From: a virus
Reading direction: 5' to 3' (one strand)
Length of the DNA stretch: 64,000 bases
Virus record (IMG/VR): IMGVR_UViG_3300020125_000051
Span: 1 to 64,000 of that record
Shown here: piece after piece, positions 1 through 64,000 of the stretch
Layout of the letters: each line of letters begins with the position of its first letter
Numbering within the stretch: position 1 is the first letter of the stretch
Made by a program: the position numbers and the translations under genes
Notes under the pieces: model-generated
Databases searched by the model: none
The model's input: the letters and a program-made list of their open reading frames with translations, nothing else
Told to the model about the DNA's origin: nothing

Positions 1-751
1 CTAACGGCATTATTTTCCTCTCACACTCTTTTAATTTAAAGCTACTTACGAGGTTTACGAGCGCACCATGGTCGTTTTGCATAACTGAATATTGCGGATA
101 CCAATTGAACTTCTATGTCTCCGTTAAGAGATTTTACTCCAATTGGAATTCGCTGATTAGTCATTATAAGCAACCATACGTACCTAGTCTTCATCCGGTT
201 CAGTGGTAAGTATCCATGGTCCAAATTGGACACTCCAACCATAGGAGCTTCTAGAAATACCAAATCCCCAAATGCCTTTATACGTTCTATATGTTCTAAT
301 CTTGATCATAGAAAGGTTGCCCCATCCATTCATTGCCGGCCGCATCTATGTGCGTCTTACCTCTGTGATCCATGTCTAGAACACAGTGGTTACCTTCAAG
401 CCTAGGATGTGGCATTCCACACTTTTCTACTTCTCTTTCGCCGAAGTAGTCAAAGAAATCATCTAGTAGTGGTCTGCTGTCCATTTTTCACCTTTCCATG
501 GTATTCTGGGCACGTTCGTTTGTGCTTGATAATACCATCTTTATCTGCTTTTTCGTAACAAATAATACATCTCATGAAATCTCCAATTTCGATCTAATGA
601 GCATTTCCATGAAATAGAACCAGCGCAGCATAAGTATAATCACTGTGCCTAAAGCTTCCATATAAAGTAATGCTAGTACCATGTTATTTTGTCTCCTATT
701 TTAGTTGTGCAACACCACAGATGTCTCTAGTACATCTATGATGCAATACAA

Positions 752-1306
752 CTAACTAGCCTTACGTTGCTCCAATGGTGGCCAAATTGCACCAGGATGG
801 ACCGGACAGCCGGCATCATGCATAACTGAGCATGGACTACCGAAATTGTGGTCAAATCCCAATTCGTGACCAACTTCATGATTAACCACCATGATTGTCC
901 AATCAATTCCTTGCGCCATTTTATTTTTGTTTATGTTTACATAGCGTCCGTCATAAGTGGCGCACGAAACACGGTCATTTTCTGCTTCTGTGGGATATGG
1001 TTTACCACATAGCTCAGCAACATTAGTTTCATTAATTTCTCGAACAATAAAATCTGGACTAGTACCCGGCTTAGCTTGATGAATTCCAGCCCATGACCTA
1101 TCATCGTTCAAAATACAATAAACTTGATCTTCAAAATCAGAAGGACCGAGCGCAATATAACTCAGTCCCCAATTGTTTTTATTAGTACCAGGGTGTGTTT
1201 TACTACATGCAGAATTCTCCGCAATCACTGGTGCGGCTACTGTTTTCATAGGACCACAGGCAGTAAGTAGAAAAAGCACACAACCTAGTAAAATTCTAAG
1301 TTTCAT
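752..1306 (-). CDS. Lipoprotein zinc metallopeptidase (metzincin/matrixin, DUF3152-like)
   Basis: Lipobox LLTAC, HEVGHELGFDH zinc motif, Met-turn SVMH. Confidence 0.8.
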   Translation of the reverse strand: MKLRILLGCVLFLLTACGPMKTVAAPVIAENSACSKTHPGTNKNNWGLSYIALGPSDFEDQVYCILNDDRSWAGIHQAKPGTSPDFIVREINETNVAELCGKPYPTEAENDRVSCATYDGRYVNINKNKMAQGIDWTIMVVNHEVGHELGFDHNFGSPCSVMHDAGCPVHPGAIWPPLEQRKAS

Positions 1307-1524
1307 TCCAAAACTTTTCCAATTCTACTGGATCAATGGCAAGCTTCACCATTAAATCATGTTTCAAAGTAGCACGCCTAATCTCAATTTCATCTTCAAA
1401 ATTTAGCTTAGCGCGCCTTATGTACAATCGTTGGATGTCCTTAATGTCAATTTTCACTTTGGTTTCCTTAATATAGTTAATTGTACAACACAGTACTCAG
1501 TTACCTGAGTACCATGCAATGCAA

Positions 1525-2232
1525 TTAACTACCAATGGATTTGCGAGTTGTTCCACCTACGCGAGTCTGACCGATGTCAGCGTTTCTACCAGCAGTAGAA
1601 CCAGCCGCGTAAGCGCCAGCATGAGTAGCATAACTCTGACCAATTTTACTTGTTCTCGGGTATGCCTCGCGGAACATGTTACGTACCGCAACAGACTTCT
1701 CCATTAGTACAATATCCATCCCGCTGGATTCAGTCCGTACTTCATTCTGAGCGCGCGTGTACGCATCACGTACCCGCTGTGAAACAGTAGCCGCATAACC
1801 AGCAATCCAGGAGTGATTAAACGTCTTGCCGTGCACTCCCTTTGGCTTTACTGCACTAGCTAGCCCGTTGTTCATCTGAATGATCAACGAACCATAGAGC
1901 ATAAATACTCTCTCCTGATCATTCTCGAATCCGAATACACGAACGCGAGTGTGATCATCGATAACAATACTTTCACAACCAAAAGCCTTACCAATGTGGT
2001 AAAGAATTTTAGCCTTAGCCAATGCATAGGGTGCTGGAATCCGATAGGACAGATCCACCAACTTATAAGTTGGCTTTGCTTGTCCAGCTTCTAGCATGGC
2101 TTCTTCGATGCCATGCTTAGCCATCAGGAACGTAATCTTATCTACGATAGCGTTACGCTCATCTAGCGAAGTTGCCGGATCCTCTGCCTTAGCCATCAGC
2201 TTAAGGATAATATCTTTCCAATTCTTTTCCAT
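1525..2232 (-). CDS. DUF2786-domain protein
   Basis: N-terminal ILKLMAKAEDP...LMAKHGI pattern and C-terminal AYAAGSTAGRNADIG. Confidence 0.7.
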   Translation of the reverse strand: MEKNWKDIILKLMAKAEDPATSLDERNAIVDKITFLMAKHGIEEAMLEAGQAKPTYKLVDLSYRIPAPYALAKAKILYHIGKAFGCESIVIDDHTRVRVFGFENDQERVFMLYGSLIIQMNNGLASAVKPKGVHGKTFNHSWIAGYAATVSQRVRDAYTRAQNEVRTESSGMDIVLMEKSVAVRNMFREAYPRTSKIGQSYATHAGAYAAGSTAGRNADIGQTRVGGTTRKSIGS

Positions 2233-2310
2233 TTTTATCCTTTGTTAGTATTTTATCCATTTTTAGTAGTGCAACACCACGCTGGTTTTCACCAGCATGA
2301 TGCAACGCTA

Positions 2311-2757
2311 CTAAATCTCGATCTCTATAATGCCTTCTAGCGCATCTTCAGCATCATTTAGTGCTTTTTTGCGGTCGATCAATTCCTCACCCAAATCTGG
2401 GTTTGCAATGACCCAGCGCACATGAGCCTCAAACTTATCAAAGTCGCTAGTCACACAATAGAAAATACTCTGAGCTTGTTCTTCAGTCAAGCCAAGAGTT
2501 GCCATTGCTGCATCTTCGAAAGAATATGCGTCACTGCCGTCAGGCATTAGTGGCCTATAACCACCATGAGCACGATCATTCACTTTGATTCGATTAGTAA
2601 GAAACTGGGCAGTACCAGCAAAGCAAAACGTTGACTTGCAAAGATCAACATTACCATCATTCCCATATTCTGGGATTACAAACAAGTTTTGATCCCACTG
2701 GTTACGATGTGCACGAATCCAGTCAAGCGTCTGCTCTACCAATTCCAAATTTACCAT
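2311..2757 (-). CDS. Hypothetical phage protein
   Basis: ORF with AAGGA RBS; WDQ...CKSTFCFAG motif. Confidence 0.65.
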   Translation of the reverse strand: MVNLELVEQTLDWIRAHRNQWDQNLFVIPEYGNDGNVDLCKSTFCFAGTAQFLTNRIKVNDRAHGGYRPLMPDGSDAYSFEDAAMATLGLTEEQAQSIFYCVTSDFDKFEAHVRWVIANPDLGEELIDRKKALNDAEDALEGIIEIEI

Positions 2758-2845
2758 TACTTATCCTTTGTTAGTTTTATTCCATTCCAATTTAATCGTG
2801 CAACACACTGTCTGTGGCAAATCCCACAGGCAGCATGCAACGCGA

Positions 2846-3037
2846 CTAACCTGATACCTTCGCGTTAATTGCAGTATTCACCAATTCTTCAACTTCATCT
2901 TTTGGAAGATTCAGTCTTGTCATTAGGTCTTCAATCATGTTATCATGCCATGTCCAGACCATAATGTTGAAGTGGCGAACCTCAGTTTCTACAATGTTGT
3001 CAATTTCTTCTGGTGTTAGTTGTTTCTTTGTTGCCAT
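2846..3037 (-). CDS. Hypothetical protein
   Basis: GAGG RBS; stop codon lies in a family-1 hairpin. Confidence 0.6.
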   Translation of the reverse strand: MATKKQLTPEEIDNIVETEVRHFNIMVWTWHDNMIEDLMTRLNLPKDEVEELVNTAINAKVSG

Positions 3038-3112
3038 TTTACCTCTTTTTTGTTATGAAAACACATAATTCCATAGCAACTGCAAAAAGAAGTATTCCTG
3101 CAATTGTCCAAA

Positions 3113-3370
3113 TTATTCCCATTTTGCTTTGTTCTGAGAAATATGTGTTCCACGAGATTTAAGCATCATTTCCAAGTTATCTACTCGGATCTGTGCCTGC
3201 TCCCATTCACGATCACGTCTAACGTCTTCATATTCCATCGCGTCGCCACCAGTAATGCATTTCGTGCAATACTTAGGTGGTCGACCACGTCGAGACGGAA
3301 TCATGAAGATTTCATTACATGCATTGCAGAATAAGCTCATTAGCTTTTCTGGAACTTCAACTGTTGTCAT
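3113..3370 (-). CDS. Small zinc-ribbon protein
   Basis: CNAC...RRGRPPKYCTKC. Confidence 0.6.
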   Translation of the reverse strand: MTTVEVPEKLMSLFCNACNEIFMIPSRRGRPPKYCTKCITGGDAMEYEDVRRDREWEQAQIRVDNLEMMLKSRGTHISQNKAKWE

Positions 3371-4771
3371 TTTTGTCCTTTTGTTATAGTTGATAGTTCA
3401 ACACCACAGTAGTGCGAGACTACTATGATGCAAAGCTATCAATCCAGCGTTACACCAGTAATTCTAGATTTTAGTGTTCTTATTACTTTTTTAACTTGTG
3501 GCATCAAGCATCCCAAGATGGTTCATTGTTAACTTTTGAACAACGCTCTACGAAACCCTGAAAACCTAGTTCTACCCAATCATGCTCTTCTAATGGAAGA
3601 CCACAAACCTCACACACTCTAGAGTTTACTAGGTAGTACTTAATAAACTCTTGATCTATGAACAATAGACCATTTAGCTTTTTCTTCTGTATTCCTACTC
3701 CTACGGTTGCCATTAGTGCAAGCCTCGCATTTGTGAGGTACCGCAGTCGTGACAGACTCGCAGCATAACAGGTGCATTATCCTGCCGATGGTCAAACTCA
3801 GTGGCTTGTGGCACGCCAACCGTTACGGTGCGCCGATGCCAGCGTGACCAACGATGACCTAGACAAATTCCAAATATTCTCATTTTCTGTGTCCTTTTTG
3901 TCTAGAAATTTCTGCAAATTTCCGTTTTAAGTTAGATGTGCATATCGTCACGCATCGGTGGATGTGTAACAATAAACTCCGCTAACTTCTACATACATGG
4001 TACATCTTTTTTAATCTGGGTGCAAGGGGTACCACACTACCGGGTTATTTATTTCGTTGCCCAGCGTGGCGTACAGCCCGGCTAGCTGACCCGTCCAGGT
4101 CGGCTAGCTCGGCTGCGCGTCAAGATCAAATTACCTGAAAATCTGTACATTTCCAGTCATTAGGTAAGTTATTGTTATCATTGTTAAGTGAGAGCATTCT
4201 ATCCAATTCCTTGAATTTAATGGCAATCAGGTACATAGTTTTCATAAACTCACCTTCCGCCAAAGTCTGCTCCATTACACCCAGAAAGGTCCGGATTTCT
4301 TGGAGTAGTTGCTCCGTCGGTTGTTCATTTGTTCCATCCATATTTTCATTTCCTTTTCCATTAAAATGTGTGCGTTATACAGATCTTGAATCGTGCCACG
4401 AGCAGAAGCACCACAGGAGCAGGTCAATACGGAAATCGCCCGCCAAAGACCTACTTTGTGATACATTACTTGATGTGGCAAACCGGCAATTAGCCAATTA
4501 CTTGGCAATTGCAAGTTATGTGGTTGTGGTACATTCAATTATTCTCCCTATTCAAGTTTCTATTAGGTGAATAACACCACGCTGGCACTTGTCCAGCATG
4601 ATGCAAAACACCTACATTTTCTTATCCTTTTCAATTTCTCGCAGACAATTCAAGCAAGTAACTTCTTCAAGATTCTGAGAATAACTCTTAGGTCGGTACC
4701 TATTCCAGCCGTGCAGAGACTTCCCACAGGCAGTAATCTGATTCAACCCAAAAGATATATCGTAGTGTGTT

Positions 4772-5158
4772 TTAGATTTGGTTGCCATCTTCATCACTTC
4801 GCTTTAGAACGTCTTCTTTGATAGGAATACCTGCTGCTTCAGCAGCACTACGTCGATGATAACCTACTTCATAATTATCATCTTCCAACCTAACGATTCT
4901 AGTACCAGGAATCTGGTACTTTACCTTAGGTGGTTGCACGCTTTCTACTGTGATGCTCTCACCAAAGTTATGGTCTTCTATCATACTTACTTCGTCCGTG
5001 AAAATTTCCAATTTTTCTTCATAATCACGGTTACGCTCGAATTCGGCTGCTTCCTGTGGGGTTTTGCAACCCGGGTAAGTTTTCGAATTAAATGGTACAC
5101 GATGCTCAACCGTAACTGTCTGACGAATTACAATAACATACTCGTTTTCAGTAGTCAT
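4772..5158 (-). CDS. Hypothetical protein
   Basis: ORF overlapping its neighbours in the leftward operon. Confidence 0.55.
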   Translation of the reverse strand: MTTENEYVIVIRQTVTVEHRVPFNSKTYPGCKTPQEAAEFERNRDYEEKLEIFTDEVSMIEDHNFGESITVESVQPPKVKYQIPGTRIVRLEDDNYEVGYHRRSAAEAAGIPIKEDVLKRSDEDGNQI

Positions 5159-5660
5159 CGCTCTCGCTCTCTCGGTCGTCGCTCCATATAATATAGTTAT
5201 ATGGAAGGACTAGCGCACGCCAGTTAAAAGGATAATCTATATATGTGGTAGACAACGAGGCCCACCAAATTAGATTGGTAGTTACGTAAGCAACCACAAA
5301 AGTAGCAAAAAGTATGGCAAAAATAATACCAAGCATTTACTTACCTTTCAAATTGACCAAAATTTTCAATTAGTTGTGCAACACAATACTCGTCTGAAAA
5401 AGACGAGTATCATGCAACGCAACTAAATTTAATTCTTACTGTTGTCGTCGGCTCTTTGACAGAAACACCACAGGATCAGCCTTGCACTTGCCGGACTGAT
5501 TAGCTACAGCCCGTGCATATGCCTCATCCTGCAACTTGCGTCGATGATCCCGCATTGCCCGTTTTCCCTGTGGTCCGCTAAATACACTCATATTTTCTCT
5601 TTTCTGGTTCCGACTCAATTTAAAAGTGTCAATTTTTGAGGACTTTATTTGTCAACACAA

Positions 5661-5702
5661 ATAGCAGAAGACAGTTACTGGCGAGTAACTGTCTTCTGCT
5701 AT
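5661..5702 (-). terminator. Intrinsic terminator-like hairpin
   Basis: Perfect 19-bp stem with a 4-nt loop, followed by a U-rich run on the minus strand. Confidence 0.6.
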
Positions 5703-5709
5703 CATAAAG

Positions 5710-5838
5710 TGGCTACGGTAGGAATCGAACCTACTAACCCCGGACCGTAACTATTTTTACATAATTACGGTAGCCCGGCCCGCACGTTCGGAGGGTCTAT
5801 TTAGATACGTCCTAATAGTGCTATATCCAGGGATAGCC
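5710..5838 (-). ncRNA. tRNA-like ncRNA (~129 nt)
   Basis: Canonical T arm GUAGG-UUCGAUU-CCUAC and acceptor-like pairing GGCUAU/GUAGCC+A; no normal D or anticodon arm. Confidence 0.55.
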
Positions 5839-5987
5839 TAGAATGGCAGTTGATTTCGGACAATCTGCCAATGTCCTATGTTTTTGTTGCTTTTACCGAA
5901 TTGTCCATATTATTCCTTACCTTTCGGGTTGGATGGACATAGCACGGTATGTCCCTTTCGGGACATACCGCACTAAATCAACCCAAC

Positions 5988-6755
5988 TTACTCGTTGTCG
6001 TCTTCATTGTCCGCTTCGACCGGCTTGCCGGACTTCTTAGCCTTAGCTGCCTTTTCAGCTTCCTTGGCTGCCATGTCCGCATTGAACCGATCCGTTGCTT
6101 CCTGAATAGTCGTCGAAACCTGATCAACGTCTACGCTCTGCTCCTTAAGGAATCCCTGGTACTTCTCGATCAGCTTAGTAGTCTGTTCCTTACGACCAGT
6201 CCATAGCGCAAGCCGGGAACTAGTGTAAAGATCCTTGTACACCGCTGCGCCGAGAAGCGACAGGTTATCCTCTGCGGTGCGCGAGCTAGCGCGCTGGGCA
6301 CCGGTACCACGAGTAGACAAGCGCTCCTTACGGTTAGTCCACCATTCGGTAGCCTCATCACGCTTGATGTAAACTCGCGGTTCAGCATCATCCGGACCCT
6401 TCACAAGAATGTGCGGGATCCGCTCACGCTGAGCCTTGACAGTCTGGTAAACAGACTGCGGAACGACATAGTCATTCGCGTCAAGGTCCAGACCAGCGGT
6501 GATCTTAGCCTTCATTAGGGCCTGAGTCATGTGTGCAGCGAATTCAGTAACCGACATGGCGCCGTCCGGAACCTCTGCAACAGTCTCCACAGGAGCATCA
6601 ACAGTAGCGTCGCCGCTTCCGTCGGTTGCTGAATCCTGCGAATCACCACTAGTAGCTTCGGTGACGTTTTCGGTAGAAGTGTCGTCGGTTGCGGTAGAAG
6701 TGCCCGCAGTCTCGATACCCGCGAAAATGTCAACGTCAGTGTTACTCTGGGTCAT
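5988..6755 (-). CDS. Hypothetical protein with acidic N-terminus and charged C-terminus
   Basis: 255-aa ORF, GAGG RBS, more GC-rich than its neighbours, own promoter candidate. Confidence 0.75.
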   Translation of the reverse strand: MTQSNTDVDIFAGIETAGTSTATDDTSTENVTEATSGDSQDSATDGSGDATVDAPVETVAEVPDGAMSVTEFAAHMTQALMKAKITAGLDLDANDYVVPQSVYQTVKAQRERIPHILVKGPDDAEPRVYIKRDEATEWWTNRKERLSTRGTGAQRASSRTAEDNLSLLGAAVYKDLYTSSRLALWTGRKEQTTKLIEKYQGFLKEQSVDVDQVSTTIQEATDRFNADMAAKEAEKAAKAKKSGKPVEADNEDDNE

Positions 6756-6840
6756 TTTGTTGCCTCTCTTGTTTTGTGTGGATCTTGTTTTTTCTTTGGA
6801 TCTTGAGCAGAGTGATCGTCCAGTTTTGAATGACCTGCTC

Positions 6841-6878
6841 TCTGCCTTACATGGTCCATTCTACCATGTAAGGCAGGC
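6841..6878 (-). promoter_or_regulatory. Extended -10 promoter (TGGTAGAAT) inside an inverted repeat
   Basis: CTGCCTTACATGG...CCATGTAAGGCAG palindrome overlapping TGnTAGAAT. Confidence 0.5.
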
Positions 6879-6928
6879 AACATGCCAGTCTATTTTAGCT
6901 GTTTCCCAAGATTTTTTAGGTTAGAAGA

Positions 6929-7840
6929 CTAGAACAGGTGTCCTAGTCGGGTTAGGTGGTCTATGACCTTGATGCCCGGTTTAGCCGGAAAAATGATGTG
7001 TTTGGGTCGCCCGATGTTGCCATCACGGTAGGCACCCAAATTAATCAAACCATACTTAAATAAATAGTTTAGGTCGGTTCGGGCTTTTTGTCTCAAAAGT
7101 GCAGTTGGTACAAATCCTTTCAATACCTGCATTCCTGGTACATGTGAGACATTTAGCATTACAATGTTGAAGTCTTTATCCGGTTCTGCTACTTTTGCCC
7201 GAAAATCACTTAAACGTTGGGCACGCGGCACTAATGCATCTTGTTCACGTTGTGCTTTTTGTTCATTTTGTTCCTTTTGTTCCTTTTCTTGTGCTGTGTC
7301 ACTTGTGTCATATATTGGTGCTTTACCTTCTCTTACGCGGTTTTCGGCTGCATTTATGGCTTTTAGAATTACTTGCAGCATTTTGAGTGATCTGATTGGA
7401 ATAGTTGCTTTTACGAAGAAATCATCGGCGTCGTCCCAAGTGTTAGGATTGTATGCGATATCGTGCCCTGCGCGATCATTTATCTCTCTTATTACGTCTA
7501 TGGCCTGTTCTGCCTTGATTAGGCCATTGTTTACTAATTGTCCGGTTACTGTGCATAACGGTGGATCATAGTATTTGCTGCCGGCTAGGCAGCTTCTGTC
7601 GTGCATTTCCATTAAGTCTTGATTGTTCGAAAGTATCTTTTCGTAACTTACCTGTGGATCTGTGATGTTTAGTGTGTTGTCGTCCGATTTGGCCTGTTGG
7701 GCTAGTTTTAGGTCATAATAGCGTGATTCTAGCCATACGGCTAGCTCTAGGCTCATGTCGCCTAAGTGGTCCGCATATTCTCCGCCTTGTCCTATCTTAT
7801 GGGCGAAAAAGATGGTATCTCCGAGATTTACGATAGCCAT
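6929..7840 (-). CDS. Hypothetical protein (303 aa)
   Basis: Long ORF with AAGG RBS; no family recognised. Confidence 0.7.
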   Translation of the reverse strand: MAIVNLGDTIFFAHKIGQGGEYADHLGDMSLELAVWLESRYYDLKLAQQAKSDDNTLNITDPQVSYEKILSNNQDLMEMHDRSCLAGSKYYDPPLCTVTGQLVNNGLIKAEQAIDVIREINDRAGHDIAYNPNTWDDADDFFVKATIPIRSLKMLQVILKAINAAENRVREGKAPIYDTSDTAQEKEQKEQNEQKAQREQDALVPRAQRLSDFRAKVAEPDKDFNIVMLNVSHVPGMQVLKGFVPTALLRQKARTDLNYLFKYGLINLGAYRDGNIGRPKHIIFPAKPGIKVIDHLTRLGHLF

Positions 7841-8724
7841 TCCGTTACCTTACTCGTGATCTTATTGATAGACATGGGTCGATAGTACATATGTGCTATA
7901 AATCCAGGACAGTCAATATGATTACTGAGCGTTAGTGTGGATCTTGAAAATTGTTACGGAGAGTATTGGTAATTAACGCGCACATACGTGCTAAAAAAAT
8001 CTTTTGACGTGTCAACCGATGGCGCTTAAGGCTCTCGAATCGGACAGAAAACATCCGATCCCGATGCCGTAACCGACCCTAAGTGTACATCTGAAACGCG
8101 CCGACACGGTCACGGTTAGGTTGCAGTGCAGTTAAATAAAATATGAAATATGTTTTGTGATTTAGTGGTGGGTGGTTGGGGTATGAACAAATGCTTTTTT
8201 ACATATAGGGTCGATTAAGGTTTGCAAAAAGATTGCTTTAAAAACAAATGAAATATTTCAGAAGAAACAAATATCCGGTTTGGAAGGATTATTCGGGAAT
8301 TTCTTGCCAGGCATTCCGGGCCTTTTGACAACCTTAGAAAATAGGTATGATGTTCGTTGGTATATGAAAATTGGCATCGTATACGAGAGCAGATTGTGTG
8401 AAATGGGTTGATTGGGTGGGTTTGTCCAGGAAAATCGGACATGTCCGTTTTGGTAGGGTGTCGCGTTTGGAATGGGTAGGTGGTAAGGTCCTTCATTAGG
8501 TTCTTTACGGCAACTTGCCCAACTAATGCCCATCGTGCCCCACTATGCCCCCATATGTCCGTTTTGAAAAAATCTTGCGGGCTGTTTGTCCGACTGGATG
8601 GGAATTGTCCAATTTTTGAGGAGTTGGGTTGGTATGCCCAAATATGTCCGAATTATGACGACCATTCAAGATCATCTATGATCGATGATCTTGAATGATC
8701 GTTACAATTCGGCTTTGTGAGGTT

Positions 8725-9006
8725 CTAGGATGCTTTGTCCTGATTGTCCGATTTGCTGAGTTCACCCCATATGAAGTTATATCCAGCCAATCGGGTGGAT
8801 GTGGACGGACCTGTCCTAGAAAGTCGGGCTTCGGTAGCTTCGTCCGCTATCTGGCAGTCTGTACCTTTCCGGTAGATAAGTCCGACTGCGTTGGGTTTGC
8901 GAATTCCACCCTGCTTTGGGCCGAATGGGTGCTTTGTCCGTTTTCCCTTCTTTTTGGTGGTATAAGGCATTGGAGGTAGATTGGGTGAATTGTCTTCAAT
9001 GTCCAT
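8725..9006 (-). CDS. Basic hypothetical protein
   Basis: GGAG RBS, 93-aa ORF. Confidence 0.5.
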   Translation of the reverse strand: MDIEDNSPNLPPMPYTTKKKGKRTKHPFGPKQGGIRKPNAVGLIYRKGTDCQIADEATEARLSRTGPSTSTRLAGYNFIWGELSKSDNQDKAS

Positions 9007-9204
9007 TTCGTCTCCGTTGTCTTAGTTGATCTTGGTAGCTTGCGCGGCTCACCTGTGGTGGGTGGCTCACGCGGCCCGCTGTACGGGCGTCTGAGCGCTG
9101 TTGATCATGTTGCGGGTACCCTGACCAGGGTCCGCTTAGTTGATCATGTCCTAGACGCTCACAGCCAAGATCCGTACATGCGTGCGGATCATGACTGAAA
9201 CCGA

Positions 9205-9510
9205 CTAGCTGTAAAATCCTGAAATTCGGGTCATTAACCTGATTTTACTTTGATGTCCAGATGTGCTAGAACTGTACTTAACATCTGGAATGACCCATTC
9301 TGTCCCATTATACCATGCAATAGGCGTTTGGTACGAGTAGATCGTATAGACCACATTTGTCGCCTTTAGCTGATCTACTAGGAATGATGGCAAACGTCCG
9401 TATTGATACGGTTTGCACTGAGTGCCCCGTACATTACCAATATCGAACGCTTTGAAGTGATCGATACCAGCTTGCATGGTTTTGAGGGTAGTTCTGCCGT
9501 AAAGTGCCAT
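9205..9510 (-). CDS. Conserved-type phage early protein
   Basis: AGGAG RBS; YSYQTPIAW...YSSSTSGHQS motif. Confidence 0.7.
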   Translation of the reverse strand: MALYGRTTLKTMQAGIDHFKAFDIGNVRGTQCKPYQYGRLPSFLVDQLKATNVVYTIYSYQTPIAWYNGTEWVIPDVKYSSSTSGHQSKIRLMTRISGFYS

Positions 9511-9584
9511 TTTGTACTCCTAAATGTTGGTTTAGGTGGATTTAGTGCAAAACGGAGCAGATGTCCGTTTTGCACTAAATCCAT

Positions 9585-9803
9585 CTAACGTGGCGAGTCG
9601 TACGTATCGAACGACCAACCCCATTTGTCCATTTGTTCGTACTTTGCGTGTGTCCAGTTGATTATGGTAGTAACGTCATCGCTTGTGTCAATTAGGAAAA
9701 AATGGCCGGTTGGTGTTACAATGGCAATTTTGTTCATTTCCGTCTTGACTAGAACGATTGTCCCGTTGTCGGTGGTTGCTACCGCTTCATACCTGTTTGT
9801 CAC
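9585..9803 (-). CDS. Hypothetical protein
   Basis: AGGAG RBS, GTG start, bounded by family-2 hairpins. Confidence 0.65.
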   Translation of the reverse strand: MTNRYEAVATTDNGTIVLVKTEMNKIAIVTPTGHFFLIDTSDDVTTIINWTHAKYEQMDKWGWSFDTYDSPR

Positions 9804-9877
9804 CTTAGTCTCCTAAAGTAGTGAATTAGGTGGACATGCGGCAAAACGGCGCAATGTCCGTTTTGCCTGATCTCTAC

Positions 9878-10102
9878 CTAATTTCCATATGAAGGCATTT
9901 CGCCCCACGTGTCCTGAAGTGAAGGAGAATCGTAGTGAAAGTCGTCTATGTCCTCAAAGTACGATTCGTCCTCTGAGTCCCAATCGCCTTGAATGGTGTA
10001 TTTGTCTTCATAGTCCGATTCGAGAAAATCGTCCTCGTTCATGAAGTATGCTACTCCTATCATGGTTTGATCTGAAATGTCCGTTTCATCCGGTAGTAAC
10101 AT
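9878..10102 (-). CDS. Very acidic small protein
   Basis: Asp/Glu-rich with aromatic residues; AAGGA RBS. Confidence 0.65.
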   Translation of the reverse strand: MLLPDETDISDQTMIGVAYFMNEDDFLESDYEDKYTIQGDWDSEDESYFEDIDDFHYDSPSLQDTWGEMPSYGN

Positions 10103-10187
10103 TTTTATTCCTTTTGTTTGGATTTAGGTGGACATGGAGTGATTGGGATGATAACATCCCAATCAAACCAAATCTACCTAATCGTCA

Positions 10188-10328
10188 TCAATGAGACGGT
10201 TTGTCTTTTTCGTACAGCTTTGTGCTGTCAAAGCACAATTCGTCCTTTTCGTGCTGTCCATCACACATGGGACATGTGAGGCTATTGTACCTTTCTTCCT
10301 CATAATCCCGTTCCTGGTCATTGTCCAC
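10188..10328 (-). CDS. Small CxxC protein (46 aa, not in ORF track)
   Basis: GTG start; MDNDQERDYEEERYNSLTCPMCDGQHEKDELC... Confidence 0.5.
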   Translation of the reverse strand: MDNDQERDYEEERYNSLTCPMCDGQHEKDELCFDSTKLYEKDKPSH

Positions 10329-10582
10329 TGTTTGTCCCCTTCATTACGATCCTGCCCTTCCCTCCCCTTATGACACAATCTAGGTACAATTGCGCCAAAT
10401 CGTCCGATTGAACGGCTTTTGCCCAATTTTTGAGGAATCTATTAATCCTCTTGATTTGAGCAGGTCTGAGGGTAATGCGGTAGTTTCGCATGACTTGTCC
10501 TTATTTGGTTGGGGTTATCCACTTTTAGGTGGATATGAACCAGGATGTCCCTTTTGAGACATCCTGGAACATAAGCACCTAA

Positions 10583-11152
10583 TTAGGCGACATCTGCCAT
10601 TTCGTCCACGATTGCCGGCCCTATGAAGGTTGGTACGGGTTTGGTGCTAGTTGTCCGCTTTGCGGGAACTTTCGGCTTTGTGCTTTTTGCCGCTACTGTG
10701 GCCTTTGCCGGAGTTGTCCGTTTTGCCGGTGCTGTCTGCTTTGTGGTGATCTTGGCGGTTGTCACCTTTTCGATCAATATGCCCGCTGCGAGCAACATTG
10801 GGGCATCTGTGATAAACACGTAGATTACCGCAGTTGTCCAATGTTGTCCGTTTCGTGACACAAAGTCTACAATGTGCCAACCTGACCCATACATGGCGAA
10901 TGCGCAGATTAGACCAAATCCGCCGTATATGACCGTTTTCATCCACTTAGTCCTAGGCGAAAAGTAACTAATCAGATGAGACGATAGAAAAGCCACAACT
11001 GGTGGCAAAGCCGACACAACGATCGAATCCCGGTAAAGTGCACCAGAACGGACATTTGCATAAAGTGAAAATGTCCCACAAATGGCCAATGTCGCGGTTG
11101 CCCACAACTTCCCCTTTTGTGCCTTCGTGCGTGGAATGGACGGAATGCCCAT
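10583..11152 (-). CDS. DUF2637/SpdA-like membrane protein with Lys/Thr/Ala-rich tail
   Basis: Four hydrophobic segments, SLYANV...SALPPV motif, PAKR repeats. Confidence 0.6.
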   Translation of the reverse strand: MGIPSIPRTKAQKGKLWATATLAICGTFSLYANVRSGALYRDSIVVSALPPVVAFLSSHLISYFSPRTKWMKTVIYGGFGLICAFAMYGSGWHIVDFVSRNGQHWTTAVIYVFITDAPMLLAAGILIEKVTTAKITTKQTAPAKRTTPAKATVAAKSTKPKVPAKRTTSTKPVPTFIGPAIVDEMADVA

Positions 11153-11411
11153 TTTAGGCCCCTTTCGCTAGGGAAAGCACGGAATAGGCACAATGTCCTA
11201 TTCCGCACTTTTTCTAGCGAAAGTGCCAAGTATGTACCGATAGAGATGCATATGCCCCTAATTGTGGGCCTGCCGGCAATTGTCCGTTCTATCCCACTAG
11301 CCGGGCATATGCACCTTTAGCGGTACATACCTCCTATCTGTCACTGTTTAGGTCTCAATGTCCGATTCGCCCGCTTCTACCACTTCTGGAATGTTCCGGG
11401 CGACTATGTCC

Positions 11412-11454
11412 ATTATAGCATACCCGATTCGGACATATAGTGCGAATCGGGTAT
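11412..11454 (-). promoter_or_regulatory. Extended -10 promoter (TGCTATAAT) overlapping an inverted repeat
   Basis: Minus strand TATGCTATAAT; arms ATACCCGATTCG/CGAATCGGGTAT. Confidence 0.55.
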
Positions 11455-11536
11455 TTTAAACTGTCGGGTAGCTGACAGTCGACAATATCCGCATATGTCA
11501 GGTTATGTGAAGGTATGACCGATTTTGTCCGATTTG

Positions 11537-11830
11537 TTAGTCTTGCACTACAAAGTACTCAATTTCGCCGATTTCATCGTGAAAGGTCATATCTTCCCAT
11601 TGGTCCGGATCTTCCGAATAGGCCGGATCGTCCTTTATGACCGAAATGTCGTGCAGAACCTGCACAAAATGGTCATAGCAGGACGAATCCGCATCTACTG
11701 CCATCTTCTCGACATTGTCGTACAATTCGGCTACAGCCGCCACAAAAGTGGACGCACTGCCCAAATGCACGTCAATCGGGCCATCCTCGCAAAGGTAATC
11801 AGAATACCCGAAACTCCACGAATCCGACAT
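11537..11830 (-). CDS. Cassette A: acidic hypothetical protein
   Basis: AAGGAG RBS; inside IR pair. Confidence 0.75.
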   Translation of the reverse strand: MSDSWSFGYSDYLCEDGPIDVHLGSASTFVAAVAELYDNVEKMAVDADSSCYDHFVQVLHDISVIKDDPAYSEDPDQWEDMTFHDEIGEIEYFVVQD

Positions 11831-11914
11831 TTCGTCTCCTTTGTATCATTTCGGTCATACCCTCACAAAACCTGACATATCCGGATTTAGACTGCCTTGT
11901 CTCTTTTGTCTTAT

Positions 11915-12187
11915 TTAGTCGAGTTGCCCGATTTTGCAAAGATCGCGCACTCTGTACGGTCCTGTCCCATCTGGATCGATTTCGTCATGCTTTGGGCAGA
12001 TTCGCCACCATTCGACGGTAATGTCCTTTTCGCTCCAATTTGGTGGATTGAGGTTTCCCTCCACATCCGTCACCTTTGTCACGATTCCGACGCATTGTCC
12101 GTCTTCGCACTTTTCGCACCCATCGTCGTATTCGTGGTCTTCGCACGGTGCGTCCCACTTTACGATGGTATCGACCTTAATGTCCAT
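11915..12187 (-). CDS. Cassette B: Cys-containing small protein, paralog of C
   Basis: Start moved to MDIKVD after AGGAG. Confidence 0.75.
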   Translation of the reverse strand: MDIKVDTIVKWDAPCEDHEYDDGCEKCEDGQCVGIVTKVTDVEGNLNPPNWSEKDITVEWWRICPKHDEIDPDGTGPYRVRDLCKIGQLD

Positions 12188-12284
12188 TTTGTCTCCTAAT
12201 GTCCGATTTGGGAGACAAGGCAGTTTAGACCCGGACATGTCTGTCATATCCGGATTTAGGGTGGCATGTCCCTTTTAGGTTAGT

Positions 12285-12557
12285 TTAGTAACATTGTCCG
12301 ATGTCCCACAAAGAGTCCGAACTGTACGTTCCGACCGTTGTGAGGCTTTCCAGGTGATATGGGCAGATTTGCACCCATCGCACCTTTACGTCAAATTTGG
12401 GCTCATTGTCGATAAAGCCCAGCATTGTCAGACTTAGCACTATTCCGATGCATTGGTCCGTTTCGTCCTCTAAAAAGCAGGTTCTTCCTGTTTCGTGCAT
12501 TCCGCTACTTTTAGGAGGATTGTACGGTTGGACCAGGGTTCCTACGTTTAGTCCCAT
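12285..12557 (-). CDS. Cassette C: small protein, paralog of B
   Basis: Start moved to MGLNVG after AAGGAG. Confidence 0.75.
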   Translation of the reverse strand: MGLNVGTLVQPYNPPKSSGMHETGRTCFLEDETDQCIGIVLSLTMLGFIDNEPKFDVKVRWVQICPYHLESLTTVGTYSSDSLWDIGQCY

Positions 12558-12648
12558 TTTGTCTCCTTTTGCGAGACATGCCACCTTAGATCCGGATATG
12601 TCCGAATGTAACCGTTTTAGCCCCACATGTCTGGTTTTGCCTGATTTG

Positions 12649-12873
12649 TTACATCTTGCGAGTAATGACCGGCTCGTCCTCTATGATCTCTACGTCCGTT
12701 TCAGCCATTACGTCCTCGATGCCCTGATTGTCGCGAATGTCCTCAGTGAGGTCTTCGTCCGAAATTTCCTTTTCGGGAAATCCGTCCCATCCGTCCATGT
12801 AGTCGTTAATTTCCATTTCGTACCGGAACGTGATGGTTCGCTCGATAACAACCTTATCGCCAGGCTTGTACAT
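12649..12873 (-). CDS. Cassette D: acidic protein, paralog of H
   Basis: AAGGAG RBS; inside IR pair. Confidence 0.75.
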   Translation of the reverse strand: MYKPGDKVVIERTITFRYEMEINDYMDGWDGFPEKEISDEDLTEDIRDNQGIEDVMAETDVEIIEDEPVITRKM

Positions 12874-12999
12874 GTTTGTCTCCTTTGTCCAATTTGGCCA
12901 GACATGTGGAGTTAGAACGGTTACATCCGGATATGAGCGCTTACGTCCCTTACTCTCTGGAATATCCAGATTTATGGAGCTATGTCTGGGTTGTCCGTT

Positions 13000-13215
13000 T
13001 TAGTCCTTTGCGACGTATCCGCGCCGAACGCGCAGAATGCTAGTTAATGCCCAGAATGTAGTGGTTTGGTCGTCTTCTGACATTTCGTCCGATTTGACGA
13101 TTTCGTCCCATACGTCCTGATACGTCCACGTTGACAGCATTCGTGACTGAATGTCCTGAAATACTGCCCTTTGTACCTTTGGGGTGGCTCGCCATAGTTC
13201 GGGTAGTTTGTCCAT
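13000..13215 (-). CDS. Cassette E: hypothetical protein
   Basis: Start moved to MDKLPE after AGGAG. Confidence 0.7.
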   Translation of the reverse strand: MDKLPELWRATPKVQRAVFQDIQSRMLSTWTYQDVWDEIVKSDEMSEDDQTTTFWALTSILRVRRGYVAKD

Positions 13216-13464
13216 TTTTACCCACTCCTGTGGTGTTTGCCCAGACATAGCCCCATAGACCCGGATATGCCCCCTAGATCCCTCCCCTCCCCATTTGTCT
13301 GAATTAGGAGAAAAATCCAGAAATGTCCGACTCATTTTGAAATGTCCAATTTTTGAGGAAGCTTACGCTTACGCTCTCCTATATCGGGTTTTATCCCGAT
13401 ATATCCGGATATGGACTAGTTTGTCCGGATTTAAGTGGATATGTCCGTTTTGTCTAACTATGTA

Positions 13465-13629
13465 CTATTTGCGGTACCATGCCCCATTATGGTAGTCACA
13501 GTCCGAAATGTACGAATCTTCCGTTATGGCATGACATACCGGATTTGTCGCTATTGCGACGTCTCGTCCGATTAGGACGGCTATGACCACTAAAAGCACA
13601 AATATCATGCTTAGCAACCATTTGACCAT
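13465..13629 (-). CDS. Cassette F: 54-aa single-pass membrane/secreted protein (not in ORF track)
   Basis: MVKWLLSMIFVLLVVIAVLIGRDVAIATNPVCHAITEDSYISDCDYHNGAWYRK; AAGGAG RBS. Confidence 0.7.
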   Translation of the reverse strand: MVKWLLSMIFVLLVVIAVLIGRDVAIATNPVCHAITEDSYISDCDYHNGAWYRK

Positions 13630-13746
13630 TTTTGCTCCTTATGTCCGATTTGTCGGTTTGTGCACCGCGTGGGTAAAACGGACATATCCACATAAACCCG
13701 GACAAACTATGACTTACTACCCTTTGTCGGACATGTCCGATTTGGA

Positions 13747-14007
13747 CTAGCTAACCCGAATTGCGCCGCTATGGGTGATTTCTACCGTTGCGTACCATTT
13801 GCGGTTTGTGTACGGGTTTGGCCCGGTTACGGAGTATTTGACCCCTTTCTCCATTATGTCCAAAGTGCCAGGAATTGTGGCGTTAAACTCCGATGTGCCG
13901 TAAAAATACACGTTTGTCGGATTTGCCGCAATTGCGTCCTTTAGAGCCTTTTTGGTCGGTATGTCCGATTTGTCGGCATTGTACTTTGCGCCCACATTTA
14001 CGTACAT
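13747..14007 (-). CDS. Cassette G: hypothetical phage protein
   Basis: AAGGAG RBS; PTKKALK...VTGPNPYTNRKWYA. Confidence 0.75.
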   Translation of the reverse strand: MYVNVGAKYNADKSDIPTKKALKDAIAANPTNVYFYGTSEFNATIPGTLDIMEKGVKYSVTGPNPYTNRKWYATVEITHSGAIRVS

Positions 14008-14111
14008 TTGTACTCCTTTGTCCGATTTGTGTAGATTTGTCGGACATGCCCGATAAGGGGTAGTAAGTCTGACATATGCTAGTATAGGAGTGTATGTCCG
14101 GTTTGCCTGAT

Positions 14112-14384
14112 TTAGGCTATTTCAACCGAGATGACCGTATCGTCCGCTATGTCCATTGTGTCGGTATAGCCCGAACTGACCGAAATGTCGTTGTTACGGC
14201 ATTCGTCCAGAATGAGATTTTTGACCGAAATGGACTCTTTGTCCGTTCCGTCCAAAATCTCCGCAATGTCCACTTCGTACGCTATTGTCACGATTCGGGT
14301 GATTGTTACCGTTTGTCCGGCTTTGAGCATTACGTCCAAATTGGCCTTATTGCCCTCTTTGTACTCAATGTCCCAAATGTCCAT
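14112..14384 (-). CDS. Cassette H: acidic protein, paralog of D
   Basis: Start moved to MDIWDI after AAGGAGG. Confidence 0.75.
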   Translation of the reverse strand: MDIWDIEYKEGNKANLDVMLKAGQTVTITRIVTIAYEVDIAEILDGTDKESISVKNLILDECRNNDISVSSGYTDTMDIADDTVISVEIA

Positions 14385-14495
14385 TTTGTCCTCCTTCGTC
14401 CGATTTTGGATAAATGGACCGGACATACACCCTTATACTAGCATATGTCATGGTATATCCGGATTTAGGAGCCTATGTCCGTTTTGCACGATCTG

Positions 14496-14801
14496 TCAGA
14501 TAAGCGTTAATTCAGTGGCTCTGACCGTTTTGCCCTCTATGGGCATTAGGTCACCTTCGTCATCTATGCGGCTTATGCGGCATAGGGTCGTTATGACCGA
14601 TTTGCCGTCATTGTCCGCTTCTTCCTGGTATGTCACAGTTGAGAGGATTACGTACTCTTCCTCCCGGTATGTGACGTATGCCCCGATTTGTGGGATTATG
14701 ACTACCAATGTGCTCATTTGCGAAGGTTGGTAGTTTTCGTCCCATTCGCCGGGAATGTCCAGATTTCCGATGATTTTCTGGTTTTCGTCCTGAATGTACA
14801 C
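14496..14801 (-). CDS. Cassette I: hypothetical protein
   Basis: GTG start after AAGGAGG. Confidence 0.7.
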   Translation of the reverse strand: MYIQDENQKIIGNLDIPGEWDENYQPSQMSTLVVIIPQIGAYVTYREEEYVILSTVTYQEEADNDGKSVITTLCRISRIDDEGDLMPIEGKTVRATELTLI

Positions 14802-14896
14802 TACATCCTCCTTTGTCCGATTTTGGCCGGACATAGGCTCTTAGATCCGGATATACCCAGGAAAATCCAGGTTTAGGGTGGCTTGTCCGTTTTGCC

Positions 14897-15127
14897 CTAG
14901 TTAGCTAGGACTCGGGGGATTCGCCCCATCCATGCCGCAAAACCACGAAATGTCATGACATGAGTGGGTTCGTCCGCTATGTCCAGCATGTCCGTTGTCT
15001 GCTCGTTTGGGAAGAATGTCTGGTCTGCCTCGTTTGTCTCGTTTACCACGAAATGTCCGATTTGTGGCACTCCGCACACATTGTCATAGTATAGCACCTG
15101 ATGTACGGAATAACGTGGCTTGTCCAT
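14897..15127 (-). CDS. Cassette J: hypothetical protein
   Basis: Start moved to MDKPRY after AAGGAG. Confidence 0.7.
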   Translation of the reverse strand: MDKPRYSVHQVLYYDNVCGVPQIGHFVVNETNEADQTFFPNEQTTDMLDIADEPTHVMTFRGFAAWMGRIPRVLAN

Positions 15128-15235
15128 TTTTGTCTCCTTTGTCCGATTTTTCCGAAATGTCGGACAAGCCACCCTAAACCTGGATTTTCCTGATTTAGCT
15201 CTTATGTCTCCTTTGTCCGGCATGTCCGTTTTACC

Positions 15236-15397
15236 CTACTTAGTCGCGTAAATCCTGATTTGACAGGATTCGCACCACATGACCGTTTCGCCGAAAATAG
15301 CCCATTCGAGAGCTTCTTCCGGTTTGTCCGGTTTTGCCGGGACCGTCCGATGTGAGCAGTTTGTGCAGTAATCGTACGATTCGGAATACCTTGGCAT
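15236..15397 (-). CDS. Cassette K: small zinc-ribbon protein
   Basis: CTNC...CESC; start MPRYSE after AAGGAGG. Confidence 0.7.
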   Translation of the reverse strand: MPRYSESYDYCTNCSHRTVPAKPDKPEEALEWAIFGETVMWCESCQIRIYATK

Positions 15398-16582
15398 AGT
15401 ATGCCCTCCTTTGTCTCGTATGTCCGATTTTTCGGACATGCCGGATAAGGGAGACATAAGCGCTTCTGTCCGGTTTTCGTCACTTTTGAGTTATTAAGTA
15501 CCGATTTGCACCGCTTCGCCTGTATCCCACCATTTTCCCGACTTGTCGGGATTGTCTAGGATGTCGGTTTCCGCCCGGTCTGGCTCCCTCTAGCCTATCA
15601 TGTCCAGGTCTGTACCGAAATGTCCGGATTTATGCCCATATAATACCCCAAAAAATTCCGACATTTCCGGACATGTCGGAAATGCCCGAAAAAAATGTCG
15701 GCCTTTTCGTGTTAAATCCCCATAAATCGGACAAATCGGACATATCGGGATATAATACCGGTACAAATCGGGGCAAATCGGGCACCCCTTAAAATATGAC
15801 AAATCCGGACATTTCACCATTTAGTGGTAGACTCGCGGCGAAACGGGCGGACATTTCGGGGCATTCGCGACAAAACGGACAAATTGAATCCTCATATATC
15901 CGGATATAGTAGGGCAAATTCGGAGAGTCTAGACTATTCGGACATTTGCCACATATCGGAATGATCAACAGTCCGAAATGTCCTTTTGTAATTAATGATA
16001 TTTCGTGATATGTCCGATATGTACCAAATGTCTGAATGACAAGAATCCGACCCATGCGCATACGTGCATGTTGATCAAGACAAATTGGGCATATGGTGCA
16101 TAACGGACACCCTGGGAGGGTCCTGACATATACCCACAAAACGGACATACCACACATATACACACATATGTGTACATATGTGGATAAAACGGACACGGGT
16201 GGGGTGATTTATCCACATATGATATGGTATGTACACATATGATACGTTATGTTTCATATGTCCGTTTTGTCCTAGTCTGCCCTAGTTTGTCATGATTTGG
16301 AACCCGGACAAAGCCACCCAAAAGCATACAAAACGGACAAAGTTAACTATATTATTTTAAATCATCATAAAATGGACATTCCGGTAGGTCCAACGTAGAT
16401 CGGTGAAGGTTTTTAGTGTTAGTAAATTTACATGGTAATAATCAAGAAATCAAGATATTAGTCCTGAAAATTTTACGAGGATTATCAGAGGTGTTTGTAA
16501 GTTGACAAGATCAAAAAGTTTCTCTTGTCCTCGCTATGGCTAAGGCGTACTCTGAGTTTGGAGTCTATTTGGAGGTGAACGC

Positions 16583-16930
16583 ATGGCGAGCAAAGACCCA
16601 GCAGACCGACCGCCGGACAATTCTGGCCCTTGGGATCCGGATACGGCTCTGAGAAATTTAAATGCTGAACTTGCACTAGGTATGGTTAGTTCTCCTGAGG
16701 AAATGGCTAGAAAGCTATTTAAGGAGAACTTACCAGTTGCCGTCATGGCAATTTGTCATATGGCAACATATTCAGATACCGAAATGATGCGCTTCCAAGC
16801 TGCTAAGTTTGTAGTTGAGCGGACTATGGGTCCGGCCGAGCGCATAATTGCCACAGATAGTCGGCACGCTTGGGATGACATCTACGATAGTGTTACCCAT
16901 GAAGCTGAGAATTATCTTCGGAAGCAATAA
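16583..16930 (+). CDS. Putative terminase small subunit
   Basis: First rightward gene, GGAGG RBS, helical sequence, upstream of TerL; assignment is positional. Confidence 0.45.
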   Translation: MASKDPADRPPDNSGPWDPDTALRNLNAELALGMVSSPEEMARKLFKENLPVAVMAICHMATYSDTEMMRFQAAKFVVERTMGPAERIIATDSRHAWDDIYDSVTHEAENYLRKQ

Positions 16931-17124
16931 TGCATGAAATAGTAAAAAGCGCGGTAACGCCTAAAAGAATAACTACTGAGGAAATAGAACTAGCCAAGAC
17001 ATACTACGATGAACGCTTGACGACCGAAGATAAGCGTTGGGTTAAAGAGCACTTAGAGTTGGCTGGTAAAGCTGCACCACCCGTTGATATTTCTTGGATT
17101 ACACTTACCTGTGGGGGGTGAAAT

Positions 17125-17628
17125 ATGTCAGCACGACGTGGACTTAGGGGCGATAACGTAATTTACCGCCGTTCTAATGGTGAAAGCATGGCTGTTATTC
17201 TGACTGGTGGTCAGGGTGACCCGCCAGCCGCACCAGCAGGTGTGCAGTCTGGATCTGGTGGAACATTAGCTGCTGCTACATATGTGTACAAGAACACATA
17301 TGTTAAAGATGGTGTTGAGAGCCAGCTTAGCGCAGCTAGTAATAACAACGTGACATCTGGCTCGACTTCATCTGTGGCGGTTACGGTAGCAACCGTTGCT
17401 GGTGCGACATCTTACAAGATTTATGGTCGTACTGGTGGTACCTTCCTGTTACTGAATACTATTACTGCCCCAACTGTTCTGTATACAGACACAGGTGCGG
17501 ACACTCCGTCTGGCGCGGCGCCAACGGCTGATTTTAATGCAAGTTTTAGAACACCGTACGCCGGACATGCGTTAACTACTGGTGTTTTGCCAGGCATTGG
17601 TGGTAACCAGTACCAGAAGACAAACTAG
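17125..17628 (+). CDS. FN3/Ig-like virion accessory protein
   Basis: TYVYKNTYV...GATSYKIYGRT...YTDTG, similar to the insert in the major tail protein. Confidence 0.6.
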   Translation: MSARRGLRGDNVIYRRSNGESMAVILTGGQGDPPAAPAGVQSGSGGTLAAATYVYKNTYVKDGVESQLSAASNNNVTSGSTSSVAVTVATVAGATSYKIYGRTGGTFLLLNTITAPTVLYTDTGADTPSGAAPTADFNASFRTPYAGHALTTGVLPGIGGNQYQKTN

Positions 17629-17636
17629 GAGACAAG

Positions 17637-17777
17637 ATGGCACCTAAGAAGAAGGCAGTACCAGCCAAAAAGGCGATGCCTATGAAGGCTGGTAAAGGTA
17701 AAGGTGATGGCACTGACATGGCCGACAGAATGGCAGCACTGCGCGCGAAGCGTGGTAATGGAAAGGCTGGTAAGTAA
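17637..17777 (+). CDS. Lys/Ala-rich microprotein 1 (46 aa)
   Basis: AGGAG RBS; MAPKKKAVPAKKAMPMKAGKGK... Confidence 0.7.
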   Translation: MAPKKKAVPAKKAMPMKAGKGKGDGTDMADRMAALRAKRGNGKAGK

Positions 17778-17917
17778 TGACTATGCCTAAGAAGAAGGCT
17801 GTGAAAGCAACAGCCAAGAAGGTAGTAAAGAAGTCTGCCGGTGCAGCAGTAAAGCGTACTGCGGCTAAGGCAGTTCCACCAGCAGCGAAAGGTTCTGCTA
17901 ACCCAGGCGGTTATTAA
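17777..17917 (+). CDS. Lys/Ala-rich microprotein 2 (46 aa)
   Basis: TAATG coupling; MTMPKKKAVKATAKKVVKK... Confidence 0.7.
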   Translation: MTMPKKKAVKATAKKVVKKSAGAAVKRTAAKAVPPAAKGSANPGGY

Positions 17918-17918
17918 A

Positions 17919-18056
17919 ATGGGTGCCTATGTAGGCGGCGGTTCTGGTAGTGGTGATACTCATATTTCGCAGGTAATAAGCAAAGGTAAGAAAGCTGTTA
18001 AGAAGATTCCCGCGAAAGTGGTGAAGAAAGCAGTTCCTAAGAAGGGAGGTAAGTAA
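17919..18056 (+). CDS. Lys-rich microprotein 3 (45 aa)
   Basis: ...KGKKAVKKIPAKVVKKAVPKKGGK; TAATG-coupled to the next gene. Confidence 0.65.
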   Translation: MGAYVGGGSGSGDTHISQVISKGKKAVKKIPAKVVKKAVPKKGGK

Positions 18057-18376
18057 TGCCGATTTGGGCAGTCGTTCGTGATCGACCTCGGGTTTTATTC
18101 GAGGACCACAGTAATGTTACTACCTCCACTCCAGTAGTTGGAACTTACCAGAAGTTGAACAAAGTTAGCTTTATTCTAACTAAAACCCATACTACTGGAA
18201 CTTATACGGCTACTTTTGACTGGTCACTTGATGGCAGCACCTCAATTTTCCAGACCACGTCGAGCCCAGCCAATAATACTCCAACTACTATTTCCGCAGA
18301 AGCACCATGGGTGCGGGTGACGATATCTGCCTCCGTGTCTAATTTCACCGCACATGAGACAGTTGTGATGATATGA
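18056..18376 (+). CDS. Hypothetical beta-rich (possibly virion) protein
   Basis: GGAGG RBS; Thr/Ser-rich. Confidence 0.6.
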   Translation: MPIWAVVRDRPRVLFEDHSNVTTSTPVVGTYQKLNKVSFILTKTHTTGTYTATFDWSLDGSTSIFQTTSSPANNTPTTISAEAPWVRVTISASVSNFTAHETVVMI

Positions 18377-18725
18377 AATTTCGTTATTGTAATGAGGCTC
18401 GTAATTGTAGCGATGGATGTTGACACATGAAAGCTGTTGAGACTTTACAAGATGAAATGCGAAATAAGGGATTAGTAACCGTAGGCGACCTCATTGAGTT
18501 GTTGGAGCAGCACCGGCCGGTAAAGGTGCCAGATAGATTTGCTATTAGTGGTGCGCAGTGGTTAGTTCACTGTAAACCATGTGATGGTGATAATTGGCAT
18601 ACTTGGCGTGACGGAGATATGCCAAGAGAGTGTTACTACTGGAAAAACTTGCGGCCCGCAGTATTGAAACAATTCAATTTAGTGGAAGTAGATGGAATCT
18701 ACGATGTAGTTAGGAGCTAACTACG

Positions 18726-18887
18726 ATGACCATTACTATTGATTGGGTTTTGTTTTTACTTGCAGCCATTTGCTTCTTGTTGGGTGCTATCAGCGTAGGT
18801 GTCGCCTTTGGGGCCAATAACAGTAAAAGCATTAACTGGATGCTGCTAGGGTTTTTCTTTATTACGGTTACGTTTTTAACACCTTAG
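18726..18887 (+). CDS. Small two-TM membrane protein (53 aa, not in ORF track)
   Basis: AGGAG RBS; MTITIDWVLFLLAAICFLLGAI...INWMLLGFFFITVTFLTP. Confidence 0.6.
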   Translation: MTITIDWVLFLLAAICFLLGAISVGVAFGANNSKSINWMLLGFFFITVTFLTP

Positions 18888-18903
18888 GAAAGTAGCGACT
18901 AAG

Positions 18904-20331
18904 ATGACTTCTCCGGATGTAGCACCAACTCTTACTAGGGTTGTCTCTAAGGAGAAGTACTTTGAAAAAATTGGTTACCAGCCGCACCCACGGCAAAAAT
19001 TGTTCCATGATTCAAAAGCACGATTTAAGATTCCTGTCTGTGGGCGGCGGTTCGGTAAAACCGTGATGGGTGCTCGTGAAGCCGAACCTACTCTCATGAT
19101 ACCCAACAAAAGAGTATGGATTGTCGGACCAACTTATGACCTTGGTGAGAAGGAATTCCGGGTTATTTGGAACGACATGATTATTAAGCTAGGGCTCGGG
19201 CGCGAGAAAGAAGTTAAAAAAGCGTTTAATAAGCGTTCTGGCGATATGTATATTGAGTTTCCCTGGGGAACTAGAATAGAAGTACGCTCTGCGGATCGCC
19301 CAGAAACACTTGTTGGTGATGCTTTAGACTATGTCATCATGGCAGAAGCTGCAAAACATACAAAGGAAACTTGGGATCGGTTTATTCGTCCAGCCTTAGC
19401 CGACCGCAGAGGGTCAGCCACGTTTAGTACAACGCCTGAAGGTCAGAACTGGATTCATGATCTGTGGCAAATGGGGCGCAACCCACTATTTGAAGAATAT
19501 GAGTCTTGGCGCTTCCCAGCTTGGGAAAACACATATGTCTATCCAGGTGGCCGGAATGATCCTGAGATAATATCTCAGGAATTAACAATGCCATCTGAGT
19601 GGTTCATGCAAGAAATTGCGGCTGATTTCACTTCATTCATGGGTAAAATCTACTCAGAATGGGATGAACAAGTACATGTGCAGCCACATAAATATAATCC
19701 AGCTTGGAAAAACTACATTGCGTTTGACTGGGGTTTTGTTAATCCAATGGCCGCAGTAGAATTCCAAGTTGACCCGATGGACCGAGTGCATGTGTGGCGA
19801 CTTCATTACAAATCTCATATTCGGTTAGAGACCTTCCTGTGGGAAATGAAAGAGCGAGCGCAGCCCGATGGTTATAAAATTGATCTTTGCTTCGGCGACG
19901 CTGCTGATCCTGAGGCTGTTGCCACAGTGTGTGAAAAGTTTGCTCCTTGCATAGCTGATCCTAAGTCTAAGGATAACTGGCGAGAAGGCATAGATTTAGT
20001 AAAAGGTTTTTTGAAGACCCAGACCGTAGGTGAGGCCGATGAATTCGGGACGCCTGTGGATGAGCCATGGCTCACCGTAGACAACACCTGCGGCGACCTG
20101 ATTAGAGAATTCAACAACTATCGGGCTGCTGCACCTACAACTGGCAAACCGAGGAATCCTAGAGAAGATGCACAGAAGTATGATGATCACGCTTTAGATG
20201 CTTTGCGTTACGCTTTGATGCACATTTTCAAGCTAGGTTGGACCCAAAGTCTACATGACTTCATTGATGTAAGCGAAATGCACCAAGTTCCATCCACAGG
20301 TTACTTCACATCTAAGATGAGTTTTTCATGA
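18904..20331 (+). CDS. terL: Terminase large subunit
   Basis: Walker A GRRFGKT, STTPEG motif, RNase H-like AFDWG and DDHALDALRY. Confidence 0.95.
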   Translation: MTSPDVAPTLTRVVSKEKYFEKIGYQPHPRQKLFHDSKARFKIPVCGRRFGKTVMGAREAEPTLMIPNKRVWIVGPTYDLGEKEFRVIWNDMIIKLGLGREKEVKKAFNKRSGDMYIEFPWGTRIEVRSADRPETLVGDALDYVIMAEAAKHTKETWDRFIRPALADRRGSATFSTTPEGQNWIHDLWQMGRNPLFEEYESWRFPAWENTYVYPGGRNDPEIISQELTMPSEWFMQEIAADFTSFMGKIYSEWDEQVHVQPHKYNPAWKNYIAFDWGFVNPMAAVEFQVDPMDRVHVWRLHYKSHIRLETFLWEMKERAQPDGYKIDLCFGDAADPEAVATVCEKFAPCIADPKSKDNWREGIDLVKGFLKTQTVGEADEFGTPVDEPWLTVDNTCGDLIREFNNYRAAAPTTGKPRNPREDAQKYDDHALDALRYALMHIFKLGWTQSLHDFIDVSEMHQVPSTGYFTSKMSFS

Positions 20332-20541
20332 AACAGACTATTTGGCAACGTTTATCTTATTGGCCGATGTTTGGTTGGAACCACTATGTTATTCGCAGAT
20401 GCACATGTCACAAACACTTCTGGCAAAGTTGGAGTGTTTAATGATAAATGCGATTTATGGATTCATGTGTGGTGGTACTTGCGTTGCGCTTATTGTAGCC
20501 GCAATCGTCTATTACTATGCGTATAAGATGTGGAATAACTC

Positions 20542-20898
20542 ATGACTACTTGTCCAAGAAGAATGCAAGAGTGGGGACCATGGGAGAAGGCTGAGAACCT
20601 AGACCATTGGCGTAAAGATAAGACTTGTTCCTTCTGTGGGAGTCTAAATCCAGATATATTTTTGGATTTACTTGCTAAAGGAAGAGTAGCAGTTACACCT
20701 ACTGATAAAAATTATAAAGCTTACGTAGAAGGTCTAGGTGTATTCAGAAAATTTTATTTTCAACATTTCGATTTTGAGCAGCAAGATAAATTTCTCGAGA
20801 TTTATAATACTGATCCTAGACCATTTAGAATGTCTGATCCTGGATATTTTTATGTATTACCGTTTTTTGCTCATAGAAGGGAGGTAGGTCATGAGTGA
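20542..20898 (+). CDS. Hypothetical phage protein
   Basis: CSFCGSL...TDKNYKAY...KFYFQH. Confidence 0.6.
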   Translation: MTTCPRRMQEWGPWEKAENLDHWRKDKTCSFCGSLNPDIFLDLLAKGRVAVTPTDKNYKAYVEGLGVFRKFYFQHFDFEQQDKFLEIYNTDPRPFRMSDPGYFYVLPFFAHRREVGHE

Positions 20899-22465
20899 TA
20901 ATTCGGAATATCTATCCATAATTGCTGAGTTAGAACAGAATGCTGAGACTCGAGAAATTGCAAATACTGCACAATTAACCAAACAAATTACTCTTAACGA
21001 AGCGTTGAATAGTTATGATTTAGTTAAGGCCGTGCATGATCCAGTTAATGGATCTTATGTAGTGATGGCCGAGCGTAACCCTAAATTAGACATAAATACG
21101 GCATTCAAGGAAATGGGTTACGTATCTCCATCTCCATTTACTTCTTGGACTCGTGACGAGCGTGTTCCGGAACTTAGAGATCAAACAGGTATTCGTACTT
21201 ACTATAACATGAAGCGAGCCGACGGCATTATTCGTGGCGCGTTAAGATTACTTAAGACTCCTGTTATGGCAGCTAGATGGTTCATTGAACCAGCTAGTGA
21301 TAGTACCTTAGACAAAAGCATTGCGGATTTCGTAGAACGAAACCTGTTTGAAGAGTTAAATGCACCTTGGTATCGTGTTCTTGAAGATGCGCTATTAATG
21401 TGTGAATATGGTTACATGCCGTTAGAAAAGGTATATGGACTAAACTCTGATGGTAAAATTGTACTAAAGAAACTAGCTCCACGACACCCACTTGATATTA
21501 TGCAATGGGAATATGACACAACAGGTGGGCCAAATGGTATCGTTATGGAACCTACCCAGGCGAACAACTTTGAGTCTATTTTTGTTCCTATTGAGAAGCT
21601 AGTTGTCTTTGTATTAGAGCAAGAAGCTGGTGACATGCGTGGAATTTCAATTCTACGATCTGCCTACAAGCATTACTACTACAAAGATACACTCTACAAA
21701 ATTGATGCTATCCAAAAGGAAAGACACGGAATTGGTGTTCCAATCATCAAAATCCCGCTTGGTGCCTCTGATAAGGACCGAGCACTTGCTGATGATTTGG
21801 GAAGAAACTTGCGTACCAATGAGCGTGCCCACATATCTTTGCCAATGAACTGGGAAGTGATGTTTGCTAAGTTAGAAGGTCAGCCAGTCGACTGCTTACC
21901 TTCAATAGCACATCACAATGATCAGATTATGCAAAATATTTTAGCAAACTTCTACAAAGATCCAAGTGCTAAAGAAGATTCAATGAACATGTTCTACAAG
22001 GGAACTCGTTACATTGCATCTACTCTAGCTGAAACTTTTAATCGTCATGTCATCAAACAACTTGTAGATTTCAATTACAATCGAGGAAAATACCCAATTC
22101 TTCGTGTTCGTAGAATTGGTGAGAACGAAGACCTACGTACATGGTCGTTTGCATTCCGTAACCTAGTTGGCGCTAACGCAATCTTCCCTGATGATCCACT
22201 AGAGGACTTCTTAAGAACAGAACTCGACCTACCACCAGCCGACAAGAAAACAGCACGTACGCCATTTGATCCTAGACAGCAACGTGCACAAGAACCTGGT
22301 CCTCCTGGTACTGTTGGTAGTCTTCCAACTCAAACATCACCTGGAAATACAACGAATCCAGCAAATAACACTGGATTACCTCATGTTGGTTTGCCTAGAC
22401 AAAAGGCACAACCACCAGTTAAACCTCCACAGAAAAACGCTGGATCTGATAGATCAGGAGGATAG
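20891..22465 (+). CDS. Portal protein (DUF935/Mu gp29-like)
   Basis: YGYMPLEKVY, GISILRSAY, ERHGIGVP; follows TerL. Confidence 0.9.
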   Translation: MSDNSEYLSIIAELEQNAETREIANTAQLTKQITLNEALNSYDLVKAVHDPVNGSYVVMAERNPKLDINTAFKEMGYVSPSPFTSWTRDERVPELRDQTGIRTYYNMKRADGIIRGALRLLKTPVMAARWFIEPASDSTLDKSIADFVERNLFEELNAPWYRVLEDALLMCEYGYMPLEKVYGLNSDGKIVLKKLAPRHPLDIMQWEYDTTGGPNGIVMEPTQANNFESIFVPIEKLVVFVLEQEAGDMRGISILRSAYKHYYYKDTLYKIDAIQKERHGIGVPIIKIPLGASDKDRALADDLGRNLRTNERAHISLPMNWEVMFAKLEGQPVDCLPSIAHHNDQIMQNILANFYKDPSAKEDSMNMFYKGTRYIASTLAETFNRHVIKQLVDFNYNRGKYPILRVRRIGENEDLRTWSFAFRNLVGANAIFPDDPLEDFLRTELDLPPADKKTARTPFDPRQQRAQEPGPPGTVGSLPTQTSPGNTTNPANNTGLPHVGLPRQKAQPPVKPPQKNAGSDRSGG

Positions 22466-22468
22466 CTA

Positions 22469-22738
22469 ATGCGTGCAGATCCACCTACTTCAGTTAGACA
22501 ACGCAGATTATCTGAATCTAGGCCAGATATTGCGACACATCGTCAGCGGACTGTCATAGAGCTGTCTGACCGAATGGTGAAAGGTTTTAAAAAGAACGCG
22601 CAAAGGATTGCGGCTAAGCAAGGAATGCCTTACGATCGGGCTGCGGCCATACTAGCTGCCGGTGCCCGGCGTGCGTCATCGGCCGCAAAACGTAAAAATC
22701 CTGCTCTTAAGAAGGTTAAGGGCAAAGCTAAATCATAG
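22469..22738 (+). CDS. Small basic protein
   Basis: AAILAAGARRASSAAKRKNPALKKVKGK. Confidence 0.6.
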   Translation: MRADPPTSVRQRRLSESRPDIATHRQRTVIELSDRMVKGFKKNAQRIAAKQGMPYDRAAAILAAGARRASSAAKRKNPALKKVKGKAKS

Positions 22739-22758
22739 GTTTGTCGGAAGGAGGGAAA

Positions 22759-23889
22759 ATGGGAACTAGTTCTAGCTTTCTTGTTGATGCTTTTACATTG
22801 ACTTTTGAAGAGTCTGATGGTAAGCAAAGTTCGTGGGTACACGCACTTGGGCTTGGTTCATTCAGGCACCCAACGTACGGAACCATCGATCTAACTACTG
22901 ATCGTATTAAGAACTTTGCAGATAGCGTCAAAAACAAGATTCGTGGAACAGTTGAGCCTAGCATCAACTACGTGCATGACAACAACAATGTCGCCGCTGG
23001 TTGGGTTAAGGACGCCGAGAGTCGTTCCGACGGCCTGTGGGTTTTTGTTGAGTGGGTCAGCGATGCTGCTAAAGCCATTTTAGAAAAGAAATGGCGTTAC
23101 TTCTCATCTGAGTTTACTGATGAGTGGGAAGACCCACAGGGTACTAAGCACAAGGATGTATTCATTGGTGGCGCGCTAACTAACCGTCCATTCATGAAGA
23201 ACCTTGTTCCGGTCAACTTGTCGGAAGACACTGTTGATATGGCTCTTGATTTAGTATCACTAATTAGCGGTGTGGACAAGGATTCTTTGAAGGGGGGTAA
23301 CGGTATGGAACTTAGCGATGCTGATGTTCAGAAGATAGTTGAAGGATTAGCCACAAAACTAGCTCCGACAACTACTCCACCAGTTCCGCCAGTACCGCAG
23401 GTTAGCCTTATGGATATTCCTGAGCTAAAGGCATTAGCAGAAGAAAACCCAATGGTTAAGCTTTTACTTGACCAGGTTGAGAAGCAGAATGCTGATCTTG
23501 CAAAGGGTGCAACTTCGCTTAAGGAAGCTGAAATTGCCCGCAAACTTACTGAGTTTGACCGGAGCAAGATTGTTCTAACGCCTGTTGCCAAGGAACTTAC
23601 TGAAAAACTGGCAATGGCTATTCCAGAGGCACTTTCAGATGACTTCTGGAAGCTTCTTACTGAAATGAAGCGTGGATCTTCATTCCTAGTAGAGCTTGGC
23701 GAGCGCACTGGCGCAACCGTAAACTACGGAACGCCAAAGTCTTATGTTAAGCAGTTCGACGAGCTAGCTGCGTCTCTAAAGTCAGAACACAAGCTATCTG
23801 ATGCAGATTCGTACGAGCGTGCAGCCTCACAGAACCCGGCGCTATACGCTAAGTACCGTGCCGAGCTAACGAACAGTGAGGTGAAATAA
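22759..23889 (+). CDS. Capsid maturation protease/scaffold (Mu I-like)
   Basis: YVH, AAGWV, RYFSSEF, GGALTNRPF; helical C-terminal scaffold region. Confidence 0.88.
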   Translation: MGTSSSFLVDAFTLTFEESDGKQSSWVHALGLGSFRHPTYGTIDLTTDRIKNFADSVKNKIRGTVEPSINYVHDNNNVAAGWVKDAESRSDGLWVFVEWVSDAAKAILEKKWRYFSSEFTDEWEDPQGTKHKDVFIGGALTNRPFMKNLVPVNLSEDTVDMALDLVSLISGVDKDSLKGGNGMELSDADVQKIVEGLATKLAPTTTPPVPPVPQVSLMDIPELKALAEENPMVKLLLDQVEKQNADLAKGATSLKEAEIARKLTEFDRSKIVLTPVAKELTEKLAMAIPEALSDDFWKLLTEMKRGSSFLVELGERTGATVNYGTPKSYVKQFDELAASLKSEHKLSDADSYERAASQNPALYAKYRAELTNSEVK

Positions 23890-24320
23890 TGGCTGGCTCT
23901 GGCGCTAATTTCGTTCTTGACAAGGCATTTAACTTACTATCTACTTACAACTCATCTGCTGCCGCAGGTGCACTTGCTAAGAGATTAGTTAAGTTTGCTG
24001 CTGGTGGTACAGTTGACCTTAACGTTGCTTCTAACACTCGTTCCATTGGTATCCTTATGGAGAACGTGGATGCGGTTAAGATTGCAACTGGTAAGGTTAT
24101 GGCCGATGTGCGTATGATTGGTATTGGTACCGTCAACTGCACAACTGCTGCTTCTGTGGTGCTTGGAAGCGTTCTTATGTCATCCACTGTTGGTGGTGTA
24201 CTACTTGCAGCTACCTCTGCCAACATCCCAATGGGATTAGCAGTTGGTATCACTGGTACTCTTGCCGATGGTAACGACATTCAGGTGCTATTCCTCGCTG
24301 GTCTACCGGCACTACCGTAA
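23889..24320 (+). CDS. Capsid decoration/cement protein
   Basis: Small Gly/Ala-rich beta protein between protease and capsid genes. Confidence 0.7.
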   Translation: MAGSGANFVLDKAFNLLSTYNSSAAAGALAKRLVKFAAGGTVDLNVASNTRSIGILMENVDAVKIATGKVMADVRMIGIGTVNCTTAASVVLGSVLMSSTVGGVLLAATSANIPMGLAVGITGTLADGNDIQVLFLAGLPALP

Positions 24321-24341
24321 TCTGAAGGGAGGGAAATTTAA

Positions 24342-25322
24342 ATGGCAGTTTACAATCCAACTGGATCTGGCAACGTTCACGTTGATAAGATTCTTACCCA
24401 GATCAGTGTGGCTTGGCCAAACACAGGTTTAGTTGGCGAACGCCTAATGCCAAGTGTTGGAGTACTTAAGCAGTCTGATAAGTACTACATCTTTGGACGT
24501 GAAGGTTGGCTTCCAGAAGATGACAACCGTGCACCTGGCACAGTAGCCAATGAGATCGCCGGTCTTGCCGTGTCTACGGACACATACTACGCCCGTGAAC
24601 ACTCTCTTCAGATCCCGGTAACTGACGAAGAGCGTGATAACGTTGACTCACCACTAGCACCAGATCGTGACGCGACCGAACTAGTTACGTCTAAGATTAT
24701 GCTAGGCCGTGAAGTTGCTATTAAGACGCTAGTTACCACTACTTCTAACTATGCATCAGGTTTGAGCACAACTCTTTCTGGTGCTGCACAGTGGAACTCT
24801 GCTAACTATGCAACTTCCGACCCTATCTCGGACCTTCGCACTGGCAAGGTTGCGGTTAACGCCCGTATCTTCCAGGACCCGAATGTTCTAGTGGTTCCTT
24901 ATCAGGTTATGGCTGCGCTGGAAGACCACCCAGACTTCCTAGAGCGTATTAAGTACTCTGAGCGGGCTATCTTCTCGCCTGAGCTTCTTGCAGCAGTTCT
25001 TGGTTTCGAGACTGTTGTTGTGCCTGGTGTTGGTATCAACAATGCTAACCCTGGTGCTTCCGCCTCACTTGGTTACCTGTGGGGTAAGGATGTTGTTATG
25101 GCGTGGGTGCCTCCGCGCGCAGGTCTTAAGATTCCTGCCTTTGGTTATGAATTCACTTGGGGAACACAGTACGTAGATCGTTGGCGTGAGGAACCACGGA
25201 AGTCTGATCTAATCCGTGCATCTCGTCGCTATGACCTTAAACTGGTTGCTCAGGGTGACCCAGGTTCTTCGGACGCTGGTAAAGCAATTGCCGGATATGT
25301 CATCAAGGCCGCGATTGCCTAG
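24342..25322 (+). CDS. Major capsid protein
   Basis: HVDKILTQISVAW, SDPISD, PAFGYEF; position and size. Confidence 0.9.
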   Translation: MAVYNPTGSGNVHVDKILTQISVAWPNTGLVGERLMPSVGVLKQSDKYYIFGREGWLPEDDNRAPGTVANEIAGLAVSTDTYYAREHSLQIPVTDEERDNVDSPLAPDRDATELVTSKIMLGREVAIKTLVTTTSNYASGLSTTLSGAAQWNSANYATSDPISDLRTGKVAVNARIFQDPNVLVVPYQVMAALEDHPDFLERIKYSERAIFSPELLAAVLGFETVVVPGVGINNANPGASASLGYLWGKDVVMAWVPPRAGLKIPAFGYEFTWGTQYVDRWREEPRKSDLIRASRRYDLKLVAQGDPGSSDAGKAIAGYVIKAAIA

Positions 25323-25330
25323 GAGCGATT

Positions 25331-25630
25331 ATGCCTAAGAAAATCTTCGCTGTTACTAATGTACGAGTTGGCCCAGCAGACGACCAATACTTTGCAGCTA
25401 ATAGTGTGATTGATCCAGCTAAATTTACTAAAGAGCAATTACTACAGCTGCATGAGTCTGGTGCTATTGAAATTCGTGTTGTGGATGAAGAAGTTGCTCC
25501 TGACGGTACTGCGGTAACCGACGTAGTTCCTGAATCTACAGAAACAACAGATGCATCCACTTCTACAGAGTCTACAGAGTCAACAGACACAACCGCTTCT
25601 ATGGATTCTACGGACGATACAGATAGCTAA
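25331..25630 (+). CDS. Head-associated protein with acidic Ser/Thr tail
   Basis: Position after the capsid gene. Confidence 0.5.
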   Translation: MPKKIFAVTNVRVGPADDQYFAANSVIDPAKFTKEQLLQLHESGAIEIRVVDEEVAPDGTAVTDVVPESTETTDASTSTESTESTDTTASMDSTDDTDS

Positions 25631-26076
25631 TGGCTAGAATACAGAAAGAAGATGCGCAAGGGTGGGTAGAGTCAACTAAGTTGCCTCTATCCTCCCTTGA
25701 CATTGCCTTATTAACTCAAATCGAAGGCGAAGTATTAGCAAGATTAGCCACAGCTTATGATACATCAACTTGGCTTGATCAAACTTCTACTCCGCTGGTT
25801 GTTCGAGTCATTATTGCAAAAACATATGTGGCTTGGATTTACGATAGACAGTATAGTGAGAACCAAACTGGTGGAAATGATTACGCAGCTATGTTGCGTA
25901 CAAATGCTGAAATGTTAATAGTTGGCTTAGTTAATGGTACAATTGATATTCCAGGTGTTAATCCAACAGGTTCTATTCCAAGCTTCTATCCAAATGATGC
26001 ATCTTCTGCACAAGATCCGACACCAGATGATACATCATTAGGACCTGCTGCATTCTCTATGGGAAAAGTATTCTGA
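25630..26076 (+). CDS. Head-tail adaptor (Mu gp36-like)
   Basis: Position, size, helical pattern. Confidence 0.6.
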   Translation: MARIQKEDAQGWVESTKLPLSSLDIALLTQIEGEVLARLATAYDTSTWLDQTSTPLVVRVIIAKTYVAWIYDRQYSENQTGGNDYAAMLRTNAEMLIVGLVNGTIDIPGVNPTGSIPSFYPNDASSAQDPTPDDTSLGPAAFSMGKVF

Positions 26077-26077
26077 T

Positions 26078-26830
26078 ATGGCGAGTAATTTCCCTAGACC
26101 CACGCCATTCATGATTTCTGAAGCCGTAGTTCGCGGCTTAGCAATTCCTGCAATTGAAATTGATCCACGATTTAACTTTGTTCGTGGAGCTTATATATTT
26201 GCTAGTGATATCCAATTACTAGATTTAAAGCTTAGAACATTCAAGGATCCTCTTGAAAAATCTCGAGATTTAGTGATTATTCCTGCAATTAAGCAAAATT
26301 TTGTAGAACAGGGTCGACCACAATGGAAGCAATTATCTAAGAGAACTCTTTACAATAGACTTATTGAAGGCTATCCGCGTGGTCCAATACTTGATAAAAC
26401 TGGACGATTGAAGCGAGCTGCAACTAAGAAGAATATCTGGGCTATAACTAGTGCAATTGGCCGTCAAGGCTATGATATGTTACAGCTAAGAACAATTTAT
26501 TTTGATCAATTAGTTCCATATGGTCAATTTCATCAACTTGGAGCCAGAATTCCATCTGCTAGAAATATTGGTGGTTTGTCTGGACGTTTTGGTTCTACTG
26601 GAAATCCACTTATACCAACTAATATTAAATTCTCTAAGAGTGTAACTCCAGGTGGATTTGTAGAGCATGGACGTGTTGAATTATTCCCAACTAGTGGTGG
26701 TAAGCTTCCTGCACGCCCATTCATAGCTATAACATTACAAGATGAAGTTGAAATCTACAACCTATTTACTACACACTTAACTACTCAGGTCAATAAATTC
26801 TGGGGCATGAAGGGTGACAAGGGACTATGA
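26078..26830 (+). CDS. Virion morphogenesis / tail completion protein (Mu G-like)
   Basis: NFVEQGRPQWKQLS, ILDKTGRL, YGQFHQLG, LPARPFI. Confidence 0.8.
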   Translation: MASNFPRPTPFMISEAVVRGLAIPAIEIDPRFNFVRGAYIFASDIQLLDLKLRTFKDPLEKSRDLVIIPAIKQNFVEQGRPQWKQLSKRTLYNRLIEGYPRGPILDKTGRLKRAATKKNIWAITSAIGRQGYDMLQLRTIYFDQLVPYGQFHQLGARIPSARNIGGLSGRFGSTGNPLIPTNIKFSKSVTPGGFVEHGRVELFPTSGGKLPARPFIAITLQDEVEIYNLFTTHLTTQVNKFWGMKGDKGL

Positions 26831-27297
26831 CCGCACCTGGACCACACACTGACACAGACGAAACTGTTGCTGAAGCTATTTTTAATCTTGTTTTTGATGA
26901 TAAAGAAGATTTGGAATTAGAAGACGTATTATATGGAAATCATATAATAATTCCTCGTAATAGTGCCGCTGTTATCCAAGCTATGGGTAAAAACAGAGCT
27001 TTAGCTGGTGTCGCTGCACCAGGTGGTAGAACATTAAATACCTTAATGGTTATGATTGATCTTCACTGGTCAAAAGTTGGCGATGAATCTACGCAACGTA
27101 GATTATGCGATGCCAGAGGCACTGCGTTAGAACGTAAAATTCATGAAGATACTACCCTTGGCGGAATTGTAATTCATGGTTTCGTTAATCAGGTTGATCG
27201 TGGCGAAACTTTATTCAATGGTAGTATGTTCAGAACAGTAAGAATGTCTTACGCTGCTACTACTAAGACATACTTATCTCCTCCTGCTGCACCGTAA
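26827..27297 (+). CDS. Putative tail terminator
   Basis: Position; DTTLGGIV motif. Confidence 0.55.
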   Translation: MTAPGPHTDTDETVAEAIFNLVFDDKEDLELEDVLYGNHIIIPRNSAAVIQAMGKNRALAGVAAPGGRTLNTLMVMIDLHWSKVGDESTQRRLCDARGTALERKIHEDTTLGGIVIHGFVNQVDRGETLFNGSMFRTVRMSYAATTKTYLSPPAAP

Positions 27298-27504
27298 AGG
27301 GGGCGCCATGCACTTCGAAATAGAATCAGACAGAGAAATTTCTGTCCTTGGTGTTGGTATTTTAACACCTGGCGAGCCTCATCGGTTGACAGATGAGGAG
27401 CGCCAGATGTTCAAAATTTACTATGGCCAAGATGTAATTGGTGCAAACTTTGCACCATATGTGAAAGTAACCGCAGTTGTTGAAAGTGCCGAGGGAGGTG
27501 AATA

Positions 27505-28773
27505 ATGGCTAACGTTGGAATTGGTGCTGCTGGTATTGCCGGCGTAGCCGTAGAACAACTGACACCTGTAGTTGCACTTGCTGCTACTCCTGTCGCAGGT
27601 GGCGCACTTACTGCTGGTACTTACAAATACTACATTACTGCAATTAATGCCAATGGTGAGACCACTAAGTCTAATGAGCTTACTGGTACTACTGCGGCTG
27701 GTAACTTAACGCTAACTCTAACCTGGACAGCAGTAACAGGTGCTACTGGGTATAAGATTTATCGTACTGCGGCCGCTGGTGCCACTGACTCTGAACTCTT
27801 GCTTACTACTGTTGGAGCAGTTACCACATTCAATGATACTGCCGTTGGTGCACCTGCTGGTGCTTTCCCGACAACTAATACAGCAGTAGCACCAGGTACG
27901 TATGTTGCGCCGACTAAGTTCTTCTCATTCAACAGCGAATCAATTGCTGTAGTGGAAGAAACTGTTTTCCGCCGGCCAATCCGGTTGAGCGCGGACGTTA
28001 TTAGCGCTGTTCCTGGTAACTTCCACCCTGAGGGTGAACTCAACCTTGAATCCATGGAAGATGTTATCATCTGGTTCCTGTGGGCTTCGAGAACAGCAAT
28101 TGTAAAGACTGGATCCTCACCTAACTTTACATATACTATTACTCCAACTCCAGCAGCTGTGCCAAATAAAACGCTATCTCTAACGATTGTTAGAAATGGT
28201 GTTGTGTTCGGTTACACTGGAGTTTGTTTAAATAACTTCAAGTTTGGTGTTGACAACGGACTTATGACGTTCAGTACCTCTGTTATTGGACGTGATGAAG
28301 CTGTTCAGTCTCTTCCTGTGCCAACATTCTCAACAGTTCTACCATTCGGTGCAGGTACATATTCTATCGAAATTCCAACAGCTTCGCCAGTGCTTGACAC
28401 TGACACATTCGAATTCTCGGTAGAAGATAACGCTGAAGCTCAATTCAGACTTAAGAACACTGGCCGTGGTGCACAGTTTATTAAGTATGGCGAGCGCAGT
28501 TCAACCACCACAGTTGAACGTGACTTCGTTGATCGCACTGATTACGATGCGTTCAAAGCTATTACAGCGCAGTCTGTTACAATTACAGCCTCTAAGGGTT
28601 CTAACAACTCAATTAGCATTCTTGCGCCTGTCTCCATTAAAGATACCTACACTGTGGGCTTGAGTGGTGAAGGTGATTTAGTTCGTGCTTCTATTGCTTA
28701 CCAGAACATCATTGATGGTACTGGAAAGTCTTGGCAAATTGTAGTTAAGACACAAGAGGACATCATTCCATAG
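27505..28773 (+). CDS. Major tail tube protein with FN3-like insertion
   Basis: Tube-like core with an internal FN3-like segment; precedes chaperone and tape measure genes. Confidence 0.8.
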   Translation: MANVGIGAAGIAGVAVEQLTPVVALAATPVAGGALTAGTYKYYITAINANGETTKSNELTGTTAAGNLTLTLTWTAVTGATGYKIYRTAAAGATDSELLLTTVGAVTTFNDTAVGAPAGAFPTTNTAVAPGTYVAPTKFFSFNSESIAVVEETVFRRPIRLSADVISAVPGNFHPEGELNLESMEDVIIWFLWASRTAIVKTGSSPNFTYTITPTPAAVPNKTLSLTIVRNGVVFGYTGVCLNNFKFGVDNGLMTFSTSVIGRDEAVQSLPVPTFSTVLPFGAGTYSIEIPTASPVLDTDTFEFSVEDNAEAQFRLKNTGRGAQFIKYGERSSTTTVERDFVDRTDYDAFKAITAQSVTITASKGSNNSISILAPVSIKDTYTVGLSGEGDLVRASIAYQNIIDGTGKSWQIVVKTQEDIIP

Positions 28774-28923
28774 TGAGTAGACATGAATCCAATTTTATTT
28801 TGGATTTTATTTTCAATTGCATATTGGGCTCTAGCATTTTTACTAATCAAAAAGAAGATTAAATTCAACTTGGTATTTCCAAGTGCTAAGGAAATGTTTC
28901 AGTTATCTAAGGAGATTAAGGCA

Positions 28924-29316
28924 ATGCCTGTTGGTGTAGTGCTTATTAGTACAAATAAGGTTGAGTTAACTCTATTGCCGGGTGGATACGTAACTGTTCG
29001 TCGAATGAATTACGGTGAAGAGTTAGATCGTACTGGCTTGGCAACAAAGTTTAAGATGGGGTCTACTAAAACCGAAAATGCCAAAGATTCGTTTGCTGGC
29101 GAACTAGATATTAACACCAAGGAAATTGCTCTATGGGATTTCGCTAATTTAATTGTTGACCACAATATTACAGACGAAAACGAAAGACTATTGAATTTCA
29201 AAAACCCTGCGGACGTAGCTAGACTTCATCCTTTAGTAGGTAAAGAAATTGGTGAAGCAATTGATGCTTGGCAGTCTCAGGCATTAGAAACGAGTGATGA
29301 AGTAAAAAACTCTTAA
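28924..29316 (+). CDS. Tail assembly chaperone
   Basis: AAGGAG RBS before ATG 28924; ends in a slippery site. Confidence 0.75.
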   Translation: MPVGVVLISTNKVELTLLPGGYVTVRRMNYGEELDRTGLATKFKMGSTKTENAKDSFAGELDINTKEIALWDFANLIVDHNITDENERLLNFKNPADVARLHPLVGKEIGEAIDAWQSQALETSDEVKNS

Positions 29317-29546
29317 TTGAGCTACGAAAAGCGGTGATGGTACCAAACGCGAAGGTAGCTCAAGAAACACAAGCAATACTTAATACCATTAGAATTTGTG
29401 AAAAATTTAATACATTGCCTAGAGACGGAGGCTATTTTTCACAAGATAGCCTATTCGTTCATATACTACAAAATGTACTAGCTTGGGATGCGCAACGAGC
29501 AGAGCTAGATAGGAGAAAGCAACAATCAAAATTGCCTACCCAATAA
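29304..29546 (+). other. Programmed -1 frameshift site (A AAA AAC) and chaperone extension
   Basis: Heptamer 29304-29310; the -1 frame is open and continuous with ORF 29334-29546. Confidence 0.8.
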
Positions 29547-29567
29547 TTACGAATTGAGTGGGTCAGC

Positions 29568-32500
29568 GTGCCATTTAGTGCAACAAGAGATTTATGGCTC
29601 GTCCTTAAGGCTCGTGATGAAGCATCACGAGCCATGGGTGCTTTCTCACGTGATATTCGCATGGTTGGCGACAGTGTTAAGCTAGCTAACCTACAAGCAG
29701 CTAGATCAGCATTAGTTAATCATCAAGCAATTCAACGTATGACTGGTGCATCCCAACAGGATATTCTAGTAACGCAGAGAAGAATTCAGCAACTTGATCA
29801 GCAAATTGGCCAAATGCGTGTTGCTAAAGCTGCAATGGAAGAACAACGAGTATCATCACAAAGACTCGCTTCGGCCTTGCAAGGTACTGCTGGTGTTGCA
29901 ACTGCTCTAGGTACCGGATTAGTTGCTGCTGGCGCTTTTGGTCTAATGGGTCTTAAGAAGCTAGTTGATGCTTCTGTGGACTATCAGAAGCAATCCGCCT
30001 TAACTGTTACTCAGGTTGATAAGTTTGCCATCTCTCTACAAGATATTGAGAAGATTGGTCTTAGAGTAGCTAATGCTGTTGGTGTACCATTCCAGGAAAT
30101 TCAGCCAGCGCTATTCGATATCTTCTCATCTATGGAAGTTGGCGCATCTGACGCTGAGAAACTTCTAACTGTATTCTCCAAAGCGGCTGTTGCTGGTCAA
30201 ACAGATATTCAAAGTGCTTCTAAAGCTACCATTGGTATTCTAAACGCTTTCCAATTACCATTAACTAGTATTAACCACTTAATGGATGTTCAGTTCCAAC
30301 TGGTTAAGGAAGGTATTGGTAGCTATTCAGACTGGACAGCAAAAATTGGCCAGGTAACACCATCAGCAGTTCGGTTTGGACAGTCAGTTGATATTATGGC
30401 AGCCGCGCTGGCGGCTTCTACCCGTACTGGTCAGTTAGCATCACAGTCGGCTGCTGCTGTTGCTCGTGCAATGGATGCAATGTCCAATCCTACCGCAATA
30501 GAAGCAATGAAGCAATTTGGAGTTAATGCTGTTGATGCTCAAGGCAACTTCCGTTCCATGATTGATATTCTGTTTGACTTTAGAAAACAACTAGATAAAA
30601 TTCCAGGTGAAGCTGCAAAGACAAAAGCAATTGTTGACATCTTCAAAGGTGCTGGTGGTACCATTCAGGCTCGAAGATTCTTGCAAAACATGCTTATGAC
30701 TCCAGGAAACCTAGAATTGTTCCAAAACATCTTTAAAACAATGAGTACTGAATCTGGTTCATTTGAACAAGCATATGAAACAATGGCAGGTACAGTTGCA
30801 ACCCAATCTCAACTAGTTGCTAACAAATGGGAAACACTAAAAATCGCAGCCGGAACAGCGTTGACGCCTTCATTCATGAAAGTTTTAGATATAGTTGGTA
30901 AAGTATTAGATAAATTCAACCAACTATCTCCCGCAACTCAAAAAACCATCATGACGATAATTGGATTATCTGTAGTTGGATCAATTGTAATTGGTATGTT
31001 GTTACTATTTCTTGGGTTATTGGCTGGACTTATTGCGGCTATTACTGTCGCTGGAAGCGCAATATTAGTTGTTACTGGTGTGATGGCTGGGTTAATAGCT
31101 GGTATTGTAGCACTTACAGTGGCTTTAATTTTAGCTTGGAAGAGAAGCCAAGAGTTCCGAGATTTAATAATGAGTGTTGCTGATGTAATTGAACATTTAT
31201 GGAAAGATATAATTGTACCATTTGCACAGGATTTAGCTGCTGGATTTGAAAAGAATATTCTTCCAGCACTAATTAAGTTCCGTGACATTATTAAAAATGA
31301 TGTTATGCCACTAGTAACGCATTTTGTTAAAGTTTTTGGTAGCGAATTTCTTGCTAGAGCTAAAGAAGCAGCCAACTTAATAAAAGACAAACTTGTATTT
31401 GCATTTGACCAAATTGGGCAAGTTTTAAATAAAATTGTTATACCTGCATTCCAGTGGTTAACTAAATTTTATAAGGAACACAAAGAGACTGTTGACCAAC
31501 TCATTAAAATCTTCATGCAACTTGCTAAATGGTTGTTCATCATTGGAGCAATCATTACTGGTGTGCTACTTGTAGTTTTTGGTGGTCCAATTGTTGGCAT
31601 TATAGTTACCTTTGCGCTTCTTATAGCTGGTATTGGTATTGCCATAATTTGGGTTGTCGAACGTGTTAAAGACATAATTGATTGGTTCAAGCATTTCGGC
31701 GAGCACATGAGTTGGCTCGGTGATAGGATCTCTGATGCTTGGAAGTTCATAAAAGATCAGTTTAATCGTGGAATTGATGCCATTCGAGCTGTTTGGGAAG
31801 AGTTTTGGAACAGTAGAATTGGTAGGTTCTTAGCATCAATACTAAATGTTATTAGTTCACTTATAGAATTAGCTGTCACTATTTGGGTTGCGGTATTCAA
31901 TTTCTTCCTTGATACTGTAACAACAGCATGGAATACTACTTGGAATGCTCTTTCTAGTGTTGTTCAAGCAGTTTGGGGATTCATTGGTCCATATCTACAA
32001 AGTGCTTGGGAAACCATTAGTGGCTTAGCTGTTAAGATCTGGACTCCAGTTAAGAACTTCTTTGTAGGATTATGGAATGATATTTCTAAATTTGTTACTG
32101 ATAAAGCTAGAGAATTAAGAGATAATTTATCTGGCGCTTGGGAAGACATTAAGACTAGAGTTGTAAATGCTTGGAATGATGTTCGGAAATTCTTTGATGA
32201 TACTGGAACTTGGTTAAGAGATGCTGGTAGAAATCTTATTCAAGGTTTCATTGATGGTATGACAGATAAGTTTAATGCCCTTGCGGATAAGATTCGAGAG
32301 TTTGCACAGTTCATTAAGGATCACTTCCCACACTCTCCAGCCAAGCGTGGACCTTTAGCTGGTAAGGGTGGAATGTTCTACGCAGGTCAAAACATAGTTA
32401 CTCAACTAAATGATGGTATTAACAGTAGATTATCAATGGTTGGTTATGGAACTTCGCTATTAGCTAATGCGGCAGGTAACAATGCAATAGCCAGCCAAGC

Positions 32501-32612
32501 GAATAGTGGTGGTGGAAATACCATTAATCAAACCGTTAATGTTAACACTCAAGAATTGAATCCAAGAAGACAAGCAGCAGAATTAGGCTGGTTACTCGCT
32601 GGGAGCATGTAA
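29568..32612 (+). CDS. Tape measure protein
   Basis: 1014 aa, helical, TM cluster, Trp-periodic repeats, PHSPAKRGPL. Confidence 0.93.
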   Translation: MPFSATRDLWLVLKARDEASRAMGAFSRDIRMVGDSVKLANLQAARSALVNHQAIQRMTGASQQDILVTQRRIQQLDQQIGQMRVAKAAMEEQRVSSQRLASALQGTAGVATALGTGLVAAGAFGLMGLKKLVDASVDYQKQSALTVTQVDKFAISLQDIEKIGLRVANAVGVPFQEIQPALFDIFSSMEVGASDAEKLLTVFSKAAVAGQTDIQSASKATIGILNAFQLPLTSINHLMDVQFQLVKEGIGSYSDWTAKIGQVTPSAVRFGQSVDIMAAALAASTRTGQLASQSAAAVARAMDAMSNPTAIEAMKQFGVNAVDAQGNFRSMIDILFDFRKQLDKIPGEAAKTKAIVDIFKGAGGTIQARRFLQNMLMTPGNLELFQNIFKTMSTESGSFEQAYETMAGTVATQSQLVANKWETLKIAAGTALTPSFMKVLDIVGKVLDKFNQLSPATQKTIMTIIGLSVVGSIVIGMLLLFLGLLAGLIAAITVAGSAILVVTGVMAGLIAGIVALTVALILAWKRSQEFRDLIMSVADVIEHLWKDIIVPFAQDLAAGFEKNILPALIKFRDIIKNDVMPLVTHFVKVFGSEFLARAKEAANLIKDKLVFAFDQIGQVLNKIVIPAFQWLTKFYKEHKETVDQLIKIFMQLAKWLFIIGAIITGVLLVVFGGPIVGIIVTFALLIAGIGIAIIWVVERVKDIIDWFKHFGEHMSWLGDRISDAWKFIKDQFNRGIDAIRAVWEEFWNSRIGRFLASILNVISSLIELAVTIWVAVFNFFLDTVTTAWNTTWNALSSVVQAVWGFIGPYLQSAWETISGLAVKIWTPVKNFFVGLWNDISKFVTDKARELRDNLSGAWEDIKTRVVNAWNDVRKFFDDTGTWLRDAGRNLIQGFIDGMTDKFNALADKIREFAQFIKDHFPHSPAKRGPLAGKGGMFYAGQNIVTQLNDGINSRLSMVGYGTSLLANAAGNNAIASQANSGGGNTINQTVNVNTQELNPRRQAAELGWLLAGSM

Positions 32613-34117
32613 TGTCGATTGGACTTAGCGATTACGAGTTTCAACTCGGTGATACTGGTGTGCGTCTTAATTCTGGATCGACTGTGCCTTTTGTGGACAT
32701 AAGTAAAGTATCCGGTTTAGACAATGCTCCGTATCGAGAAACCATTAGAGATCATGAAGGCGCAGATGGTGGTTTCATTGATGCAGAATTTGAAAAAGGT
32801 AGAGATATAATTCTTGAAGGTATGGTTTATGGAGACCTTACAAATGTAGAAAGTATTTTAGATTCTCTAAAATTAAATTTTGCTCCAGTTACTTCGCCAA
32901 TTCCTTTTTATATCAAGCCAGGTACAGTTAACGAACGTTTAGTATTTGTTAAGTCTCGTGGGGCTCGATATGATTGGGATACTGCCAGAAGAATTGGTTG
33001 TACTGAAATTCAATTCTTACTATTTGCTGAGGATCCACGTATATATGATGCAAACCTTTCCTCAGTAATAATTGGCTTTGGTGGTATTGCTGGTAATGGA
33101 TTAGCTTTTACAACTTATTTGGATACGTTTACTCGTGTTACATCGAGTGGTTTTGGAACTTCAAACTCTGGAAATACATATACACTTACCGGAACAGCCG
33201 CAGACTTCTCCACAGATGGTACTAAAGCTAAGATTACTCTAAATGCGTCCACTACGACGGTGTACACAGCACAGCCTAACGTAACAGCAGTAGTAAACCA
33301 GTACGCATATATTCAAGGTGCATTTTTATCTGCTACACCTACAGGTGGTAGTATCTCTGCACTGTTTGACCTACGTGCAGTAGACGCGAGCAATTATTAT
33401 CGAGCCGAACTTATTTGGACAACCTCGAATACTATTCAGATAGCTCTGAGCAAGACGGTAGCAAGCGTCAATTCTTCTCTCGTCGCTGCGACTACTGTTG
33501 GTGGATTAACCTCAGCTTCGCTCATTAACGTAAGAGTTGAGGTTACACAAGGCCAGAGCGTATCAACAACTAGTGCTTTTCGTGCAAAGGTTTGGGCACA
33601 AGGTACGGCTGAACCTACAGCTTTCAACGTTGAAGCATTTGATGGTGCTGTTACAGCTGCTGGTGGATTTAAGATTAATGCTGTTCGTAACGCAGGCAAT
33701 ACTAACTCAGCACCCATTATATCTTTTGATCAAACTGAATTAGACGAAGGAATAGGATTTAATCTAGACTTTGGTGGTGGCGCTGCTCCCAGTGGTACTA
33801 ACGTAACTAATATTGGGAATCGTGCTACACCAATCAATTTCATTTTGCAAGGACCAATTGATAATCCAGTTATTTTTAATAACACTAGTAGTCATAATTT
33901 ACAATTTGCAATTTCATTGAGTGCTAGCGATACTCTCACTATTAATACTCGGGATCGTACAGTTTATCTAAACGGAAATATAAATAGACGTAGTACTCTT
34001 GTAAATCCAGATTGGTTCTTTTTAGATCCAGGCACTAGCAATATTACATTTGGAGGATCTAGTGGTACTCCAGGTACAACTCAATTAACCATGCAATTTA
34101 GATCAGCTTGGCGGTAG
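32612..34117 (+). CDS. Distal tail protein (Dit) with large beta-rich insertion
   Basis: AEDPRIY and C-terminal WFFLDPG...FRSAWR flank an inserted domain. Confidence 0.75.
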   Translation: MSIGLSDYEFQLGDTGVRLNSGSTVPFVDISKVSGLDNAPYRETIRDHEGADGGFIDAEFEKGRDIILEGMVYGDLTNVESILDSLKLNFAPVTSPIPFYIKPGTVNERLVFVKSRGARYDWDTARRIGCTEIQFLLFAEDPRIYDANLSSVIIGFGGIAGNGLAFTTYLDTFTRVTSSGFGTSNSGNTYTLTGTAADFSTDGTKAKITLNASTTTVYTAQPNVTAVVNQYAYIQGAFLSATPTGGSISALFDLRAVDASNYYRAELIWTTSNTIQIALSKTVASVNSSLVAATTVGGLTSASLINVRVEVTQGQSVSTTSAFRAKVWAQGTAEPTAFNVEAFDGAVTAAGGFKINAVRNAGNTNSAPIISFDQTELDEGIGFNLDFGGGAAPSGTNVTNIGNRATPINFILQGPIDNPVIFNNTSSHNLQFAISLSASDTLTINTRDRTVYLNGNINRRSTLVNPDWFFLDPGTSNITFGGSSGTPGTTQLTMQFRSAWR

Positions 34118-35239
34118 ATGATGGCAGTTATTAATCCTTGTGGATTCTTACAAAATGCTGGTGCGACTCACACAGCGGAACAGGTGCGCAACTGGCATGG
34201 ACTGCTGACTGCTGGCCGAGCTAGTTCAACAAGTCTTGTTTCTCGTGGTGGTGTTAATCCTGCTTTAGGTAATCAATTACTTGTTACCCAAACTGGATCA
34301 CCTTCAATGGCAGTTATCGTAAAATCTGGACAAGCAACTATTGGTGGTTCTGAAGGTTCTAAGCAAGGCGTATACAGTGTACTAAATGATGCTGATGTTA
34401 CGTTGAGCATTAGCGCAGCCCATGCAACCTTAAATAGAATTGACCTTGTTTGTTTTAAGGTTGAAGATCAAGCTTATTCAGGTTCGGTAAATTCTAGTTC
34501 ATTAGTAGTTGTTACAGGTACACCAGCTAGTTCACCTTCTCCACCGACAGCCCCAAATAACTCAATAACATTGGCGCAGGTATCGATTGTTGCCAATGAT
34601 ACTTCTATTACTAATAACGAGATAACGGATAAGCGCCCGTTTATGGCTGCAACGGGTGGTGTTATTGTTTGTGCAAGTACCACGCGACCTACTGCTGGTA
34701 CAGTTAGTGCTGGTCAGCTTATCTATGAGACCGACACAACTAGCATTTTGCAAACAGACAATGACGGTACATCCTGGAAGAAAATTGGACCAAAGGGTGT
34801 AATCGCGCGCGTACAGCGTACCACTACGTATAGCTCGACAGGCGCTGAGATCGGCGTCCTTAGATTAGATAATGTTCCTGTAATTTCAGGAAATATCTAC
34901 TTATTGCAAGTACATGGTATGAACTTTACAGGTGGAGCAGCCAACCTGAGCGTTGCAGGACGTCTTCGGGTTAACTCGGCAGGTACGGCGACTACTGGTT
35001 CTACGCAGATTGCTGATACCGGTGATGAAGTCTCAACCTCATTTGCACCATATCAAGGTACACCACTAGCCGGTATCTACGTGCCCGGAGCTAACCAATC
35101 TCTGTCCGCATTGTTCTCAGTTGCGATTACAGGTGGTACAGGTACGGCGAGCTTTACAGGGTCTGCAACTAACCCTGTGAATTTCTTAATTACTGATCTA
35201 GGTACTGATCCTGGTACTAGCCTAGGAACGATTCTGTAG
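34118..35239 (+). CDS. Minor tail protein
   Basis: RIDLV...VTGTPASSPSPP...LAQV...ITDKR; GQLIYETDT. Confidence 0.75.
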   Translation: MMAVINPCGFLQNAGATHTAEQVRNWHGLLTAGRASSTSLVSRGGVNPALGNQLLVTQTGSPSMAVIVKSGQATIGGSEGSKQGVYSVLNDADVTLSISAAHATLNRIDLVCFKVEDQAYSGSVNSSSLVVVTGTPASSPSPPTAPNNSITLAQVSIVANDTSITNNEITDKRPFMAATGGVIVCASTTRPTAGTVSAGQLIYETDTTSILQTDNDGTSWKKIGPKGVIARVQRTTTYSSTGAEIGVLRLDNVPVISGNIYLLQVHGMNFTGGAANLSVAGRLRVNSAGTATTGSTQIADTGDEVSTSFAPYQGTPLAGIYVPGANQSLSALFSVAITGGTGTASFTGSATNPVNFLITDLGTDPGTSLGTIL

Positions 35240-35247
35240 GTGATAAG

Positions 35248-35424
35248 ATGTATCATTTAGTTAAAGAAGGCCAAACAGAAGCATTATGTGGACAATATGA
35301 TGAAGAAAAGGATCAATTAGTTCCAGAAGCAGAAGCTAGAGATCCTAACGGTAGACACTTCAACTGTCCAAACTGTGACTATGTTCTACATGATGGTAAA
35401 CGACATGTGGAGTCACCACAATGA
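35248..35424 (+). CDS. Small Cys/His protein (not in ORF track)
   Basis: MYHLVKEGQTEALCG...CPNC; AGGTG RBS; ATGA overlap with the lysin. Confidence 0.5.
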   Translation: MYHLVKEGQTEALCGQYDEEKDQLVPEAEARDPNGRHFNCPNCDYVLHDGKRHVESPQ

Positions 35425-36377
35425 CTACTGTCTATGGTTGGGATACCTCATCCCATGACGATACACCTACTAGTTTAGATGGATTGTCATTCTTTACCTG
35501 TAAGATTACCGATGGCGACCATTGGTATGAAAACTCAACTGCAACCGCTAAGCTTACGGCGATGCGTGATTTTGGTTGTCCCATTCTTGGCACTTACCAC
35601 GTCCTGTGGGGTAATGCGTCAATAGCCAACCAAGCTGCTTGGTATATTCAAACAATGGATAAAAGAATACCATGGTGGCGTGATTTTCCATATTGGATTT
35701 GTCAATCAGATAATGAACCATTTGGTTATAATGTAAAACCAACAATATCACAAATTAATGAATTTCATGATAGAGTTATAGACTTATCCAATGGAAAATT
35801 ACCATTCGAACGACACATGGGTTATACTCCACAGTGGGTATATGGTGCTGGTGTAGCACAACAAAAGGTAGCTTGGTGGCAGTCTAACTATGGTACAAAT
35901 CCCACAGGATGGTATCAAACTGTCTACAATAACACAGTTGGAAATAGTTCTTCAAAGTGGAATGGTCCTAAAGAAATAATGTTTTTGCAGTATGGATCAA
36001 ACACCACTATCGCTGGTCAAACGACAAGCGATGCTAACGCTTTTCGTGGTAGCCTAGAAGATTTGAAGAAAGTATTAGGAGGAGGAGAAGACGATATGAC
36101 TCCCGAACAGAACACGATGCTATACAATACTGCCCAGCTAACCTATGAGGCTTTAATTTTGGGTAACGATACCATGGGTGCCTCATTATTCCTTGGTAAT
36201 CCACCAGTACAAACTGATGCAATACCGATTAAATTAGTACGCAAGGTAAACGATTTAATGACGAAAGTGACGGAACTCGAAGCCAAGATTGACGCTTTGC
36301 AAGCTGGCAGTGGTCTTACTTATGAGCAAACCGTACAGGCGGCTTTTGAGGGTGCACAAAAGGCTGAAACTGAGTAG
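35421..36377 (+). CDS. Endolysin, GH25-like muramidase
   Basis: GWDTSSH, GTYH, DNE (DxE), WWQSNY, LQYGS, DANAFRGS. Confidence 0.85.
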   Translation: MTTVYGWDTSSHDDTPTSLDGLSFFTCKITDGDHWYENSTATAKLTAMRDFGCPILGTYHVLWGNASIANQAAWYIQTMDKRIPWWRDFPYWICQSDNEPFGYNVKPTISQINEFHDRVIDLSNGKLPFERHMGYTPQWVYGAGVAQQKVAWWQSNYGTNPTGWYQTVYNNTVGNSSSKWNGPKEIMFLQYGSNTTIAGQTTSDANAFRGSLEDLKKVLGGGEDDMTPEQNTMLYNTAQLTYEALILGNDTMGASLFLGNPPVQTDAIPIKLVRKVNDLMTKVTELEAKIDALQAGSGLTYEQTVQAAFEGAQKAETE

Positions 36378-36379
36378 GA

Positions 36380-37468
36380 ATGACTACATACCGTTACATT
36401 TTTGGAACGTTAGGCACCGAGCAGGTTATCGAAGAGATACCCTGCTATGGTGTCACTATGGATATGCAAATGAACCACGGAGGCCAATGGCAGGGTACTT
36501 TTCAATTAGACCAAACAGGTAAACAAAATGTAGACTTATTAGCTGCAACTGTTCCTGGACGTTGTTGGGTAGCAGCAGAACGTAATGGTATTCCAGTTTG
36601 GCTTGGATATATTTGGAGTAGAGTTTACTCTGCACAGTCAAAGTCAGTTCAAATGTTTGCACTAAGTTTTGAACATTATCCAGAAAAAAGATTGGTGAGA
36701 CAAGATATTACATTTGCAGCTACCGAACAACGTAACATTTATAGGTCATTGTGGACTCAGATGCAATCTGATTTTGGAAGTAACTTAAATATCAATGTAC
36801 CCGGCTCATTTACAACTGTAATTACTAAGGATCTTACTGTACTTGCTACAGACTTCAAGTACTATGACAATGTCATGTCAGGTATTGCAGACGCAGTAGA
36901 TGGATTTGACTGGTACATTGCAATTTCAAAGGATGGTACTAACTACCGAAAAGATTTGCTAATTGGTTATCCAACTCTCGGTAGTGGTGTAAGTGCTTCT
37001 ATGAATGTATTCGAGTACCCTGGTAATATAACACAATACTATTTGACTGAGTACATGTCTGATGCTGCAACTAACTTATTTGTGTTAGGTGCAGGTGAAG
37101 GATCAGATATGTTAGTTTCAGAATATGTAAATAGTCCATTGTTAATATCTGGATTTCCACGGTGGGATATTACAGTTAGTCGCAAAGATCTGAACGATCA
37201 AACAACCGTAGATGCTATAGCCAATCAACTTGGACAAATTAATGCACCACCCATTAATGTTATAAAAATAACTGTAAAGGGAAATTTAACTCCTGAGTTT
37301 GGAAGCTACACTCTTGGTGATGTATGTAAGATAGTAATTAAAGATCCAAGATGGCCTAACAATGGATTTAAAGGAAATAAGAGATTATTAAAATGGACTC
37401 TAACTCCTCAATCTTCAGATAATACTGAAGAAGCCGAACTAGTATTCCAAGGTGATCCAGATGTCTGA
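36380..37468 (+). CDS. Minor tail/baseplate hub protein
   Basis: ERNGIPVWLGYIW, DGFDW, YTLGD motifs. Confidence 0.75.
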   Translation: MTTYRYIFGTLGTEQVIEEIPCYGVTMDMQMNHGGQWQGTFQLDQTGKQNVDLLAATVPGRCWVAAERNGIPVWLGYIWSRVYSAQSKSVQMFALSFEHYPEKRLVRQDITFAATEQRNIYRSLWTQMQSDFGSNLNINVPGSFTTVITKDLTVLATDFKYYDNVMSGIADAVDGFDWYIAISKDGTNYRKDLLIGYPTLGSGVSASMNVFEYPGNITQYYLTEYMSDAATNLFVLGAGEGSDMLVSEYVNSPLLISGFPRWDITVSRKDLNDQTTVDAIANQLGQINAPPINVIKITVKGNLTPEFGSYTLGDVCKIVIKDPRWPNNGFKGNKRLLKWTLTPQSSDNTEEAELVFQGDPDV

Positions 37469-38156
37469 TAAATATAATACTGGACCAGACGATATTGTTA
37501 AGCGAATTTCAGACCTAGAAGCGAGAATATCTACGCTTGAACGTGTGCCTAGTTTAAGCAGTGCTTCTATTGATGCCGGTGGTCTTACTGTAAAGGGTGG
37601 CAACATTCGGGTAACTGACCCTAGTGGAGTTGTACAAGTAATACTTGGGTTACAATCCGATGGTTCATATGGATTAGGTGTATTAGAATCTGGTGCAGGA
37701 TTTCACCAAGTACCCTATGTATATAGTGATTTTATTCAAACAGGTGAAACTGCAACTAGCACTTCCTATCAAGATTTAGCTACTGTTGGTCCTCAAGTTA
37801 CCGTTCCAGTTAGATCAAGTGGCCGAATAGTTGTATTTGCTACTGCACAGATGCAATATTTGAGTTCTACTGGTGCCAATATAACTCAAGGTGGCGTATT
37901 TAACGTAGCTATGTCAGGTGCTAATACTAGAAGTCCTGTTGATGCAAGTGACCCATTAGTGGGTGTATGGACGCAGAACATGATTGTTAGTGCTGGTACT
38001 GATACCTTTACAAATATTATTGATATTACAGCACAGGCTACTTTTATAGGATTAACTCCTGGACTAACTACTGTTACTTTGAAATATCGTAGATCAGCCA
38101 CAGCAGCATCAAATACAGATTTTTTCCGTCGTGGGTTAACTGTAATAGCCATTTAG
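37461..38156 (+). CDS. Minor tail protein
   Basis: N-terminal coiled coil plus beta-rich C-terminus. Confidence 0.65.
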   Translation: MSDKYNTGPDDIVKRISDLEARISTLERVPSLSSASIDAGGLTVKGGNIRVTDPSGVVQVILGLQSDGSYGLGVLESGAGFHQVPYVYSDFIQTGETATSTSYQDLATVGPQVTVPVRSSGRIVVFATAQMQYLSSTGANITQGGVFNVAMSGANTRSPVDASDPLVGVWTQNMIVSAGTDTFTNIIDITAQATFIGLTPGLTTVTLKYRRSATAASNTDFFRRGLTVIAI

Positions 38157-38169
38157 GAGGTGATAAGAG

Positions 38170-38520
38170 ATGCCAACTACGAGACATGATATAACTGTCA
38201 ATCAAGGAGCTGAGTTTACACTTAATGTACAAGCATTGAATGCTGATAGAACAGTTATGGACCTAACTGGATACACCGCAAAAATGCAAGTAAGAGATTC
38301 AAAAGGTGGCTCAACAATATACATGACCGCAAGTACTGCTGCGGGTACAATAACTATAAATGCTCCTGGTGGCATAGTTATGGTCAACGTAGGGGCGGAT
38401 CTTACCACACCTATGACATGGAATAGCGGTTGGTACGATTTAATAGTTACTGCAAGTTCAACTAATGTAAAAAGACTCGTTGAAGGTTTCGCCTCACTGA
38501 GTAAGGAAGTGACAGTCTAA
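38170..38520 (+). CDS. Virion structural protein (DLTGYTAKMQVR type)
   Basis: DLTGYTAKMQVR...YDL...RLVEG...EVT. Confidence 0.7.
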   Translation: MPTTRHDITVNQGAEFTLNVQALNADRTVMDLTGYTAKMQVRDSKGGSTIYMTASTAAGTITINAPGGIVMVNVGADLTTPMTWNSGWYDLIVTASSTNVKRLVEGFASLSKEVTV

Positions 38521-39398
38521 TGGCTAATGCGTTGTTCGAACAAGCTCGTCAGAAGTTTTTGGGTGCCACCATTGACTGGGATGGCCAAACCTTCTCCGCA
38601 GTTCTAATGGATTTGACACCATCAACTTCTGATGCTGGTATTCGACAGATTACTTCATCTACTAACGCAACTCCTATCGTTGTTACTACTGCTGTGGCGC
38701 ATGGCTTCAGCAATGGTGATCTCGTTTATGTAGATGGAATTGCCACAGGAACAAGTGGCAATGGATTATGGACAATTACCGCAGCTTCTGGATCTGTGTT
38801 TAGTTTAACAGATCCAGTTTCGGGCGCTAACGCTGTAGGTAATGGCGTCGGCGCAGGTGGTTACTGTGTCAATTACGGTCAAACCGCATCCACAGTAAGT
38901 GATTTTTGGGATGACTTTGACGCATCACTTGTTGGTGGTGCATCTGGTAAGGTTAACCTTACAGGTGCTACTATTGCTGCTGGTGTGGCAGATGCTAACG
39001 ATGTTACCTTTACTGCAATTTCTGGTAACACAGTAGAAGCTATCGGTATCATTCGTGATACTGGTACAGCGTCTACTTCTGAAATGGTAGCAATCATTAC
39101 CGGCAAGCAGATTGTTACCTGTAATACTACACTATCTGCTGGTACTGCGTTACTTGTAGAACCGATTAAATACGGTATCCCGAACGGCACTGTGCTGGCC
39201 TTCTCAGGTGGGCAGAATGCTACACTGACCGCCTTGGCTAACGCTGGTGATCGAGTTTTGACCGTATCGTCAACTACAGTTAACATTGGTACACGAGCAC
39301 TTGCCCCGGCTACTGGCTCAGGTCTTCCTGTTACTCCTAATGGTGGCAACATTGTAGTAACATGGGACAATGGTGTCAACAAGATCTTTAAGCTATAG
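38520..39398 (+). CDS. Virion structural protein with inserted domains
   Basis: Core MANALF..RQKFL / VADANDVTF / GLPVTPNGGNIVVTWDNGVNKIFKL. Confidence 0.7.
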   Translation: MANALFEQARQKFLGATIDWDGQTFSAVLMDLTPSTSDAGIRQITSSTNATPIVVTTAVAHGFSNGDLVYVDGIATGTSGNGLWTITAASGSVFSLTDPVSGANAVGNGVGAGGYCVNYGQTASTVSDFWDDFDASLVGGASGKVNLTGATIAAGVADANDVTFTAISGNTVEAIGIIRDTGTASTSEMVAIITGKQIVTCNTTLSAGTALLVEPIKYGIPNGTVLAFSGGQNATLTALANAGDRVLTVSSTTVNIGTRALAPATGSGLPVTPNGGNIVVTWDNGVNKIFKL

Positions 39399-39406
39399 GA
39401 GTATAA

Positions 39407-39997
39407 ATGAGTCTTCAGACTTGGGAAGAAACGCTTGTTTCCCAACGTGTCGATAGTCCACTACAAACTACTTTCACTACAGCCAAATCAATTTTTGGTG
39501 TTGATGGTACTGACCAGTCTGCGCACTGTAAGTATACAGTACCACCAAACTTTTTTGTGCCAGGAAAAGCACTTAACATTCAGCTTCGTGGTGATATTTC
39601 CAATATTGTTACTACTCCTGGAACGATTACGTTTCAGGTAATGCTTGGTGCAGTGATTGCCTTCACGTCTGGTGCAATCAACCTCTCGACTACTGCTCAC
39701 ACCACGTTACCATTCTGGCTTGATTTTGATTTAACATGTCAAGTTGATGGTGGTGGTACCCAAGCTAAACTTATGGGTCAGGGCATGATGATTTCAAATA
39801 CAATTGCCAACACTTCCGTTGCAGACTCAGTTGCTAACACACTACCAACATTGCTGCTACCAAATACTACACCTGCACAGGGCACTGGCTTTGATTCAAC
39901 TACATCACAAAAAATAGACATCTTCGTTGGATTCTCAGTTTCTAATGCTGGTAATGGTGTTCGGGCTCGGCAGTATCGCCTTCGCGCAATGAATTAA
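39407..39997 (+). CDS. Putative structural protein
   Basis: AGGAG RBS, beta-rich, in the tail module. Confidence 0.55.
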   Translation: MSLQTWEETLVSQRVDSPLQTTFTTAKSIFGVDGTDQSAHCKYTVPPNFFVPGKALNIQLRGDISNIVTTPGTITFQVMLGAVIAFTSGAINLSTTAHTTLPFWLDFDLTCQVDGGGTQAKLMGQGMMISNTIANTSVADSVANTLPTLLLPNTTPAQGTGFDSTTSQKIDIFVGFSVSNAGNGVRARQYRLRAMN

Positions 39998-40039
39998 GAT
40001 GTTATCTTATTTGGCGGTGATAGGATAGGAGGTTAAGCA

Positions 40040-42037
40040 GTGACCTCAATCTCTAGTATTACCACCGCCACCAATAATGGTACATCAGCTACCATTTCGG
40101 TAACTACTAGTGAATCACCAGTTACCACTAAAGTCGGCGACTTAGTTATCGTCATACACAGCAATGACTTCTATACATTATCAGCCATGCCAACACCGAC
40201 GGCAACTGGATCTCCCACATTAACTAATATTGTCGACGCTGATGGTGGAACTAATCAGGCACATATTCGATCATGGCGTTATGTAGCTAATACTGCTGGT
40301 GCGCAAACAGTTTCTGTAACGGAAACTGGTGCGCATGATGAAGAAAAATTCATGGCTGTGTACGTGCTTTCGGGTGCAAATACCAGCAACCCGATTGATG
40401 GCACACCAGCTAGCAACTTCTCAACGACTCAACAAACCAATCAAGTCTGTAATGGTATTACAGTTACTAATTCTGATTCATTTTGTATACAATCATTGGC
40501 TGCTGGTACTGGTGTCGCTGCACCTAGCTATACTCCACCAGGTGGTACGACTAAACAATATGATCAAAATGTTGGTGGTGGTTCTCACGGTGGTGGAACC
40601 ATTCAACTGTCTGCTTCTGGTGCTACTGGTAACTTTACGTGGACTATTCCGCCATCTGGTACACCATATGCTTCAGTTACGTTTGCAATTGCTAATGGCA
40701 CAACACCAGCTGTATTGGGAATGCAATCTACTAATAGACACCCAGGACGTGGAACTGGTGTAGCAAGATTCATTCAAACCAGAGCATCATTCGAAACTGT
40801 TCAAACCGCAGTTGATCAAACTGTAACTGCTAATGGTATATCCGGTTCGGAAATACTAGGTAACACCTTAACAGCGCCCGCAATTCCAGCAAACGCAATA
40901 CCAGGGTCTGAAAGATTTGGCGCTGCGCTTACTGCGCCCAGCATTACCACAGGTATAACTACATCTGAAGGTCTTGGTTCACCAACTATAACACTTACCG
41001 TTACATCCAACTCAATTACTTCTAATGAAACTTTCGGTGCTGCTACTGTAGCTCAGGGTGTTTCTGACAATAGCATTACTAGCAATGAGGTTTTTGGGGC
41101 TGCCTCTGTTTCATTGACAGTTCCGGCAAATAGTATAACAAGCAGCGAACGTGTCGGTTCACCTGTGGTGTCTCTGACAGTAACCCCACAGGCAATAACA
41201 ACGAATGAGCAATTTGGTAGCGCCAGTGTCTCAATTGGAGTAAATCCACAAGGTATTACATCTAATGAGCGACTTGGTTCTCCAACAATAACACTTACGG
41301 TTACTGCTAATAGTATTTCAAGTTCTGAGATAGCTGGCAATCCGAATATCGCGGCCGCTAGCTCCGTTACGCCACAGGCAATTAACAGCGCTGAGCAGGT
41401 CGGTCAGCCGGCCGTAACGGCTACCTACACGATAAATGCTCATGGTATTCCGTCTAGTGAGTCAATTGGTAATTCAACTGTTACATTAACAGTCGCAGCT
41501 AATAACATATCAAGCAACGAACGTGTTGGTAATCCTGGTATCCAAGTTATCGTAGCAGCTAACGCAGGTAGTATTTCGTCTAGTGAAACGTTTGGTAATG
41601 CTACTGTATCTAGTACATATACTGTAACTGCAAATGGTATTACTAGCGAAAACAAAATTGGAAATGCGAGTGTAGCTGCGGCAGCCGTTATAACTGCTGG
41701 TTCAATTACTTCAAGTGAAACTTTCGGAAAACCTGCTGTAACAACTGGTGCTGTCACAGTACAAGTACAAAGTATTTCATCAAGTGAACAATTCGGTAGA
41801 TCCATTGTTTCACTAGGTTTACTTGCTTCAACCATTCAGGCACAAAGTATAACTAGTGAGAATAGATTTGGAACTCCATTTGTTGGACCAGAGGTAGATG
41901 ACGCTATTATCTGGCGTGCTGATAGAAACGTTGTTTATGTAGAAGATGCAGATGTAGATTCTACTGTGGCAATCGATGTTGTTGTTTATGAACGAGATGA
42001 CTTAATAGATGCAATTACTGGACCTGATGTAATTTAG
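40040..42037 (+). CDS. Repeat-containing tail fibre/spike-like protein
   Basis: N-terminal beta domain followed by many ~19-22 aa repeats (SIxSxExFGxxxV). Confidence 0.7.
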   Translation: MTSISSITTATNNGTSATISVTTSESPVTTKVGDLVIVIHSNDFYTLSAMPTPTATGSPTLTNIVDADGGTNQAHIRSWRYVANTAGAQTVSVTETGAHDEEKFMAVYVLSGANTSNPIDGTPASNFSTTQQTNQVCNGITVTNSDSFCIQSLAAGTGVAAPSYTPPGGTTKQYDQNVGGGSHGGGTIQLSASGATGNFTWTIPPSGTPYASVTFAIANGTTPAVLGMQSTNRHPGRGTGVARFIQTRASFETVQTAVDQTVTANGISGSEILGNTLTAPAIPANAIPGSERFGAALTAPSITTGITTSEGLGSPTITLTVTSNSITSNETFGAATVAQGVSDNSITSNEVFGAASVSLTVPANSITSSERVGSPVVSLTVTPQAITTNEQFGSASVSIGVNPQGITSNERLGSPTITLTVTANSISSSEIAGNPNIAAASSVTPQAINSAEQVGQPAVTATYTINAHGIPSSESIGNSTVTLTVAANNISSNERVGNPGIQVIVAANAGSISSSETFGNATVSSTYTVTANGITSENKIGNASVAAAAVITAGSITSSETFGKPAVTTGAVTVQVQSISSSEQFGRSIVSLGLLASTIQAQSITSENRFGTPFVGPEVDDAIIWRADRNVVYVEDADVDSTVAIDVVVYERDDLIDAITGPDVI

Positions 42038-42046
42038 CACAAACAC

Positions 42047-42085
42047 GAAAAGGGCGGTCTTCCTCTAATGGAAGCCGCCCTTTTC
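42047..42085. terminator. Bidirectional intrinsic terminator
   Basis: AAAAGGGCGG...CCGCCCTTTT between convergent operons. Confidence 0.85.
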
Positions 42086-42086
42086 T

Positions 42087-42527
42087 TTACAAAGATTTTA
42101 GTTTTTCTGTTGCTTCTTCCATCCATATCTTGTTCTTCATTCGATGTCGGAATAAAAGTCTCATCGCATCGTTTCCATGTGGATGACCAATATTATATAC
42201 ACCCATTACCTTGAGTTTTTTATCATCCCAGAAGCCTTTGCCATCACTTGGTGTTATCTTAATCACTTCTAAACAATTTAGTTGTGCATAAAGTTCAATC
42301 ACACCAATATACTCAACGCCGGTGAACACAACACCTTTCATGTTCTGGCGGAAGTGAAAAGCTTCGTAGATTATGGTTTTAGGTTGAAGTGCTGATAATA
42401 CATCATATAAAGTTTCATGCGGATGTGGATAAAGGTCTGCTCTTACTTCAAATGATCTATATTCATCACTTGTCTTGGTAGCGAATCCTGTGGTGGTTCC
42501 TGGGTCTAGCGCGCAAATGTCAGCCAT
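42087..42527 (-). CDS. RuvC-like Holliday junction resolvase
   Basis: ALDPGTTTGFA, IIYE, HGNDA. Confidence 0.75.
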   Translation of the reverse strand: MADICALDPGTTTGFATKTSDEYRSFEVRADLYPHPHETLYDVLSALQPKTIIYEAFHFRQNMKGVVFTGVEYIGVIELYAQLNCLEVIKITPSDGKGFWDDKKLKVMGVYNIGHPHGNDAMRLLFRHRMKNKIWMEEATEKLKSL

Positions 42528-42752
42528 TTAGGTTTAATCCACCTCGCATTTTCTTTTTAGCTAAACTAAGTTTTACACGCTCTAAAAAGTCATCAGCCTT
42601 AGCTTTGCAGTTGCCACATCCACATAAATCTTCTATTGGTATGTTGATATGACAGGTATGACAATGAGCTGAATCGGCTAAACAGCACTTACAATTTGTA
42701 CATAAGGCTGTTAGAACTTCATTGTTAAGCTTAGTTAGTGATGCTGCCATAA

Positions 42753-43097
42753 TTATTCCTTGGGATTGGTGGTTGCTGCACTAACTATATCCTTATCTGG
42801 TGCAGTCGTGATGGCTTCACCAGCAGCTACTATTTGAGGGTTATTAATTGGGTCAGGTACGTAGACTGCTACCCTCGCGTTTGGAGTAACAGCCGGTCGT
42901 GTCCAAACGGCTTGAATTACTGCAAGTATCGCGGCAATAAATCCAATTAACGAGTTTGGCACCTCAGGCGATAAAACTATGCCAATTGAAGATAGTAATA
43001 GTACTAACGCCATTATGGCACCACGCAATAATGCTGGGTCAAGATGAACTAACTTCCACCAAAAATTATCCTTAGGATTTTCCTGTGGATTCGTCAT
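42753..43097 (-). CDS. Holin-like two-TM protein
   Basis: DPALLRG, two TM helices, TRPAVTPN. Confidence 0.55.
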   Translation of the reverse strand: MTNPQENPKDNFWWKLVHLDPALLRGAIMALVLLLSSIGIVLSPEVPNSLIGFIAAILAVIQAVWTRPAVTPNARVAVYVPDPINNPQIVAAGEAITTAPDKDIVSAATTNPKE

Positions 43098-45077
43098 TAT
43101 TACTCCTGTCCACGGTATATGGTTGGTAAATCTCTTCTCTTAATCTGTGATGGTGGATCTAATTCATTTGCAATAGACCGTAGAGTGTCAGCAACTACTT
43201 TTGCACTTTCAGAAGTAAAGTCATAAATAGTTTGCATATAAGAGGTAGCTCTTGGTTCATCTGGCGTTTCATCTGGAGTAAGTCGTTGAACTATTACTTT
43301 ATACATCATGCCAAACCATCTATTCTTGTTTCATAGTAGATTACTGGCTTACCAAAATTACTTGGAAATGCAACTTTGGCATGTGGAAACATTGCTCTTG
43401 GTTCAATGGTAACTTCAAACTCTACTTCATGGGAAAGTCTTTTGAATCTTACTTTCTTAAATGGCATCCACCATCTACTAATATAAGTATATTTAAAGTG
43501 ATCCCACCAAGTACAATAATGTGTTGACGTTACAGTTTTAGTTCTTCTTATTGTTTGAGGTTCACCAGTTGCCGCAGTTAGCACATATGCTTTTAATGTT
43601 ATAACGAGTTGATCTAAAGATTGATCAAGCACAATCTTTGGATCTACACATACTTCTAGTTCTCTTCTGCTGACTAGTTTAGTAAACCCGACATTTTTCC
43701 ATTGAGCTAATTGTTCATGTGGCATTGTTGCTTCAGTTGGAGATTTATCCATTGTCATTGCCATCAAGCATCAATCTATCTGCCAACTTGCGATGAATTT
43801 CGATAATACCAATTATCTTGTACCAAGGCAAATCACCGTCTGTGAATAACACAGGATGGTTAGTCAGTACTACTCCGTCATCAGTTATACGCTGAGACAC
43901 TGACAATATTACATACTCTTGCAGCATTTCACCTGGATCTACAACTCCATATGCTTCAAGAGCATTTTGAATTGCAGCAGTAAGTGCTTCATCGGCTTTA
44001 ACTTGCGCATCAGTTCTGTTCATTAACATTTTTCCTAGTTCCATCCTCATTGAATAGTGAGCAATCACCTGGACAACACTGGTGATAGTCAGGCATACAC
44101 TCTGTGCATGACCATTGATTTTTTGCTTTATGTTTTGTATAGTGTAATTTCATTTGTACATTACAAAGTCGCCAGAAATGACCTTGCGTATTATTGCCAG
44201 TGTGATGACCACATCTAGCACATATTAGACAACGACAGGTATATCCACCATGACCGTCACTATAAACAGGTGGACGTTCTGCGTCACATCCTTCTACTCT
44301 TGGTACACCATGTTTATCTTTGATCAAATTGTTTGAACTCATCTAACAATTCCTTCGCAAAATCTTCTTCACCAAAGAATGCACGTTCAAGTGTATCAAG
44401 TGGCATTACACATTCATTTAATTCAAAATCCCATAGAGATCCTTCCTTAGTACAGAAGAGTCCAAATGGATGATACATCTTGATTAGTTCTGGTGATATA
44501 GAATTTTCATGTTGTTGACAGGCGAGTACACCTGGGTAAAAACCTTGACCATCTAATGTATTCAACATAAAATGTCTTGTTACTGGAGATTTGTTACATT
44601 CGTATTCTGATTCAAAATTTGGACTTGAATTATAACCACAACTATTTCCATTCCAACCTCGCATAGGACCTACTCGGTCATCCATGGTTCATCCCAATCA
44701 AGTACTGGAATATCTTTGTGAAATCCTTGCAGCGAATTAACTACCCAATCAAGTTTGTCTGTCGGACATGTAGCTATTAATTCCGGCTCACGCATATAAT
44801 TTTCGGTGTATATCTCGTTGCCTTTAACTCTGAAGCATTTCAATGGTGTCATAGCTACCATGGCAGTCCTCGCAAATCTGATTCATGTGCCCAATCTTGG
44901 GTATAGTTACATTTTTCAGTTGGACAAATCCAACCATCAACCGTAGCTTCTAGTACGTGGCTGCTATCATATCCACAGGTGTATGGATGCCTACGATAAT
45001 CCCGTTGGGATTCGTTTAAATTGTAGACTTGTTGCTCAGTCCACGGTGCTCGTGTCATCACCAAGGCCACTTTCCTA

Positions 45078-45770
45078 TTATATAAAATCTTGCATAGTGT
45101 TTGGAGCCACAGCAATTAGTTGTTTTAGTATTTGTTTCGCCAATTCTTGAATTTCACCATCAGCAGCAGGATGATTTCGTTTTTGAATCACTTCGCGCCA
45201 AGCTCGCATGTTTCCAGTGACAATTAATTTAGTTTCTGTAGCATTTGGTAATACCGATCTAGCAACTTGACGTGCGTATTTGCGTGAGACACCTTGTTGA
45301 CTTAACAATTCGACAATAGACGAATATTTGCGTTTAGCATCTTCCATTGTATTTCTTAGTACTGTATCAAGAATATCATAGGTAGTTGATGAATTTAAAT
45401 TTGGAGGAATAATATATTTTGCTGCTGATTCATCTACATAACGCTGAGATAATTGCGAATAAGAAAGATGTCTGTGTCTAATTAATTCATGAGTTAGTGA
45501 TCTTGATATTTCAGCAATATAGAATGAAGCTGAAGCGTGCTCTAGCACCGATGCATGGTTACTACTAATAATGTTGGCTAAATAATTTTTATTGAGTTTT
45601 GTCTTTTCATTAGGTCTATCCCATGATTGATAACATAGTCTGCCTGCAAATTCGGCCAATAAATCTGCATCAGTAATATCACTATCAATTGGAAATTCCT
45701 GCGGAATCCAACCAGCAATTGGAAGTACTGGTAAATTTACCATTGTATAGGCTACTAATGTTACAATCAT
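45078..45770 (-). CDS. thyX: Flavin-dependent thymidylate synthase
   Basis: HASVLEH, RHRHLSYSQLSQRY, ARSVLPNATET. Confidence 0.95.
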   Translation of the reverse strand: MIVTLVAYTMVNLPVLPIAGWIPQEFPIDSDITDADLLAEFAGRLCYQSWDRPNEKTKLNKNYLANIISSNHASVLEHASASFYIAEISRSLTHELIRHRHLSYSQLSQRYVDESAAKYIIPPNLNSSTTYDILDTVLRNTMEDAKRKYSSIVELLSQQGVSRKYARQVARSVLPNATETKLIVTGNMRAWREVIQKRNHPAADGEIQELAKQILKQLIAVAPNTMQDFI

Positions 45771-46095
45771 TACCAAGGCCACTTTCCTATTAACCAGCTA
45801 GGACGTTGTTCTTCATTGCTTGCTGCTCTAGGGTTATCTGGATTTAAACCCCATTCGTAACTCCAGTTGCAATCTTCATTTTCACAATATAGGTCACCAG
45901 CAGAACCACAGTTCATGCAAGATACCCAATGTCCATCGCCTCGCTGATAAGTGTGACAAGAGTTACCAACCCAAATTGGTGAAGTTCCACATTTTGGACA
46001 TGGTGCATCTATATATGGATCATATTTTCCTTCAACAAAAATCATTTGTGTTCGTTCTGGTTCTTGTTTTGTAGTCCTCTTTAAAAAATTCAACA

Positions 46096-48426
46096 TTACA
46101 GATCACTCCATCGCTTTCCAATCGAAACATCTACTGCGAATGGTACGTAATCAGTAAATGTAGTAGCTGCTTTAACCATTGATTCACGAGCGATCTCAAT
46201 TACTTCATCTGCATTTTCTTCTTTACATTCAAAGATCATCGCGTCGTGAATAGTTAATCTAGTAATTGCTCGACCACGAAGCTTTGGCTGTAAATCAATG
46301 AGTGAAGTCAGGCAGATATCACTTGCAATTGATTGTGGTAGAAAGCTCAATCCTTCATTGAGAACGTCATGTCTGTTTTGATCAGTGATCAGCCAGAACG
46401 AACGTTTACGTCCAAATGGCGTGAGAAGATCATCACCATTAAGAATTTGGTTTTTAACGGCTGTTTGCCACTGGATAACCTTAGAAATTAGCGTGTTAAA
46501 CTCACGCATTAGAATCTTGGTTTCCGTGAGAGAAATGCTAGAGCCTTGTTGTTGTAGCTCCTGGCAAATAGCTTCTACACCGCGACCATAAGCATTGCCA
46601 TAGAAGATGGACTTCATGCTTACGCGATTTTCTTTACTCCATTTACCTACACCGTAGATATCATTGCAAAGTTCATTGAAGATATCACGATCTGGGTCGC
46701 GGAAGATATTAGCTAAATACTCGTCTTGCGCCAAAGTCGTAATAACACGACCTTCTGCTTGTTTGTAGTCAAGCTGAATAAGCACATTCGCTTCATCTTC
46801 CACGGTGAATTGATGCTTGATCCGCTTATCCCTGACAATATTTTGCATGTTCGGGTTCTTAGAAGCAAGACGGCCTGACGTCGTACCATGGAGTGTGTAC
46901 GTGGTGAATACCTTATCACCGTATATTCTTTTTTGGAAGCCTTTGACATACGTACCATTAAGCTTCGTTCTACGGCGATGTAAGAGAAGTTGACTAATGA
47001 ATGTTCTAACGGTTCCTGAGATTGCATCTTTTTGAAGTAGTCTTTCTAGGAGATCCTTATTTGTAGAAGGTAGAATCATACCTTGTTCGGCAAACCATCT
47101 AGTGATTTGCAACGGTGAACGCGGGTTTAGTGCCCTACCTGTGGTGTTTGCTATCTCACCTTCGAATTCAAATAGTTCTTTTTCTAAGATTGCTTGCAGT
47201 TCTATACTGTATTTTTCATCAAATGACATTCCAGCACGTTCTAAGAACATCAACGCATTGGATGCCTTGATTAAGAAATCGTGTTCGAAACGTTCTCTTT
47301 CGGTGAACCGCTCACTAAACAAACGCCACAGATCGTAGGTGACCGTGACATCATAAGCGTTATATTTGTATAGAACACTCCTCGGGATGTCAGCATAGTT
47401 TCCACCTCTTGGAATATATTTGTGAATCTCCGACTCCCAGTCCGGAGTGCCCAACAACTCAATCCCAAGCTTTTTAAGTCCATGCTGTCCGGGTCGTTCG
47501 TCAAGACAATAAGACATGAGCATTGTGTCGGCATAGGCTTCTAACTCACCGAAGTGGGGGTACAATCCTGCCAGGTCAAATTTAGCATTGTGCGCAATAA
47601 TAGGACGGGATCGTAAATATCTTGCGAACAAAGGCGAAACTTTTGCATCCGTAAGTCCACGTCCAGAGAATACGACTGCTTTTCCGGGTCTATAGCAGAT
47701 ACCCACGCATAGCAAACCATATTGATCTGGGTGGACGTAAGTGTTGTCTTTTTCAATGCCACACTCAATATCGATAACGATAGGTCCCTCAACTGTTTCC
47801 AGTCTTTGGATTGCTTCTCTAGTCGCATCTGGAGAGTCAAACGAAACGAATTGAGGCTCACTCCAATTTGCATATGTTGTTCCTCGTAATTTGGCCGTAT
47901 CTGATACAAATGATGGGAATGCGTCTGGCGCACGCAAGCAATATGCTGGATGCCAAGTTGCAACTACAGACACACGTTCGTCTTCTATATATGGTTTTGG
48001 CGCACCGATACGCAAAGATGATATTTTCTTCTTTGGATTAATTAAAGCGCTGGCTGCGGTACCTCCGACCGCTAAAATCTTTTCTACGCCGCTGTGAGCT
48101 AGCTCGGCATCGAGCCTAGGCTTGCACGCGGCGACCGCAGCTTTCGGTGGATCATCGTTATTCTCTGGTCTACACAAACAAATGTTGGTAACCATGACAT
48201 CTTGTCGATGATACCCATTGTGTTGAAGTACTTGATCTAGTAATTTACCAGATGGACCAGTAAATGGAATACCTCGAACAGCCTCATATGCGCCCGGCGC
48301 TTCTCCTATGATGGCGAGCTTAGCTCTTGGCTGTGGGTTTTGGGTAGGCACGAATGGTGCGGTTTGAAAAGGACATTCCCAACATTTAGCATATGGCGCC
48401 TTGGAATGGCGCATCTCATCAGGCAT
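46096..48426 (-). CDS. Family A DNA polymerase with N-terminal family-4 UDG domain and 3'-5' exonuclease
   Basis: GEAPG/CRP/HPAY; DIE, HNAKFD, YNAYD; TTSGRLAS, DYKQAE, KSIFYGNAYG, TIHD. Confidence 0.93.
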   Translation of the reverse strand: MPDEMRHSKAPYAKCWECPFQTAPFVPTQNPQPRAKLAIIGEAPGAYEAVRGIPFTGPSGKLLDQVLQHNGYHRQDVMVTNICLCRPENNDDPPKAAVAACKPRLDAELAHSGVEKILAVGGTAASALINPKKKISSLRIGAPKPYIEDERVSVVATWHPAYCLRAPDAFPSFVSDTAKLRGTTYANWSEPQFVSFDSPDATREAIQRLETVEGPIVIDIECGIEKDNTYVHPDQYGLLCVGICYRPGKAVVFSGRGLTDAKVSPLFARYLRSRPIIAHNAKFDLAGLYPHFGELEAYADTMLMSYCLDERPGQHGLKKLGIELLGTPDWESEIHKYIPRGGNYADIPRSVLYKYNAYDVTVTYDLWRLFSERFTERERFEHDFLIKASNALMFLERAGMSFDEKYSIELQAILEKELFEFEGEIANTTGRALNPRSPLQITRWFAEQGMILPSTNKDLLERLLQKDAISGTVRTFISQLLLHRRRTKLNGTYVKGFQKRIYGDKVFTTYTLHGTTSGRLASKNPNMQNIVRDKRIKHQFTVEDEANVLIQLDYKQAEGRVITTLAQDEYLANIFRDPDRDIFNELCNDIYGVGKWSKENRVSMKSIFYGNAYGRGVEAICQELQQQGSSISLTETKILMREFNTLISKVIQWQTAVKNQILNGDDLLTPFGRKRSFWLITDQNRHDVLNEGLSFLPQSIASDICLTSLIDLQPKLRGRAITRLTIHDAMIFECKEENADEVIEIARESMVKAATTFTDYVPFAVDVSIGKRWSDL

Positions 48427-48729
48427 TAACTACCTACTGTTCTACTAAAATTTTCTCCGCTGTAGAACCAAAAATCAAATCATTAGATCCTAGTAACTCA
48501 ACATCAACCCATAATAATTCATGGCCATCGCAGTAGACATAGTTTAATTCATTAGAAAGATCTTTAACAACTTGAGGTAGATTTGCACCCTCTCTTACGT
48601 TATCTTTCAACCATGCATTAACCTTTTCTTTCAAGGTTACTGTGTTGAATGGAATAGTGTCTAATGGTCCATGAAATTTAACAGTTATTCGATGTGTTCC
48701 GTGGGTAACTCTTATTCCTATATAAGGCA

Positions 48730-50961
48730 TTATACATTTCCAATGTATCTCGGTTGTCCACCCATGTTGACAGCATAGGCAAGCCGACGCTGGACAATGG
48801 TAGTCATTAAAGACTCCATTCTCTTAGCATCCAACTTGAAGATTCTCATTATTTCAGATCTGGAAATTCCATTAGATCCAGCCTTGTTGATTATCTCCAG
48901 AATTGAATCAACCATACGTTCGTCTTGACTCTTGCCAACTCCATTAACGATCTCACTAGCGTATGTATACCAGTGACGACCATAGTAAATTGCATGTAGT
49001 ATGTCATCTAATTCAACTACTATATCTCCAGTCTCACCCTGACGCGACGCAGCTATTAACAATGCTGCTTTTAGTATTGATTTAGCTAGTCGGTCATACA
49101 TTGGTGTTAAATGACTTAATCCTGTTTCCATAGCAGCATTTGTAAGCGTTGTTTCTAATTCGTTGTATCTATCCCATGCCTGTGGGGTTAGCGTTGCATT
49201 AAATTCAGGTTTGATATTAGCAGATCTATTACCATCAGGCATTGCAACTAATCTAGGTGAATTAAAGTTCACATCTAATGTGAATAATTCTTCCTTGATC
49301 TTTTCTTTTTCTTCCATGTTGATTGCTACCGGCGGACCCACAGGACGTACTCTAGTGGGATCAGCCTTAGCGGTAATGAAGATAAATCTTGGTACGAAAC
49401 CGCTATTAATGTGTTCGTCATTAAGAATGGATACCATTTTGGTTTTGGTTGCACCAGCATAAATTATGAAGATTGGATTCTTAATGATGATCTCTTCTTT
49501 ACGAAGAAGACGCTTTAGATTATCTCCATCATATAGCTTAGTTAGATGTTCTGCCATGCCAGCCATATAATCTTTGTGAGCCATGGCATCTAGCAAACCA
49601 TTGAATTCATCACGGTGATAAATCGATGGCTTACCAGTACGATCCTTCATTGCTGAAAGAATACCTTCTGGTGAACCATCGGTACCCATGATGGCATCCG
49701 GATTAATTTCATAAAGTAGGTTTAAAGCCAACTTCATTGAAGTGGTTTTTCTGGTGAGCGTTGTGTCTGCAACGATCATGAACCACATGTTTGGGATTAC
49801 AGTTCCGAATGACGTAGGTAGGCGAACTGAGCCAGAAATGATAGCGCTCAATATGATGAACGCACCAGCTTGGTGATATTGTGGTGCTGAGTCTGTTAAG
49901 CTTGATGCCCAATCTATATATCTTTCGATGAAAGTTTTGCGAGCTTGTACTTTGCGTGTTTCTTCATCACTTATTAAGTCAGGTATTACTGCTGTGGGAG
50001 TTGGTACTAAATTGTGAAATTCAGCTTCTTTTACAAAGATTTTTTGAACTTCACTCCACATGTTACTTTGTGGTCGACCATCGCGCTTGTATTTATTACA
50101 CTTGGCATCCCACATGATAACGAATGTCTCTTCTTGAGACATTCCAGCTTCAGCACAAAGATTTCCTAGCTTCCATTGTGCTGCACTCCAGTCCTCATCG
50201 GTTTCTGGAACTAAGTCGAATAAGCCAAAGGCTTGTGGATTAAGGGTTCGACGATAGCGCTGGAGAATATCAATTGCTGACTCTTGTGGCAAGTCCTTAG
50301 GACTCGGCATAGAAGCTGTAGTGTGAGCAAGCGCTTTGTACATGGGATAAACGTCAAAATCTTTTGGTCTATATAGTGCAGTATTTGTTGCCTGCACAAT
50401 GACCATTGGAGCATTTTGAATATCACCATATTTGTAGTTTGGTGTATATGGGACTCTTAGTAGTTGTGTTAAATCCCAACCGCTACGGTCTGCTCCTTTA
50501 TTTGCATGGAAATAAGCAATTCTCATGCAAATTGATTCGGCTTCATGTGGGTCCATTGGTGACGCTAAACGCCACAGAGCCTGCCATCTTCCAGCACTTG
50601 TTTGCATTACAATGGAGGCCGGAACTTGCAAGAGATCAGGGCTACATTCGTCTAGGTCCGCCCATAACGATGTGCATTCAGAGACATCGTCCTTCTTGCG
50701 TCTTTGTACTTTTAGTAGTTGAGGACAAAAGTAGACGTGAGTTAGAGTATTAGCTTTTTCATTGATATCCTCACACATTTCGTGTAGTTGCTCAGGATAA
50801 TGAAAAAACTTCTCTTCGAAACTCCTATCTAAATGGCTTTTATACGCAATACAAACATAGCCAGATTCATCTCCAAATACTAATCTAAAGAAATCGCGCC
50901 GACGCTCTCGTGTAATTTCAACTGCGTCTCGGAAGGTGGAGTATGCTTGCATTTTTTGCAC
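48730..50961 (-). CDS. Primase (RepB-like) fused to DUF3987-type helicase
   Basis: LWADLD, TSAGRWQALW, LLRVPYTPNYK; C-terminal RKTT and DEF motifs. Confidence 0.8.
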   Translation of the reverse strand: MQKMQAYSTFRDAVEITRERRRDFFRLVFGDESGYVCIAYKSHLDRSFEEKFFHYPEQLHEMCEDINEKANTLTHVYFCPQLLKVQRRKKDDVSECTSLWADLDECSPDLLQVPASIVMQTSAGRWQALWRLASPMDPHEAESICMRIAYFHANKGADRSGWDLTQLLRVPYTPNYKYGDIQNAPMVIVQATNTALYRPKDFDVYPMYKALAHTTASMPSPKDLPQESAIDILQRYRRTLNPQAFGLFDLVPETDEDWSAAQWKLGNLCAEAGMSQEETFVIMWDAKCNKYKRDGRPQSNMWSEVQKIFVKEAEFHNLVPTPTAVIPDLISDEETRKVQARKTFIERYIDWASSLTDSAPQYHQAGAFIILSAIISGSVRLPTSFGTVIPNMWFMIVADTTLTRKTTSMKLALNLLYEINPDAIMGTDGSPEGILSAMKDRTGKPSIYHRDEFNGLLDAMAHKDYMAGMAEHLTKLYDGDNLKRLLRKEEIIIKNPIFIIYAGATKTKMVSILNDEHINSGFVPRFIFITAKADPTRVRPVGPPVAINMEEKEKIKEELFTLDVNFNSPRLVAMPDGNRSANIKPEFNATLTPQAWDRYNELETTLTNAAMETGLSHLTPMYDRLAKSILKAALLIAASRQGETGDIVVELDDILHAIYYGRHWYTYASEIVNGVGKSQDERMVDSILEIINKAGSNGISRSEIMRIFKLDAKRMESLMTTIVQRRLAYAVNMGGQPRYIGNV

Positions 50962-50971
50962 GCCTACCCCT

Positions 50972-51032
50972 TAGTATAAAACACAGCCACCAATAGCTCT
51001 AGGTTAGAGCTATTGATGACTGCGTTGAACTA
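50972..51032 (-). other. Long intergenic hairpin between SSB and primase genes
   Basis: CAGCCACCAATAGCTCT/AGAGCTATTGATGACTG; pairs fully with G-U on the minus strand. Confidence 0.6.
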
Positions 51033-51036
51033 ATTA

Positions 51037-51504
51037 TTATTTAGGAAGAAGAGTATTTCCGCTAGACTTACTCTTCACGTCGGCTGCCTTTTTGAAACCC
51101 TTAACCTCAAAACGCTCTGATAGTTCTGTACCATCATCCAATGTTCTTGCTGGCTGCTTGAATCCCTTAACTACAACTGATTCCCCTAGCAGCTTCTCAA
51201 GTGGTGGAACAGTAAAATCACCAGCGTTAGGATCATATCCAAGTGCCCGCATTAGCTGAGCAAGTGTGTAGAGAGAACCATCAAAAAGCATGATTGAGGA
51301 AAGAAGACTAGTACCAGCGTAGGCGCCTTCTTGAATGACTAGGGTTAGCTGCCAAAATGGCTTGCCAACATTGGGCTTACCCGGCTTAACGTACTTAATC
51401 TTACCATCCGTGATATTAACTAAATACTCACCAGATGGAGGAACTTCGCGTACCTTGGAAGTTGCTTCTTCATTAGTAAAATTAACTTTCAATGGCTGTG
51501 TCAT
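51037..51504 (-). CDS. DUF669-like ssDNA-binding protein
   Basis: VPPSGEYLVNI...EGAYAG; next to a Sak4-like ATPase. Confidence 0.7.
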   Translation of the reverse strand: MTQPLKVNFTNEEATSKVREVPPSGEYLVNITDGKIKYVKPGKPNVGKPFWQLTLVIQEGAYAGTSLLSSIMLFDGSLYTLAQLMRALGYDPNAGDFTVPPLEKLLGESVVVKGFKQPARTLDDGTELSERFEVKGFKKAADVKSKSSGNTLLPK

Positions 51505-52243
51505 TAACCTTTAGTCCTTTGACTGCGTTCCAGATGGCTGACATTGTTGGTTTTTGTATGACCTGAGCTAGTTTGTTAGTTCTATCTTTAGCTACAGTGT
51601 CTTGAGTGGCCCCACACAGTAACGCTCGTATATTATCTCCTTCATGTTCTATGTTGTAGAGATAAGCCACGATGTCTAGGAATCCAGCAACCTCATCGGC
51701 CACCTTGCCTGATAAATATGGCTTTCTTCTTATAGCACCTGTCATTTGATTTCTGTCTGTTTTGCCAAGTGCCGTAAAAATGGTGTTTACTGGTAAATCA
51801 CGGAAAGCTCTTACAAATTTGCGGGTTTGCTCAATGTTGATATTCCATTCTCGAATACCAGGAACATCGGCGTCACGCTCTTGATGTTCTTCTACCAGTC
51901 TCTTCATGATTTTGTCCATTGACATCTTCTGTACCTCAGTAAGACTGTCAATGACAATTGTGTTGAATCCATGATTACCCGCATATAGCTCGTCATACAC
52001 TAGTTGCATGTCTGACCAGGATTTAATTCTTATGGATTCAACATCTGGGTAGAAGTCTTTCAACGATAACATTCCGCCTTCAATGTCAAGGAATAATACC
52101 CTGCGCATTTCAGGCACATCATCTGATGATCCGGCCAGTGTAGTCTTACCAACACCACTATCACCATATACTAACATATTAAAGTGTGGTGGTTGATCAG
52201 ATACTTTTGTAACTGGCAAACCTGCGATTTTAGTCAAAGACAT
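51482..52243 (-). CDS. AAA_24/Sak4-like ATPase
   Basis: YGDSGVGKTT, IVIDSLT, AKDR. Confidence 0.85.
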   Translation of the reverse strand: MSLTKIAGLPVTKVSDQPPHFNMLVYGDSGVGKTTLAGSSDDVPEMRRVLFLDIEGGMLSLKDFYPDVESIRIKSWSDMQLVYDELYAGNHGFNTIVIDSLTEVQKMSMDKIMKRLVEEHQERDADVPGIREWNINIEQTRKFVRAFRDLPVNTIFTALGKTDRNQMTGAIRRKPYLSGKVADEVAGFLDIVAYLYNIEHEGDNIRALLCGATQDTVAKDRTNKLAQVIQKPTMSAIWNAVKGLKVNDTAIES

Positions 52244-52370
52244 CCAATATCCTTAATGTACCATTTGTCCGAATTGGTTGCTTTGTCTGTAATTTTCGTT
52301 GAATAGCTTAGTGTATCACCGCAGGTCAGCCAGCACAAGCCGTCTAGAGATCAGACTTCGTCAATTTTCA

Positions 52371-52523
52371 CTATTCGTTATCGTCGTATTCTTCTTCGTT
52401 TTCATCATCGTCATCGTCCTCATCTTCTTCGTTATCGAAGTCATAAGGACCGTCAGTATCCTCTTCTAGGTCGAAGTTGTCACTATCGACCATGGTCTTT
52501 ACGTTCTCTTCTGGTTCATTCAT
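52371..52523 (-). CDS. Hyper-acidic 50-aa protein (not in ORF track)
   Basis: MNEPEENVKTMVDSDNFDLEEDTDGPYDFDNEEDEDDDDDENEEEYDDNE. Confidence 0.55.
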   Translation of the reverse strand: MNEPEENVKTMVDSDNFDLEEDTDGPYDFDNEEDEDDDDDENEEEYDDNE

Positions 52524-53159
52524 TTGGTTTCTTCTTTCTCTTTGTATATTTCTCTTACTGGACGGTGGCCGCAGTCACACCAAGTGCCACCCTTACAACG
52601 TACAGGTTGATAATCATGATCATAATTGCGGCAATGCTCACATACAAAATTCATATCATGATCCCACCATTACTCATTAGTGAGTATTACCTTGACGTAA
52701 TAAAGTGTTACATCACTTAGAACGTCTGCATACACATGCTCAACATTAGTAACTCTAAAGGTGCGTCGTGTGTGTCTAATTTGATCTAAGGTTACTAATT
52801 CATCAACTCTTGGAATTGGTCGATAAATAGAATCCGCACTGATTGGTGTTTTAGCTATTTCATTAAGTTTGGAATTTTCTTTGTCTAATGTGTAAAAGAT
52901 TATTTGCATTAATCAGTTTCCTCAGGTTTTGTTTCCCATGATTCCGGTAGGGTAGTGTCGGGTGAGCCATGTGTTAATGCGCGCCGCTTCAAGATGATCG
53001 TAATAGAGACCACGACAAACGAGATGACTCCAGCAATAAGTCCCGTCCTTAGCATACGAAGCTTTAAGGGCACGGAACTTCCAGTAGGCTTTAAACTTGC
53101 ATCTTCCCGATTTTCCATCACACTGCCTCGGCACTTTCAGTTGAGTTACCCATGGCATT

Positions 53160-53627
53160 TCAGAAGCTACTCGCTTCCTCACTACTAAGGTTGAATTCAT
53201 CTTTTATAGATCCATCTGGGTAAAAGATTCTGAGTTTACGTTTTGTTTGTCGAGCATAGTTGATGGTATACCAAGTACCAGAGTGAAGTTTTGGGCTCAT
53301 ACTGTCTGGAAATGCAAGTAGTCTTTCACAATCATCAACTATAGCTCTATTTCTGGCTAGATATCCACGAGCAGTCATTAAATCATTCGAAAGATCAACG
53401 GCTATTGTTGATAAATAAGTTTTGTTAAGTGGTGGATATCCTATTATCCAAGTATAACCAACACCATTTAATAAAATTGTTAATTCTTCATCTACACCAA
53501 CACAACAGCCTTGGCGAAATGTTATTGGTTGTGAATGAATACTTAACACTCCACAATAATTCTCAGCTCCTGAGCGCTGTAGTTGGTTCATACCATGACG
53601 AGAACCAGTAACGCCTAGGTTAATCAT
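53160..53627 (-). CDS. SLOG-family (DprA/YspA-like) protein
   Basis: GVTGSR, GCCVGVD, RNRAIVD, SGTWYTINYA. Confidence 0.75.
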   Translation of the reverse strand: MINLGVTGSRHGMNQLQRSGAENYCGVLSIHSQPITFRQGCCVGVDEELTILLNGVGYTWIIGYPPLNKTYLSTIAVDLSNDLMTARGYLARNRAIVDDCERLLAFPDSMSPKLHSGTWYTINYARQTKRKLRIFYPDGSIKDEFNLSSEEASSF

Positions 53628-53694
53628 TTTGTTATCCTAAGCACCTTAATGATAAAGTCAAGAATCTTGTTAACGATATAAAGTAACCAAAGCT

Positions 53695-54042
53695 TCATTC
53701 CGCACTGTCCGCGTAATCCTGTGAGATTCCATGTCCAATCGGATTAGCTTTGAAATCACGTTTCTTGACTTCTGTCCAGCGTGATTGAATTACTGTACTA
53801 AGATCAATGTCTGCTTCATTGGCAACATCACAAATCTTAATAAACACGTCGCCAAGTTCTTTCTTGATTTCTTCTTGCCATTCAGTGTATGAGCCACGAA
53901 CTTGTTGGTATTGTTTGAGAATGGCTCGACATAGCTCACCAACTTCTTCCGCTAGTCCTACTACGGCTGACATTGGTGTACCCTTGCCAAAGTTATGTTC
54001 TACCCATTTTTCTACTTCGAATTGGTAATCTTCAATGTTCAT
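53695..54042 (-). CDS. MazG-like nucleotide pyrophosphohydrolase
   Basis: LAEEVGEL...ELGDV. Confidence 0.85.
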   Translation of the reverse strand: MNIEDYQFEVEKWVEHNFGKGTPMSAVVGLAEEVGELCRAILKQYQQVRGSYTEWQEEIKKELGDVFIKICDVANEADIDLSTVIQSRWTEVKKRDFKANPIGHGISQDYADSAE

Positions 54043-54628
54043 CTTTATCCTTAGGAGCTAACAATGGACGAAGCCTAGCTATTTGATGGTCTGTCAAAGG
54101 TGGCGCGTTATCAACCAACTTCTTGATATACTCATCAATGTCTATTACAGGCTTAGGCTTTGGCTTTGTCACGATCATCCCAACGCTTATTTGTCAGACG
54201 CTGAATCACGCTTACCACCTGGATCCTTTATATCTTGATCCGTTCTACGTGGATTATCTTTCTTACCATCAGTTCTGGTGTGGTCTGGCTTCGGGTCTTT
54301 ACTCATCATTTCACCTCACAACAAATAAGAGCATTCCAACATACACCACTAGTCCTCCACATCCCACAGTTAAGATGAGAGCAAGTATGAAGGATGCTAC
54401 GTATTTCACTGAGATAGGGATTTTTCTGTCAATGCGCTTAATAACACTTTAACCATAGTAGCTAATGTAGATTCAATGGTTGGGCCAATTGCTTCCCAAC
54501 CGTTATCATTAGTACGGGCATAAGCATACCAATAACCATGCGGATATTGGTTAGATGATGCTGGATCAAAATCTAATTTAAAAGAATTAAATTCTGTCAT
54601 GTCTTTTATGTCATCCTTAACTATAAAC

Positions 54629-55894
54629 TCACTCAGTACTCGCTTCTTTTTCCTCGTAATAATGTAGTTCTTTCTTCTCAAACATTGTACTAAGTGTATA
54701 CAGGTAATCTTCACCCATATTTTGACCTAGACAAGGTTGTCTAAAAGAACACCAAGTACAAGAGAATCGTCCTGGCTGTGGATAAACCCGAGGTTCATCA
54801 ATCATATCTAACGCTTCAAGTGCAATGACCTTACCGGCATTCTCAACTTCAGCTTCATTCTTATGAATTTGATGGCGCTGCGTAAATCCTGGACCTTCAC
54901 TAGATAACCAATGTAGGTATTCATCGTATAGACCCATTTGCCAACCGTTAATATCATGTTTTTGTATTGTCTTAAGCGCTAGTTCTGGCGTGGTCATCGT
55001 CAGCTTGTTGGTCGAGACTAGCCGACCTTTGTAGGCTCGTTTAAGCACCTCAGGTGCTTGTGGGAACGTCTTTTTTATCTCGACGTAGACGAATCCGGCC
55101 ACGGAAATTCCAAGCGTAGATAATGCCCAAATGTAAGAGACTATCTGGTCATCTAGCTGTAGGAAAGAAGCTTCTTGGTCTTCATCTAATAAACGTGCGG
55201 TTGTTTTCCAGTCGACAATCCAGTATCGTCCTAGTTCATCTTGGAATAATGCGTCGAGTCGACCGCCATACGTTACTGGCAAACCTTTCCAATATTTAGA
55301 ATTTTTACCAAGATCCAATAATGTTACAGTTTTACCATTATGATCAATATATTGTATATCCAAATCTTCCTTAGAAGATTCATGTTTAATGAATTTGGTC
55401 CAGCACTGACTACACTTACACCACAATTGTTCATTGGTGTCAGGATGCTTAATAGGAACTTCAAATCCTACTTCAACTCTGATTGGTGTCCAGCGCTTGT
55501 CATAGTGAGGTGACATGTTGTTACAGTAATACCGAATCATGTTCAAGCCTAGATCAACTCTAGTCTTATATGATTCGAGAATTGTCACATCTGGATCTGA
55601 ATTCATTTTTTGATAAGCTTTTAGCTGCTTGCTGCATCTCGTGCGAAATGCAACAAGCGCTAAATCAGTCCGAATTTCTAATGGAGACATCCAAGTTCGA
55701 GGTTCATAGAAAATCTCCATAGCTTCATGGAATGCGACTCCAAACTCCAGTGGTTCCGCTGTTACCTGTGGGTAGTACATGTCACGGTACACCCAATGCC
55801 AACGACGTCGACACGCACGAAAAGCTCGTCGCTCGGATGTATGTATCTGGTGAGTAAGCTTGTTATCAATATACCACTGGATGTCTTGAGTCAC
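54629..55894 (-). CDS. PD-(D/E)XK Cas4/RecB-like exonuclease
   Basis: CRRRW, GRLD, IVDWKT, C-terminal CTWCSFRQPC. Confidence 0.85.
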   Translation of the reverse strand: MTQDIQWYIDNKLTHQIHTSERRAFRACRRRWHWVYRDMYYPQVTAEPLEFGVAFHEAMEIFYEPRTWMSPLEIRTDLALVAFRTRCSKQLKAYQKMNSDPDVTILESYKTRVDLGLNMIRYYCNNMSPHYDKRWTPIRVEVGFEVPIKHPDTNEQLWCKCSQCWTKFIKHESSKEDLDIQYIDHNGKTVTLLDLGKNSKYWKGLPVTYGGRLDALFQDELGRYWIVDWKTTARLLDEDQEASFLQLDDQIVSYIWALSTLGISVAGFVYVEIKKTFPQAPEVLKRAYKGRLVSTNKLTMTTPELALKTIQKHDINGWQMGLYDEYLHWLSSEGPGFTQRHQIHKNEAEVENAGKVIALEALDMIDEPRVYPQPGRFSCTWCSFRQPCLGQNMGEDYLYTLSTMFEKKELHYYEEKEASTE

Positions 55895-57246
55895 TAATCT
55901 GGCCTTCCATAATTACCATCAACACGCGGATACAAGTGAACGTAATCTTCCCAAACTCTACCATAATTATTGGTTGACCATAGACAATATTCATCAGGTC
56001 TAAGTTCATATAGATCAATGAGTTTGACAGCACTTACAAAGTGCTCATCACCATCGTTTCGTGATATAACAAATCCACCATGTAATGCGTACTTAGGCAT
56101 GTTGCTCCTAGTTATATTTATGTCATTGCTCACCGAAATGAGCAATCACAAAATTATAACCCTCTTGCTTCTATCCTAATTCTTGCTTGTCCTTCACTAC
56201 CAAAATCATAGTTAATGTTTTCAACAATAAATACAATTTCTGGATAATGCACAAAAGTAAGCCTTTGAAAGATGCCGTGTAGCATGATAATAGGCATTTG
56301 ATTTGGTGTTAGTTTCTTTTTCTTAAATGGCCACATCAGTATAACTCACTGTGATCGTCAAACGATCTTGGAGTTTCAATCGGCTCTGAAATTGGCACTA
56401 CCTTAATAAATTCTTGTGGAATGATTTCGAAATTGTCTACGTATTGCAGAGCCTTAACGAAGTCTTCCCATTCGTTTTCGCGAAAAGTAAGTGTACCATT
56501 GCGGCCATGAGTTGTTAGTTCATCAGTACCAGACCATACATTAACATGTACGTGTCCACCCAATTTTTGCCATCTAAGTCGAAAGTGTGTCATTATTAAG
56601 CTTCCTTACCTCTATTAAACCAAGCTGTCCTACGTTTAGTTGCTGTTTCAAAAGCGGCTAAACAAGACATTAAATACTTAGCTAAGATTATGTCTGGTGT
56701 ATCTGAAAAGCTTTCTCTACTGTGTTTATTAAGTAAGTCTCTAAGCTCTTCTTCAAGAGGCATCTTCAACATCATCCAATTCTTCTATAGTTTCACCAAT
56801 GCAATCATCTTTAGAGTTAGCAGTTTGTGATCTACCGCAAATACTACAAACCCAATTATGTTCGAGTGGAGGCTTATAAGTTTTACGTAGTGCTATTAAT
56901 ATAATATCTGTTAGTGGCAACATTTCGTCCTCTGCCACATTTTTATAAAATGATAGTTCTCTTTCGTCAATTCTAAATGAATATACTTTTTTAGTCATCG
57001 TCGCTAGGTTCTCCTGGACACTTAGATCCAATGCTTGAGTACCACATCTGGTCACAATGAAAACACATTGGACCTTCTATTGTAAGAAGATTTTCAGTAT
57101 CAAAGTTTTGTTGTGATCTTGCTGGTTCTTCTACTTTGAATACAGCAACAAAAATCCAAAGATGGCGACCCGCGTATTCAGGCATGGTAGCATGAATTTT
57201 ACGCGGGTCGCCTCTCTGAATAATTCCTGAATTTGTAATAAAAGCT

Positions 57247-58638
57247 TTATTCATCGTCATCCTCATCTAACTCTTCAAACGTTGGATCGATTTTGGTGTC
57301 ACCAATTAGTCGCTTGATCCAAGACCACTTCTGCTGAATTACCTTAATTCGCTTAGCATCAATGGTATCATTAGCGAGAATGTCAATTACTTGGACGGCA
57401 CTTCGTTGTCCGATTCGGTGGAGTCGGTCTTCGGCCTGGAGGTTAAGAGCATTTGACCATGACCGATCAATGAATACAACGGTACTTGCCGCAGTAAGCG
57501 TAATTCCAACCCCACCGGCAGATATAGTTCCAGCAAATACTTGAATTTTGCCCTCTTGAAAATTGGTAATAATTCTTGCCCTCTCATCGTTAGGGGTTTC
57601 ACCAATGAACTTCCCACAGGTAATACCTTTCTTTTCGAGTCGAGTGGCTAGAAGCTTAATAACTTGGGCAAACTGACTGAAAACTACAATCTGCTCATTA
57701 GTTGATTGAATTATCTCAACTAATGCGTCAATTTTGGCTGAAGGTTCGGACAAAAACATTTTGCCCTTATCTTCATCAAACTCAGCAAATGCGCAAGCAA
57801 ATTGCTGCAATCTGGTGAGTTGGGCAATCACCACAGGAGCAACTACAGCTTCATGTTCGTGCTCACCAATCCAAGCAAGCATGTTCTCTTTCATGGAATT
57901 GTAGGCACGACGTTGCTGTGGATGAAGATCAACTCTTACTTCTGTGTAATACTTTTCGGGAAGGTCGAACAGAACTTCTTCTTTGCGACGACGTACGTAA
58001 AAACCTTCCATTTGCCGCTGTAGTTCTTCGGCGTTGTTCACACCAATAATAGTCTTGTAACCGTTGAAGTTATCAAAGATGATATGGTTGTTGTAGTACT
58101 TCCAATAGCTACTCCAGAAATTCGGATATAGCCAATTCAAAATACTCCAAAGATCATCCGGTTTATCAAATGCAGGCGTTCCGGTTAGTGCTGTCTTGTA
58201 GCCTGTGGGAATTGCCTTCAAATGAACAGATTGCTTCGATTTTCTATTTTGTAATGCATGTGCTTCATCTGCAATAATATGGAACCACTTTACGTCTTCA
58301 AGTTCTGGAATTAAACGTAATGCTGGCCAATGCATAATGAATACATCATAAACATCATCTTCAAGCTCACTAGTGAAGTGAGTACGATCTTTGTTGTTTA
58401 TAGGTAAAATTCTAAGATCAGGTGCCCACTGGAACCATGCTTTCGTCCAGGTGGACACCATGGCCAGTGGGCACACGATCAAAGTCTTTAGTTTGTAATT
58501 AGGAAACTCTGCCCGGCGACGTAAATCAAGTGCAATAGCTTCGTGAGTCTTACCAAGACCCATATCATCACCGATGAGCACAGATTGTACGCGCTGTAGT
58601 TTGTTTACTGCTTCTTCTTGAAATGGAAAAAGTTTCAT
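57247..58638 (-). CDS. SNF2-family helicase
   Basis: DDMGLGKT, DEAH, LTGTP, QAEDRLHRIGQ. Confidence 0.92.
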   Translation of the reverse strand: MKLFPFQEEAVNKLQRVQSVLIGDDMGLGKTHEAIALDLRRRAEFPNYKLKTLIVCPLAMVSTWTKAWFQWAPDLRILPINNKDRTHFTSELEDDVYDVFIMHWPALRLIPELEDVKWFHIIADEAHALQNRKSKQSVHLKAIPTGYKTALTGTPAFDKPDDLWSILNWLYPNFWSSYWKYYNNHIIFDNFNGYKTIIGVNNAEELQRQMEGFYVRRRKEEVLFDLPEKYYTEVRVDLHPQQRRAYNSMKENMLAWIGEHEHEAVVAPVVIAQLTRLQQFACAFAEFDEDKGKMFLSEPSAKIDALVEIIQSTNEQIVVFSQFAQVIKLLATRLEKKGITCGKFIGETPNDERARIITNFQEGKIQVFAGTISAGGVGITLTAASTVVFIDRSWSNALNLQAEDRLHRIGQRSAVQVIDILANDTIDAKRIKVIQQKWSWIKRLIGDTKIDPTFEELDEDDDE

Positions 58639-59435
58639 GGTTGTCTCACCTCCTAATTTATCTTGTTTCCCCTCCGGTTAGTTGCTGTGATAATAGTGCT
58701 TGGTTTGCACGTTCTACAGCCTCATCGGAACGAGGTGGTAGTTTTGGAAAACTTTTAGCTCTATTGGTAGATGGTGGTGGCACTGTACCATCACGATTTA
58801 CCGTGATTACATAGGTTGTGTCGTACCATCTACATCTATTGTTCATGCACCTAAAAGTGTGCAATGTATTGCCGCGTGATCCTGGTTTTACACTCTCAGC
58901 TACGCCGGGAGTTTCACAAATAGGACAACGTCTGGCTTCATCGTATGTCGTGTCCACTATGAGAATGTCCATCCAATTCCGCTGAAACAATTTTAATCGC
59001 AGCTTCCAAATTAGATACTCTAATTCGAAGATCAGCTAATTCTTGTAACGTTTGTTGCCATTTATTTGGCGCAATCCTCGAATTTGTGGAACCTTGACCT
59101 TCTCTAAAAGCGTTAAACTGTTCTACTGTTGGCTTATAGTGTAGCAGATAAACACTTTTGGAACTAGGTCCACCTCTTTTCAAAGAGGTGAAACAGCGCA
59201 TTGTATTTAGTAGAACTGAGGCATCGTTAACAGCCGAACTTGATAATCCAATTTCTTTTGATATACCATTACCTCTAACGTTTCCAATAAAAAGCTGGAT
59301 CAATTCATTTGGATTTTCTACTGGAAATCCATATTCAAGTAGATATTCGGCTTTAACTTCTCTACTGTTAGCAAACATATAGTTTATAATGTCTAATGCA
59401 TTTCTAAATGCAACAGTGGTGCCATCTGGGCTCAT

Positions 59436-60305
59436 TTACTTTTCCTTTGTAAAGGGAACCGGGAATGGCTCACCACTACGCCATGAAATGGCACTACGAC
59501 GTGTTCCATTGACAAAATCATTCCAGGTTTTGATATAGTAAGCAAGATGCAAAACGGCATCTCTTCTAACACCAGTAGTACCCTTTGACCTAATTAGGTA
59601 ATTTCTAAGTACTAGAATTGGACTATCCTTGGTTAGATTCTCGCCTGTTCTAAGCGATTCCAAGAAATCTTCATGCTGTCCTTCTGGATAAGCACGCTCA
59701 CACACGTAATATCCTACAGTAGCGGCAGATGCAATCATGCCAACACCTACTAGTGGTGTACAATATGGAAGATATTCATCAATTCGAGACATCTGAACAG
59801 TTTTGAGAATCTGCTCGTTTGGTACCTTAACTCGCTTCCAGAACTTAAACTCATGCTCATCAAACAAGTAAAGCAAACGAGCACAAGCGGCTAGATGGAG
59901 TTGATTTGCATATCCAGCGATTGCAAGAATTTGCTGTGCAGACCGCGCAAGACCCATATCTAGATATTTGAAGATATCTTCATCTAGACCCCAAGTTACT
60001 TGGAATTGAATCTTAATCTTCGGTTGTGGTGGATATACGGTATCACCTTCGGTTGCACCTTCTTCGGCTGCCTGCACTAATGCAAGTAGTCGATGCTGTC
60101 CATCCGCCAAATGAGCTTTCTTGTTAAAGCCAATGCCTTGATGAGTTAGGCGCCAATTTCCCTTAAGCATTTCAAGTGCATAATTGTTTACTATTCTTAT
60201 ACTAACTGGTCGGTTTGTGCCATCTACTCCACGCTCGTAGGGTAGATTAGCTGCAAGAAATTCTTTAGCCTTATTAACGTCTATTACTGTAGTTTCTGTT
60301 TTCAC
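59436..60305 (-). CDS. ParB/Srx-like DGQHR-domain protein
   Basis: NRPVS...LADGQHRLLA. Confidence 0.65.
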   Translation of the reverse strand: MKTETTVIDVNKAKEFLAANLPYERGVDGTNRPVSIRIVNNYALEMLKGNWRLTHQGIGFNKKAHLADGQHRLLALVQAAEEGATEGDTVYPPQPKIKIQFQVTWGLDEDIFKYLDMGLARSAQQILAIAGYANQLHLAACARLLYLFDEHEFKFWKRVKVPNEQILKTVQMSRIDEYLPYCTPLVGVGMIASAATVGYYVCERAYPEGQHEDFLESLRTGENLTKDSPILVLRNYLIRSKGTTGVRRDAVLHLAYYIKTWNDFVNGTRRSAISWRSGEPFPVPFTKEK

Positions 60306-60513
60306 TATTTGTACTCCATGTACGCATTAACCAATAAATTGTAGTTCTGCCTATTCCAGTCATCATAGCTAAACCTGTTACTGGTTGAGTTTTTGCGGCT
60401 AGAACGAATAAATTTGCAACTTGTTCTCTGGCTTCTATAACTTCAGTTTCTGCTGTCTTTAATCGATTTACCGCCTCCATAAGAGCCTGATTAACACTCA
60501 TATTAGGCTCCAA
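60274..60513 (-). CDS. Small HTH DNA-binding protein
   Basis: VTGLAMMTGIGRTTIYWLM. Confidence 0.6.
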   Translation of the reverse strand: MEPNMSVNQALMEAVNRLKTAETEVIEAREQVANLFVLAAKTQPVTGLAMMTGIGRTTIYWLMRTWSTNSENRNYSNRR

Positions 60514-61228
60514 AATTCTTGATTATATTAGTTGAATTGACGTTTAGCCAGGAATACTGAAACCAAGCACGAGTAGCTGTGGTACTAATACCACCAGATA
60601 GTGGATTACCAAAATTCAGATAAGCATTGTTTGCTGAAATTGGATTAGCCATGCCCTCTATGTATATCTGAACATTTTGTTCGTGCCGCTTTTTTGCTGC
60701 TTCTTCTTCTTGCTTTTCTTTTGCCCAAGCCAGAAGTTCCTCATCTGGTGGGAAGTTTTTGCATAATGTAGCAAAATTATTATAAAATGGTATATTATAT
60801 ACGTGCGCAACATCTAACAATGTTGTAAATGCCGGATCTGAATGCATTGGAAATCGAGCTATTGCTAGTATTTCTGCTTTTTCGGCTCGGAAACCTCTAG
60901 TACCTCTAGCAATTGTGCCAGTACCTTCAACCACACCAATTACCAAATGATCAGTGCTTAAACTTATACTACCGTAGGCTAAATCAGCTAAATCATCTGG
61001 TGAGTATCTAGCATAAAAACCACAGGTACATTTTGGCTCGAATTTGTGATTTGCAATTTCACCACATACAGTGGTGACTTTATTACACATTGCGTGATTC
61101 AGTCCTGGCTGCCAAGTATACCCAGCATTAATGGCATGTAAACCTGTCGCATTGACATGCCAAAACCGGTAGCCACGTAAGCTACCGGCAACTAGTGGTT
61201 TATCATCACTATACTCGTTCGAGGACAA
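60503..61228 (-). CDS. Hypothetical actinophage-type protein
   Basis: GYRFW...CTCGFYA...GFRAEKA. Confidence 0.6.
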   Translation of the reverse strand: MSSNEYSDDKPLVAGSLRGYRFWHVNATGLHAINAGYTWQPGLNHAMCNKVTTVCGEIANHKFEPKCTCGFYARYSPDDLADLAYGSISLSTDHLVIGVVEGTGTIARGTRGFRAEKAEILAIARFPMHSDPAFTTLLDVAHVYNIPFYNNFATLCKNFPPDEELLAWAKEKQEEEAAKKRHEQNVQIYIEGMANPISANNAYLNFGNPLSGGISTTATRAWFQYSWLNVNSTNIIKNFGA

Positions 61229-61360
61229 TGGGTTCCTCCTGAGGTACTTTTTCTAACCGCTCAGGTTCTACAGGTGCAGGAGTAGCATCTAGCTTTTCAT
61301 AAACTGCAACTTGAACTACTTCTCCAATGTCACACATTTCATTCCTTTCTAAATATTATG

Positions 61361-61432
61361 TGGACCAGGCAGGAATCGAACCTACGACACGAAGATTAAG
61401 AGTCATCTGCTCTACCATTGAGCTACTGGTCC
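61361..61432 (-). tRNA. tRNA-Lys(CTT)
   Basis: Cloverleaf; anticodon loop CUCUUAA; T loop UUCGAUU. Confidence 0.9.
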
Positions 61433-61493
61433 AATGTTAGCCTACTGCCATGATCATGTCAATAGCCTAACATACATTGATTAATTTAAATAC

Positions 61494-61982
61494 TTAAAAC
61501 CATGTGTAGTAGTCCCAGCGCTTTTCATACATAATAAGCGATGGTACGTAATTAGCTTCAATTTGATGCTTCCACATTAGCATTCGGCCAGTTCGACCGT
61601 TACCATCAACAAATGGATGTATATGCTCAAACCTTACATGTTCATGAATTGGATCTAAGGTGAACCAATTCAACATGTGTGTCAGCCAATCATCCATTCT
61701 TTCTTGAATTTCACGCCAATGTGGACACATTCTGCCACCAACAGTAACATTGTTGACACGGTATGATCCTGCGCCACCAGTTCTAGCCGGTAGTAGATTC
61801 TTCATGATAAGACCATGAAGATGGAGAATCATTTCTCCGGTAAATGGCATTGATTGCTTAATAAGCCATTGCCATGCGACTAAGCTTTGTTCTATTTCTC
61901 TTGGATCTGTAACACTCTCGATTAAATTCGATTGCGTGATATGTTCACGCATATCGAACTCACTCATCATCGTCGTCGTCAT
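61494..61982 (-). CDS. Fic-domain protein
   Basis: HPFVDGNGRTGR. Confidence 0.9.
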   Translation of the reverse strand: MTTTMMSEFDMREHITQSNLIESVTDPREIEQSLVAWQWLIKQSMPFTGEMILHLHGLIMKNLLPARTGGAGSYRVNNVTVGGRMCPHWREIQERMDDWLTHMLNWFTLDPIHEHVRFEHIHPFVDGNGRTGRMLMWKHQIEANYVPSLIMYEKRWDYYTWF

Positions 61983-62326
61983 CTGGATCCCAACCTAGTT
62001 CATCTTCGATTTCTTGTTTAGCTTCATAAAACTGTTCTTTGGCATAGATATCATCCATTTTAGATTGAACACGTATGGGTTCAATACCAAGTACTAGTCT
62101 TTCGTAGTTCATCTTAGATGGCTTACGACATCTACTACAAACCCACAGACCTGATGAAACGTCTAGCGTAAAACCATCTTGTTTCTGCCATACACCTCTG
62201 ATGATACAGTTACACCACGGGTGGATGTTCATTTCCAGTCTGTACACCATCAATAATGTCCAATTCTATTTTTGCCCAATAAGTTTTTGTAGTTCTAGTG
62301 TAATGATCAAATCTACTTTCAACATG

Positions 62327-62399
62327 CACCCGTAACTGGATTCGAACCAGCAACCTCATCCTTAGAAGGGATTTGCTCTATCCATTGAGCTATACGGGC
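62327..62399 (-). tRNA. tRNA-Arg(TCT)
   Basis: Cloverleaf; anticodon loop CUUCUAA. Confidence 0.9.
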
Positions 62400-62546
62400 T
62401 TTTTATTTAGCATTGCAATTTGTTCTTTACGCAGTTTATTGTCTGGCTTATGACCTTTTGCATAACCATCACATTTGTTGCTACCAAGTTCATCTTTCCA
62501 TTTAGTGCCATCCCACCAAATATCAATGGTACATTGCACACATTCT

Positions 62547-62855
62547 CTAGGTTTCTGTGTGCGTGACATTTTCAGGCAAACCTACTAATCTTCTCAATCG
62601 TCTAACTTCTTCAATCGAAAGTACATTTGGTATTACGTAACGACTATTTCTACACAATTCTTTACATTCAGCGCAACGACAACCGTGAGTTTTGTAACAA
62701 GTTAAACTTGGATGGATGTGTTGTAACACCTTTGGCTCAGATTTTCCGAATTTTCGCTTTTCTCTTTTTGTCGAGGCTAATTTTTTACATTCTATACAAC
62801 GACAACCATGACTCTCATAACAAGTCACGCTTGGGTGTCTATGTGGAAGTCCCAT
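62547..62855 (-). CDS. Protein with two HPSxTCYxxHGCRCxxC repeats
   Basis: Motif occurs twice. Confidence 0.65.
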   Translation of the reverse strand: MGLPHRHPSVTCYESHGCRCIECKKLASTKREKRKFGKSEPKVLQHIHPSLTCYKTHGCRCAECKELCRNSRYVIPNVLSIEEVRRLRRLVGLPENVTHTET

Positions 62856-63003
62856 TTTTTGGTTCCCGTGCTCTCGGACGTGTCAAAATAATTCCGGCCC
62901 GCTCGCGCTTCCTAGCAGCCGTGTTGAGCGCGCGGCACGCGACACATCGGCAGCCATGTTTCTTATAGCATGTTTCACTAGGATGTTTGTGTTTTCTTGG
63001 CAC
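62839..63003 (-). CDS. Protein with one HPSxTCYxxHGCRCxxC motif
   Basis: Start moved to the GTG just after the tRNA. Confidence 0.5.
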   Translation of the reverse strand: MPRKHKHPSETCYKKHGCRCVACRALNTAARKRERAGIILTRPRAREPKNGTST

Positions 63004-63004
63004 G

Positions 63005-63077
63005 TATGGATGATGGGAGTCGAACCCATAACTAACAGTTTTTGAAACTGTTTCCTCTTCCATTGGGATACATCCAT
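63005..63077 (-). tRNA. tRNA with CAA anticodon (nominally Leu), short variable loop
   Basis: Acceptor AUGGAUG/CAUCCAU; anticodon arm ACAGU-UUCAAAA-ACUGU; T arm AUGGG-UUCGACU-CCCAU. Confidence 0.75.
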
Positions 63078-63352
63078 ATAACCAACAGACAGCTAGAATA
63101 CGTAACGCATCCAACCCGGTGGCTGCCTGTTGGAGTATTCAATTTGTTTTACATCCAGACGAAGTCATTTGGGTCGAACATTTTTCCTCATCCTTTCTAC
63201 TAATTTTTTGGTGGTGGGGACAGAGCCGACCTGATCACCTTCATTGTAGCTCAGACAGATACTCTCAACTAATAGCGCTATTTATTGAAAATAGAGCTGA
63301 ACAGCCTATGACACTACAATGTTATCCCCTTATTACATCGGCTAGGGCACCG

Positions 63353-63423
63353 CTCCATGACCTAGGTTCGAACTAAGACTACCGCATCCAGAGCGCAGCG
63401 TGCTACCATTACACCATCATGGA
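63353..63423 (-). tRNA. tRNA-Gln(CTG)
   Basis: Cloverleaf; U1-A72; anticodon loop CUCUGGA. Confidence 0.9.
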
Positions 63424-64000
63424 ATATTTAGTTATTCTGGTTCATAGAAATCACATTCAGGATCGCCTGGATCACATTCGTGTCCACAATAATCACAAGC
63501 TACATCATCTGCTTGGATGTGTCCATAGCCAGGTTCACGCTCCTGTGGTGCTTTGGGATTGACTGGCAATGGTGGACTCTGATTTAAAGTATTGTGCTTA
63601 CAGATACAACACTCTCGACACAAAGGCATACCCATGAGCATGTACTCTTCGTCTCTACAGATGTAGCAACTTACATAATAAACTTTGGGTTGTGAATAAA
63701 TATTAGGTGATTCTAGCATCCAATATGCTGGATCGCTAGATTGCATTTTCATAGTACATCCAAATCTGTAATATCTGGAATATGTTTATTTGGCACAATG
63801 CCCTGTTCATGATGAATTATAGCAACTTCAACTAACTGTTTTAGAATTTGTACTTCATCCCATGGTAACTGCAACATCTTGGCATAACCCTTTTTGTCAC
63901 TCCATAATAAAGCATATACATTTGGGTTTCCAGCACGTTCAATTAAGTCTACACTTTTATTGCGAACTCTATCACTGAAGAGATTTGTTTGCTTATCCAC

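Follow-up and report, generated by a model that had tools for sequence, protein, structure and literature searches.

Defined RNA processing signals of phages are, to our knowledge, few in number; most come from T7-like phages and a small number of Bacillus phages. The annotation of most uncultured phages stops at protein genes. The early precursor RNA of phage T7, of ~7 kb, carries five RNase III signals; in the same account, the idealised RNase III substrate has 22 bp and two-fold symmetry, and mismatches or loops at the target site lead to single-strand cleavage that leaves stabilising 3′ hairpins behind (PMC3867540). Stem-loops of another kind, the PeSLs of T4-type phages, are described as repeated stop-to-start junctions that flank orphan genes and recombine, with gene gain and loss as the outcome; they combine a strong sigma-70 promoter with a terminator (PMC2839356). 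Cluster M mycobacteriophages, siphoviruses of ~83 kb with a tRNA array, are reported to carry CR3 and CR4 repeats with upstream stem-loops among small genes, and inserted genes bring a repeat copy with them (PMC7953290).

Seven hairpins were found between many small genes of an uncultured soil phage (G000; 81,007 bp), within the window (the whole 64,000-nucleotide stretch that was analysed), where the minus strand is the coding strand. Judged by the known anatomy of the T7 RNase III site, they resemble the T7 signals in being several inter-cistron hairpins of about two turns, probably on one early transcript, with a non-Watson-Crick zone in mid-helix; unlike the T7 sites, they have a stop codon fixed in the lower stem, an invariant U-U mismatch and a G-U-rich core. 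There is no sequence likeness between the two, and cleavage in G000 is putative. With the PeSLs they share the repeated stop-to-start junction and one gene indel (between G000 and the related phage G009), whereas the fold in G000 is selected on one strand. The likeness to the cluster M repeats is one of description; the major capsid protein and DNA polymerase I of G000 have less than 33% identity to those of cultured phages among the best matches listed.

Anatomy and Statistical Support of the Hairpins

Each hairpin is 55–60 bases long and consists of a 7-bp lower stem, a weak zone of four layers (usually C-A, two pairs and U-U) and an upper stem of ~13 bp (Table 1). The covariance model built from the seven window copies (R1) comprises 22 pairs and two mismatched layers; the weak zone and the best-kept core lie in mid-helix, in layers 8–15 of 24, and the weak layers of the two-turn helix are centred near the U-U. 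A preliminary description made from the sequence had placed the seven hairpins at these positions, with UUGCAU(CAU) pairing to (GUG)GUGUU through several G-U pairs, and both R1 and the shuffled controls agree with it. Its C-A and U-U mismatches around two pairs are borne out in five of the seven copies, the exceptions being h701, where the mismatch is shifted, and h4560 (also labelled h4565), where a loop takes their place; the covariation that it had noted in the first flanked pair corresponds to columns 14/55 of the alignment.

Table 1. Hairpins in the G000 window, with covariance model scores, sense-strand folds and adjacent reading frames.
Hairpin	Position	Strand	R1 (bits)	Fold (kcal/mol)	z	Covarying pair	Upstream stop codon	Further features
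h701	698-759	−	66.3	−25.6	−5.4		TAG of ORF 752-1306, inside lower stem, offset +5	AGGAG and ATG (36-codon ORF) 15 nt past hairpin; lower mismatch displaced by one position (U-A, then A-C)
h1474	1474-1532	−	71.5	−29.9	−7.3	A-U	TAA of DUF2786/DUF7168 gene (1525-2232), in stem	
h2262	2260-2318	−	77	−33.5	−8.2	G-C	TAG of ORF 2311-2757, in stem	best model match
h2792	2789-2853	−	61.7	−30.8		G-C	TAG of ORF 2846-3037, in stem	upper stem similar to the one in the G009 hairpin preceding the DUF2786 ortholog (junction alignment)
h3390	3387-3446	−	70.4	−25.4		U-A	TGA at stem register, terminates 21-codon ORF 3439-3504 (translation)	ATG of 21-codon ORF overlaps stop of preceding ORF (TGATG)
h4560 (h4565)	4560-4619	−	61.2	−28.3			TAG of ORF 4612-4797, in stem	middle zone a U-rich 4x4 loop (U-U, U-U, U-A, U-U); lower stem GUAGGUG/CACCUAA resembles that of hairpins at 9.5-10.6 kb
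h5370	5367-5430	−	72.6	−30.4	−7.3	G-C	ORF 5436-5618 ends 8 nt before hairpin	first copy along transcription direction; UUAG...CUAA stem base still present

A loose core pattern matched seven times in the whole window against an expectation of 0.72, a number that none of 100 shuffles reached; six of these matches are hairpins, the match at 40701 is not one, and the h4560 copy was missed. Searched against the whole 81,007-bp genome, R1 returned exactly the seven window copies on the minus strand (61–77 bits, E-values 1e-14 to 4e-19), and its remaining matches were three weak antisense echoes. Fold energies of the sense RNA range from −25.4 to −33.5 kcal/mol in the seven copies, z values lie between −4.6 and −8.2, and none of 200 shuffles did as well; the antisense fold is weaker in all seven, and counted over 17 copies, the sense fold is the more stable in 16. 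Minimum free energy folds contain 19–25 pairs, with energies of about −25 to −36 kcal/mol across copies. A search of window positions 1–8000 with Rfam 15 placed no family on a hairpin at E ≤ 1, and in the whole G000 genome only tRNAs exceeded the gathering score.

Two known classes of repeat were tried and rejected: REP/REPIN/MITE-type repeats, as the hairpins form one module per genome (possibly bar a copy at 59.4 kb in the related phage G032) and no transposase family turned up in the 103 of 150 ORFs scanned with Pfam, and integron attC sites. The attC consensus boxes read R''(RYYYAAC)...R'(GTTRRRY); by direct reading, the hairpin stems have GTT...AAC on both strands, which is the inverse order, and no integrase was found among the ORFs scanned with Pfam.

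Covariation and Conservation in Related Phages

The covariance-model search proposed in the preliminary description yielded 27 further copies in three related uncultured phages (G009, G032 and G033). In the resulting alignment of 34 copies from four phages, 95.5% of 748 cells are paired, a value matched by none of 500 shuffles, and slid-alignment controls gave 23–50% pairing; compensatory changes on both sides occur at 20 of the 22 pairs. The conserved C-A, two-pair, U-U register that had been described for the window stands for the U-U mismatch, which is invariant (34/34), and does not hold generally for the C-A mismatch (21/34); a U-G is present among the two flanked pairs in 28 of 34 copies. 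Since G-U cells outnumber A-C cells by 125 to 11, the coding (sense) strand is the selected form. Both arms of the core read G-Y-G-U-U-G-C-A-Y, a near-identical 9-mer with the U-U as its centre of pseudo-symmetry. The hairpin preceding the DUF2786 ortholog is present in all four phages with four different stem sequences, and across the family selection has kept the core, whereas the stems around it have been replaced. Structure, strand and position relative to stop and start codons are conserved across the four phages.

The copies are confined to a single module per genome, with the possible exception of the one at 59.4 kb in G032, which is a linear fragment. Within the module, the gene at 2311–2757 and one junction are present in G000 and not in G009, a single event, and the sole G009 hairpin at that junction resembles a hybrid of two G000 hairpins. 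Orthologous junctions also gain or lose hairpins: G009 has copies beside the orthologs of G000 80152–80962, where G000 has none.

Position Relative to Stop Codons and Translation Starts

All seven window copies, the ten copies in G009 and the 18 in G032 and G033 lie between ORFs on the coding strand. As the preliminary description had remarked, the stop codon of the upstream gene is often part of the stem: it occupies stem positions 2–4 in five of seven copies in G000 (six, if the 21-codon ORF ending at 3439 is included), in 6 of 10 in G009 and in 14 of 18 in G032 and G033. Among the 35 copies examined, nine have an ORF that terminates at some other point, with offsets from −9 to +9. A Shine-Dalgarno sequence and a start codon follow 8–34 nt past the hairpin (40 nt of 3′ flank were viewed in G032 and G033); by direct reading, GGAG(G) or GGA begins 0–5 nt from the hairpin end in 14 of the 18 copies of G032 and G033, and the upper stem begins 7 nt past the stop codon. 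Other genes of the same module are coupled without a hairpin, by overlap of stop and start codons, as in the TGATG at 3504.

Gene-Enclosing Stems of the Same Phage

The mismatch, two-pair, mismatch geometry that had been noted as common to the hairpins and to gene-enclosing stems was found in those stems, at 11.5–15.5 kb. The two elements share a sense-strand duplex, this kind of centre, an in-duplex stop codon and the same leftward arm of small genes; they differ in that the enclosing stems are long-range structures with 30-nt arms ~300 nt apart and other flanking sequences, whereas the hairpins are local. Their centres also differ: C-A / U-A, A-U / A-C in the enclosing stems (5'-CUAA-3' on both strands) versus C-A / N-N', U-G / U-U in the hairpins. 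One enzyme class could act on both.

Candidate Functions

As the preliminary description had suggested, the hairpins may be processing or stabilising sites between cistrons; in the favoured reading an RNase III-type enzyme of the host would act on them, as it does on the early mRNA of T7, and a probability of about 0.4 is assigned to this. Such cis-acting hairpins would punctuate the polycistronic sense mRNA of a small, probably early or accessory, gene block; the double-strand-specific enzyme would recognise each hairpin and cleave, probably one strand only, within the weak middle zone or next to it, which would leave the upstream cistron with a protective 3′ hairpin and let the downstream cistron begin a few bases ahead of its Shine-Dalgarno site. 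As a by-product, the repeated junctions could double as recombination points for gene gain and loss. Transcription as one RNA, the cutting itself, the identity of the enzyme and the position of the cut are all predicted from sequence in this scheme. With 19–25 pairs and a weak zone in mid-helix, the hairpin geometry fits the published description of RNase III substrates (PMC3867540). Selection for the fold as sense-strand RNA, the location between cistrons, the comparable centre of the gene-enclosing stems, retention of the core where other stem sequences change and the missing U-tract also speak for this reading. No RNase III or dsRBD gene was found in the three genomes scanned (G000, G009 and the GC-rich phage G001), and the enzyme would therefore be the host's. 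The absence of such a gene counts against this reading, the phage was found in no RNA run, and three further considerations weigh on the same side. RNase III needs little sequence, yet the core is specific and neighbouring modules have different cores, so that module-specific readers would fit better; a ribosome on the in-stem stop codon would melt the helix in every round of translation, so that cleavage would have to compete with translation; and the pseudo-symmetry of the core is centred on the U-U base pair, while a cut staggered by 2 nt implies a centre between two pairs.

The recurrent stop-codon register (5/7, 6/10 and 14/18 copies) and the proximity of GGAG(G) or GGA to the hairpin end in G032 and G033 would also suit a device for ribosome-gated coupling, in which the hairpin base links the stop of one gene to the Shine-Dalgarno sequence of the next. 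A terminating ribosome would melt the lower stem and the weak zone and either free the 3′ arm on the Shine-Dalgarno side or pass across the stem base, so that translation of each gene keeps pace with that of its predecessor, and the closed hairpin would damp independent initiation. With 7 nt between stop codon and upper stem, the spacing is the one from which downstream structures influence ribosomes during decoding; for a stop-bound ribosome, the weak zone would fall at the mRNA entry site. This reading is nevertheless unlikely: it accounts neither for the invariant U-U nor for the retention of the core sequence, a 55-nt device seems needless where other genes of the module are coupled by stop/start overlap, nine of 35 copies have the ORF end elsewhere, and such a mechanism is impossible for the phage's gene-enclosing stems. 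Terminators or attenuators without a U-tail are highly unlikely, in spite of strong folds (−25 to −36 kcal/mol) located directly 3′ of genes, at which the host polymerase might halt, perhaps only without upstream translation. An actinobacterial host is hinted at by the phage's Ro60 protein, which is closest, at 57%, to the Ro60 proteins of Streptomyces phages, and terminators without a U-tail have reportedly been described from the early region of the actinophage phiC31. The hairpins are not canonical terminators by sequence, since a U-tract is missing in all seven window copies (the preliminary description had noted the lack of a consistent one); the 3′ flanks are A-rich, and none of nine terminator-like sites falls on a hairpin. 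Mycobacterial RNA polymerase is described as requiring a U-tract (PMC3993855), and a terminator a few bases past a translated gene as almost fully repressed (PMC4824070), a translation-linked repression that would apply here with the stop codon inside the stem. Moreover, a row of seven to eleven terminators without an intervening promoter signal would silence the block, and the conserved core would be unexplained. Promoter-like sites, by a sigma-70-type consensus that may not be the host's, are not enriched (14 against 19.4 expected); a lone weak site (9/12; 727–698), scored by the same consensus, overlaps a hairpin.

That core and flanks evolve differently, that different phage modules keep different cores, and that the near-identical 9-mer on both arms suits a dimer are all in keeping with an operator for a dedicated, sequence-specific RNA-binding protein of phage or host; it would dock on the U-U-centred core, where the mismatches widen the groove, and control translation or decay of the gene block. 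This is distinctly unlikely; the gene that precedes the first hairpin encodes a small basic protein, and G009 lacks an ortholog of it. A phage Ro60 particle is one candidate for such a reader. Ro60 is encoded in all three complete genomes of the group (G000, G009 and G033), and also in the otherwise unrelated G001; of the 150 G000 ORFs this phage shares only two, Ro60 being one, and its single hairpin agrees with the family in core and stop register; TROVE was found in none of 21 other records that match the pattern. However, the Ro60-binding region of Y RNA and YrlA is described as containing the motif GNCGAAN0-1G, and the hairpins lack the CGAA/GNCGAA ligand motif (PMC4201824, PMC12135203); by direct reading, CGAA occurs in none of 34 aligned hairpin copies. 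The likeness to Y RNA and YrlA consists in a Ro60-encoding phage and in structured hairpins of stem, internal loop and stem; the hairpins differ in lacking a tRNA-like domain and an Rfam match, in lying more than 4 kb from rsr and in standing amid coding genes. In G000, rsr is located at 70238–71827, and the distance to the closest hairpin, counted across the record ends, is about 9.9 kb. R1 also finds no hairpin in five of five cultured actinophages that encode Ro60. Among 50,697 cultured phage records, 356 have Ro60, and nearly all of these are from actinophages; a host group in common may be all that the co-occurrence of Ro60 with the hairpins reflects, and the link suggested by these genomes is at present a lead. 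A broader version of the reader model, more speculative and correspondingly less probable, would make a punctuation code of these signals: the cistron boundaries of each early-gene block would carry their own stop-anchored double-stranded RNA signal (the U-U-centred hairpins, the second hairpin type at 9.5–10.6 kb, or the gene-enclosing stems), read by a dedicated dimeric factor and not by general RNase III, here maybe Ro60 with host PNPase. Least probable of all is an element acting at the DNA level, either a junction repeat or a miniature mobile element, which would spread or promote the shuffling of cassettes and for which the RNA fold would be incidental. The indel of gene 2311–2757 with its junction between G000 and G009, the hybrid-looking G009 hairpin, and hairpin gain and loss at orthologous junctions would be expected of such an element, and PeSL cassettes of T4-type phages are described as acting likewise (PMC2839356). 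Against it stand the compensatory changes at orthologous junctions in four diverged phages, which argue for a maintained fold, and selection on one strand, which is needless for double-stranded DNA, although single-stranded sense DNA is possible; transposase, integrase and HUH enzyme were absent from the 103 of 150 ORFs scanned with Pfam.

Implications

The 34 copies form a structured RNA family whose covariation is unusually clean, whose U-U never varies and whose register to the stop codon is fixed, and the family is ready for a family model and for bench tests by short synthetic RNAs, for which the host is not needed. If the hairpins are RNase III-type signals, they would reveal substrate rules of a soil, probably actinobacterial, enzyme, and the order of stop codon, hairpin and Shine-Dalgarno sequence would offer a compact natural insulator for operon design. 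If another factor reads them, phages would use RNA punctuation that is specific to gene blocks; a punctuation code of this kind would let a phage switch or destroy whole message blocks on schedule, and with Ro60 as the reader, the hairpins would be the first case of Ro60 docking sites inside messenger RNAs.

Structure of the Seven Intergenic Hairpins

All seven intergenic hairpins proposed in the preliminary description are present on the coding strand between positions 698 and 5430 (see the table); since genes at 1-16.2 kb run leftward, the hairpins are to be read on the minus strand. Alignment of the seven copies with MAFFT and folding with RNAalifold returned a single helix of 22 pairs, with compensatory changes in 13 of them. 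Followed along the coding strand from its 5' side, the helix comprises a lower stem of 7 bp, usually with UUAG at the start and CUAA at the end; four weak layers, which in five of seven window copies are C-A, N-N', U-G and U-U; and an upper stem of approximately 13 bp that opens with the pairs G-U, C-G, A-U and U-G; the loop measures 4-7 nt in the window and 4-10 nt across all copies. These 24 layers (7 + 1 + 2 + 1 + 13) amount to about two helical turns, with the weak zone and the best-kept core at mid-helix. The N-N' pair covaries as had been claimed: three copies have G-C, one has A-U and one has U-A. As sense RNA, the hairpins fold at -25.4 to -33.5 kcal/mol (z -4.6 to -8.2; as good in 0 of 200 shuffles), and in all seven the sense strand folds better than the antisense strand, by 4.7-11.4 kcal/mol. 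A U-tract is absent from the window hairpins, which bears out the earlier view that they are not typical terminators; scans with promoter and terminator consensus sequences show no enrichment. A covariance model built from the seven copies (R1) finds these copies only in the whole 81,007-bp genome; the wider search suggested in the preliminary description recovers 27 further copies in other phages and, in Rfam 15, no family on the hairpins.

Features of the phage genome and of related or compared genomes (window positions unless another frame is named; L073, L042 and L072 are local frames on G000 beyond the window, G001 and G009)
Feature	Position	Strand	Remarks
Seven intergenic hairpins	698-759, 1474-1532, 2260-2318, 2789-2853, 3387-3446, 4560-4619, 5367-5430	minus	
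Gene with junction missing from G009	2311-2757		
GC-rich region	3884-4125		non-coding, unusually GC-rich
Hairpin in GC-rich region	4058-4123		-34.8 kcal/mol
Match to another organism's contig	4076-4113		low likeness; soil run
Basic protein, 51 aa	5436-5591		
Gap hairpins	5639-5704, 5927-5992	minus	-31.7 and -41.8 kcal/mol
Second hairpin family	9518-9588, 9821-9886, 10118-10183, 10523-10588	minus	base UUAGGUGGA...UCCACCUAA; internal loops; -29 to -37 kcal/mol
Hairpin at primase junction	50969-51034	minus	-35.9 kcal/mol; base UUAGU...ACUAA; G-U pairs
MazG-domain ORF	53695-54042	minus	6e-10
DGQHR-like protein, 289 aa	59436-60305	minus	phrog_5931; weak domain match, E 0.0024, below cut-off
tRNA genes	61360-63423 and L073:1002-16511	minus	
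Fic/DOC-domain ORF	61494-61982	minus	8e-16
Ro60 ortholog	G000 70238-71827 = L073:7238-8827	minus	TROVE 1.7e-33; Ro60 vWA 5e-59
tRNA-like match upstream of rsr	L073:8873-9030	minus	23.7 bits, below gathering score
G001 hairpin	L042:1489-1545 = G001 54492-54548	plus	core GUUGCAUCAU/GUGGUGUUGC
Degenerate hairpin copy	G009 35785-35842		
Six tandem AAGGAC units	G009 L072:1795-1840		Shine-Dalgarno-like

Genome Context and Related Phages

The record (G000; 81,007 bp, 127-bp terminal repeat, 42.5% G+C) is that of a siphovirus whose terminase, portal, capsid, tape-measure and tail genes occupy 16.6-42 kb on the plus strand; the rest, on the minus strand, comprises small genes, DNA polymerase I, primase, helicase and a tRNA array. 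The array holds approximately 27 tRNA genes among small ORFs, counted from 29 Rfam rows of which two are the same genes present in both sources; the Fic/DOC and MazG ORFs lie in the replication arm. The sequence was found in soil metagenomes; contigs from four soil runs over 600-5700 are identical wherever they match, with no variant letters listed, and no RNA run is listed among the 24 runs that contain the stretch. Megablast against cultured phages gave zero matches, and the DNA polymerase and capsid proteins have at most about 32% identity to cultured phages among the matches listed. The similarity of the Ro60 protein and the DUF3152 and DUF2786 domains hint at an actinobacterial host, for which the G+C content is low; the Pfam scan covered 103 of 150 ORFs.

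Relatives were sought by DNA polymerase and by the pattern TTAG-5N-TTGCAT ... GTGTTG-5N-CTAA, which combines stem base and core. By sequence comparison, three uncultured phages are true relatives: G009 (75.8 kb, complete, 10 R1 copies), G033 (80.2 kb, complete, 7 copies) and G032 (63.9 kb, 84% complete, 11 copies at E<=1e-5). They match 77, 67 and 52 of the 150 G000 ORFs, respectively, with 82-90% identity in the capsid protein and 67-68% in the polymerase; the mean identity of matches is approximately 54% for G032 and G033. The hairpin module, a block of small genes on the minus strand, is syntenic between G000 and these relatives. Since only the window copies went into R1, the 27 copies elsewhere are independent finds. 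In the alignment of 34 copies, which was fitted to R1 and hence is biased toward it, 95.5% of 748 cells are paired and both-side changes occur in 20 of 22 pairs (a degenerate 35th copy was excluded by the E cut-off); none of 500 column shuffles matches any of five measures, and sliding the 3' partner by 1-3 columns lowers pairing to 23-50%. The effect size and the unfitted RNAalifold result concur. The hairpin before the DUF2786 ortholog is found in all four phages, each of which has different lower and upper stems, so that compensation at this junction is evolutionary and extends beyond paralog differences.

Selected Strand, Core, and Register to the Genes

Within the 22 paired columns of the 34 copies, G-U fills 125 cells vs. 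11 for A-C; selection on double-stranded DNA predicts no such bias, and the selected form is therefore the single-stranded coding strand, probably as sense RNA, with sense single-stranded DNA less likely. The U-U mismatch is found in all 34 copies, followed by the A-U above the core C-G (31), the U-G at the top of the core (30), the U-G below U-U and the C-G of the core (28 each), and the G-U above U-U (24, with substitution by U-A or G-C in nine copies); a sub-family with UUUGAU/GUCAUG still pairs. The register described previously, C-A, two pairs and U-U, holds as the majority form in five of seven window copies, but C-A occurs in only 21 of the 34, and the constant element is U-U. Both core arms carry a near-identical 9-mer, G-Y-G-U-U-G-C-A-Y, so that the 9-bp duplex is roughly two-fold symmetric around U-U; its constraint is asymmetric, the upper half being better conserved.

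In most copies, the upstream ORF ends inside the stem, with its stop codon at model positions 6-8, equivalent to stem pairs 2-4. The stop was found at this register in 6 of 10 G009 copies and five of seven window copies (ORFs of at least 30 codons), and in 14 of 18 G032 and G033 copies (ORFs of at least 20 codons). A sixth window copy has a 21-codon ORF ending at the register, its ATG overlapping the preceding stop; with it, the observation that the stop codon is often part of the stem extends to six of seven. Copies whose ORF stops a few bases further upstream also retain the UUAG...CUAA base. The next Shine-Dalgarno site and start codon lie 8-34 nt 3' of the hairpin, and in most G032 and G033 copies GGAG(G) or GGA starts 0-5 nt past its end; module genes without an intervening hairpin have stop-to-start overlap. 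In a whole-genome check, stop-anchored long hairpins were found at 5/16 ORFs in this block, 3/24 in the next block, 2/36 in the structural arm and 5/74 elsewhere.

Several other elements were observed. The second hairpin family follows genes of the next block and shares its stem base with the copy at 4560-4619; two of its four copies were flagged as stop-codon-anchored. Both gap hairpins fall within the 370 nt that separate the conserved 255-aa gene from the first gene of the block, and they may mark the boundary between two transcription units; the first of them has a perfect stem of 20 bp with UUUGUGUUGACA after it. The hairpin at the junction of ORF 51037-51504 and the primase gene has a family-like build and a different core. 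In G009, the tandem AAGGAC units abut the start codon of a small membrane-protein gene.

Distribution Outside the Group and Co-occurrence With Ro60

Big collections were covered by pattern scans, and the pattern matches (75 loci in total) were then scored with R1. The DUF2786 protein as query gave zero close relatives; a two-protein alignment of its 255-aa neighbor against viral and metagenome contigs returned G009 only, and the module is absent from five DNA-polymerase relatives, all fragments (G006, G007, G008, G010, G011). A CAUCAU-subtype scan of the genomes of 185,579 species gave 31 matches vs. roughly 29 by chance, as we estimate from collection size, all scoring 12-23 bits; a G-C-subtype scan of viral contigs gave true hairpins in G009 copies alone. 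Among 26 single matches in the first viral scan, a full hairpin was found in G001 alone, an unrelated 97.9-kb phage of 67% G+C (31.2 bits, vs. 11-23 bits for 53 other pattern matches scored at E<=1); the match in G002 falls inside coding sequence. The G001 hairpin has the family's non-Watson-Crick pattern in the core, a 6-bp GC inner stem and the TGA of an upstream 167-aa ORF in the stem register, with a second hairpin and a Shine-Dalgarno site downstream; judged by these features, it is the only convincing one beyond G000 and its relatives. Literature searches gave no description of such hairpins.

G001 has two of the 150 G000 ORFs in common, encoding Ro60 and the DGQHR-like protein. The Ro60 gene (rsr) of G000 sits within the tRNA array and has orthologs in G009 (62% identity) and G033 (60%); the G032 fragment is without the entire region. 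The TROVE gene was found in none of 21 other pattern-match records, and in all five cultured actinophages with a Ro60 gene that were searched, R1 gave no match. Of 50,697 records of cultured phages, 356 carry Ro60, nearly all of them from actinophages (the closest being Streptomyces phages, 57%), so that its co-occurrence with the hairpins may reflect just a shared host group. A reading of the hairpins as Y RNAs was rejected, as they have no CGAA Ro60-binding motif and are distant from rsr; no core-motif pair was found near rsr in G000, G009, G001 or Streptomyces phage Phredrick, and G000 and G009 do not align upstream of rsr. A functional link between Ro60 and the hairpins appears to be of low probability. 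The tRNA-like match just upstream of the G000 rsr adjoins a GGGGAC...GUCCCC stem that has a T-arm-like hairpin; this segment may be a YrlA-like Y RNA.

Possible Functions of the Hairpins

The likeliest role for the hairpins is that of processing and stability signals for a host RNase III-type enzyme, a reading to which we assign a probability of about 0.4 and whose steps beyond fold and location we infer. An idealised RNase III substrate has 22 bp and two-fold symmetry, mismatches or loops at the target site allow the enzyme to cut a single strand, and the 3' hairpins that remain stabilise upstream RNA; the T7 early precursor carries five RNase III signals (PMC3867540, in part). Among known systems, T7-type intercistronic signals are closest in working; the repeat-plus-stem-loop junctions of cluster M mycobacteriophages are alike in genome behavior (PMC7953290, in part), and PeSL cassettes in junction recombination with gene gain and loss (PMC2839356, in part). 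By sequence or defining features the family lies outside all three, and direct reading shows that attC has a different box order. Three points weigh against RNase III: the core is conserved beyond the known needs of the enzyme and differs between G000 blocks, each termination event requires the ribosome to melt the lower stem, and the core symmetry is centered on a base pair instead of the step from one pair to another. A scan of G000, G009 and G001 found no RNase III or dsRBD gene.

Coupling gated by the ribosome would account for the double anchoring to stop codon and Shine-Dalgarno site but leaves the conserved core unexplained, and seems rather unlikely; a dedicated RNA-binding reader, which would account for the core and the block-specific families, is improbable. 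The 51-aa basic protein was rejected as an N-like arginine-rich reader, with no G009 ortholog and E 0.02 in G001. Terminators lacking a U-tract are a quite doubtful proposition: the copies follow one another without promoters, a U-tract is required by mycobacterial polymerase (PMC3993855, in part), and a terminator a few bases past a translated gene is almost inactive (PMC4824070, in part). That the hairpins serve primarily as DNA-level junctions or mobile elements is highly unlikely, since the strand bias contradicts it; recombination at the hairpin junctions nevertheless appears real as a side effect, to judge from the gene at 2311-2757: G009 lacks this gene along with one junction, both of which G000 has, and the lone G009 hairpin mixes features of the two G000 hairpins that flank the gene.

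For the RNase III-type reading, a further set of structures is relevant: long-range stems enclose eleven other early genes of G000 on the minus strand (10 of 11 confirmed), with C-A / U-A, A-U / A-C at their center. A single enzyme class that reads both the hairpins and these gene-enclosing stems would be the most economical account.

Follow-up and report, generated by a model that had tools for sequence, protein, structure and literature searches.

In an uncultured soil phage (genome, 81 kb), a degenerate, one-directional 9–10-bp unit covers the 7.2 kb of the early operon nearest the promoter; it runs through 17 small genes and their spacers, and its strongest copies are TGTCCG words. We analysed a window of 64,000 nucleotides of this genome. 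The original prediction had described an ≈ 8-kb domain dense in TGTCC(G)/(C)GGACA, and k-mer counts against dinucleotide shuffles bore this out. Counting both strands of the whole window, TGTCCG was found 86 times (19.7 ± 4.3 expected); TGTCC was found 201 times in the window (110 ± 9.8 in the shuffles). As many as 69 of the 86 hexamers lie within 8436–16339, and TGTCCGTT has 17 copies in this block and none elsewhere. The words usually carry an A/T tract, as had been noted, giving the consensus (A/T)TGTCCG(A/T/G)TTT(G). The predicted limits, near 8.4 kb and before the first late gene, also agree with our data: the block starts at the promoter-distal lattice edge with the palindromic double site CGGACATGTCCG (8436–8447; present again at 13728–13739), and its final word (16334–16339) precedes a TerS-like ORF starting at 16583.

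The lattice had been missed, as had the strand polarity and the fact that it reverses at the early promoter. Tiling of 8430–15650 (minus strand) yielded ≈ 765 degenerate units with a mean of 9.46 bp (395 of 9 nt, 263 of 10 nt, 65 of 11 nt and 42 of 8 nt). On the plus strand the unit is Y-G-n-C-C-n-n-W-T; the majority consensus in sense is AAATCGGAC. Spacing periodicity, which the original prediction had proposed to measure, was evident: distances between sites are quantised (9/10, 18/19, 27/28, 36 and so on) over at least six periods, and intermediate values are empty. The W/S spectral power was 10 to 38 in each 500-bp window from 8.5 to 15.5 kb and below 10 in the rest of the genome; all windows of the domain, and none elsewhere in the 81 kb, peaked at 9.4–9.6 bp. 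Such a non-integer repeat of mixed 9s and 10s fits the geometry of the double helix, not the counting of nucleotides on single-stranded RNA.

The words had been reported on both strands. They do occur on both but are strongly polar. Across 8400–15650, TGTCC on the plus strand outnumbers that on the other strand 85:15, the mRNA sense being GGACA, and every one of the 15 exceptions lies within an arm of an intergenic hairpin. Across 15650–16400 the orientation is reversed, with the other strand leading 13:4. Local hairpins on the minus strand were located past the last early gene (8648–8712; 32 bp), between genes (9532–9588, of the type TTAGGTGGA...TCCACCTAA; 9824–9883; 10124–10181; 10525–10582) and in the leader of gene 12 (11162–11223).

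The claim that the words extend even into genes withstood synonymous-codon shuffling. In the 17 ORFs, which hold 16 exact hexamers, GGACA occurs 44 times in sense and once in antisense; synonymous shuffles reduced GGACA from 44 to 19.5 ± 3.2 and CGGACA from 15 to 4.0 ± 1.8. The spectral peak of all 17 ORFs was at 9.05–9.65 bp rather than at 9.0, and their mean power was 15.4, compared with 5.9 ± 0.4 under synonymous shuffling. Placement of the units thus exceeds what the protein sequences need, which points to selection at the level of DNA. A bias of the encoded proteins, also predicted, was seen in 5 of the 17 ORFs, which start with MD(K/I) because ATG-GAC-A is itself one unit. In one gene family, copies inside the domain had powers of 28 and 23.5, and the copy in relative G003, outside the lattice of that genome, had a power of 4.3. 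The lattice follows genome location rather than protein family.

All 17 genes are on the minus strand. Counted from the promoter, they are gene 1 (an SD-led ORF of 53 aa, 15236–15397), gene 2 (76 aa, MDK start, 14897–15127), gene 3 (101 aa, 14496–14801), gene 4 (90 aa, MDI start, 14112–14384), which has the clearest three-codon lattice, (nnG)(GAC)(Ann), and gene 5 (86 aa, 13747–14007), whose homologue in G003 lies outside the G003 lattice and is without periodicity. Gene 6 (54 aa, 13465–13629) is hydrophobic and is followed by genes 7 (71 aa, MDK start, 13000–13215), 8 (74 aa, 12649–12873), 9 (90 aa, 12285–12557), 10 (90 aa, MDI start, 11915–12187) and 11 (97 aa, 11537–11830). Gene 12 (189 aa, 10583–11152) is membrane-protein-like, judged by its hydrophobic sequence; its identity is 47% in G001 and 44% in G002, and every copy shows the periodicity. 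The distal genes are 13 (57 aa, 10318–10491), 14 (74 aa, acidic, 9878–10102), 15 (72 aa, 9585–9803), 16 (101 aa, 9205–9510; phrog_32689, E = 6.6e-12) and 17 (93 aa, basic, MDI start, 8725–9006), the most conserved gene of the domain (67% identity in G001, 60% in G002).

The domain proved to be functional and discrete, as had been proposed, consisting of the promoter-proximal early operon plus a control region. Alignment of relatives revealed an extended -10 promoter of the early operon, TGaTAGGCT (15592–15600, minus strand), and the pattern TGnTAnnnT is common to most of the seven aligned relatives. Nowhere in the domain is nucleotide sequence better conserved than in the leader of gene 1 (15398–15585, minus strand; 75–84% identity in six relatives). 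Site polarity reverses at the dyad TTCCGACAT-N8-ATGTCGGAA (15656–15681), which reads on the minus strand as a hairpin followed by T6. Upstream of the promoter is a gene-free flip region (15651–16345, plus strand) with 12 CGGACA on the plus strand and 2 on the other; its sites are discrete, phased and of the form (A/C)AAA(A/T)CGGACA(T/A). It includes an imperfect 135-bp palindrome (16136–16270) closed by ACAAAACGGACA / TGTCCGTTTTGT and enclosing two inverted exact DnaA-box 9-mers (16179–16187 and 16209–16217). A conserved non-coding block at 16335–16440 (plus strand; 73–78% identity in three relatives; GTTAACTATATTA...TAAAAT-GGACATT) is a candidate for the rightward promoter of the late operon.

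The lattice is confined to one place in the genome, and at least 10 diverged relatives have kept it. Every relative with a TerL identity of at least 75% shows the same motif and period, the flip in polarity and the promoter-ward gradient; a shorter version occurs at a TerL identity of 55%, and none was found in the other clades. Nucleotide identity to the lattice-bearing relatives is patchy (≈ 70%). The flip region of the relatives (0.3–1.9 kb) is likewise non-coding, and phasing of ≈ 9.4 bp between its sites was found in 10 relatives.

What reads such a lattice? We infer that the array is a filament track for a BldC/Xis-type protein, encoded by the phage or its host, whose binding would keep the first-expressed DNA silent or protected, and we put the probability of this reading at roughly 55%. 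BldC polymerises head-to-tail and directionally on a 9-bp direct repeat, AATTCGGAC; its optimised site is TGTCCGAATTGTCCGAATTG, and the filament crystal has 11 protomers on eleven 9-bp sites (PMC5859096). The BldC consensus is AATTxxxxC, in which the wing enters the AT minor groove and Arg30 contacts the C–G pair (PMC5859096). The phage consensus AAATCGGAC matches this repeat, a match found post hoc among many motifs considered, and the most conserved base of the lattice (C, 77%) is at the position read by Arg30. The pattern W (at least three of four)-N4-C was fitted by 409 of the 765 units. The mean period of 9.46 bp differs from the exact 9-bp units of the crystals. Head-to-tail oligomers that form compacting filaments along DNA are known for Xis, BldC, RdfS and P2 Cox (PMC11963761), and the Xis/BldC-like Gp36 of phage D29 binds direct repeats, of which some are intragenic, and acts as a repressor of phage genes downstream (PMC12266134). 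Given the match of the unit to a BldC/Xis-type docking unit, the early operon as a whole has the look of a filament track. The original prediction had offered protein-binding or modification sites; phasing, polarity and the BldC-like consensus favour the former, and we obtained no evidence of modification.

By this filament reading, the units laid over the initial 7.2 kb of the early operon, together with the discrete, phased and oppositely oriented sites of the gene-free control region upstream of the promoter, would be a track of double-stranded DNA. Each protomer would insert its wing into a narrowed A/T minor groove and, four base pairs along, read a C–G pair. Successive protomers would join head-to-tail at intervals of 9–10 bp, nucleating on the strong promoter-near sites and spreading over the weaker units within genes. 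The resulting continuous coat would compact the first-expressed DNA and either shut off the early operon (steric or roadblock repression, in an early-to-middle switch) or shield it. Repression alone does not explain the polarity, because steric repression is expected whatever the direction of a BldC filament (PMC5859096). If correct, the whole early operon (≈ 7 kb, 17 genes) would be a filament track on a scale undescribed so far.

The binder may be a clade-specific 255-aa phage protein (5988–6755, minus strand), whose gene neighbours the array, or a host BldC orthologue. The 255-aa protein has a predicted acidic disordered N-terminus, a winged helix at ≈ 65–150 and two long C-terminal helices (pLDDT of the model at residues 60–155, 93.6). 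Nearly all of its best ≈ 25–30 structure matches are winged helices of the MerR/Xis/TerS-N/BldC type: 6hn7 (Z 6.7), Pukovnik Xis (Z 5.8; rmsd 2.3 Å, 53/54 residues), BldC (Z 5.4; rmsd 2.1 Å, 52/52 residues), RdfS (Z 5.0) and P2 Cox (Z 4.4). These matches are individually weak though consistent (Z 4.4–6.7; Foldseek E at least 0.19), and the MerR/Xis/BldC-type winged helix is a prediction from the model. All four complete genomes that bear the lattice have the gene; searches of G005 and nine further lattice-less relatives did not find it, a phyletic pattern shared by other clade-specific genes such as Ro60. No HTH_17, MerR or excisionase-family gene was detectable by sequence in G000–G002. The GC content of the phage (42%) is unlike that of Streptomyces, and host hints from binning disagree (Allocoleopsis, Chitinophagaceae, Acidimicrobiaceae).

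The words might instead be read in RNA, an explanation that we regard as unlikely overall. It would have the words of the early mRNAs close stems, form a pre-Shine–Dalgarno operator (AAAUCGGACAAAGGAG) and, inside ORFs, be bound by a protein or by a complementary RNA; a transcript of the flip region would act as sponge or antisense regulator, and the periodicity would be secondary. About a quarter of the exact hexamers (18 of 69) do close gene-enclosing stems, which the original prediction had overlooked, and 6 of 69 lie at most 30 nt upstream of start codons. There are 11 such stems, all on the minus strand: 15197–15464 (arms 15197–15228 and 15433–15464, 91% complementary), 14858–15192 (32-nt arms, 100%), 14451–14858, 14070–14450 (33 nt, 94%), 13711–14069 (30 nt, 90%), 13417–13709 (35 nt, 94%), 12959–13271 (32 nt, 84%), 12598–12934 (37 nt, 86%), 12240–12605 (31 nt, 87%), 11874–12241 (30 nt, 87%) and 11487–11886 (36 nt, 92%). 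Their wobble positions make 36 G·U pairs in the sense strand versus ≈ 4 in the antisense (two conserved A·C mismatches set aside), which shows that it is the sense RNA that folds. Relative to shuffles, the RNAs of the ORFs carry more structure (z = -2.6), the phage encodes Ro60, and the 44:1 sense bias in ORFs is in keeping with an RNA reader; this strict co-orientation with transcription also fits transcription-coupled reading. A reader of single-stranded RNA would, however, not be expected to maintain a 9.46 repeat of 9- and 10-nt steps through frame slips of the ORFs and non-coding DNA, and the reversed sites are on the upstream side of the conserved early promoter, where a transcript would have to be assumed. 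Within the filament reading itself, a subset of the words has a second role, in RNA, where UGUCCG/CGGACA forms the closing pairs next to the loop in the stems that surround 11 of the genes.

Polar protection of first-entering DNA, by Chi-like or uptake-signal-like words that face a physical genome end and are read by a host exonuclease or helicase or by the entry motor, is improbable. Orientation does diverge from the single dyad at 15656–15681, toward which word density climbs in three complete genomes, and the terminase genes, near which the ends of phage genomes are commonly located, are next to the block. Against this, the helical lattice and the fillers between strong sites would be left unexplained and the conserved early promoter would sit only ≈ 60 bp from such an end. 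The assembly has a 127-bp end overlap, 8.4 kb from the block, which we take to be that of a circular assembly and to say nothing about virion ends.

Pure DNA mechanics is a doubtful account: phased A/T tracts and TG steps would cause intrinsic coiling or anisotropic flexibility that helps to package the DNA that goes in last, to eject the DNA or to absorb torsional stress while early genes are transcribed. W/S phasing is strong, and the variance of GC content in 9–10-nt windows is 0.59 of the binomial in the domain versus 0.9 elsewhere. But curvature requires neither polarity nor a GGAC core, yet the words are polar at 44:1 and the C position is 77% conserved; phase coherence extends only ≈ 200–300 bp, and 9.46 bp is far from the ≈ 10.5 bp required for planar bending. 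We give equally little credence to a non-adaptive origin, in which genes derived from, or homogenised by, 9–10-nt repeat expansion and gene conversion, with the intergenic modules as repeat source, carry a decaying relic. Most ORFs of the domain have no known family, its gene content is mosaic, and conserved frames common to the intergenic modules would promote recombination. This origin does not account for the in-ORF period of 9.4–9.6 rather than 9.0, a lattice equally strong in orthologues of 41–55% protein identity, a homologue beyond the domain without lattice, or a most conserved position that coincides with a known protein contact; Tandem Repeats Finder detected only scraps in the domain.

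A promoter array or T4 PeSL-type promoter/terminator cassettes, one per small gene with GGACA as a -35-like element, can be dismissed almost entirely: (C/T)GGACA resembles TTGACA, one CGGACA-17-TATAAT match occurs at 15728–15756 and the intergenic modules are repeated, but these modules have no conserved -10 element, promoter-like sites are as frequent as in shuffles (16 versus 16.0 ± 4.6) and the in-ORF lattice is unaccounted for. The first gene past the distal lattice edge encodes a 303-aa protein (6929–7840, minus strand), and its synteny is kept in G001, G002, L014 and L054.

The hexamer TGTCCG occurred 86 times on the two strands of the window and TGTCC 201 times, as against 19.7 ± 4.3 and 110 ± 9.8 expected from dinucleotide-preserving shuffles. 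Sixty-nine of the 86 hexamers lay within 8436–16339, octamers such as TGTCCGTT occurred 17 times within this block and never outside it, and alignment of the sites yielded (A/T)TGTCCG(A/T/G)TTT(G), with T-rich positions every ~10 bases to either side. On the basis of these counts, positions and the aligned consensus, the original prediction had placed the block, and the A/T tract next to its motif, correctly. The motif had also been described as recurring on both strands. Both strands do carry it, but unevenly: TGTCC was biased 85:15 toward the + strand in 8400–15650, and this bias was reversed (13:4) in 15650–16400.

The record, from a soil virus, is 81,007 bp long, of which the window covers bases 1–64,000, and the stretch was present in assembled contigs of 24 soil runs. 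The record ends overlap by 127 bp, which looks like a circular-assembly overlap that is uninformative on virion ends. The leftward genes begin at ~15.4 kb and continue across the record ends to 42 kb, and the rightward ones extend from 16.58 kb to 42 kb (TerS-like, TerL, Mu/P23-45-type portal etc.). From this layout, the block comprises the promoter-proximal part of the leftward arm and the gene-free gap between the divergent arms. Its 17 small ORFs, all on the − strand, have strong ribosome sites of the AAGGAG type, and ahead of them lies an extended −10 (TGnTAnnnT, 15600–15592) common to most of seven aligned relatives. Since the ORFs and the promoter are on the − strand, the words read GGACA in the mRNA sense. 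The block had no blastn match among cultured phages, and the cultured-phage relatives of the capsid protein were at most 32% identical. Literature searches with the bare motif returned primers only, and those on periodic patterns in the early regions of phages yielded nothing of relevance.

A/T versus G/C content was periodic at 9.4–9.6 bp all through 8.5–15.5 kb, where Welch power was 10–16 as against ~1 elsewhere. The W/S autocorrelation had maxima at 9, 18–19, 28 and 37. Single 500-bp windows reached a power of 38 in the domain, and none exceeded 10 elsewhere in the 81 kb. In the spacing check proposed along with the original prediction, the GTC(C/G) site-to-site distances were quantised as well (9, 10, 18, 19, 27, 28, 36, 45 and 54–58, the gaps between being empty). 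Dynamic-programming tiling of the domain (8430–15650, − strand) gave 765 units (395 of 9 bp, 263 of 10, 65 of 11 and 42 of 8) with a mean length of 9.46 bp overall, 9.42 inside ORFs and 9.51 outside. Phase coherence was local, extending ~200–300 bp, and a 9/10-nt alternation (a 19-bp super-period) was not seen in the unit tiling. A classical tandem repeat or iteron array has copies at least ~70% alike; here, Tandem Repeats Finder detected only 13 scraps of 1.9–3.1 copies in 9 kb, so we regard the structure as a degenerate lattice and not as a usual repeat array.

The lattice is imprinted on the genes themselves. Inside ORFs it takes the form [nnG][GAC or GnC][Ann] with +1 slips, and the peak period was between 9.05 and 9.65 bp in all 17 of them. 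Synonymous-codon shuffling, another check that had been suggested, reduced the mean peak power in ORFs from 15.4 to 5.9 ± 0.4, GGACA from 44 to 19.5 ± 3.2 and CGGACA from 15 to 4.0 ± 1.8; the ratio of sense to antisense words in ORFs was 44:1. The period is not a three-codon artefact, since non-coding GGACA sites share the phasing: in the gene-free region of reversed polarity (flip region; 15651–16345 in the window), the sites of ten relatives gave a Fourier peak at 9.25–9.5, with gaps at 11–16, 21–24 and 31–33. The Asp codon GAC was used at 73% in the domain and 33% in late genes, GC3 was 55% in the early domain (8725–15397) versus 32% in late genes (18904–37468), and NNT codons made up 18% versus 40%. 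This codon contrast, together with the many phage tRNAs, suggests that codon use is adapted to a GC-richer pool of host tRNAs in the early genes and to the phage's own tRNAs in the late genes. Such a pattern would fit a high-GC host; the host hints conflict, as MAG bins point to Allocoleopsis, Chitinophagaceae, Acidimicrobiaceae and Sumerlaeota. No clue to the host came from restriction-site avoidance (GGNCC is not avoided). Five of the 17 ORFs start with MD(K/I), in agreement with the remark that many of the proteins begin MDK or MDI. The docking code appears to visibly reshape codon choice, amino-acid content and even these N-termini.

The winged-helix fold matches of a 255-aa phage protein, described below, led us to BldC of Streptomyces, a MerR-like winged-helix protein. 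The target of each BldC protomer is a 9-bp direct repeat of consensus AATTxxxxC, modelled as AATTCGGAC; the wing enters a narrowed A/T minor groove, a C-G pair is read by Arg30, and the optimised site is TGTCCGAATTGTCCGAATTG (PMC5859096). Binding is directional and head-to-tail, degenerate units are tolerated beside good ones, and in the filament eleven protomers occupy eleven 9-bp sites on DNA that is a third shorter (PMC5859096). Aligned in the BldC register, the 765 lattice units have AAATCGGAC as their majority consensus, which is almost letter-identical to the AATTCGGAC consensus of BldC on whiI and smeA-ssfA. The most conserved lattice base is a C (77%) at the Arg30 position, and 409 of the 765 units have W (at least 3 of 4)-N4-C, with the C at position 9. 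Matches to at least 8 of the 9 consensus positions numbered 23 on the sense strand and 2 on the other strand of the domain, corresponding to 3.2 per kb versus 0.09 per kb elsewhere in the genome. The lattice and the BldC sites (PMC5859096) are thus both polar 9-bp direct repeats with a 4-bp A/T minor-groove element and, four bases on, a C-G pair; the lattice has the direct-repeat layout, with 85:15 polarity across the domain, 44:1 within ORFs, and spacing in multiples of ~9.46 bp. BldC binds cooperatively, forms filaments and tolerates degenerate units via indirect readout, and we liken the lattice, with its predicted binder, to this behaviour. The two differ in that BldC sites comprise 2–4 repeats in promoters whereas the lattice has ~765 units in 7.2 kb and 17 genes, and the mean repeat is 9.46 bp rather than 9.

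We propose that the block is a double-stranded DNA track for a winged-helix protein of the BldC/Xis type. Protomers would add head-to-tail, one per 9–10 bp, nucleating on strong sites round the early promoter and then spreading over the weaker in-gene units. For this reading as a whole, in which we infer the binding, the binder and an outcome that may be silencing, shielding or compaction, we estimate a probability of about 0.55. Helical phasing, polarity and the BldC-like consensus all support the earlier proposal that the motif forms an array of protein-binding sites marking a domain, binding itself being predicted. The further idea, that synonymous and non-synonymous recoding of the 17 genes makes their dsDNA double as a 7-kb polar BldC/Xis-type filament track, a virus-specified 'chromatin domain', is a tentative one that we consider rather doubtful. 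One candidate binder is the 255-aa protein, which would be consistent with the early operon being shut off in the delayed-early phase; the other is a host BldC orthologue. If a host BldC-like developmental regulator builds the filament, early phage expression would be tied to the developmental state of the host; alternatively, the array would titrate the regulator off the host chromosome. By simple geometry, a repeat below 10.5 bp suggests that the predicted coil may be left-handed, as do RdfS and Cox filaments (PMC11963761), but positive writhe is reported for BldC (PMC5859096).

The gene for the 255-aa protein (5988–6755, − strand) lies just past the array, and each of the four complete genomes with a lattice has it. 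No copy was found in the relative G005 or in nine other lattice-less relatives, and a profile search of viral contigs recovered the family in the complete relatives G001 and G002 only. The family is small (only ~70 sequence clusters), and the protein had no sequence match in Pfam, PHROG, NCBIfam or PDB. Residues 60–155 were modelled with a pLDDT of 93.6 and were compared with the beta-alpha-alpha-beta-hairpin-alpha winged helix by superposition on MerR/Xis/BldC members. Nearly all of the best ~25–30 VIA matches were MerR, excisionase, TerS-N or BldC winged helices, with Z of 4.3–6.7 (all below 8) and rmsd of 1.9–3.1 Å, and the matches spanned whole small domains: 6hn7 (Z 6.7), Pukovnik Xis (5.8), BldC (5.4, 52 of 52 residues), RdfS (5.0) and P2 Cox (4.4). 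Foldseek with the same model found nothing significant (E ≥ 0.19). A GapR match of the whole-protein model (Z 6.2) was set aside because generic coiled coils scored equally well. The window's genome, G001 and G002 gave no HTH_17, MerR or excisionase-family match, and no small BldC gene was detectable in the phage. In the short-lattice relative G003, a 115-aa ORF (C1:18514–18672) matches HTH_17 and MerR_1 (E 2e-9 and 3.7e-6); by these matches it is a predicted excisionase/BldC-type protein detectable in sequence, missing from the three other genomes. The 303-aa protein encoded at 6929–7840 gave nothing against the Atlas.

Part of the words serves another structure. Eleven genes (11487–15464) each lie inside arms of 30–37 nt that are 84–100% complementary, and local hairpins of 25–32 bp occur between the promoter-distal genes. 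The stem pattern is shared by relatives, the cassette-specific cores being different: among 38 stems from four phages, 1064 of 1182 positions were Watson–Crick and the cores were unique to each cassette. Two A·C mismatches, 13 and 16 nt from the TGTCCG end of the stems, are conserved. At the other wobble positions, G·U pairs form in sense RNA in 36 cases versus ~4 in antisense, which indicates that the stems fold in the mRNA; the all-wobble count also ruled out an antisense-strand reading of the two conserved non-Watson–Crick positions. The stems were examined as RNase III-type processing signals, cleavage being putative. The T7 class I early region with its RNase III sites and the T4 PeSL region likewise have small early genes read from one end, long intergenic stems and mosaic content. 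Here, however, the 11 stems enclose whole genes and are not intergenic, no per-gene promoter was seen, and neither T7 class I nor PeSL has a helical DNA lattice. Cassettes of the T4 PeSL type have a promoter in each intergenic module, and no −10 was conserved in the aligned modules. VIPR guide-RNA arrays (alternating GGY/NN pentamers) were excluded, as no run of at least five was found in any of five genomes, and Rfam returned tRNAs only. The promoter-distal intergenic hairpins (9532–10582) all begin and end with TTAGGTGGA...TC(C/T)ACCTAA and are a second class, separate from the gene-enclosing stems.

The stems account for only part of the words and not for the lattice: the 69 exact hexamers comprise 18 in stem-closing pairs, 3 in local hairpins, 16 in ORFs, 6 at most 30 nt before a start codon, 14 in the flip region and 12 in other leaders and spacers. 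A code acting purely at the RNA level would explain the sense bias and the stems, but we consider it unlikely given the non-integer helical repeat and the sites upstream of the promoter. The notion that ORF RNAs are kept unstructured was ruled out, as they were more structured than shuffles, the probable cause being pairing among UCGG units.

All relatives with TerL at least 75% identical have one domain in the same place (L009, L012-15, L017-19, L030 and L054, and the complete genomes G001 and G002). Word, period and polarity flip are kept and density climbs toward the promoter; nucleotide identity is patchy (~70%) and gene content mosaic. A Chi-like or entry-related polar signal facing a genome end would produce the polarity, the flip and the gradient but leaves the lattice unaccounted for, and appears quite improbable. 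Pure DNA mechanics, which is compatible with the phasing, conflicts with the polarity and the conserved C, and we give it little credence. In the G003 clade (55% TerL identity) the lattice covers only 2 kb, and clades at 57–60% identity have none. In one gene family, the in-domain copies had powers of 28 and 23.5 and the G003 copy outside the lattice 4.3; in a second family the values were 15.3 versus 7.2. From the power of these out-of-lattice homologues, the lattice follows position and not protein. It is maintained across orthologues just 41–55% identical. Period, homologue comparison and conservation all contradict a relic of repeat-driven gene birth, to which we give as little credence as to pure DNA mechanics. 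Finally, promoter cassettes are most improbable, sigma-70-type promoters not being enriched (16 promoter-like sites versus 16.0 ± 4.6 in shuffles).

The nearest known systems are BldC arrays, excisionase-type filaments and D29 Gp36, none of which comes near ~765 units running through 17 genes. Xis, RdfS and P2 Cox form head-to-tail oligomers along DNA and compact it, and some members of the family regulate phage gene transcription (PMC11963761). Lambda and Pukovnik Xis, RdfS and P2 Cox represent the fold family predicted, from the model, for residues 60–155 of the 255-aa protein. Their sites are short (3–6 units, at attP or promoters), whereas the phage described here is without an evident integrase or att site and the 255-aa protein has an acidic tail and long C-terminal helices that they lack. 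Mycobacteriophage D29 Gp36, which is Xis/BldC-like, binds direct repeats, including some within a gene, and represses downstream phage genes (PMC12266134); its 3–4 GC-rich repeats are 15–19 nt apart at two places, whereas the lattice is close-packed. The stoperators of cluster A phages (L5 gp71) are also asymmetric sites in many copies within transcription units, and their orientation follows transcription and matters for the elongation block (PMC9283540). Orientation follows transcription in the lattice too. Stoperators, however, are just over 20 13-bp sites across the whole genome, mostly in short intergenic spaces, without a helical lattice, and are bound by a monomeric immunity repressor of a temperate phage (PMC9283540); instead of ~20–30 sites spread genome-wide in promoters and short intergenic gaps, the lattice is confined to 8 of 81 kb and close-packed through ORFs. 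The genome organiser p6 of phi29 recognises a sequence-dependent pattern that is periodic, covers kilobases of DNA and has a part in the early–late switch (PMC10899789). It resembles the proposed coat in nucleating near one region and periodically covering the early region, but its period is 12/24 bp, it reads bendability and not a polar motif, it has another fold and its nucleation occurs at genome ends.

Discussion of overlapping codes has mostly concerned isolated sites; in this phage, a polar docking code with helical phasing appears to span 17 genes. If confirmed, the proposed filament track would extend the winged-helix mechanism from 2–6 repeats (BldC, Xis, Cox, Gp36) to kilobase coating of a viral operon and would give phages a histone-like means of turning off or shielding the DNA that they express first. 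A direct test is possible, with the predicted binder, the unit and the recoded controls each specified, and the simple Fourier and position-weight-matrix signature can be used to screen other genomes.

Two exact DnaA-box 9-mers, 16179–16187 (TGTGGATAA) and 16209–16217 (TTATCCACA), form an inverted pair in the middle of a CACATATG-rich palindrome of 135 bp, which could be an origin or a DnaA-titrating element; the relative L019 has one such box. Perfect CRP-type palindromes (TGTGA-N6-TCACA), with GTTGATC or CCGGAC in front, occur once or twice in the flip region of relatives (L013:7723–7850, L014:7672–7830, L018:6420–6540, L019:7283–7310 and L030:5247–5370); this element is absent from the window. 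Just upstream of the TerS-like gene, 16413–16510 contains two or three GTGTTAG(T)AAA(T)TGACA-like copies, kept in relatives, that could be terminase (cosB/pac-like) or activator sites. At the distal edge, the 885 bp that separate the last early gene from the 303-aa gene (7841–8724) contain no convincing gene, and the lattice ends within them at ~8430; a TTGACA-15-TATGAT match on the + strand (8325–8352) is aimed antisense into the early operon.

Elsewhere in the genome, a full Ro60 gene (70238–71827; L094:6238–7827) encodes TROVE and Ro60 vWA domains (E 5e-59). G001–G003 have the gene too and G005 lacks it, a distribution that matches that of the lattice and stems. The 289-aa protein encoded at 59436–60305, probably the ParB-like protein of the original prediction, has a weak match (E 0.0024, under the curated cut-off) to DGQHR, a DndB-like domain with a ParB fold. 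DGQHR/DndB-like domains accompany DNA-modification systems. The window also encodes a ThyX thymidylate synthase (45078–45782), a family A DNA polymerase with an N-terminal uracil-DNA-glycosylase-superfamily domain (46096–48426) and a Fic/DOC protein (61494–61982).

Follow-up and report, generated by a model that had tools for sequence, protein, structure and literature searches.

Eleven small genes, each enclosed by its own long-range stem, in an uncultured soil phage: an array with a probable function at the RNA level

Why should each of eleven small genes in a row lie between two sequences of about 30 nucleotides that pair with each other better than with any other such sequence? The arrangement occurs on the minus strand of an uncultured soil phage with a complete genome of 81 kb, within the window analysed here, a stretch of 64,000 nucleotides (positions 1 to 64,000 of IMG/VR record IMGVR_UViG_3300020125_000051).

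The array and the specificity of its pairing

The portal protein shows only ~33% identity to those of Arthrobacter/Gordonia phages, and the phage thus has no cultured relative. A megablast search with the array found no counterpart in 50,697 phage records. The stretch itself occurs in 20 soil DNA studies, with no RNA run among those listed. Contigs from four runs, at low depth, cross the array and match the window exactly, showing neither variants nor joints; contig breaks at the arms are expected where repeats exceed the assembler's word. Searches of Pfam and PHROGs with ten of the cassette proteins gave no matches, and Rfam (E<=1) gave nothing beyond chance miRNA-like matches. The cassette ORFs are real genes under purifying selection (dN/dS 0.2-0.7).

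A genome-wide inverted-repeat scan of the 81 kb returned exactly 11 gene-spanning pairs, all at 11.5-15.5 kb, against 0 in five Markov shuffles, and so confirmed the eleven gene-in-stem cassettes that a first-pass annotation had placed here. The flanking inverted repeats of cassettes A-K are 28-37 bp long. In the order of the minus strand, the features are:

15656-15686, minus strand: terminator-like hairpin with T-run, immediately preceding the candidate promoter
15592-15602, minus strand: candidate array promoter, extended -10-like CATGATAGGCT (TGnTAnnnT), with a putative function
15465-15591: conserved leader between the candidate promoter and the first 5' arm
15197-15464, minus strand: cassette K, 5' arm 15433-15464, 3' arm 15197-15228, with the central C.A/A.C register; ORF 15236-15397, 53 aa, CxxC...CxxC
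14857-15193, minus strand: cassette J, 5' arm 15161-15193, 3' arm 14857-14889, perfect 32-bp stem; ORF 14897-15127, 76 aa
14452-14857, minus strand: cassette I, 5' arm 14828-14857, 3' arm 14452-14481; ORF 14496-14801, 101 aa, GTG start
14070-14450, minus strand: cassette H, 5' arm 14418-14450, 3' arm 14070-14102; ORF 14112-14384, 90 aa
13711-14069, minus strand: cassette G, 5' arm 14040-14069, 3' arm 13711-13740; ORF 13747-14007, 86 aa
13417-13709, minus strand: cassette F, 5' arm 13675-13709, 3' arm 13417-13451; ORF 13465-13629, 54 aa, hydrophobic N-terminus
12959-13271, minus strand: cassette E, 5' arm 13240-13271, 3' arm 12959-12990; ORF 13000-13215, 71 aa
12598-12934, minus strand: cassette D, 5' arm 12898-12934, 3' arm 12598-12634; ORF 12649-12873, 74 aa, paralog of H
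12245-12600, minus strand: cassette C, 5' arm 12573-12600, 3' arm 12245-12272; ORF 12285-12557, 90 aa, Cys-rich
11874-12241, minus strand: cassette B, 5' arm 12212-12241, 3' arm 11874-11903, outer end sharing 13 nt with the 5' arm of A; ORF 11915-12187, 90 aa, paralog of C
11487-11886, minus strand: cassette A, 5' arm 11851-11886, 3' arm 11487-11522, without the C.A/A.C register; ORF 11537-11830, 97 aa

The annotation had also held that arms fit their own partner better than that of any other cassette, and the RNAduplex matrix bears this out: the own partner is the best match in 11 of 11 rows and 11 of 11 columns, with a mean of -53 kcal/mol for own pairs (range -45 to -66) versus -22 for other pairs. 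Local intergenic hairpins are ruled out as an account of the repeats, given that adjacent arms reach only -14 to -25 kcal/mol when paired in this way against -45 to -66 for the gene-spanning pairs. The folding check that had been proposed gave the predicted outcome, the MFE fold of a 1.44-kb transcript containing exactly four gene-enclosing stems, all of them the expected ones. Most cassettes do abut (8/10 junctions abut or overlap), the exceptions being F/E (145 nt) and E/D (24 nt). Some details required correction. The stem of cassette J is perfect, as described, but its length is 32 bp (14858-14889 with 15161-15192) instead of 31. The count of about 11 G.U pairs in the array stands, whereas the mismatches that are neither these nor A.C number five (GG, UU, CU, UU and GA) rather than one. 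The reported lack of A.C on the mRNA sense holds only once a conserved central register is set aside, and that register accounts for 12 A.C pairs in G000.

Geometry, covariation and strand in related phages

About 17 related IMG/VR phage records, found by motif and by terminase, share this architecture, giving 112 cassettes in all. The median cassette has an arm of 30 bp and a loop of 280 nt, with 25 nt from the 5' arm to the start codon and 12 nt from the stop codon to the 3' arm. A Shine-Dalgarno (SD)-like motif is present in 101 of the 112 and lies 15-45 nt inside the loop, beyond the 5' arm; the RBS and stop codon are always left out of the stems, which bring the two to within ~40 nt of each other. 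The conserved word AAATCGGACAAAGGAG spans the RBS of many of the genes and has a linked upstream repeat. Out-of-frame stops occur in 14 of 104 trailers (2.9 expected), an excess that would be expected if ribosomes must be kept off the stem.

Covariation analysis across related phages, a further check that had been suggested, revealed massive covariation, with 216 double compensatory changes versus 28 one-sided changes among orthologous cassettes. Pairing stood at 94% when arms were matched with their own partners versus 43% after an arm swap between orthologs, and in-register pairing of 93.7% fell to 25-43% when the partner was slid by 1-3 nt. Three to four Watson-Crick pair types were seen at most positions. 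It is likely that the stems are a structural element at the level of RNA.

Which strand carries the pairing is indicated by the sporadic non-Watson-Crick pairs. Across the 112 cassettes, outside positions 13-18, these comprise 98 G.U and 14 A.C in the mRNA sense (p about 1e-16; composition predicts 54%), and the excess of G.U is present in nearly every genome. Stem energy, in contrast, failed to discriminate between the strands: total stability is about equal for sense and antisense (-47.3 against -48.2 kcal/mol), and when G.U is permitted, the scores and folds of the stems are about as good whichever strand is used. The equality is explained by the conserved register, which is G.U/U.G on the antisense strand. 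The strand is therefore assigned from how the sporadic mismatches differ from the fixed ones. Thus, the earlier proposal that pairing is selected in the mRNA and not in dsDNA draws support from the sporadic mismatches and the covariation but not from stem energy; these sequence patterns support selection for pairing in the mRNA-sense single strand.

The fixed mismatches form a central motif of C.A, 2 bp and A.C, with 13 bp on each side, of which there are 51 full copies and 0 with the reverse polarity. The motif also occurs in arrays whose arms have no common sequence.

Genes and stems reassort

Identical stems surround unrelated ORFs, and 83%-identical ORFs lie within unrelated stems. The ortholog of cassette J in G003, for example, is 83% identical yet enclosed by an unrelated stem, and in G002 the arm type of cassette G has a J-like protein inside while that of cassette D has a G-like protein inside. 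The arms of cassette E are 95% identical to those of L055_587, but the proteins share only 44% identity. Arm type and protein family are thus largely uncoupled, and gene content differs among relatives. The breakpoints of the ORF swaps are at the inner ends of the stems, at the cores TGTCCG/CGGACA, whose conservation is limited to this clade; the L083, L117 and L054 arrays lack them. The exchanged unit is the ORF and not the arm-bounded unit. This swapping of ORFs between stems at the DNA level had not been part of the first reading of the locus.

Possible roles of the stems and comparison with known systems

What might such stems do? We think it reasonably probable that the array is a polycistronic early mRNA of stem-closed units, probably cut by RNase III, in which the stems serve as sockets for genes. 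The promoter-like element, which precedes the first 5' arm by ~130 nt, is conserved in 7 related genomes; CATGATAGGCT has its sole exact match in the window there and none within the array, where a search for internal promoters and terminators found no excess. One long early-type mRNA from this promoter, near 15.6 kb, would carry all eleven small genes. About 30 nt ahead of each RBS would pair with about 30 nt past the stop codon of the same gene, turning the transcript into a chain of abutting stem-closed loops with one complete translation unit per loop. The outer ends of neighbouring stems overlap at 24 of 94 junctions, so two such neighbours cannot both form fully at once, which counts against the model. 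The conserved scaffold would be the stems and not the genes, with relatives retaining the arm pair while recombination at the inner ends of the stem replaces the enclosed ORF. A dimeric dsRNA endonuclease would then cut both arms at the central C.A, 2 bp, A.C; this would probably be host RNase III, and a search of the phage genome found no RNase III, RtcB or dsRBD protein. Cutting would yield mRNAs of one gene each, with the inner 13 bp (-16 to -26 kcal/mol) holding the 5' and 3' ends together and thereby shielding both from exonucleases and from 5'-end-dependent decay. In this scheme we infer the polycistronic transcription, the cleavage, the identity of the enzyme and the stabilising effect.

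Cleavage of the stems by an RNase III-type enzyme is, by itself, a little short of an even prospect. RNase III cuts with a 2-nt stagger, and two mismatches set 2 bp apart on a dyad have a geometry that fits it. We know of no role for A.C mismatches as an RNase III determinant, and the central ones could equally be an anti-determinant that blocks the enzyme. A more elaborate and rather doubtful version is a two-layer system of modular expression, in which mutually orthogonal stems are cut at the symmetric C-N-N-A / C-N-N-A and their inner boundaries are the crossover points. The products would be single-gene mRNAs with clamped ends (panhandles), or even circles formed by ligation, and accessory early genes would be freely exchanged between sockets and between phages. 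It is also conceivable that Ro60/Y-RNA machinery of the phage itself reads the outer, ATATCC-containing helix of the stems.

If the socket model is correct, one early transcript would yield many independently stabilised and structurally insulated messages, carrying the logic of the rRNA processing stalk over to mRNAs in a new class of long-range bacterial mRNA structure. The array would be a conserved rack of sockets for fast-evolving accessory genes, plausibly ones for host takeover or anti-defence, and would serve as a natural template for designing insulated multigene expression. Early or accessory gene arrays in uncultured phages could also be found by a sequence-independent signature, a series of abutting 30-bp stems, each private to its cassette and with C.A/A.C at its centre, and the fixed motif makes a concrete prediction of where and how a dsRNA nuclease would cut.

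An alternative, which we consider unlikely, is that the stems form in the mRNA and stay uncut as insulators or clamps inside the polycistronic RNA. They might block 3' exonucleases and RNase E scanning, allow closed-loop re-initiation, or isolate the folding of each cistron and so make the expression of any swapped-in gene predictable. The RNA-level evidence (covariation, G.U bias, trailer stops, pairing register) fits this role as well, as do the ~40 nt to which the stem reduces the distance between stop codon and RBS, the socket behaviour of the stems, and central A.C mismatches that could spare them from RNase III. Nevertheless, the polar, strictly conserved two-mismatch motif resembles a recognition or cleavage site more than a passive clamp, and perfect or near-perfect dsRNA of 30 bp, about the length of these stems, is normally an RNase III substrate.

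It is improbable that the arms are instead DNA recombination sites, folding as single-stranded hairpins that carry the gene in their loop, in an integron-like or undescribed cassette system. Pairing would then be selected in one DNA strand, where strand-specific G.T wobble is also expected, and the central mismatches would correspond to attC extrahelical bases. The exchange of ORFs between stems, its breakpoints at TGTCCG/CGGACA and the uncoupling of arm type from protein family agree with this idea. However, the complete 81-kb genome contains neither a tyrosine (PF00589) nor a serine (PF00239) recombinase, and its Sak4-like/PD-(D/E)XK recombination module could swap ORFs by way of the short conserved leader and trailer boxes. 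The divergent L083, L117 and L054 arrays keep the geometry with no core shared within the array, leaving a site-specific enzyme nothing to recognise. Moreover, the ORF moves without its arms, and both the position of the arms around RBS and stop codon and the trailers that close the reading frames take account of translation. A loop of 200-350 nt is also far beyond known attC geometry.

Single genes between inverted repeats and differing gene content could also suggest small mobile elements with TIRs (MITE, MPME or transposon-like) or invertible segments, a disfavoured and very improbable reading, in that the arms are private to each cassette where transposase ends would be shared, the 98 to 14 bias would be meaningless in dsDNA, resolvase/invertase and integrase are lacking, units abut with 0-3 nt and no evident target duplications, and inversion is ruled out by 0/236 inverted homolog matches between cassettes and the absence of PF00239.

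Known systems share parts of this design. The leader-trailer stalks of the 16S and 23S rRNAs in bacterial rrn operons are RNase III substrates in which the flanks pair over a long range to form an enclosing helix of >20 bp, several units to a transcript. The array likewise has a long-range helix of at least ~20 bp, with own-partner stems of 28-37 bp; unlike the stalks, it encloses SD-plus-ORF translation units, 11 in a row, and no structural RNA, its stems are cassette-private and fast-evolving with a fixed central C.A/A.C, its genes are swapped, and its cleavage is putative. The early RNase III sites of T7/T3 and SP82/SPO1 are local intergenic hairpins, and internal mismatches matter in those of T7. 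They too are dsRNA elements that split a polycistronic phage early transcript gene by gene, as proposed here, but in the array the true partners are 200-350 nt apart across a gene and neighbouring arms pair poorly. The attC site of integrons is a local imperfect palindrome at the 3' end of the cassette and needs IntI. Promoterless single-gene cassettes, structure-conserving variation, conserved unpaired bases and reassortment are common to both systems; in the array the ORF alone is exchanged, the arms enclose the gene, no IntI-type recombinase is encoded (PF00589 absent) and divergent arrays have no core. TIR transposons, MITEs and MPMEs differ in that the array has no shared ends and shows strand-specific wobble.

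In the icaR mRNA of Staphylococcus aureus, the 3' UTR pairs with the 5' UTR of a single gene, with a link to RNase III, and masks the Shine-Dalgarno to repress translation (PMC3868564). In the phage, which has an array of genes, the loop leaves the SD free. The PeSL cassettes of T4-type phages are direct repeats, each with a promoter and a local stem-loop, that border small accessory ORFs in an early region of high plasticity, where they act as crossover points for modular shuffling (PMC2839356, PMC4122927). The array similarly has short conserved motifs with a crossover role beside small accessory ORFs, but no promoter was found for each cassette, and every cassette has its own inverted flanks, which co-vary. 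The SAS/ESAS of Cluster K mycobacteriophages are short local motifs (PMC3203893; also cited in PMC7302621). They resemble the conserved word over the RBS and its linked upstream repeat, whereas gene-enclosing pairing is undescribed for SAS/ESAS. The repeats mentioned in two actinobacteriophage genomics papers are short and local only, and the literature search turned up no account of phage mRNAs with gene-enclosing stems.

In the UTR that adjoins the array there are long hairpins, local in this case, whose mid-stem mismatches are like those of the cassettes:

11230-11330, minus strand: 'empty' cassette-type stem of 12 bp, mismatch, 2 bp, mismatch, 14 bp (region z-score -11)
11162-11223, minus strand: local hairpin of 27 bp interrupted by a 2x2 internal loop; a 189-aa gene (start 11152) follows directly

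The first of these has a 45-nt loop with no gene in it and lies within the 5' UTR of the next gene.

Private stems enclose complete translation units

On the minus strand of the window, positions 11,487 to 15,464 hold eleven small ORFs of 53-101 aa, each with an SD-like motif and most with a common leader, AAATCGGACAAAGGAG. Every ORF is bracketed, together with its RBS, by two mutually reverse-complementary arms of 28-37 nt that pair as a stem and leave the gene in the loop; we call these cassettes K (at the upstream end) to A (at the downstream end). A scan of all 81 kb recovered these eleven gene-spanning inverted repeats and no others, and five shuffled genomes yielded none. When all arms were compared in an 11 x 11 RNAduplex matrix, each 5' arm favoured its own 3' arm and each 3' arm its own 5' arm, with a mean energy of -53 kcal/mol for own pairs versus -22 kcal/mol for other pairs. 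The first-pass annotation had proposed such gene-in-a-hairpin cassettes from the window sequence, and the scan and the matrix confirm all eleven far beyond chance. Folded at minimum energy, the 1.44-kb transcript from K to H consists of exactly four abutting gene-enclosing stems. Eight of the ten junctions in the array abut or overlap. The 145-nt spacer between F and E (13272-13416) holds a short local hairpin and a AAATTGGACA leader box, has no enclosing stem and may be what is left of a lost cassette. From an ATG further upstream, at 13335, ORF E would extend across its own 5' arm; orthologs favour the start at 13215.

Relatives were sought by scanning IMG/VR for the leader word and ranking the hits by CGGACA density, and by a terminase-based search. 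The same architecture was found in about 17 related records, two of them complete genomes of 75-76 kb, giving 112 non-identical cassettes with those of the window.

Geometry of the 112 cassettes
Arm length, median: 30 bp
Loop, median: 280 nt
ORF fraction of loop: 86%
5' arm to start codon: 25 nt
Stop codon to 3' arm: 12 nt
SD-like motif: 101 of 112 cassettes
Stems abutting (5 nt or less): 60 of 94 junctions

Arrays are absent from many distant relatives (terminase 55-60% identical) with sufficient flank, and the feature therefore marks sub-clades. The geometry is kept in three divergent arrays, L083 (IMGVR_UViG_3300043313_000586, 200-3200), L117 (6260-7361) and L054 (8784-9872), whose arms are unrelated in sequence to those of the window, are GATC-rich in L083, and have no inner core in common. 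In the trailers of these arrays, between stop codon and 3' arm, all three frames are often closed by stops (e.g., TAAgTAGtTAAg).

The placement of the arms respects translation, since neither the SD nor the stop codon lies under an arm in any of the 112 cassettes. Trailers are rich in stops that lie out of frame: 14 of 104 cassette trailers have both alternative frames closed, versus 2.9 +/- 1.6 in shuffles, and stop triplets have a density of 0.070 in trailers and 0.037 in leaders. These stops fit a need for keeping ribosomes off the stem. Searches of Pfam and PHROGs with ten cassette proteins gave no match; the dN/dS of 0.2-0.7 over 12 ortholog pairs argues that the ORFs are real genes.

Consensus scans of the array found no excess of promoters or terminators. 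The one extended -10-like element of the form TGnTAnnnT in the window lies outside the array, and the element and the leader after it are kept in seven genomes. Downstream of cassette A, the next gene's 5' UTR (11153-11486, minus) folds into three extended local hairpins (z = -11); one is a stem of cassette type that shows both central mismatches but has a 45-nt loop holding no gene.

Features flanking the array
15592-15602, minus: candidate extended -10-like element TGnTAnnnT, about 130 nt upstream of the first 5' arm
10583-11152, minus: 189-aa membrane-like gene with the three-hairpin 5' UTR

A further extended -10-like element, TGCTATAAT, occurs just past the hairpin at 11411-11463 on the minus strand.

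Covariation, strand and the central motif

Stems of cassettes with homologous proteins differ by 216 double changes that preserve pairing versus 28 one-sided ones; a further 37 changes involve a non-pair, mostly at a fixed central motif. Own arms are 94% paired and arms swapped between orthologs 43%, and pairing is 93.7% in register but 25-43% once the 3' partner is slid by 1-3 nt. The majority of stem positions show three or four kinds of Watson-Crick pair.

The central motif consists of C.A, two base pairs and A.C, that is, 5'-C-N-N-A-3' on either arm, most frequently CTAA, and is flanked by 13 bp on each side. The full motif is present in 51 cassettes and its opposite polarity in none, and it recurs in L054, L083 and L117 despite their unrelated arms. 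This conserved motif and the socket-like reassortment described below are the most informative additions made here.

The claim that pairing is selected in the mRNA is supported by the sporadic mismatches, not by stem energy. At positions 13-18 from the loop end, non-Watson-Crick pairs comprise 132 A.C and 20 G.U; elsewhere they comprise 98 G.U versus 14 A.C (binomial p ~1e-16, against a G.U share of 54% expected from base composition), and the G.U bias is present in nearly every genome. On the antisense strand the sporadic mismatches would read as a sevenfold excess of A.C over G.U, a pattern that no model of selection on a helix predicts. Stem energy does not share this asymmetry: once G.U is allowed, the coding strand loses the pairing advantage claimed for it, with means over the 112 cassettes of -47.3 kcal/mol for sense and -48.2 kcal/mol for antisense, because of the conserved central motif. 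We also count five non-transition mismatches in place of the single one reported. The coherent reading of these patterns is a helix formed by the mRNA-sense strand, in which drifting G.U pairs are tolerated and the central motif is specifically selected.

Stems as sockets for exchanged genes

The comparisons show private, co-varying mRNA-sense stems around complete translation units, and a modular exchange of their ORFs. Cassette J and its ortholog in a related record, G003, encode proteins 83% identical, with DNA 81% identical from inner core to inner core, and the cores of their arms match at 42% and 50%, the background level (0.45 +/- 0.16). In all four ortholog pairs whose proteins are 80-83% identical, the arms are no more similar than background. 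Conversely, one cassette of G002 and one of L100 have arms 82-88% identical around unrelated ORFs. Among inter-genome cassette pairs with arm cores at least 80% identical, the protein family is shared in 16 and different in 80; among pairs with a common protein family, the arms are similar in 16 and dissimilar in 95. Arm similarity and protein family are largely uncoupled, and the unit of exchange is therefore the ORF, with or without its RBS. The first stem type stays beside the promoter leader and holds six different protein families among relatives. The inner boundaries (TGTCCG ... AAAWCGGACA ... ORF ... AAAWCGGACA) are where the breakpoints fall. Of 236 homolog matches, 0 are inverted within the stem. 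This reassortment of stems and genes, as judged from sequence comparison, is new here and absent from the first reading.

The genome encodes a Sak4-like/PD-(D/E)XK recombination module. Its products include a PolA-UDG fusion, a primase, an SNF2 helicase, a PD-(D/E)XK nuclease, a Sak4-like AAA_24 protein and ThyX.

Possible processing and the genomic setting

What might the stems do? In the favoured reading, a single polycistronic early-type mRNA would fold as a chain of stem-closed loops, and the symmetric central motif would be the target of a dimeric dsRNA endonuclease, most plausibly RNase III of the host. RNase III products have a 2-nt stagger, and we propose such a cut because the two mismatches, 2 bp apart on the dyad, match it. 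Each message would then retain an inner 13-bp clamp of -16 to -26 kcal/mol joining both ends. No RNase III, RtcB or dsRBD gene was found in the phage genome, and circular messages are for that reason pure speculation.

At the RNA level, the main alternative leaves the stems uncut, as insulators or decay barriers. Predicted processing aside, comparative evidence gives the RNA-level reading good support. The view that the stems are DNA-hairpin recombination sites is weakened by the translation-aware placement of the arms, the divergent arrays without any shared core, and a genome in which no tyrosine or serine recombinase was found.

Our literature searches turned up no account of mRNA stems that enclose genes in arrays. 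The leader-trailer stalks of rrn operons are alike in topology and differ in cargo. T7 early RNase III sites do the same job but are local hairpins, and neighbouring intergenic arms in the window form such hairpins only weakly (-14 to -25 kcal/mol). The defining features of integron attC sites were looked for and are lacking. Also among the nearest known systems are icaR 5'-3' UTR pairing (PMC3868564), PeSL-mediated shuffling (PMC2839356, PMC4122927) and SAS/ESAS motifs (PMC3203893).

The source record is complete (81,007 bp with direct terminal repeats, the window being its first 64 kb) and siphovirus-like, encoding a terminase, a Mu/P23-45-type portal and a tape-measure protein. No close cultured relative was found; soil metagenomes of about 20 studies contain the phage. 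The word CGGACA/TGTCCG has 89 copies in the genome, nearly all within a domain of about 12 kb (window 6000-18000), mostly in mRNA sense. Copies make up the inner cores of the stems and the leader at the RBS, and some lie within ORFs; the word may be bound by a protein, like a stoperator, or serve as an RNA signal. An apparently non-coding stretch of about 1.6 kb (15470-17100), a candidate control region or origin, separates the array from the structural genes that point rightward. ATGTCCG/CGGACAT occurs densely there, in both orientations, and the stretch contains an inverted pair of DnaA-box-like 9-mers, TGTGGATAA (16209-16217) and TTATCCACA (16179-16187), on the minus strand.

A 540-aa TROVE/Ro60 ORF lies beyond the window (70300-71900 of the whole genome) and occurs also in the array-bearing G001, G002 and G005; a link between Ro60 and the cassette stems is only a lead. 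TATATCC, the outer end of many cassette arms (ATATCCGG), also terminates several small RNA-like elements beside tRNA genes at 72-78 kb. Four minus-strand tRNA genes (Lys-CTT, Arg-TCT, Leu-CAA and Gln-CTG) adjoin a Fic/DOC-family ORF (window 61360-63423 and 61494-61982).

Follow-up and report, generated by a model that had tools for sequence, protein, structure and literature searches.

We have found that eleven small early genes of an uncultured soil phage each lie within their own long RNA stem, and that these stems are typically marked at the centre by a symmetric element, in which a C.A mismatch, two Watson-Crick pairs and an A.C mismatch follow each other. This mismatch element has been kept across 13 related phage contigs, with the sequence of the surrounding helix free to change. 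From its geometry, we regard the element (the register) as a probable site of a host RNase III-type enzyme, with a confidence that is about evenly balanced. The window analysed is the whole stretch of 64,000 nucleotides at positions 1 to 64,000 of the IMG/VR virus record IMGVR_UViG_3300020125_000051.

Eleven early genes are enclosed by long RNA stems

All eleven cassette genes (A to K, Table 1) have Shine-Dalgarno sites and lie on the minus strand, which is therefore the strand of the transcript. The cognate arms form duplexes of -40 to -63 kcal/mol, versus a mean of -20.5 for non-cognate pairs, and the minimum free energy (MFE) fold of the 4.1-kb sense RNA contains 11 of the 11 stems (in cassette A, pairing in this fold covers 29 of 36 positions of the arm). 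Two arms that neighbour each other within an intergenic region form poor duplexes, with energies of -14 to -25 kcal/mol. The outer 13 nt of cassette B are the overlap with the arm of cassette A. Neither promoter-like nor terminator-like sites are in excess within the array, and the Rfam scan of the window has returned tRNAs only.

Table 1 Positions of the gene-enclosing cassettes and of the intergenic hairpins in the window, with register and spacer letters on the plus strand and register pairing on the transcript.
Feature	Span (strand)	Arms	Gene	Register	Register-spacer	Register pairing
Cassette A	11487..11886 (-)	11487-11522 + 11851-11886	11537-11830, 97 aa	11505-11508 vs 11868-11865	ATGT-gaaggt	one U.U mismatch; box ATGAC
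Cassette B	11874..12241 (-)	11874-11903 + 12212-12241	11915-12187, 90 aa	11887-11890 vs 12228-12225	TTAG-actgcc	A.C / A-U / U-A / C.A
Cassette C	12240..12605 (-)	12240-12270 + 12575-12605	12285-12557, 90 aa, paralog of B	12256-12259 vs 12589-12586	TTAG-ggtggc	C-A mismatch at both positions
Cassette D	12598..12934 (-)	12598-12634 + 12898-12934	12649-12873, 74 aa	12617-12620 vs 12915-12912	TTAG-ccccac	both C-A mismatches; one G.U in spacer
Cassette E	12959..13271 (-)	12959-12990 + 13240-13271	13000-13215, 71 aa	12972-12975 vs 13258-13255	TTAT-ggagct	single A.C mismatch
Cassette F	13417..13709 (-)	13417-13451 + 13675-13709	13465-13629, 54 aa	13431-13434 vs 13695-13692	TTAA-gtggat	single U.U mismatch
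Cassette G	13711..14069 (-)	13711-13740 + 14040-14069	13747-14007, 86 aa	13723-13726 vs 14057-14054	TTTG-tcggac	both C-A mismatches; central pairs U-A, U-A (CUUA/CAAA)
Cassette H	14070..14450 (-)	14070-14102 + 14418-14450	14112-14384, paralog of D	14084-14087 vs 14436-14433	ATAG-gagtgt	single C.A mismatch
Cassette I	14452..14857 (-)	14452-14481 + 14828-14857	14496-14801, 101 aa, GTG start	14465-14468 vs 14844-14841	TTAG-gagcct	C-A mismatch at both positions
Cassette J	14858..15192 (-)	14858-14889 + 15161-15192	14897-15127, 76 aa	14873-14876 vs 15177-15174	TTAG-ggtggc	no mismatch; perfect 32-bp duplex
Cassette K	15197..15464 (-)	15197-15228 + 15433-15464	15236-15397, 53 aa	15212-15215 vs 15449-15446	TTTG-tccggc	both C-A mismatches (CUUA/CAAA)
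Local hairpin, same leftward arm	701-755 (-)					
Local hairpin, same leftward arm	1474-1531 (-)					
Local hairpin, same leftward arm	2255-2322 (-)					
Local hairpin, same leftward arm	3390-3442 (-)					
Local hairpin, same leftward arm	5359-5437 (-)					
Second long local hairpin family, between genes	5928-5987 (-)					
Second long local hairpin family, between genes	9532-9588 (-)					
Second long local hairpin family, between genes	9824-9883 (-)					
Second long local hairpin family, between genes	10124-10181 (-)					
Second long local hairpin family, between genes	10525-10582 (-)					

The preliminary description of this DNA had placed a 4-nt register in every left arm, exactly 6 nt before a WTGTC box (ATGAC in A), and a script has recovered all eleven strings at these places on the plus strand. 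Its mismatch counts have also been reproduced: on the transcript, A.C and C.A occupy the two outer positions of the register in six cassettes (B, C, D, G, I and K), four cassettes (A, E, F and H) have a single mismatch there, and J has none. The pair table lists them as 1x1 mismatches at -10 and -7, separated by 2 bp. Over the 11 stems, 16 of the 31 non-Watson-Crick cells fall on 2 of the 29 columns (binomial p = 2.9e-11), and chance is excluded as the source of this concentration. The ratio of A.C to G.U is 14:0 in the register versus 0:12 elsewhere (Fisher p = 1e-7).

The mismatch element in a family of related phages

Twelve further related phage contigs have the same architecture, which gives a family set of 76 stems in 13 contigs. 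Both register mismatches are present in 39 of these stems. Both arms read 5'-CNNA-3', the element being two-fold symmetric on the two strands, and the central two pairs covary with the mismatches kept (CUAA/CUAA, CUUA/CAAA, CAUA/CAUA, CCUA/CAGA and CUGA/CCAA); both half-sites can be written as CUAA-N6-AUR. The register cells of the 76 stems comprise 95 A.C, 4 G.U, 40 Watson-Crick and 13 other combinations, while the helix outside the register has 76 G.U versus 17 A.C. Tested on 56 stems, this polarity is highly significant (Fisher p = 2e-29), and it shows that selection on the helix acts on the sense RNA and not on the DNA. That is, outside the register the helix tolerates only pairs that the sense RNA can form, and the register is kept unpaired in that RNA.

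The free but compensated change of the 6-bp spacer, which had been described for the eleven stems, extends to the family, where 5.99 of the 6 positions are paired in cognate arms versus 3.05 +/- 0.13 when the arms are re-dealt among cassettes. The AUGUC box is found on the inner side only, and at each of its positions 72-76 of the 76 stems are identical. The helix covers ~29 positions, about -22 to +6 when counted from the box, and is thus long enough for an RNase III substrate (~20-22 bp or more). Its dyad lies at the stem centre, with a median helix of 14 bp outward and 13 bp inward over the 76 stems, and the AUGUC/GACAU box lies 8-12 nt from this centre.

Since the register is fully paired in 8 of the 76 stems, J among them, and the mismatches are mostly absent from the sub-lineage of L040 and L041, the element is not indispensable. 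Homologous genes in different phages have arms that are unrelated yet fully compensated. In addition, identical arms surround unrelated genes in different phages and paralogous genes are found in different cassettes, which indicates that cassettes or payloads move.

The register as a probable RNase III-type cut site

RNase III is a symmetric homodimer, and its idealised substrate has 22 bp, a two-fold centre between the cuts with two paired positions there and 11 bp or more to either side, 2-nt 3' overhangs and a distal box ~11 bp from the cut (PMC3867540, PMC6212723). Of the double-cleavage sites of E. coli in vivo, ~90% have the two positions between the cuts paired, in agreement with the layout of the register (PMC6212723). 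In the preliminary description the register had been taken as the recognition site of such a nuclease. The geometry of a symmetric 5'-CNNA-3' with two paired middle positions and 13-14 bp on either side does fit a dimeric dsRNA nuclease with a 2-nt stagger, while the recognition itself and the scissile bonds are what we infer from it. Counted from the putative scissile bond, the invariant U-C of AUGUC is 11-12 nt away, i.e., at the place of the E. coli distal box (PMC3867540). The inner helix left after a putative cut, previously estimated at roughly 11-19 bp, would be close to that estimate, with 12-14 bp in 58 of the 76 stems and a range of 12-21.

In the mechanism that we propose, the leftward early transcript would be a single RNA for the whole array, in which 11 cistrons, each with its own leader and Shine-Dalgarno site, are looped by cassette-specific helices of ~29 bp. 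The C.A, two Watson-Crick pairs and A.C at the helix centre would be the target of a dimeric RNase III-type dsRNA endonuclease, most likely that of the host. RNase III is common among bacteria; the Ribonucleas_3_3 search, which matched 8 of 14 control genomes, found no gene for it in the phage. Each strand would be cut between the second N and the A, leaving 2-nt 3' overhangs (in cassette I, between 14842 and 14841 and between 14466 and 14465). Such cuts would separate the cistrons and leave each mRNA with its 5' and 3' ends in a ~13-bp helix, which would be too short for a second cut and may stabilise the message by shielding its ends from end-dependent RNases.

On the other hand, the effect of the mismatches might be to limit cleavage and not to guide it, because mismatches at the target site may let only one strand engage the catalytic site, and are able to restrict or block cleavage (PMC3867540). 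It is even conceivable, though we consider it unlikely, that the stems are clamps that stay uncut, the A.C mismatches and weak A-U pairs splitting the 29-bp helix into ~13-bp halves too short for RNase III, so that each cistron would be closed, insulated from its neighbours and able to escape dsRNA nucleases or sensors. The exactly central place of the mismatch pair agrees with this, as do the halves of 13-14 bp, a length close to that of the RNase III limit products (11-15 bp; PMC3867540), the ability of structural elements in a substrate to uncouple binding from cleavage (PMC6212723), and the strong cassette specificity of the arms, which an insulator needs. However, any central disruption would suffice for a clamp, and a symmetric 5'-CNNA-3' with exactly two covarying pairs, as in 39 of 76 stems, would be unneeded; T7-type RNase III sites are cut inside comparable internal loops (PMC3867540), and the same array contains the perfect duplex of J.

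We see a rather small chance that the register and the AUGUC/GACAU box form the site of a protein that is specific for both sequence and structure and is distinct from RNase III. Such a protein, be it a phage factor, a host factor or another nuclease, would control how stable the early messages are or how they are translated. Two-fold symmetry would suit any homodimer, AUGUC is invariant, and CGGACA, the box complement, recurs in sense orientation in each leader, next to every 3' arm and all along the early domain at 5-20 kb. We know of no conserved sequence in the E. coli distal box. Taken with the restriction of AUGUC to the inner side, these points imply that the AUGUC box may serve another factor. 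As for the site as a whole, the search of the early-arm proteins has found no nuclease or RNA-binding family and hence no candidate, and a host enzyme is favoured by the need of early genes for a factor already there when infection begins.

We consider it very improbable that the arms act as DNA, i.e., as inverted repeats through which cassettes would be inverted, transposed or shuffled, with the mismatches belonging to a recombination site: the movement of cassettes or payloads noted above would agree with it, and the conserved boundary boxes could be recombination linkers, as has been proposed for the boundary boxes of PeSL cassettes in T4-type phages, but a DNA function is strandless, whereas everywhere outside the register the mismatches are compatible with G.U on the sense strand, and a recombination site needs no cassette-specific compensated spacers. 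The 81-kb phage genome has no Resolvase or Phage_integrase match that would indicate a serine or tyrosine recombinase, and the contigs of four soil runs contain no inversion or deletion joints; with the strand-specific mismatch polarity, these results have led us to reject an invertible segment and transposon terminal inverted repeats as well.

Returning to the RNase III-type site, we suggest tentatively that the C.A / 2 bp / A.C arrangement could be a specificity determinant not yet described for bacterial dsRNA processing, being either a mismatch code of RNase III (a bacterial counterpart of the GYM motif of Dicer) or the site of an unknown dimeric nuclease, and that it may punctuate the early polycistronic RNA into monocistronic mRNAs with base-paired ends. 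In the literature we have found no paper that describes this mismatch register in gene-enclosing stems.

Local hairpins and a neighbouring protein

Two sets of local hairpins lie between genes of the early region (Table 1). In the set from 701 to 5437, C.A and U.U mismatches flank two pairs in four of the five hairpins, and the upper stem beyond them is 13 bp long, or 15 bp in the last one (5359-5437). These hairpins and the gene-enclosing stems share a common layout of mismatch, 2 pairs, mismatch and ~13 bp. The second set has stems of 25-28 bp, some with a sense-strand C.A mismatch, and its hairpin at 9824 shows the order mismatch, 2 bp, mismatch.

A conserved 189-aa protein adjoining the arrays resembles a DUF2637 membrane protein, a likeness that we treat as a lead only.

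Significance and comparison with known systems

Should the register prove to be a cut site, the phage family would have turned an rRNA-style processing stalk into a general mRNA device, by which one long early transcript would yield a dozen messages, each with its own address helix and with paired ends by which it is concealed from RNases that depend on a 5' or 3' end. The question of where bacterial RNase III cuts has been only partly answered for cellular substrates, and a symmetric C.A pair around 2 bp with 13 bp per side would be a transferable rule, for which the 76 natural stem variants are a ready-made mutational series. If the stems are uncut, the same data would describe a natural way of keeping 29 bp of dsRNA in a bacterial cell. 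The stem design also resembles the hand-built operon insulators of synthetic biology.

In substrates of human Dicer, the GYM motif fixes the cleavage position by means of a C or A that is mismatched next to the scissile bond (PMC10685087). The likeness to a mismatched C or A near the cut of an RNase III-family enzyme is an analogy only, as GYM is used by a eukaryotic class 3 enzyme on one pre-miRNA strand and is read together with G and Y pairs. To our knowledge, nothing comparable has been described for bacterial RNase III.

The archaeal bulge-helix-bulge of rRNA processing stems is likewise symmetric and lies in a long-range stem, where a dimeric endonuclease cuts both strands. It has, however, two 3-nt bulges with 4 bp between them, whereas the pair table of the phage stems gives two 1x1 mismatches with 2 bp between, and we have rejected this assignment; the Shine-Dalgarno sites of the phage genes are also bacterial, and no gene for RtcB or an RNA ligase has been found in the phage.

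The early mRNA sites of phage T7 (R0.3-R1.3, e.g., R1.1) are dsRNA elements that punctuate an early polycistronic RNA, each with an internal irregularity where it is cut, flanked in both directions by about one helical turn, and RNase III cleavage leaves the T7 early mRNAs with structured, stabilising ends (PMC3867540). These sites are local intergenic hairpins with asymmetric internal loops and one cut. In the cassettes the irregularity is symmetric, 204-346 nt separate the two strands of each site, with a gene enclosed between them, and adjoining arms pair poorly, so the cassettes are not T7-type intercistronic hairpins, although local hairpins of the T7 type do occur further down the cassettes' own arm.

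The leader-trailer stalks of bacterial rRNA operons, which RNase III cuts, are similar in that both flanks of the product form a long-range helix enclosing hundreds of nucleotides or more, and in that a two-strand cut with a 2-nt stagger is expected (PMC3867540, PMC8708148). The long-range helix is present here too, but the product is an ORF with a Shine-Dalgarno site, and the stems are thus not rRNA-operon stalks. Unlike these stalks, the phage stems enclose a small protein-coding cistron, occur as 11 abutting units per array and have helices each of its own sequence, with the fixed symmetric C.A / 2 bp / A.C marking the centre, and after the putative cut their ends would stay paired on the mRNA.

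Strand-specific mismatches in the cassette stems

The eleven small genes of the array (A-K, 53–101 aa) are each preceded by a Shine-Dalgarno site, usually in a leader of the form AAAUCGGACAAAGGAG-N5-AUG, and an inverted repeat of 30–37 nt, with its arms 204–346 nt apart, surrounds each gene and its leader. By script, we have located every one of the register, spacer and box strings listed in the preliminary description, with exactly 6 nt between the 4-nt register and the WTGTC box (ATGAC in A). The mismatch pattern reported there has been reproduced as well: both outer register positions carry C-A mismatches, that is, A.C and C.A on the minus-strand transcript, in B, C, D, G, I and K, while A, E, F and H each have a single outer position unpaired and J has none. 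Overall, the two outer register columns, out of 29, take 16 of the 31 non-Watson-Crick cells in the eleven stems (p = 2.9e-11). The type of cell is also strictly divided, since every one of the 14 A.C cells falls in the register and every one of the 12 G.U cells outside it (p = 1e-7).

Coordinates of the features discussed (positions in the window unless a related phage contig is named)
Feature	Coordinates	Strand or direction	Description
Cassette array	11487-15464	minus	eleven small genes
Stem J	14858-14889, 15161-15192		arms of the perfect 32-bp duplex
A/B overlap	11874-11886		outer stem ends share 13 nt (GACAUAUCCGGAU)
C/D overlap	12598-12605		outer stem ends share 8 nt
Gap between F and E	13216-13464		249 nt, the array's one long gap; contains a short palindrome (AUAUCGGGAUAAAACCCGAUAU) plus two GGACAUUUC repeats
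Hairpin family 1	701-5437 (0.7-5.4 kb)	leftward arm	C.A and U.U flank two pairs in 4 of 5 copies
Hairpin family 2	5928-10582 (5.9-10.6 kb)	leftward arm	stems of 25-28 bp, some with sense-strand C.A
189-aa protein gene	10583-11152		directly downstream of the array
Divergence region	15470-16560		non-coding, ~1.1 kb, between leftward early arm and rightward packaging genes; rich in CGGACAU/AUGUCCG in both orientations
Promoter candidates	16508-16481, 16392-16364	leftward	sigma-70-like, in the divergence region
Near-identical arms	L020:5019-5391 (G002), L045:2888-3244 (sense)		around unrelated genes
Spacer ACGCAU	L020:4632, L084, L045		common to three different genes
Large terminase gene	L053:8322-10742, L021:1-3475		matching pieces ~1 kb or more apart

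Using exact-pattern scans, we have found matching stem architecture in other uncultured phages, two of which are complete genomes (75.8 and 110 kb); TerL identity among these relatives is 61–86%. Anchored on the box, 76 gene-enclosing stems from 13 contigs were collected. The register consists of C.A, two pairs and A.C in 39 of the 76 stems, has one A.C mismatch in 17 (the other outer position being Watson-Crick in 13 and a second, non-A.C mismatch in 4), and is fully paired in 8. Counted by cell, the register holds 95 A.C, 40 Watson-Crick pairs, 13 other mismatches and only 4 G.U, against 1923 Watson-Crick pairs, 76 G.U, 36 other and 17 A.C in the other 27 helix columns; Fisher's test of the register against the rest gave p = 2e-29 for the first 56 stems.

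The key result is that, away from the register, the helix accepts a change only if the sense RNA can still pair there, while at the register that same RNA retains a non-pair. Neither a DNA-level function nor an antisense RNA would give rise to this polarity of G.U versus A.C. Reading the register itself on antisense RNA or DNA, where its mismatches become U.G and G.U on the plus strand, was ruled out, as the other 76 wobble cells wobble on the sense strand only. Moreover, homologous genes in different phages have unrelated arms that are yet fully compensated.

Near-identical arms (..UAUACCCGUU-CUAA-CUCUGC-AUGUCCG) have also been observed around unrelated genes of two related contigs, and one spacer recurs around genes in three contigs. 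Judging from these sequences, either payloads may have been exchanged inside fixed stems, or arms between cassettes. In two further relatives the large terminase gene matches in separate pieces, which suggests an intron, an intein or an inserted homing-endonuclease gene.

A symmetric element at the helix centre

On the transcript both arms of the register read 5'-C-N-N-A-3', and CUAA on both arms is the commonest form (20 of 56 stems). The central dinucleotide covaries with the flanking mismatches retained, as in CUUA/CAAA, CAUA/CAUA, CCUA/CAGA and CUGA/CCAA, and the element is therefore a structure with two-fold symmetry rather than a fixed sequence. The UAA stop codon that lies inside CUAA on both arms was ruled out as the conserved item, because these four variants lack it and keep the mismatches. 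The element sits at the centre of the helix, with a median of 14 bp outward and 13 bp inward among the 76 stems, and the inner helix measures 12–14 bp in 58 of them. Read 5' to 3' from the dyad, the two half-sites are alike (inner CUAA-N6-AUGUCCG, outer CUAA-A.C.GG-AUA), and the invariance among their boxes is restricted to the inner AUGUC.

The spacer and the outer 12 bp vary between cassettes and pair within each, 17.6 of 18 positions being paired in cognate arms versus 9.6 ± 0.3 when the arms are re-dealt. Cognate arms reach duplex energies of -40 to -63 kcal/mol, compared with a mean of -20.5 kcal/mol for non-cognate ones. For abutting arms of one intergenic region the value is only -14 to -25 kcal/mol, and local hairpins between such arms have been ruled out on this difference from the cognate arms. 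All eleven stems are present when the 4.1-kb sense RNA is folded to its minimum free energy. Because their outer stem ends overlap, A and B, and likewise C and D, cannot be fully paired simultaneously. We have also observed that ATATCCGGATAT, found at several cassette junctions, is a palindrome.

Possible transcription unit and intercistronic hairpins

Compared with shuffled sequence, the array shows no excess of sigma-70-like promoters or intrinsic terminators, and neither kind of signal lies between any 5' arm and its gene. Given no such excess, one polycistronic RNA would seem plausible. The gap between F and E may harbour an internal promoter or operator.

Beyond the array, the genes of the leftward arm are separated by long local hairpins of two families. 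In family 1, the C.A and U.U mismatches with their two pairs are followed by an upper stem of 13 bp (15 bp in the last copy). The order of mismatch, two pairs, mismatch and ~13 bp thus recurs in hairpins of the classical intercistronic type, which points to a single processing activity that recognises all of them. No hairpin of either family carries a U-tract, and a role in processing or stability therefore looks likelier than one in termination.

The words TGTCCG and CGGACA are almost confined to positions 5000–20000, where 48 of 55 and 29 of 34 copies in the 81-kb genome are found, respectively. Their prevailing orientation switches at ~16 kb, where the genes also change direction, and the RNA-sense word is therefore CGGACA. 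Every leader contains it (AAAUCGGACAAAGGAG), every 3' arm has it alongside (CAAAACGGACAU), and it occurs again in the non-coding region at 15.5–16.5 kb.

The phage and its putative host

The window comprises the first 64 kb of a phage record in IMG/VR, which is 81,007 bp long and has direct terminal repeats; its sequence is present in soil metagenomes, and no RNA run is among the listed sequencing runs that contain it. The phage is a tailed one, with recognisable genes for a portal of the Mu/P23-45 type, a large terminase, a tape-measure protein, a family A DNA polymerase fused to a UDG domain, a DUF3987 primase, an SNF2 helicase and ThyX. Rfam returned four tRNAs and no other known RNA family in the window. 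No match was obtained for the array among 50,697 phage records (blastn). An arm, scanned as exact pattern, had no match among 185,579 prokaryote genomes, and hence no prophage or host lead emerged from that scan. Several hints in the gene content point to an actinobacterial host, i.e., DUF3152, DUF2786/DUF7168, a DUF2637-like protein and the nearest portals, those of Arthrobacter and Gordonia phages, at no more than 33% identity; on the other hand, the G+C content of the phage is only ~42–47%. The 189-aa protein encoded next to the array has 42–58% identity to counterparts in at least 8 related contigs, and as a lead only, it lies in the Atlas near DUF2637 clusters, mostly of Actinomycetota and phages, with scores below 0.9.

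Proposed cleavage at the register

From its form, the register could well be the site of an RNase III-type double cut at the stem centre, a reading to which we give about even credence. RNase III is a symmetric homodimer, and its idealised substrate has 22 bp, a two-fold centre between the two cuts, 2-nt 3' overhangs and a distal box ~11 bp from each cut; the enzyme reduces long dsRNA to products of 11–15 bp, and of the double-cleavage sites in E. coli in vivo, ~90% have both intervening positions paired (PMC3867540, PMC6212723). With the enzyme dyad placed on the element dyad, each strand would be cut between the second N and the A, and the U-C of AUGUC would then lie 11–12 nt from the cut. 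Each mRNA would then have pA-N6-AUGUCCG at its 5' end and CGGACAU-N6'-CNN at its 3' end, and ~13 bp of helix with a 2-nt 3' overhang would keep the two ends together. The outer stem halves would come free as short duplexes. Within the RNase III family, a mismatched C or A fixes the cut position in the GYM motif of Dicer (PMC10685087), which may serve as a precedent for a mismatch-set cut by analogy only. Among the gene products of the phage there is no match to the RNase III, RtcB or RNA ligase families.

The stems might instead be uncut clamps, in which the mismatch pair would divide the helix into halves of 13 bp each and so protect it from RNase III. Mismatches can limit cleavage (PMC3867540) and the pair does occupy a central position, but the strict symmetric form of the element and the coexistence of the perfect stem J in the array speak against this reading, which we regard as unlikely. 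We consider it somewhat less probable still that a different protein reads the register together with AUGUC: Pfam and PHROGs revealed no nuclease or RNA-binding family among the early-arm proteins, three of them had no match below E = 0.07 to PDB sequences, and the Atlas offered no candidate either, although CGGACA, almost confined to 5–20 kb, follows the transcription direction and recurs in every leader. Finally, payloads do move, since the genes found inside the same arms are unrelated from one phage to another, but that the arms are DNA-level repeats is very improbable in view of the strand polarity of the mismatches, the lack of integrase and resolvase matches in the 81-kb genome (profile search), and the contigs of four soil DNA runs, which are identical over 11300–15700 (0 variant letters, indels or joints) and show no rearranged forms.

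Comparison with known systems

Full-text searches for such a layout in phages returned no description of gene arrays in which each gene has a stem of its own, or of stems marked by a symmetric C.A pair. The element is not an archaeal bulge-helix-bulge motif. Its nearest known counterparts are the leader-trailer stalks found in rRNA operons and the early RNase III hairpins of T7. The rRNA stalks share with the cassette stems the long-range helix and the double cut, which is putative in the cassettes, but their enclosed product is a stable RNA. The T7 hairpins, like the cassette stems, belong to phage early mRNA, but they are local and have asymmetric loops. Overall, the cassettes appear to present a putative RNase III-type processing stem that is long-range, encloses mRNAs and carries a defined mismatch register.
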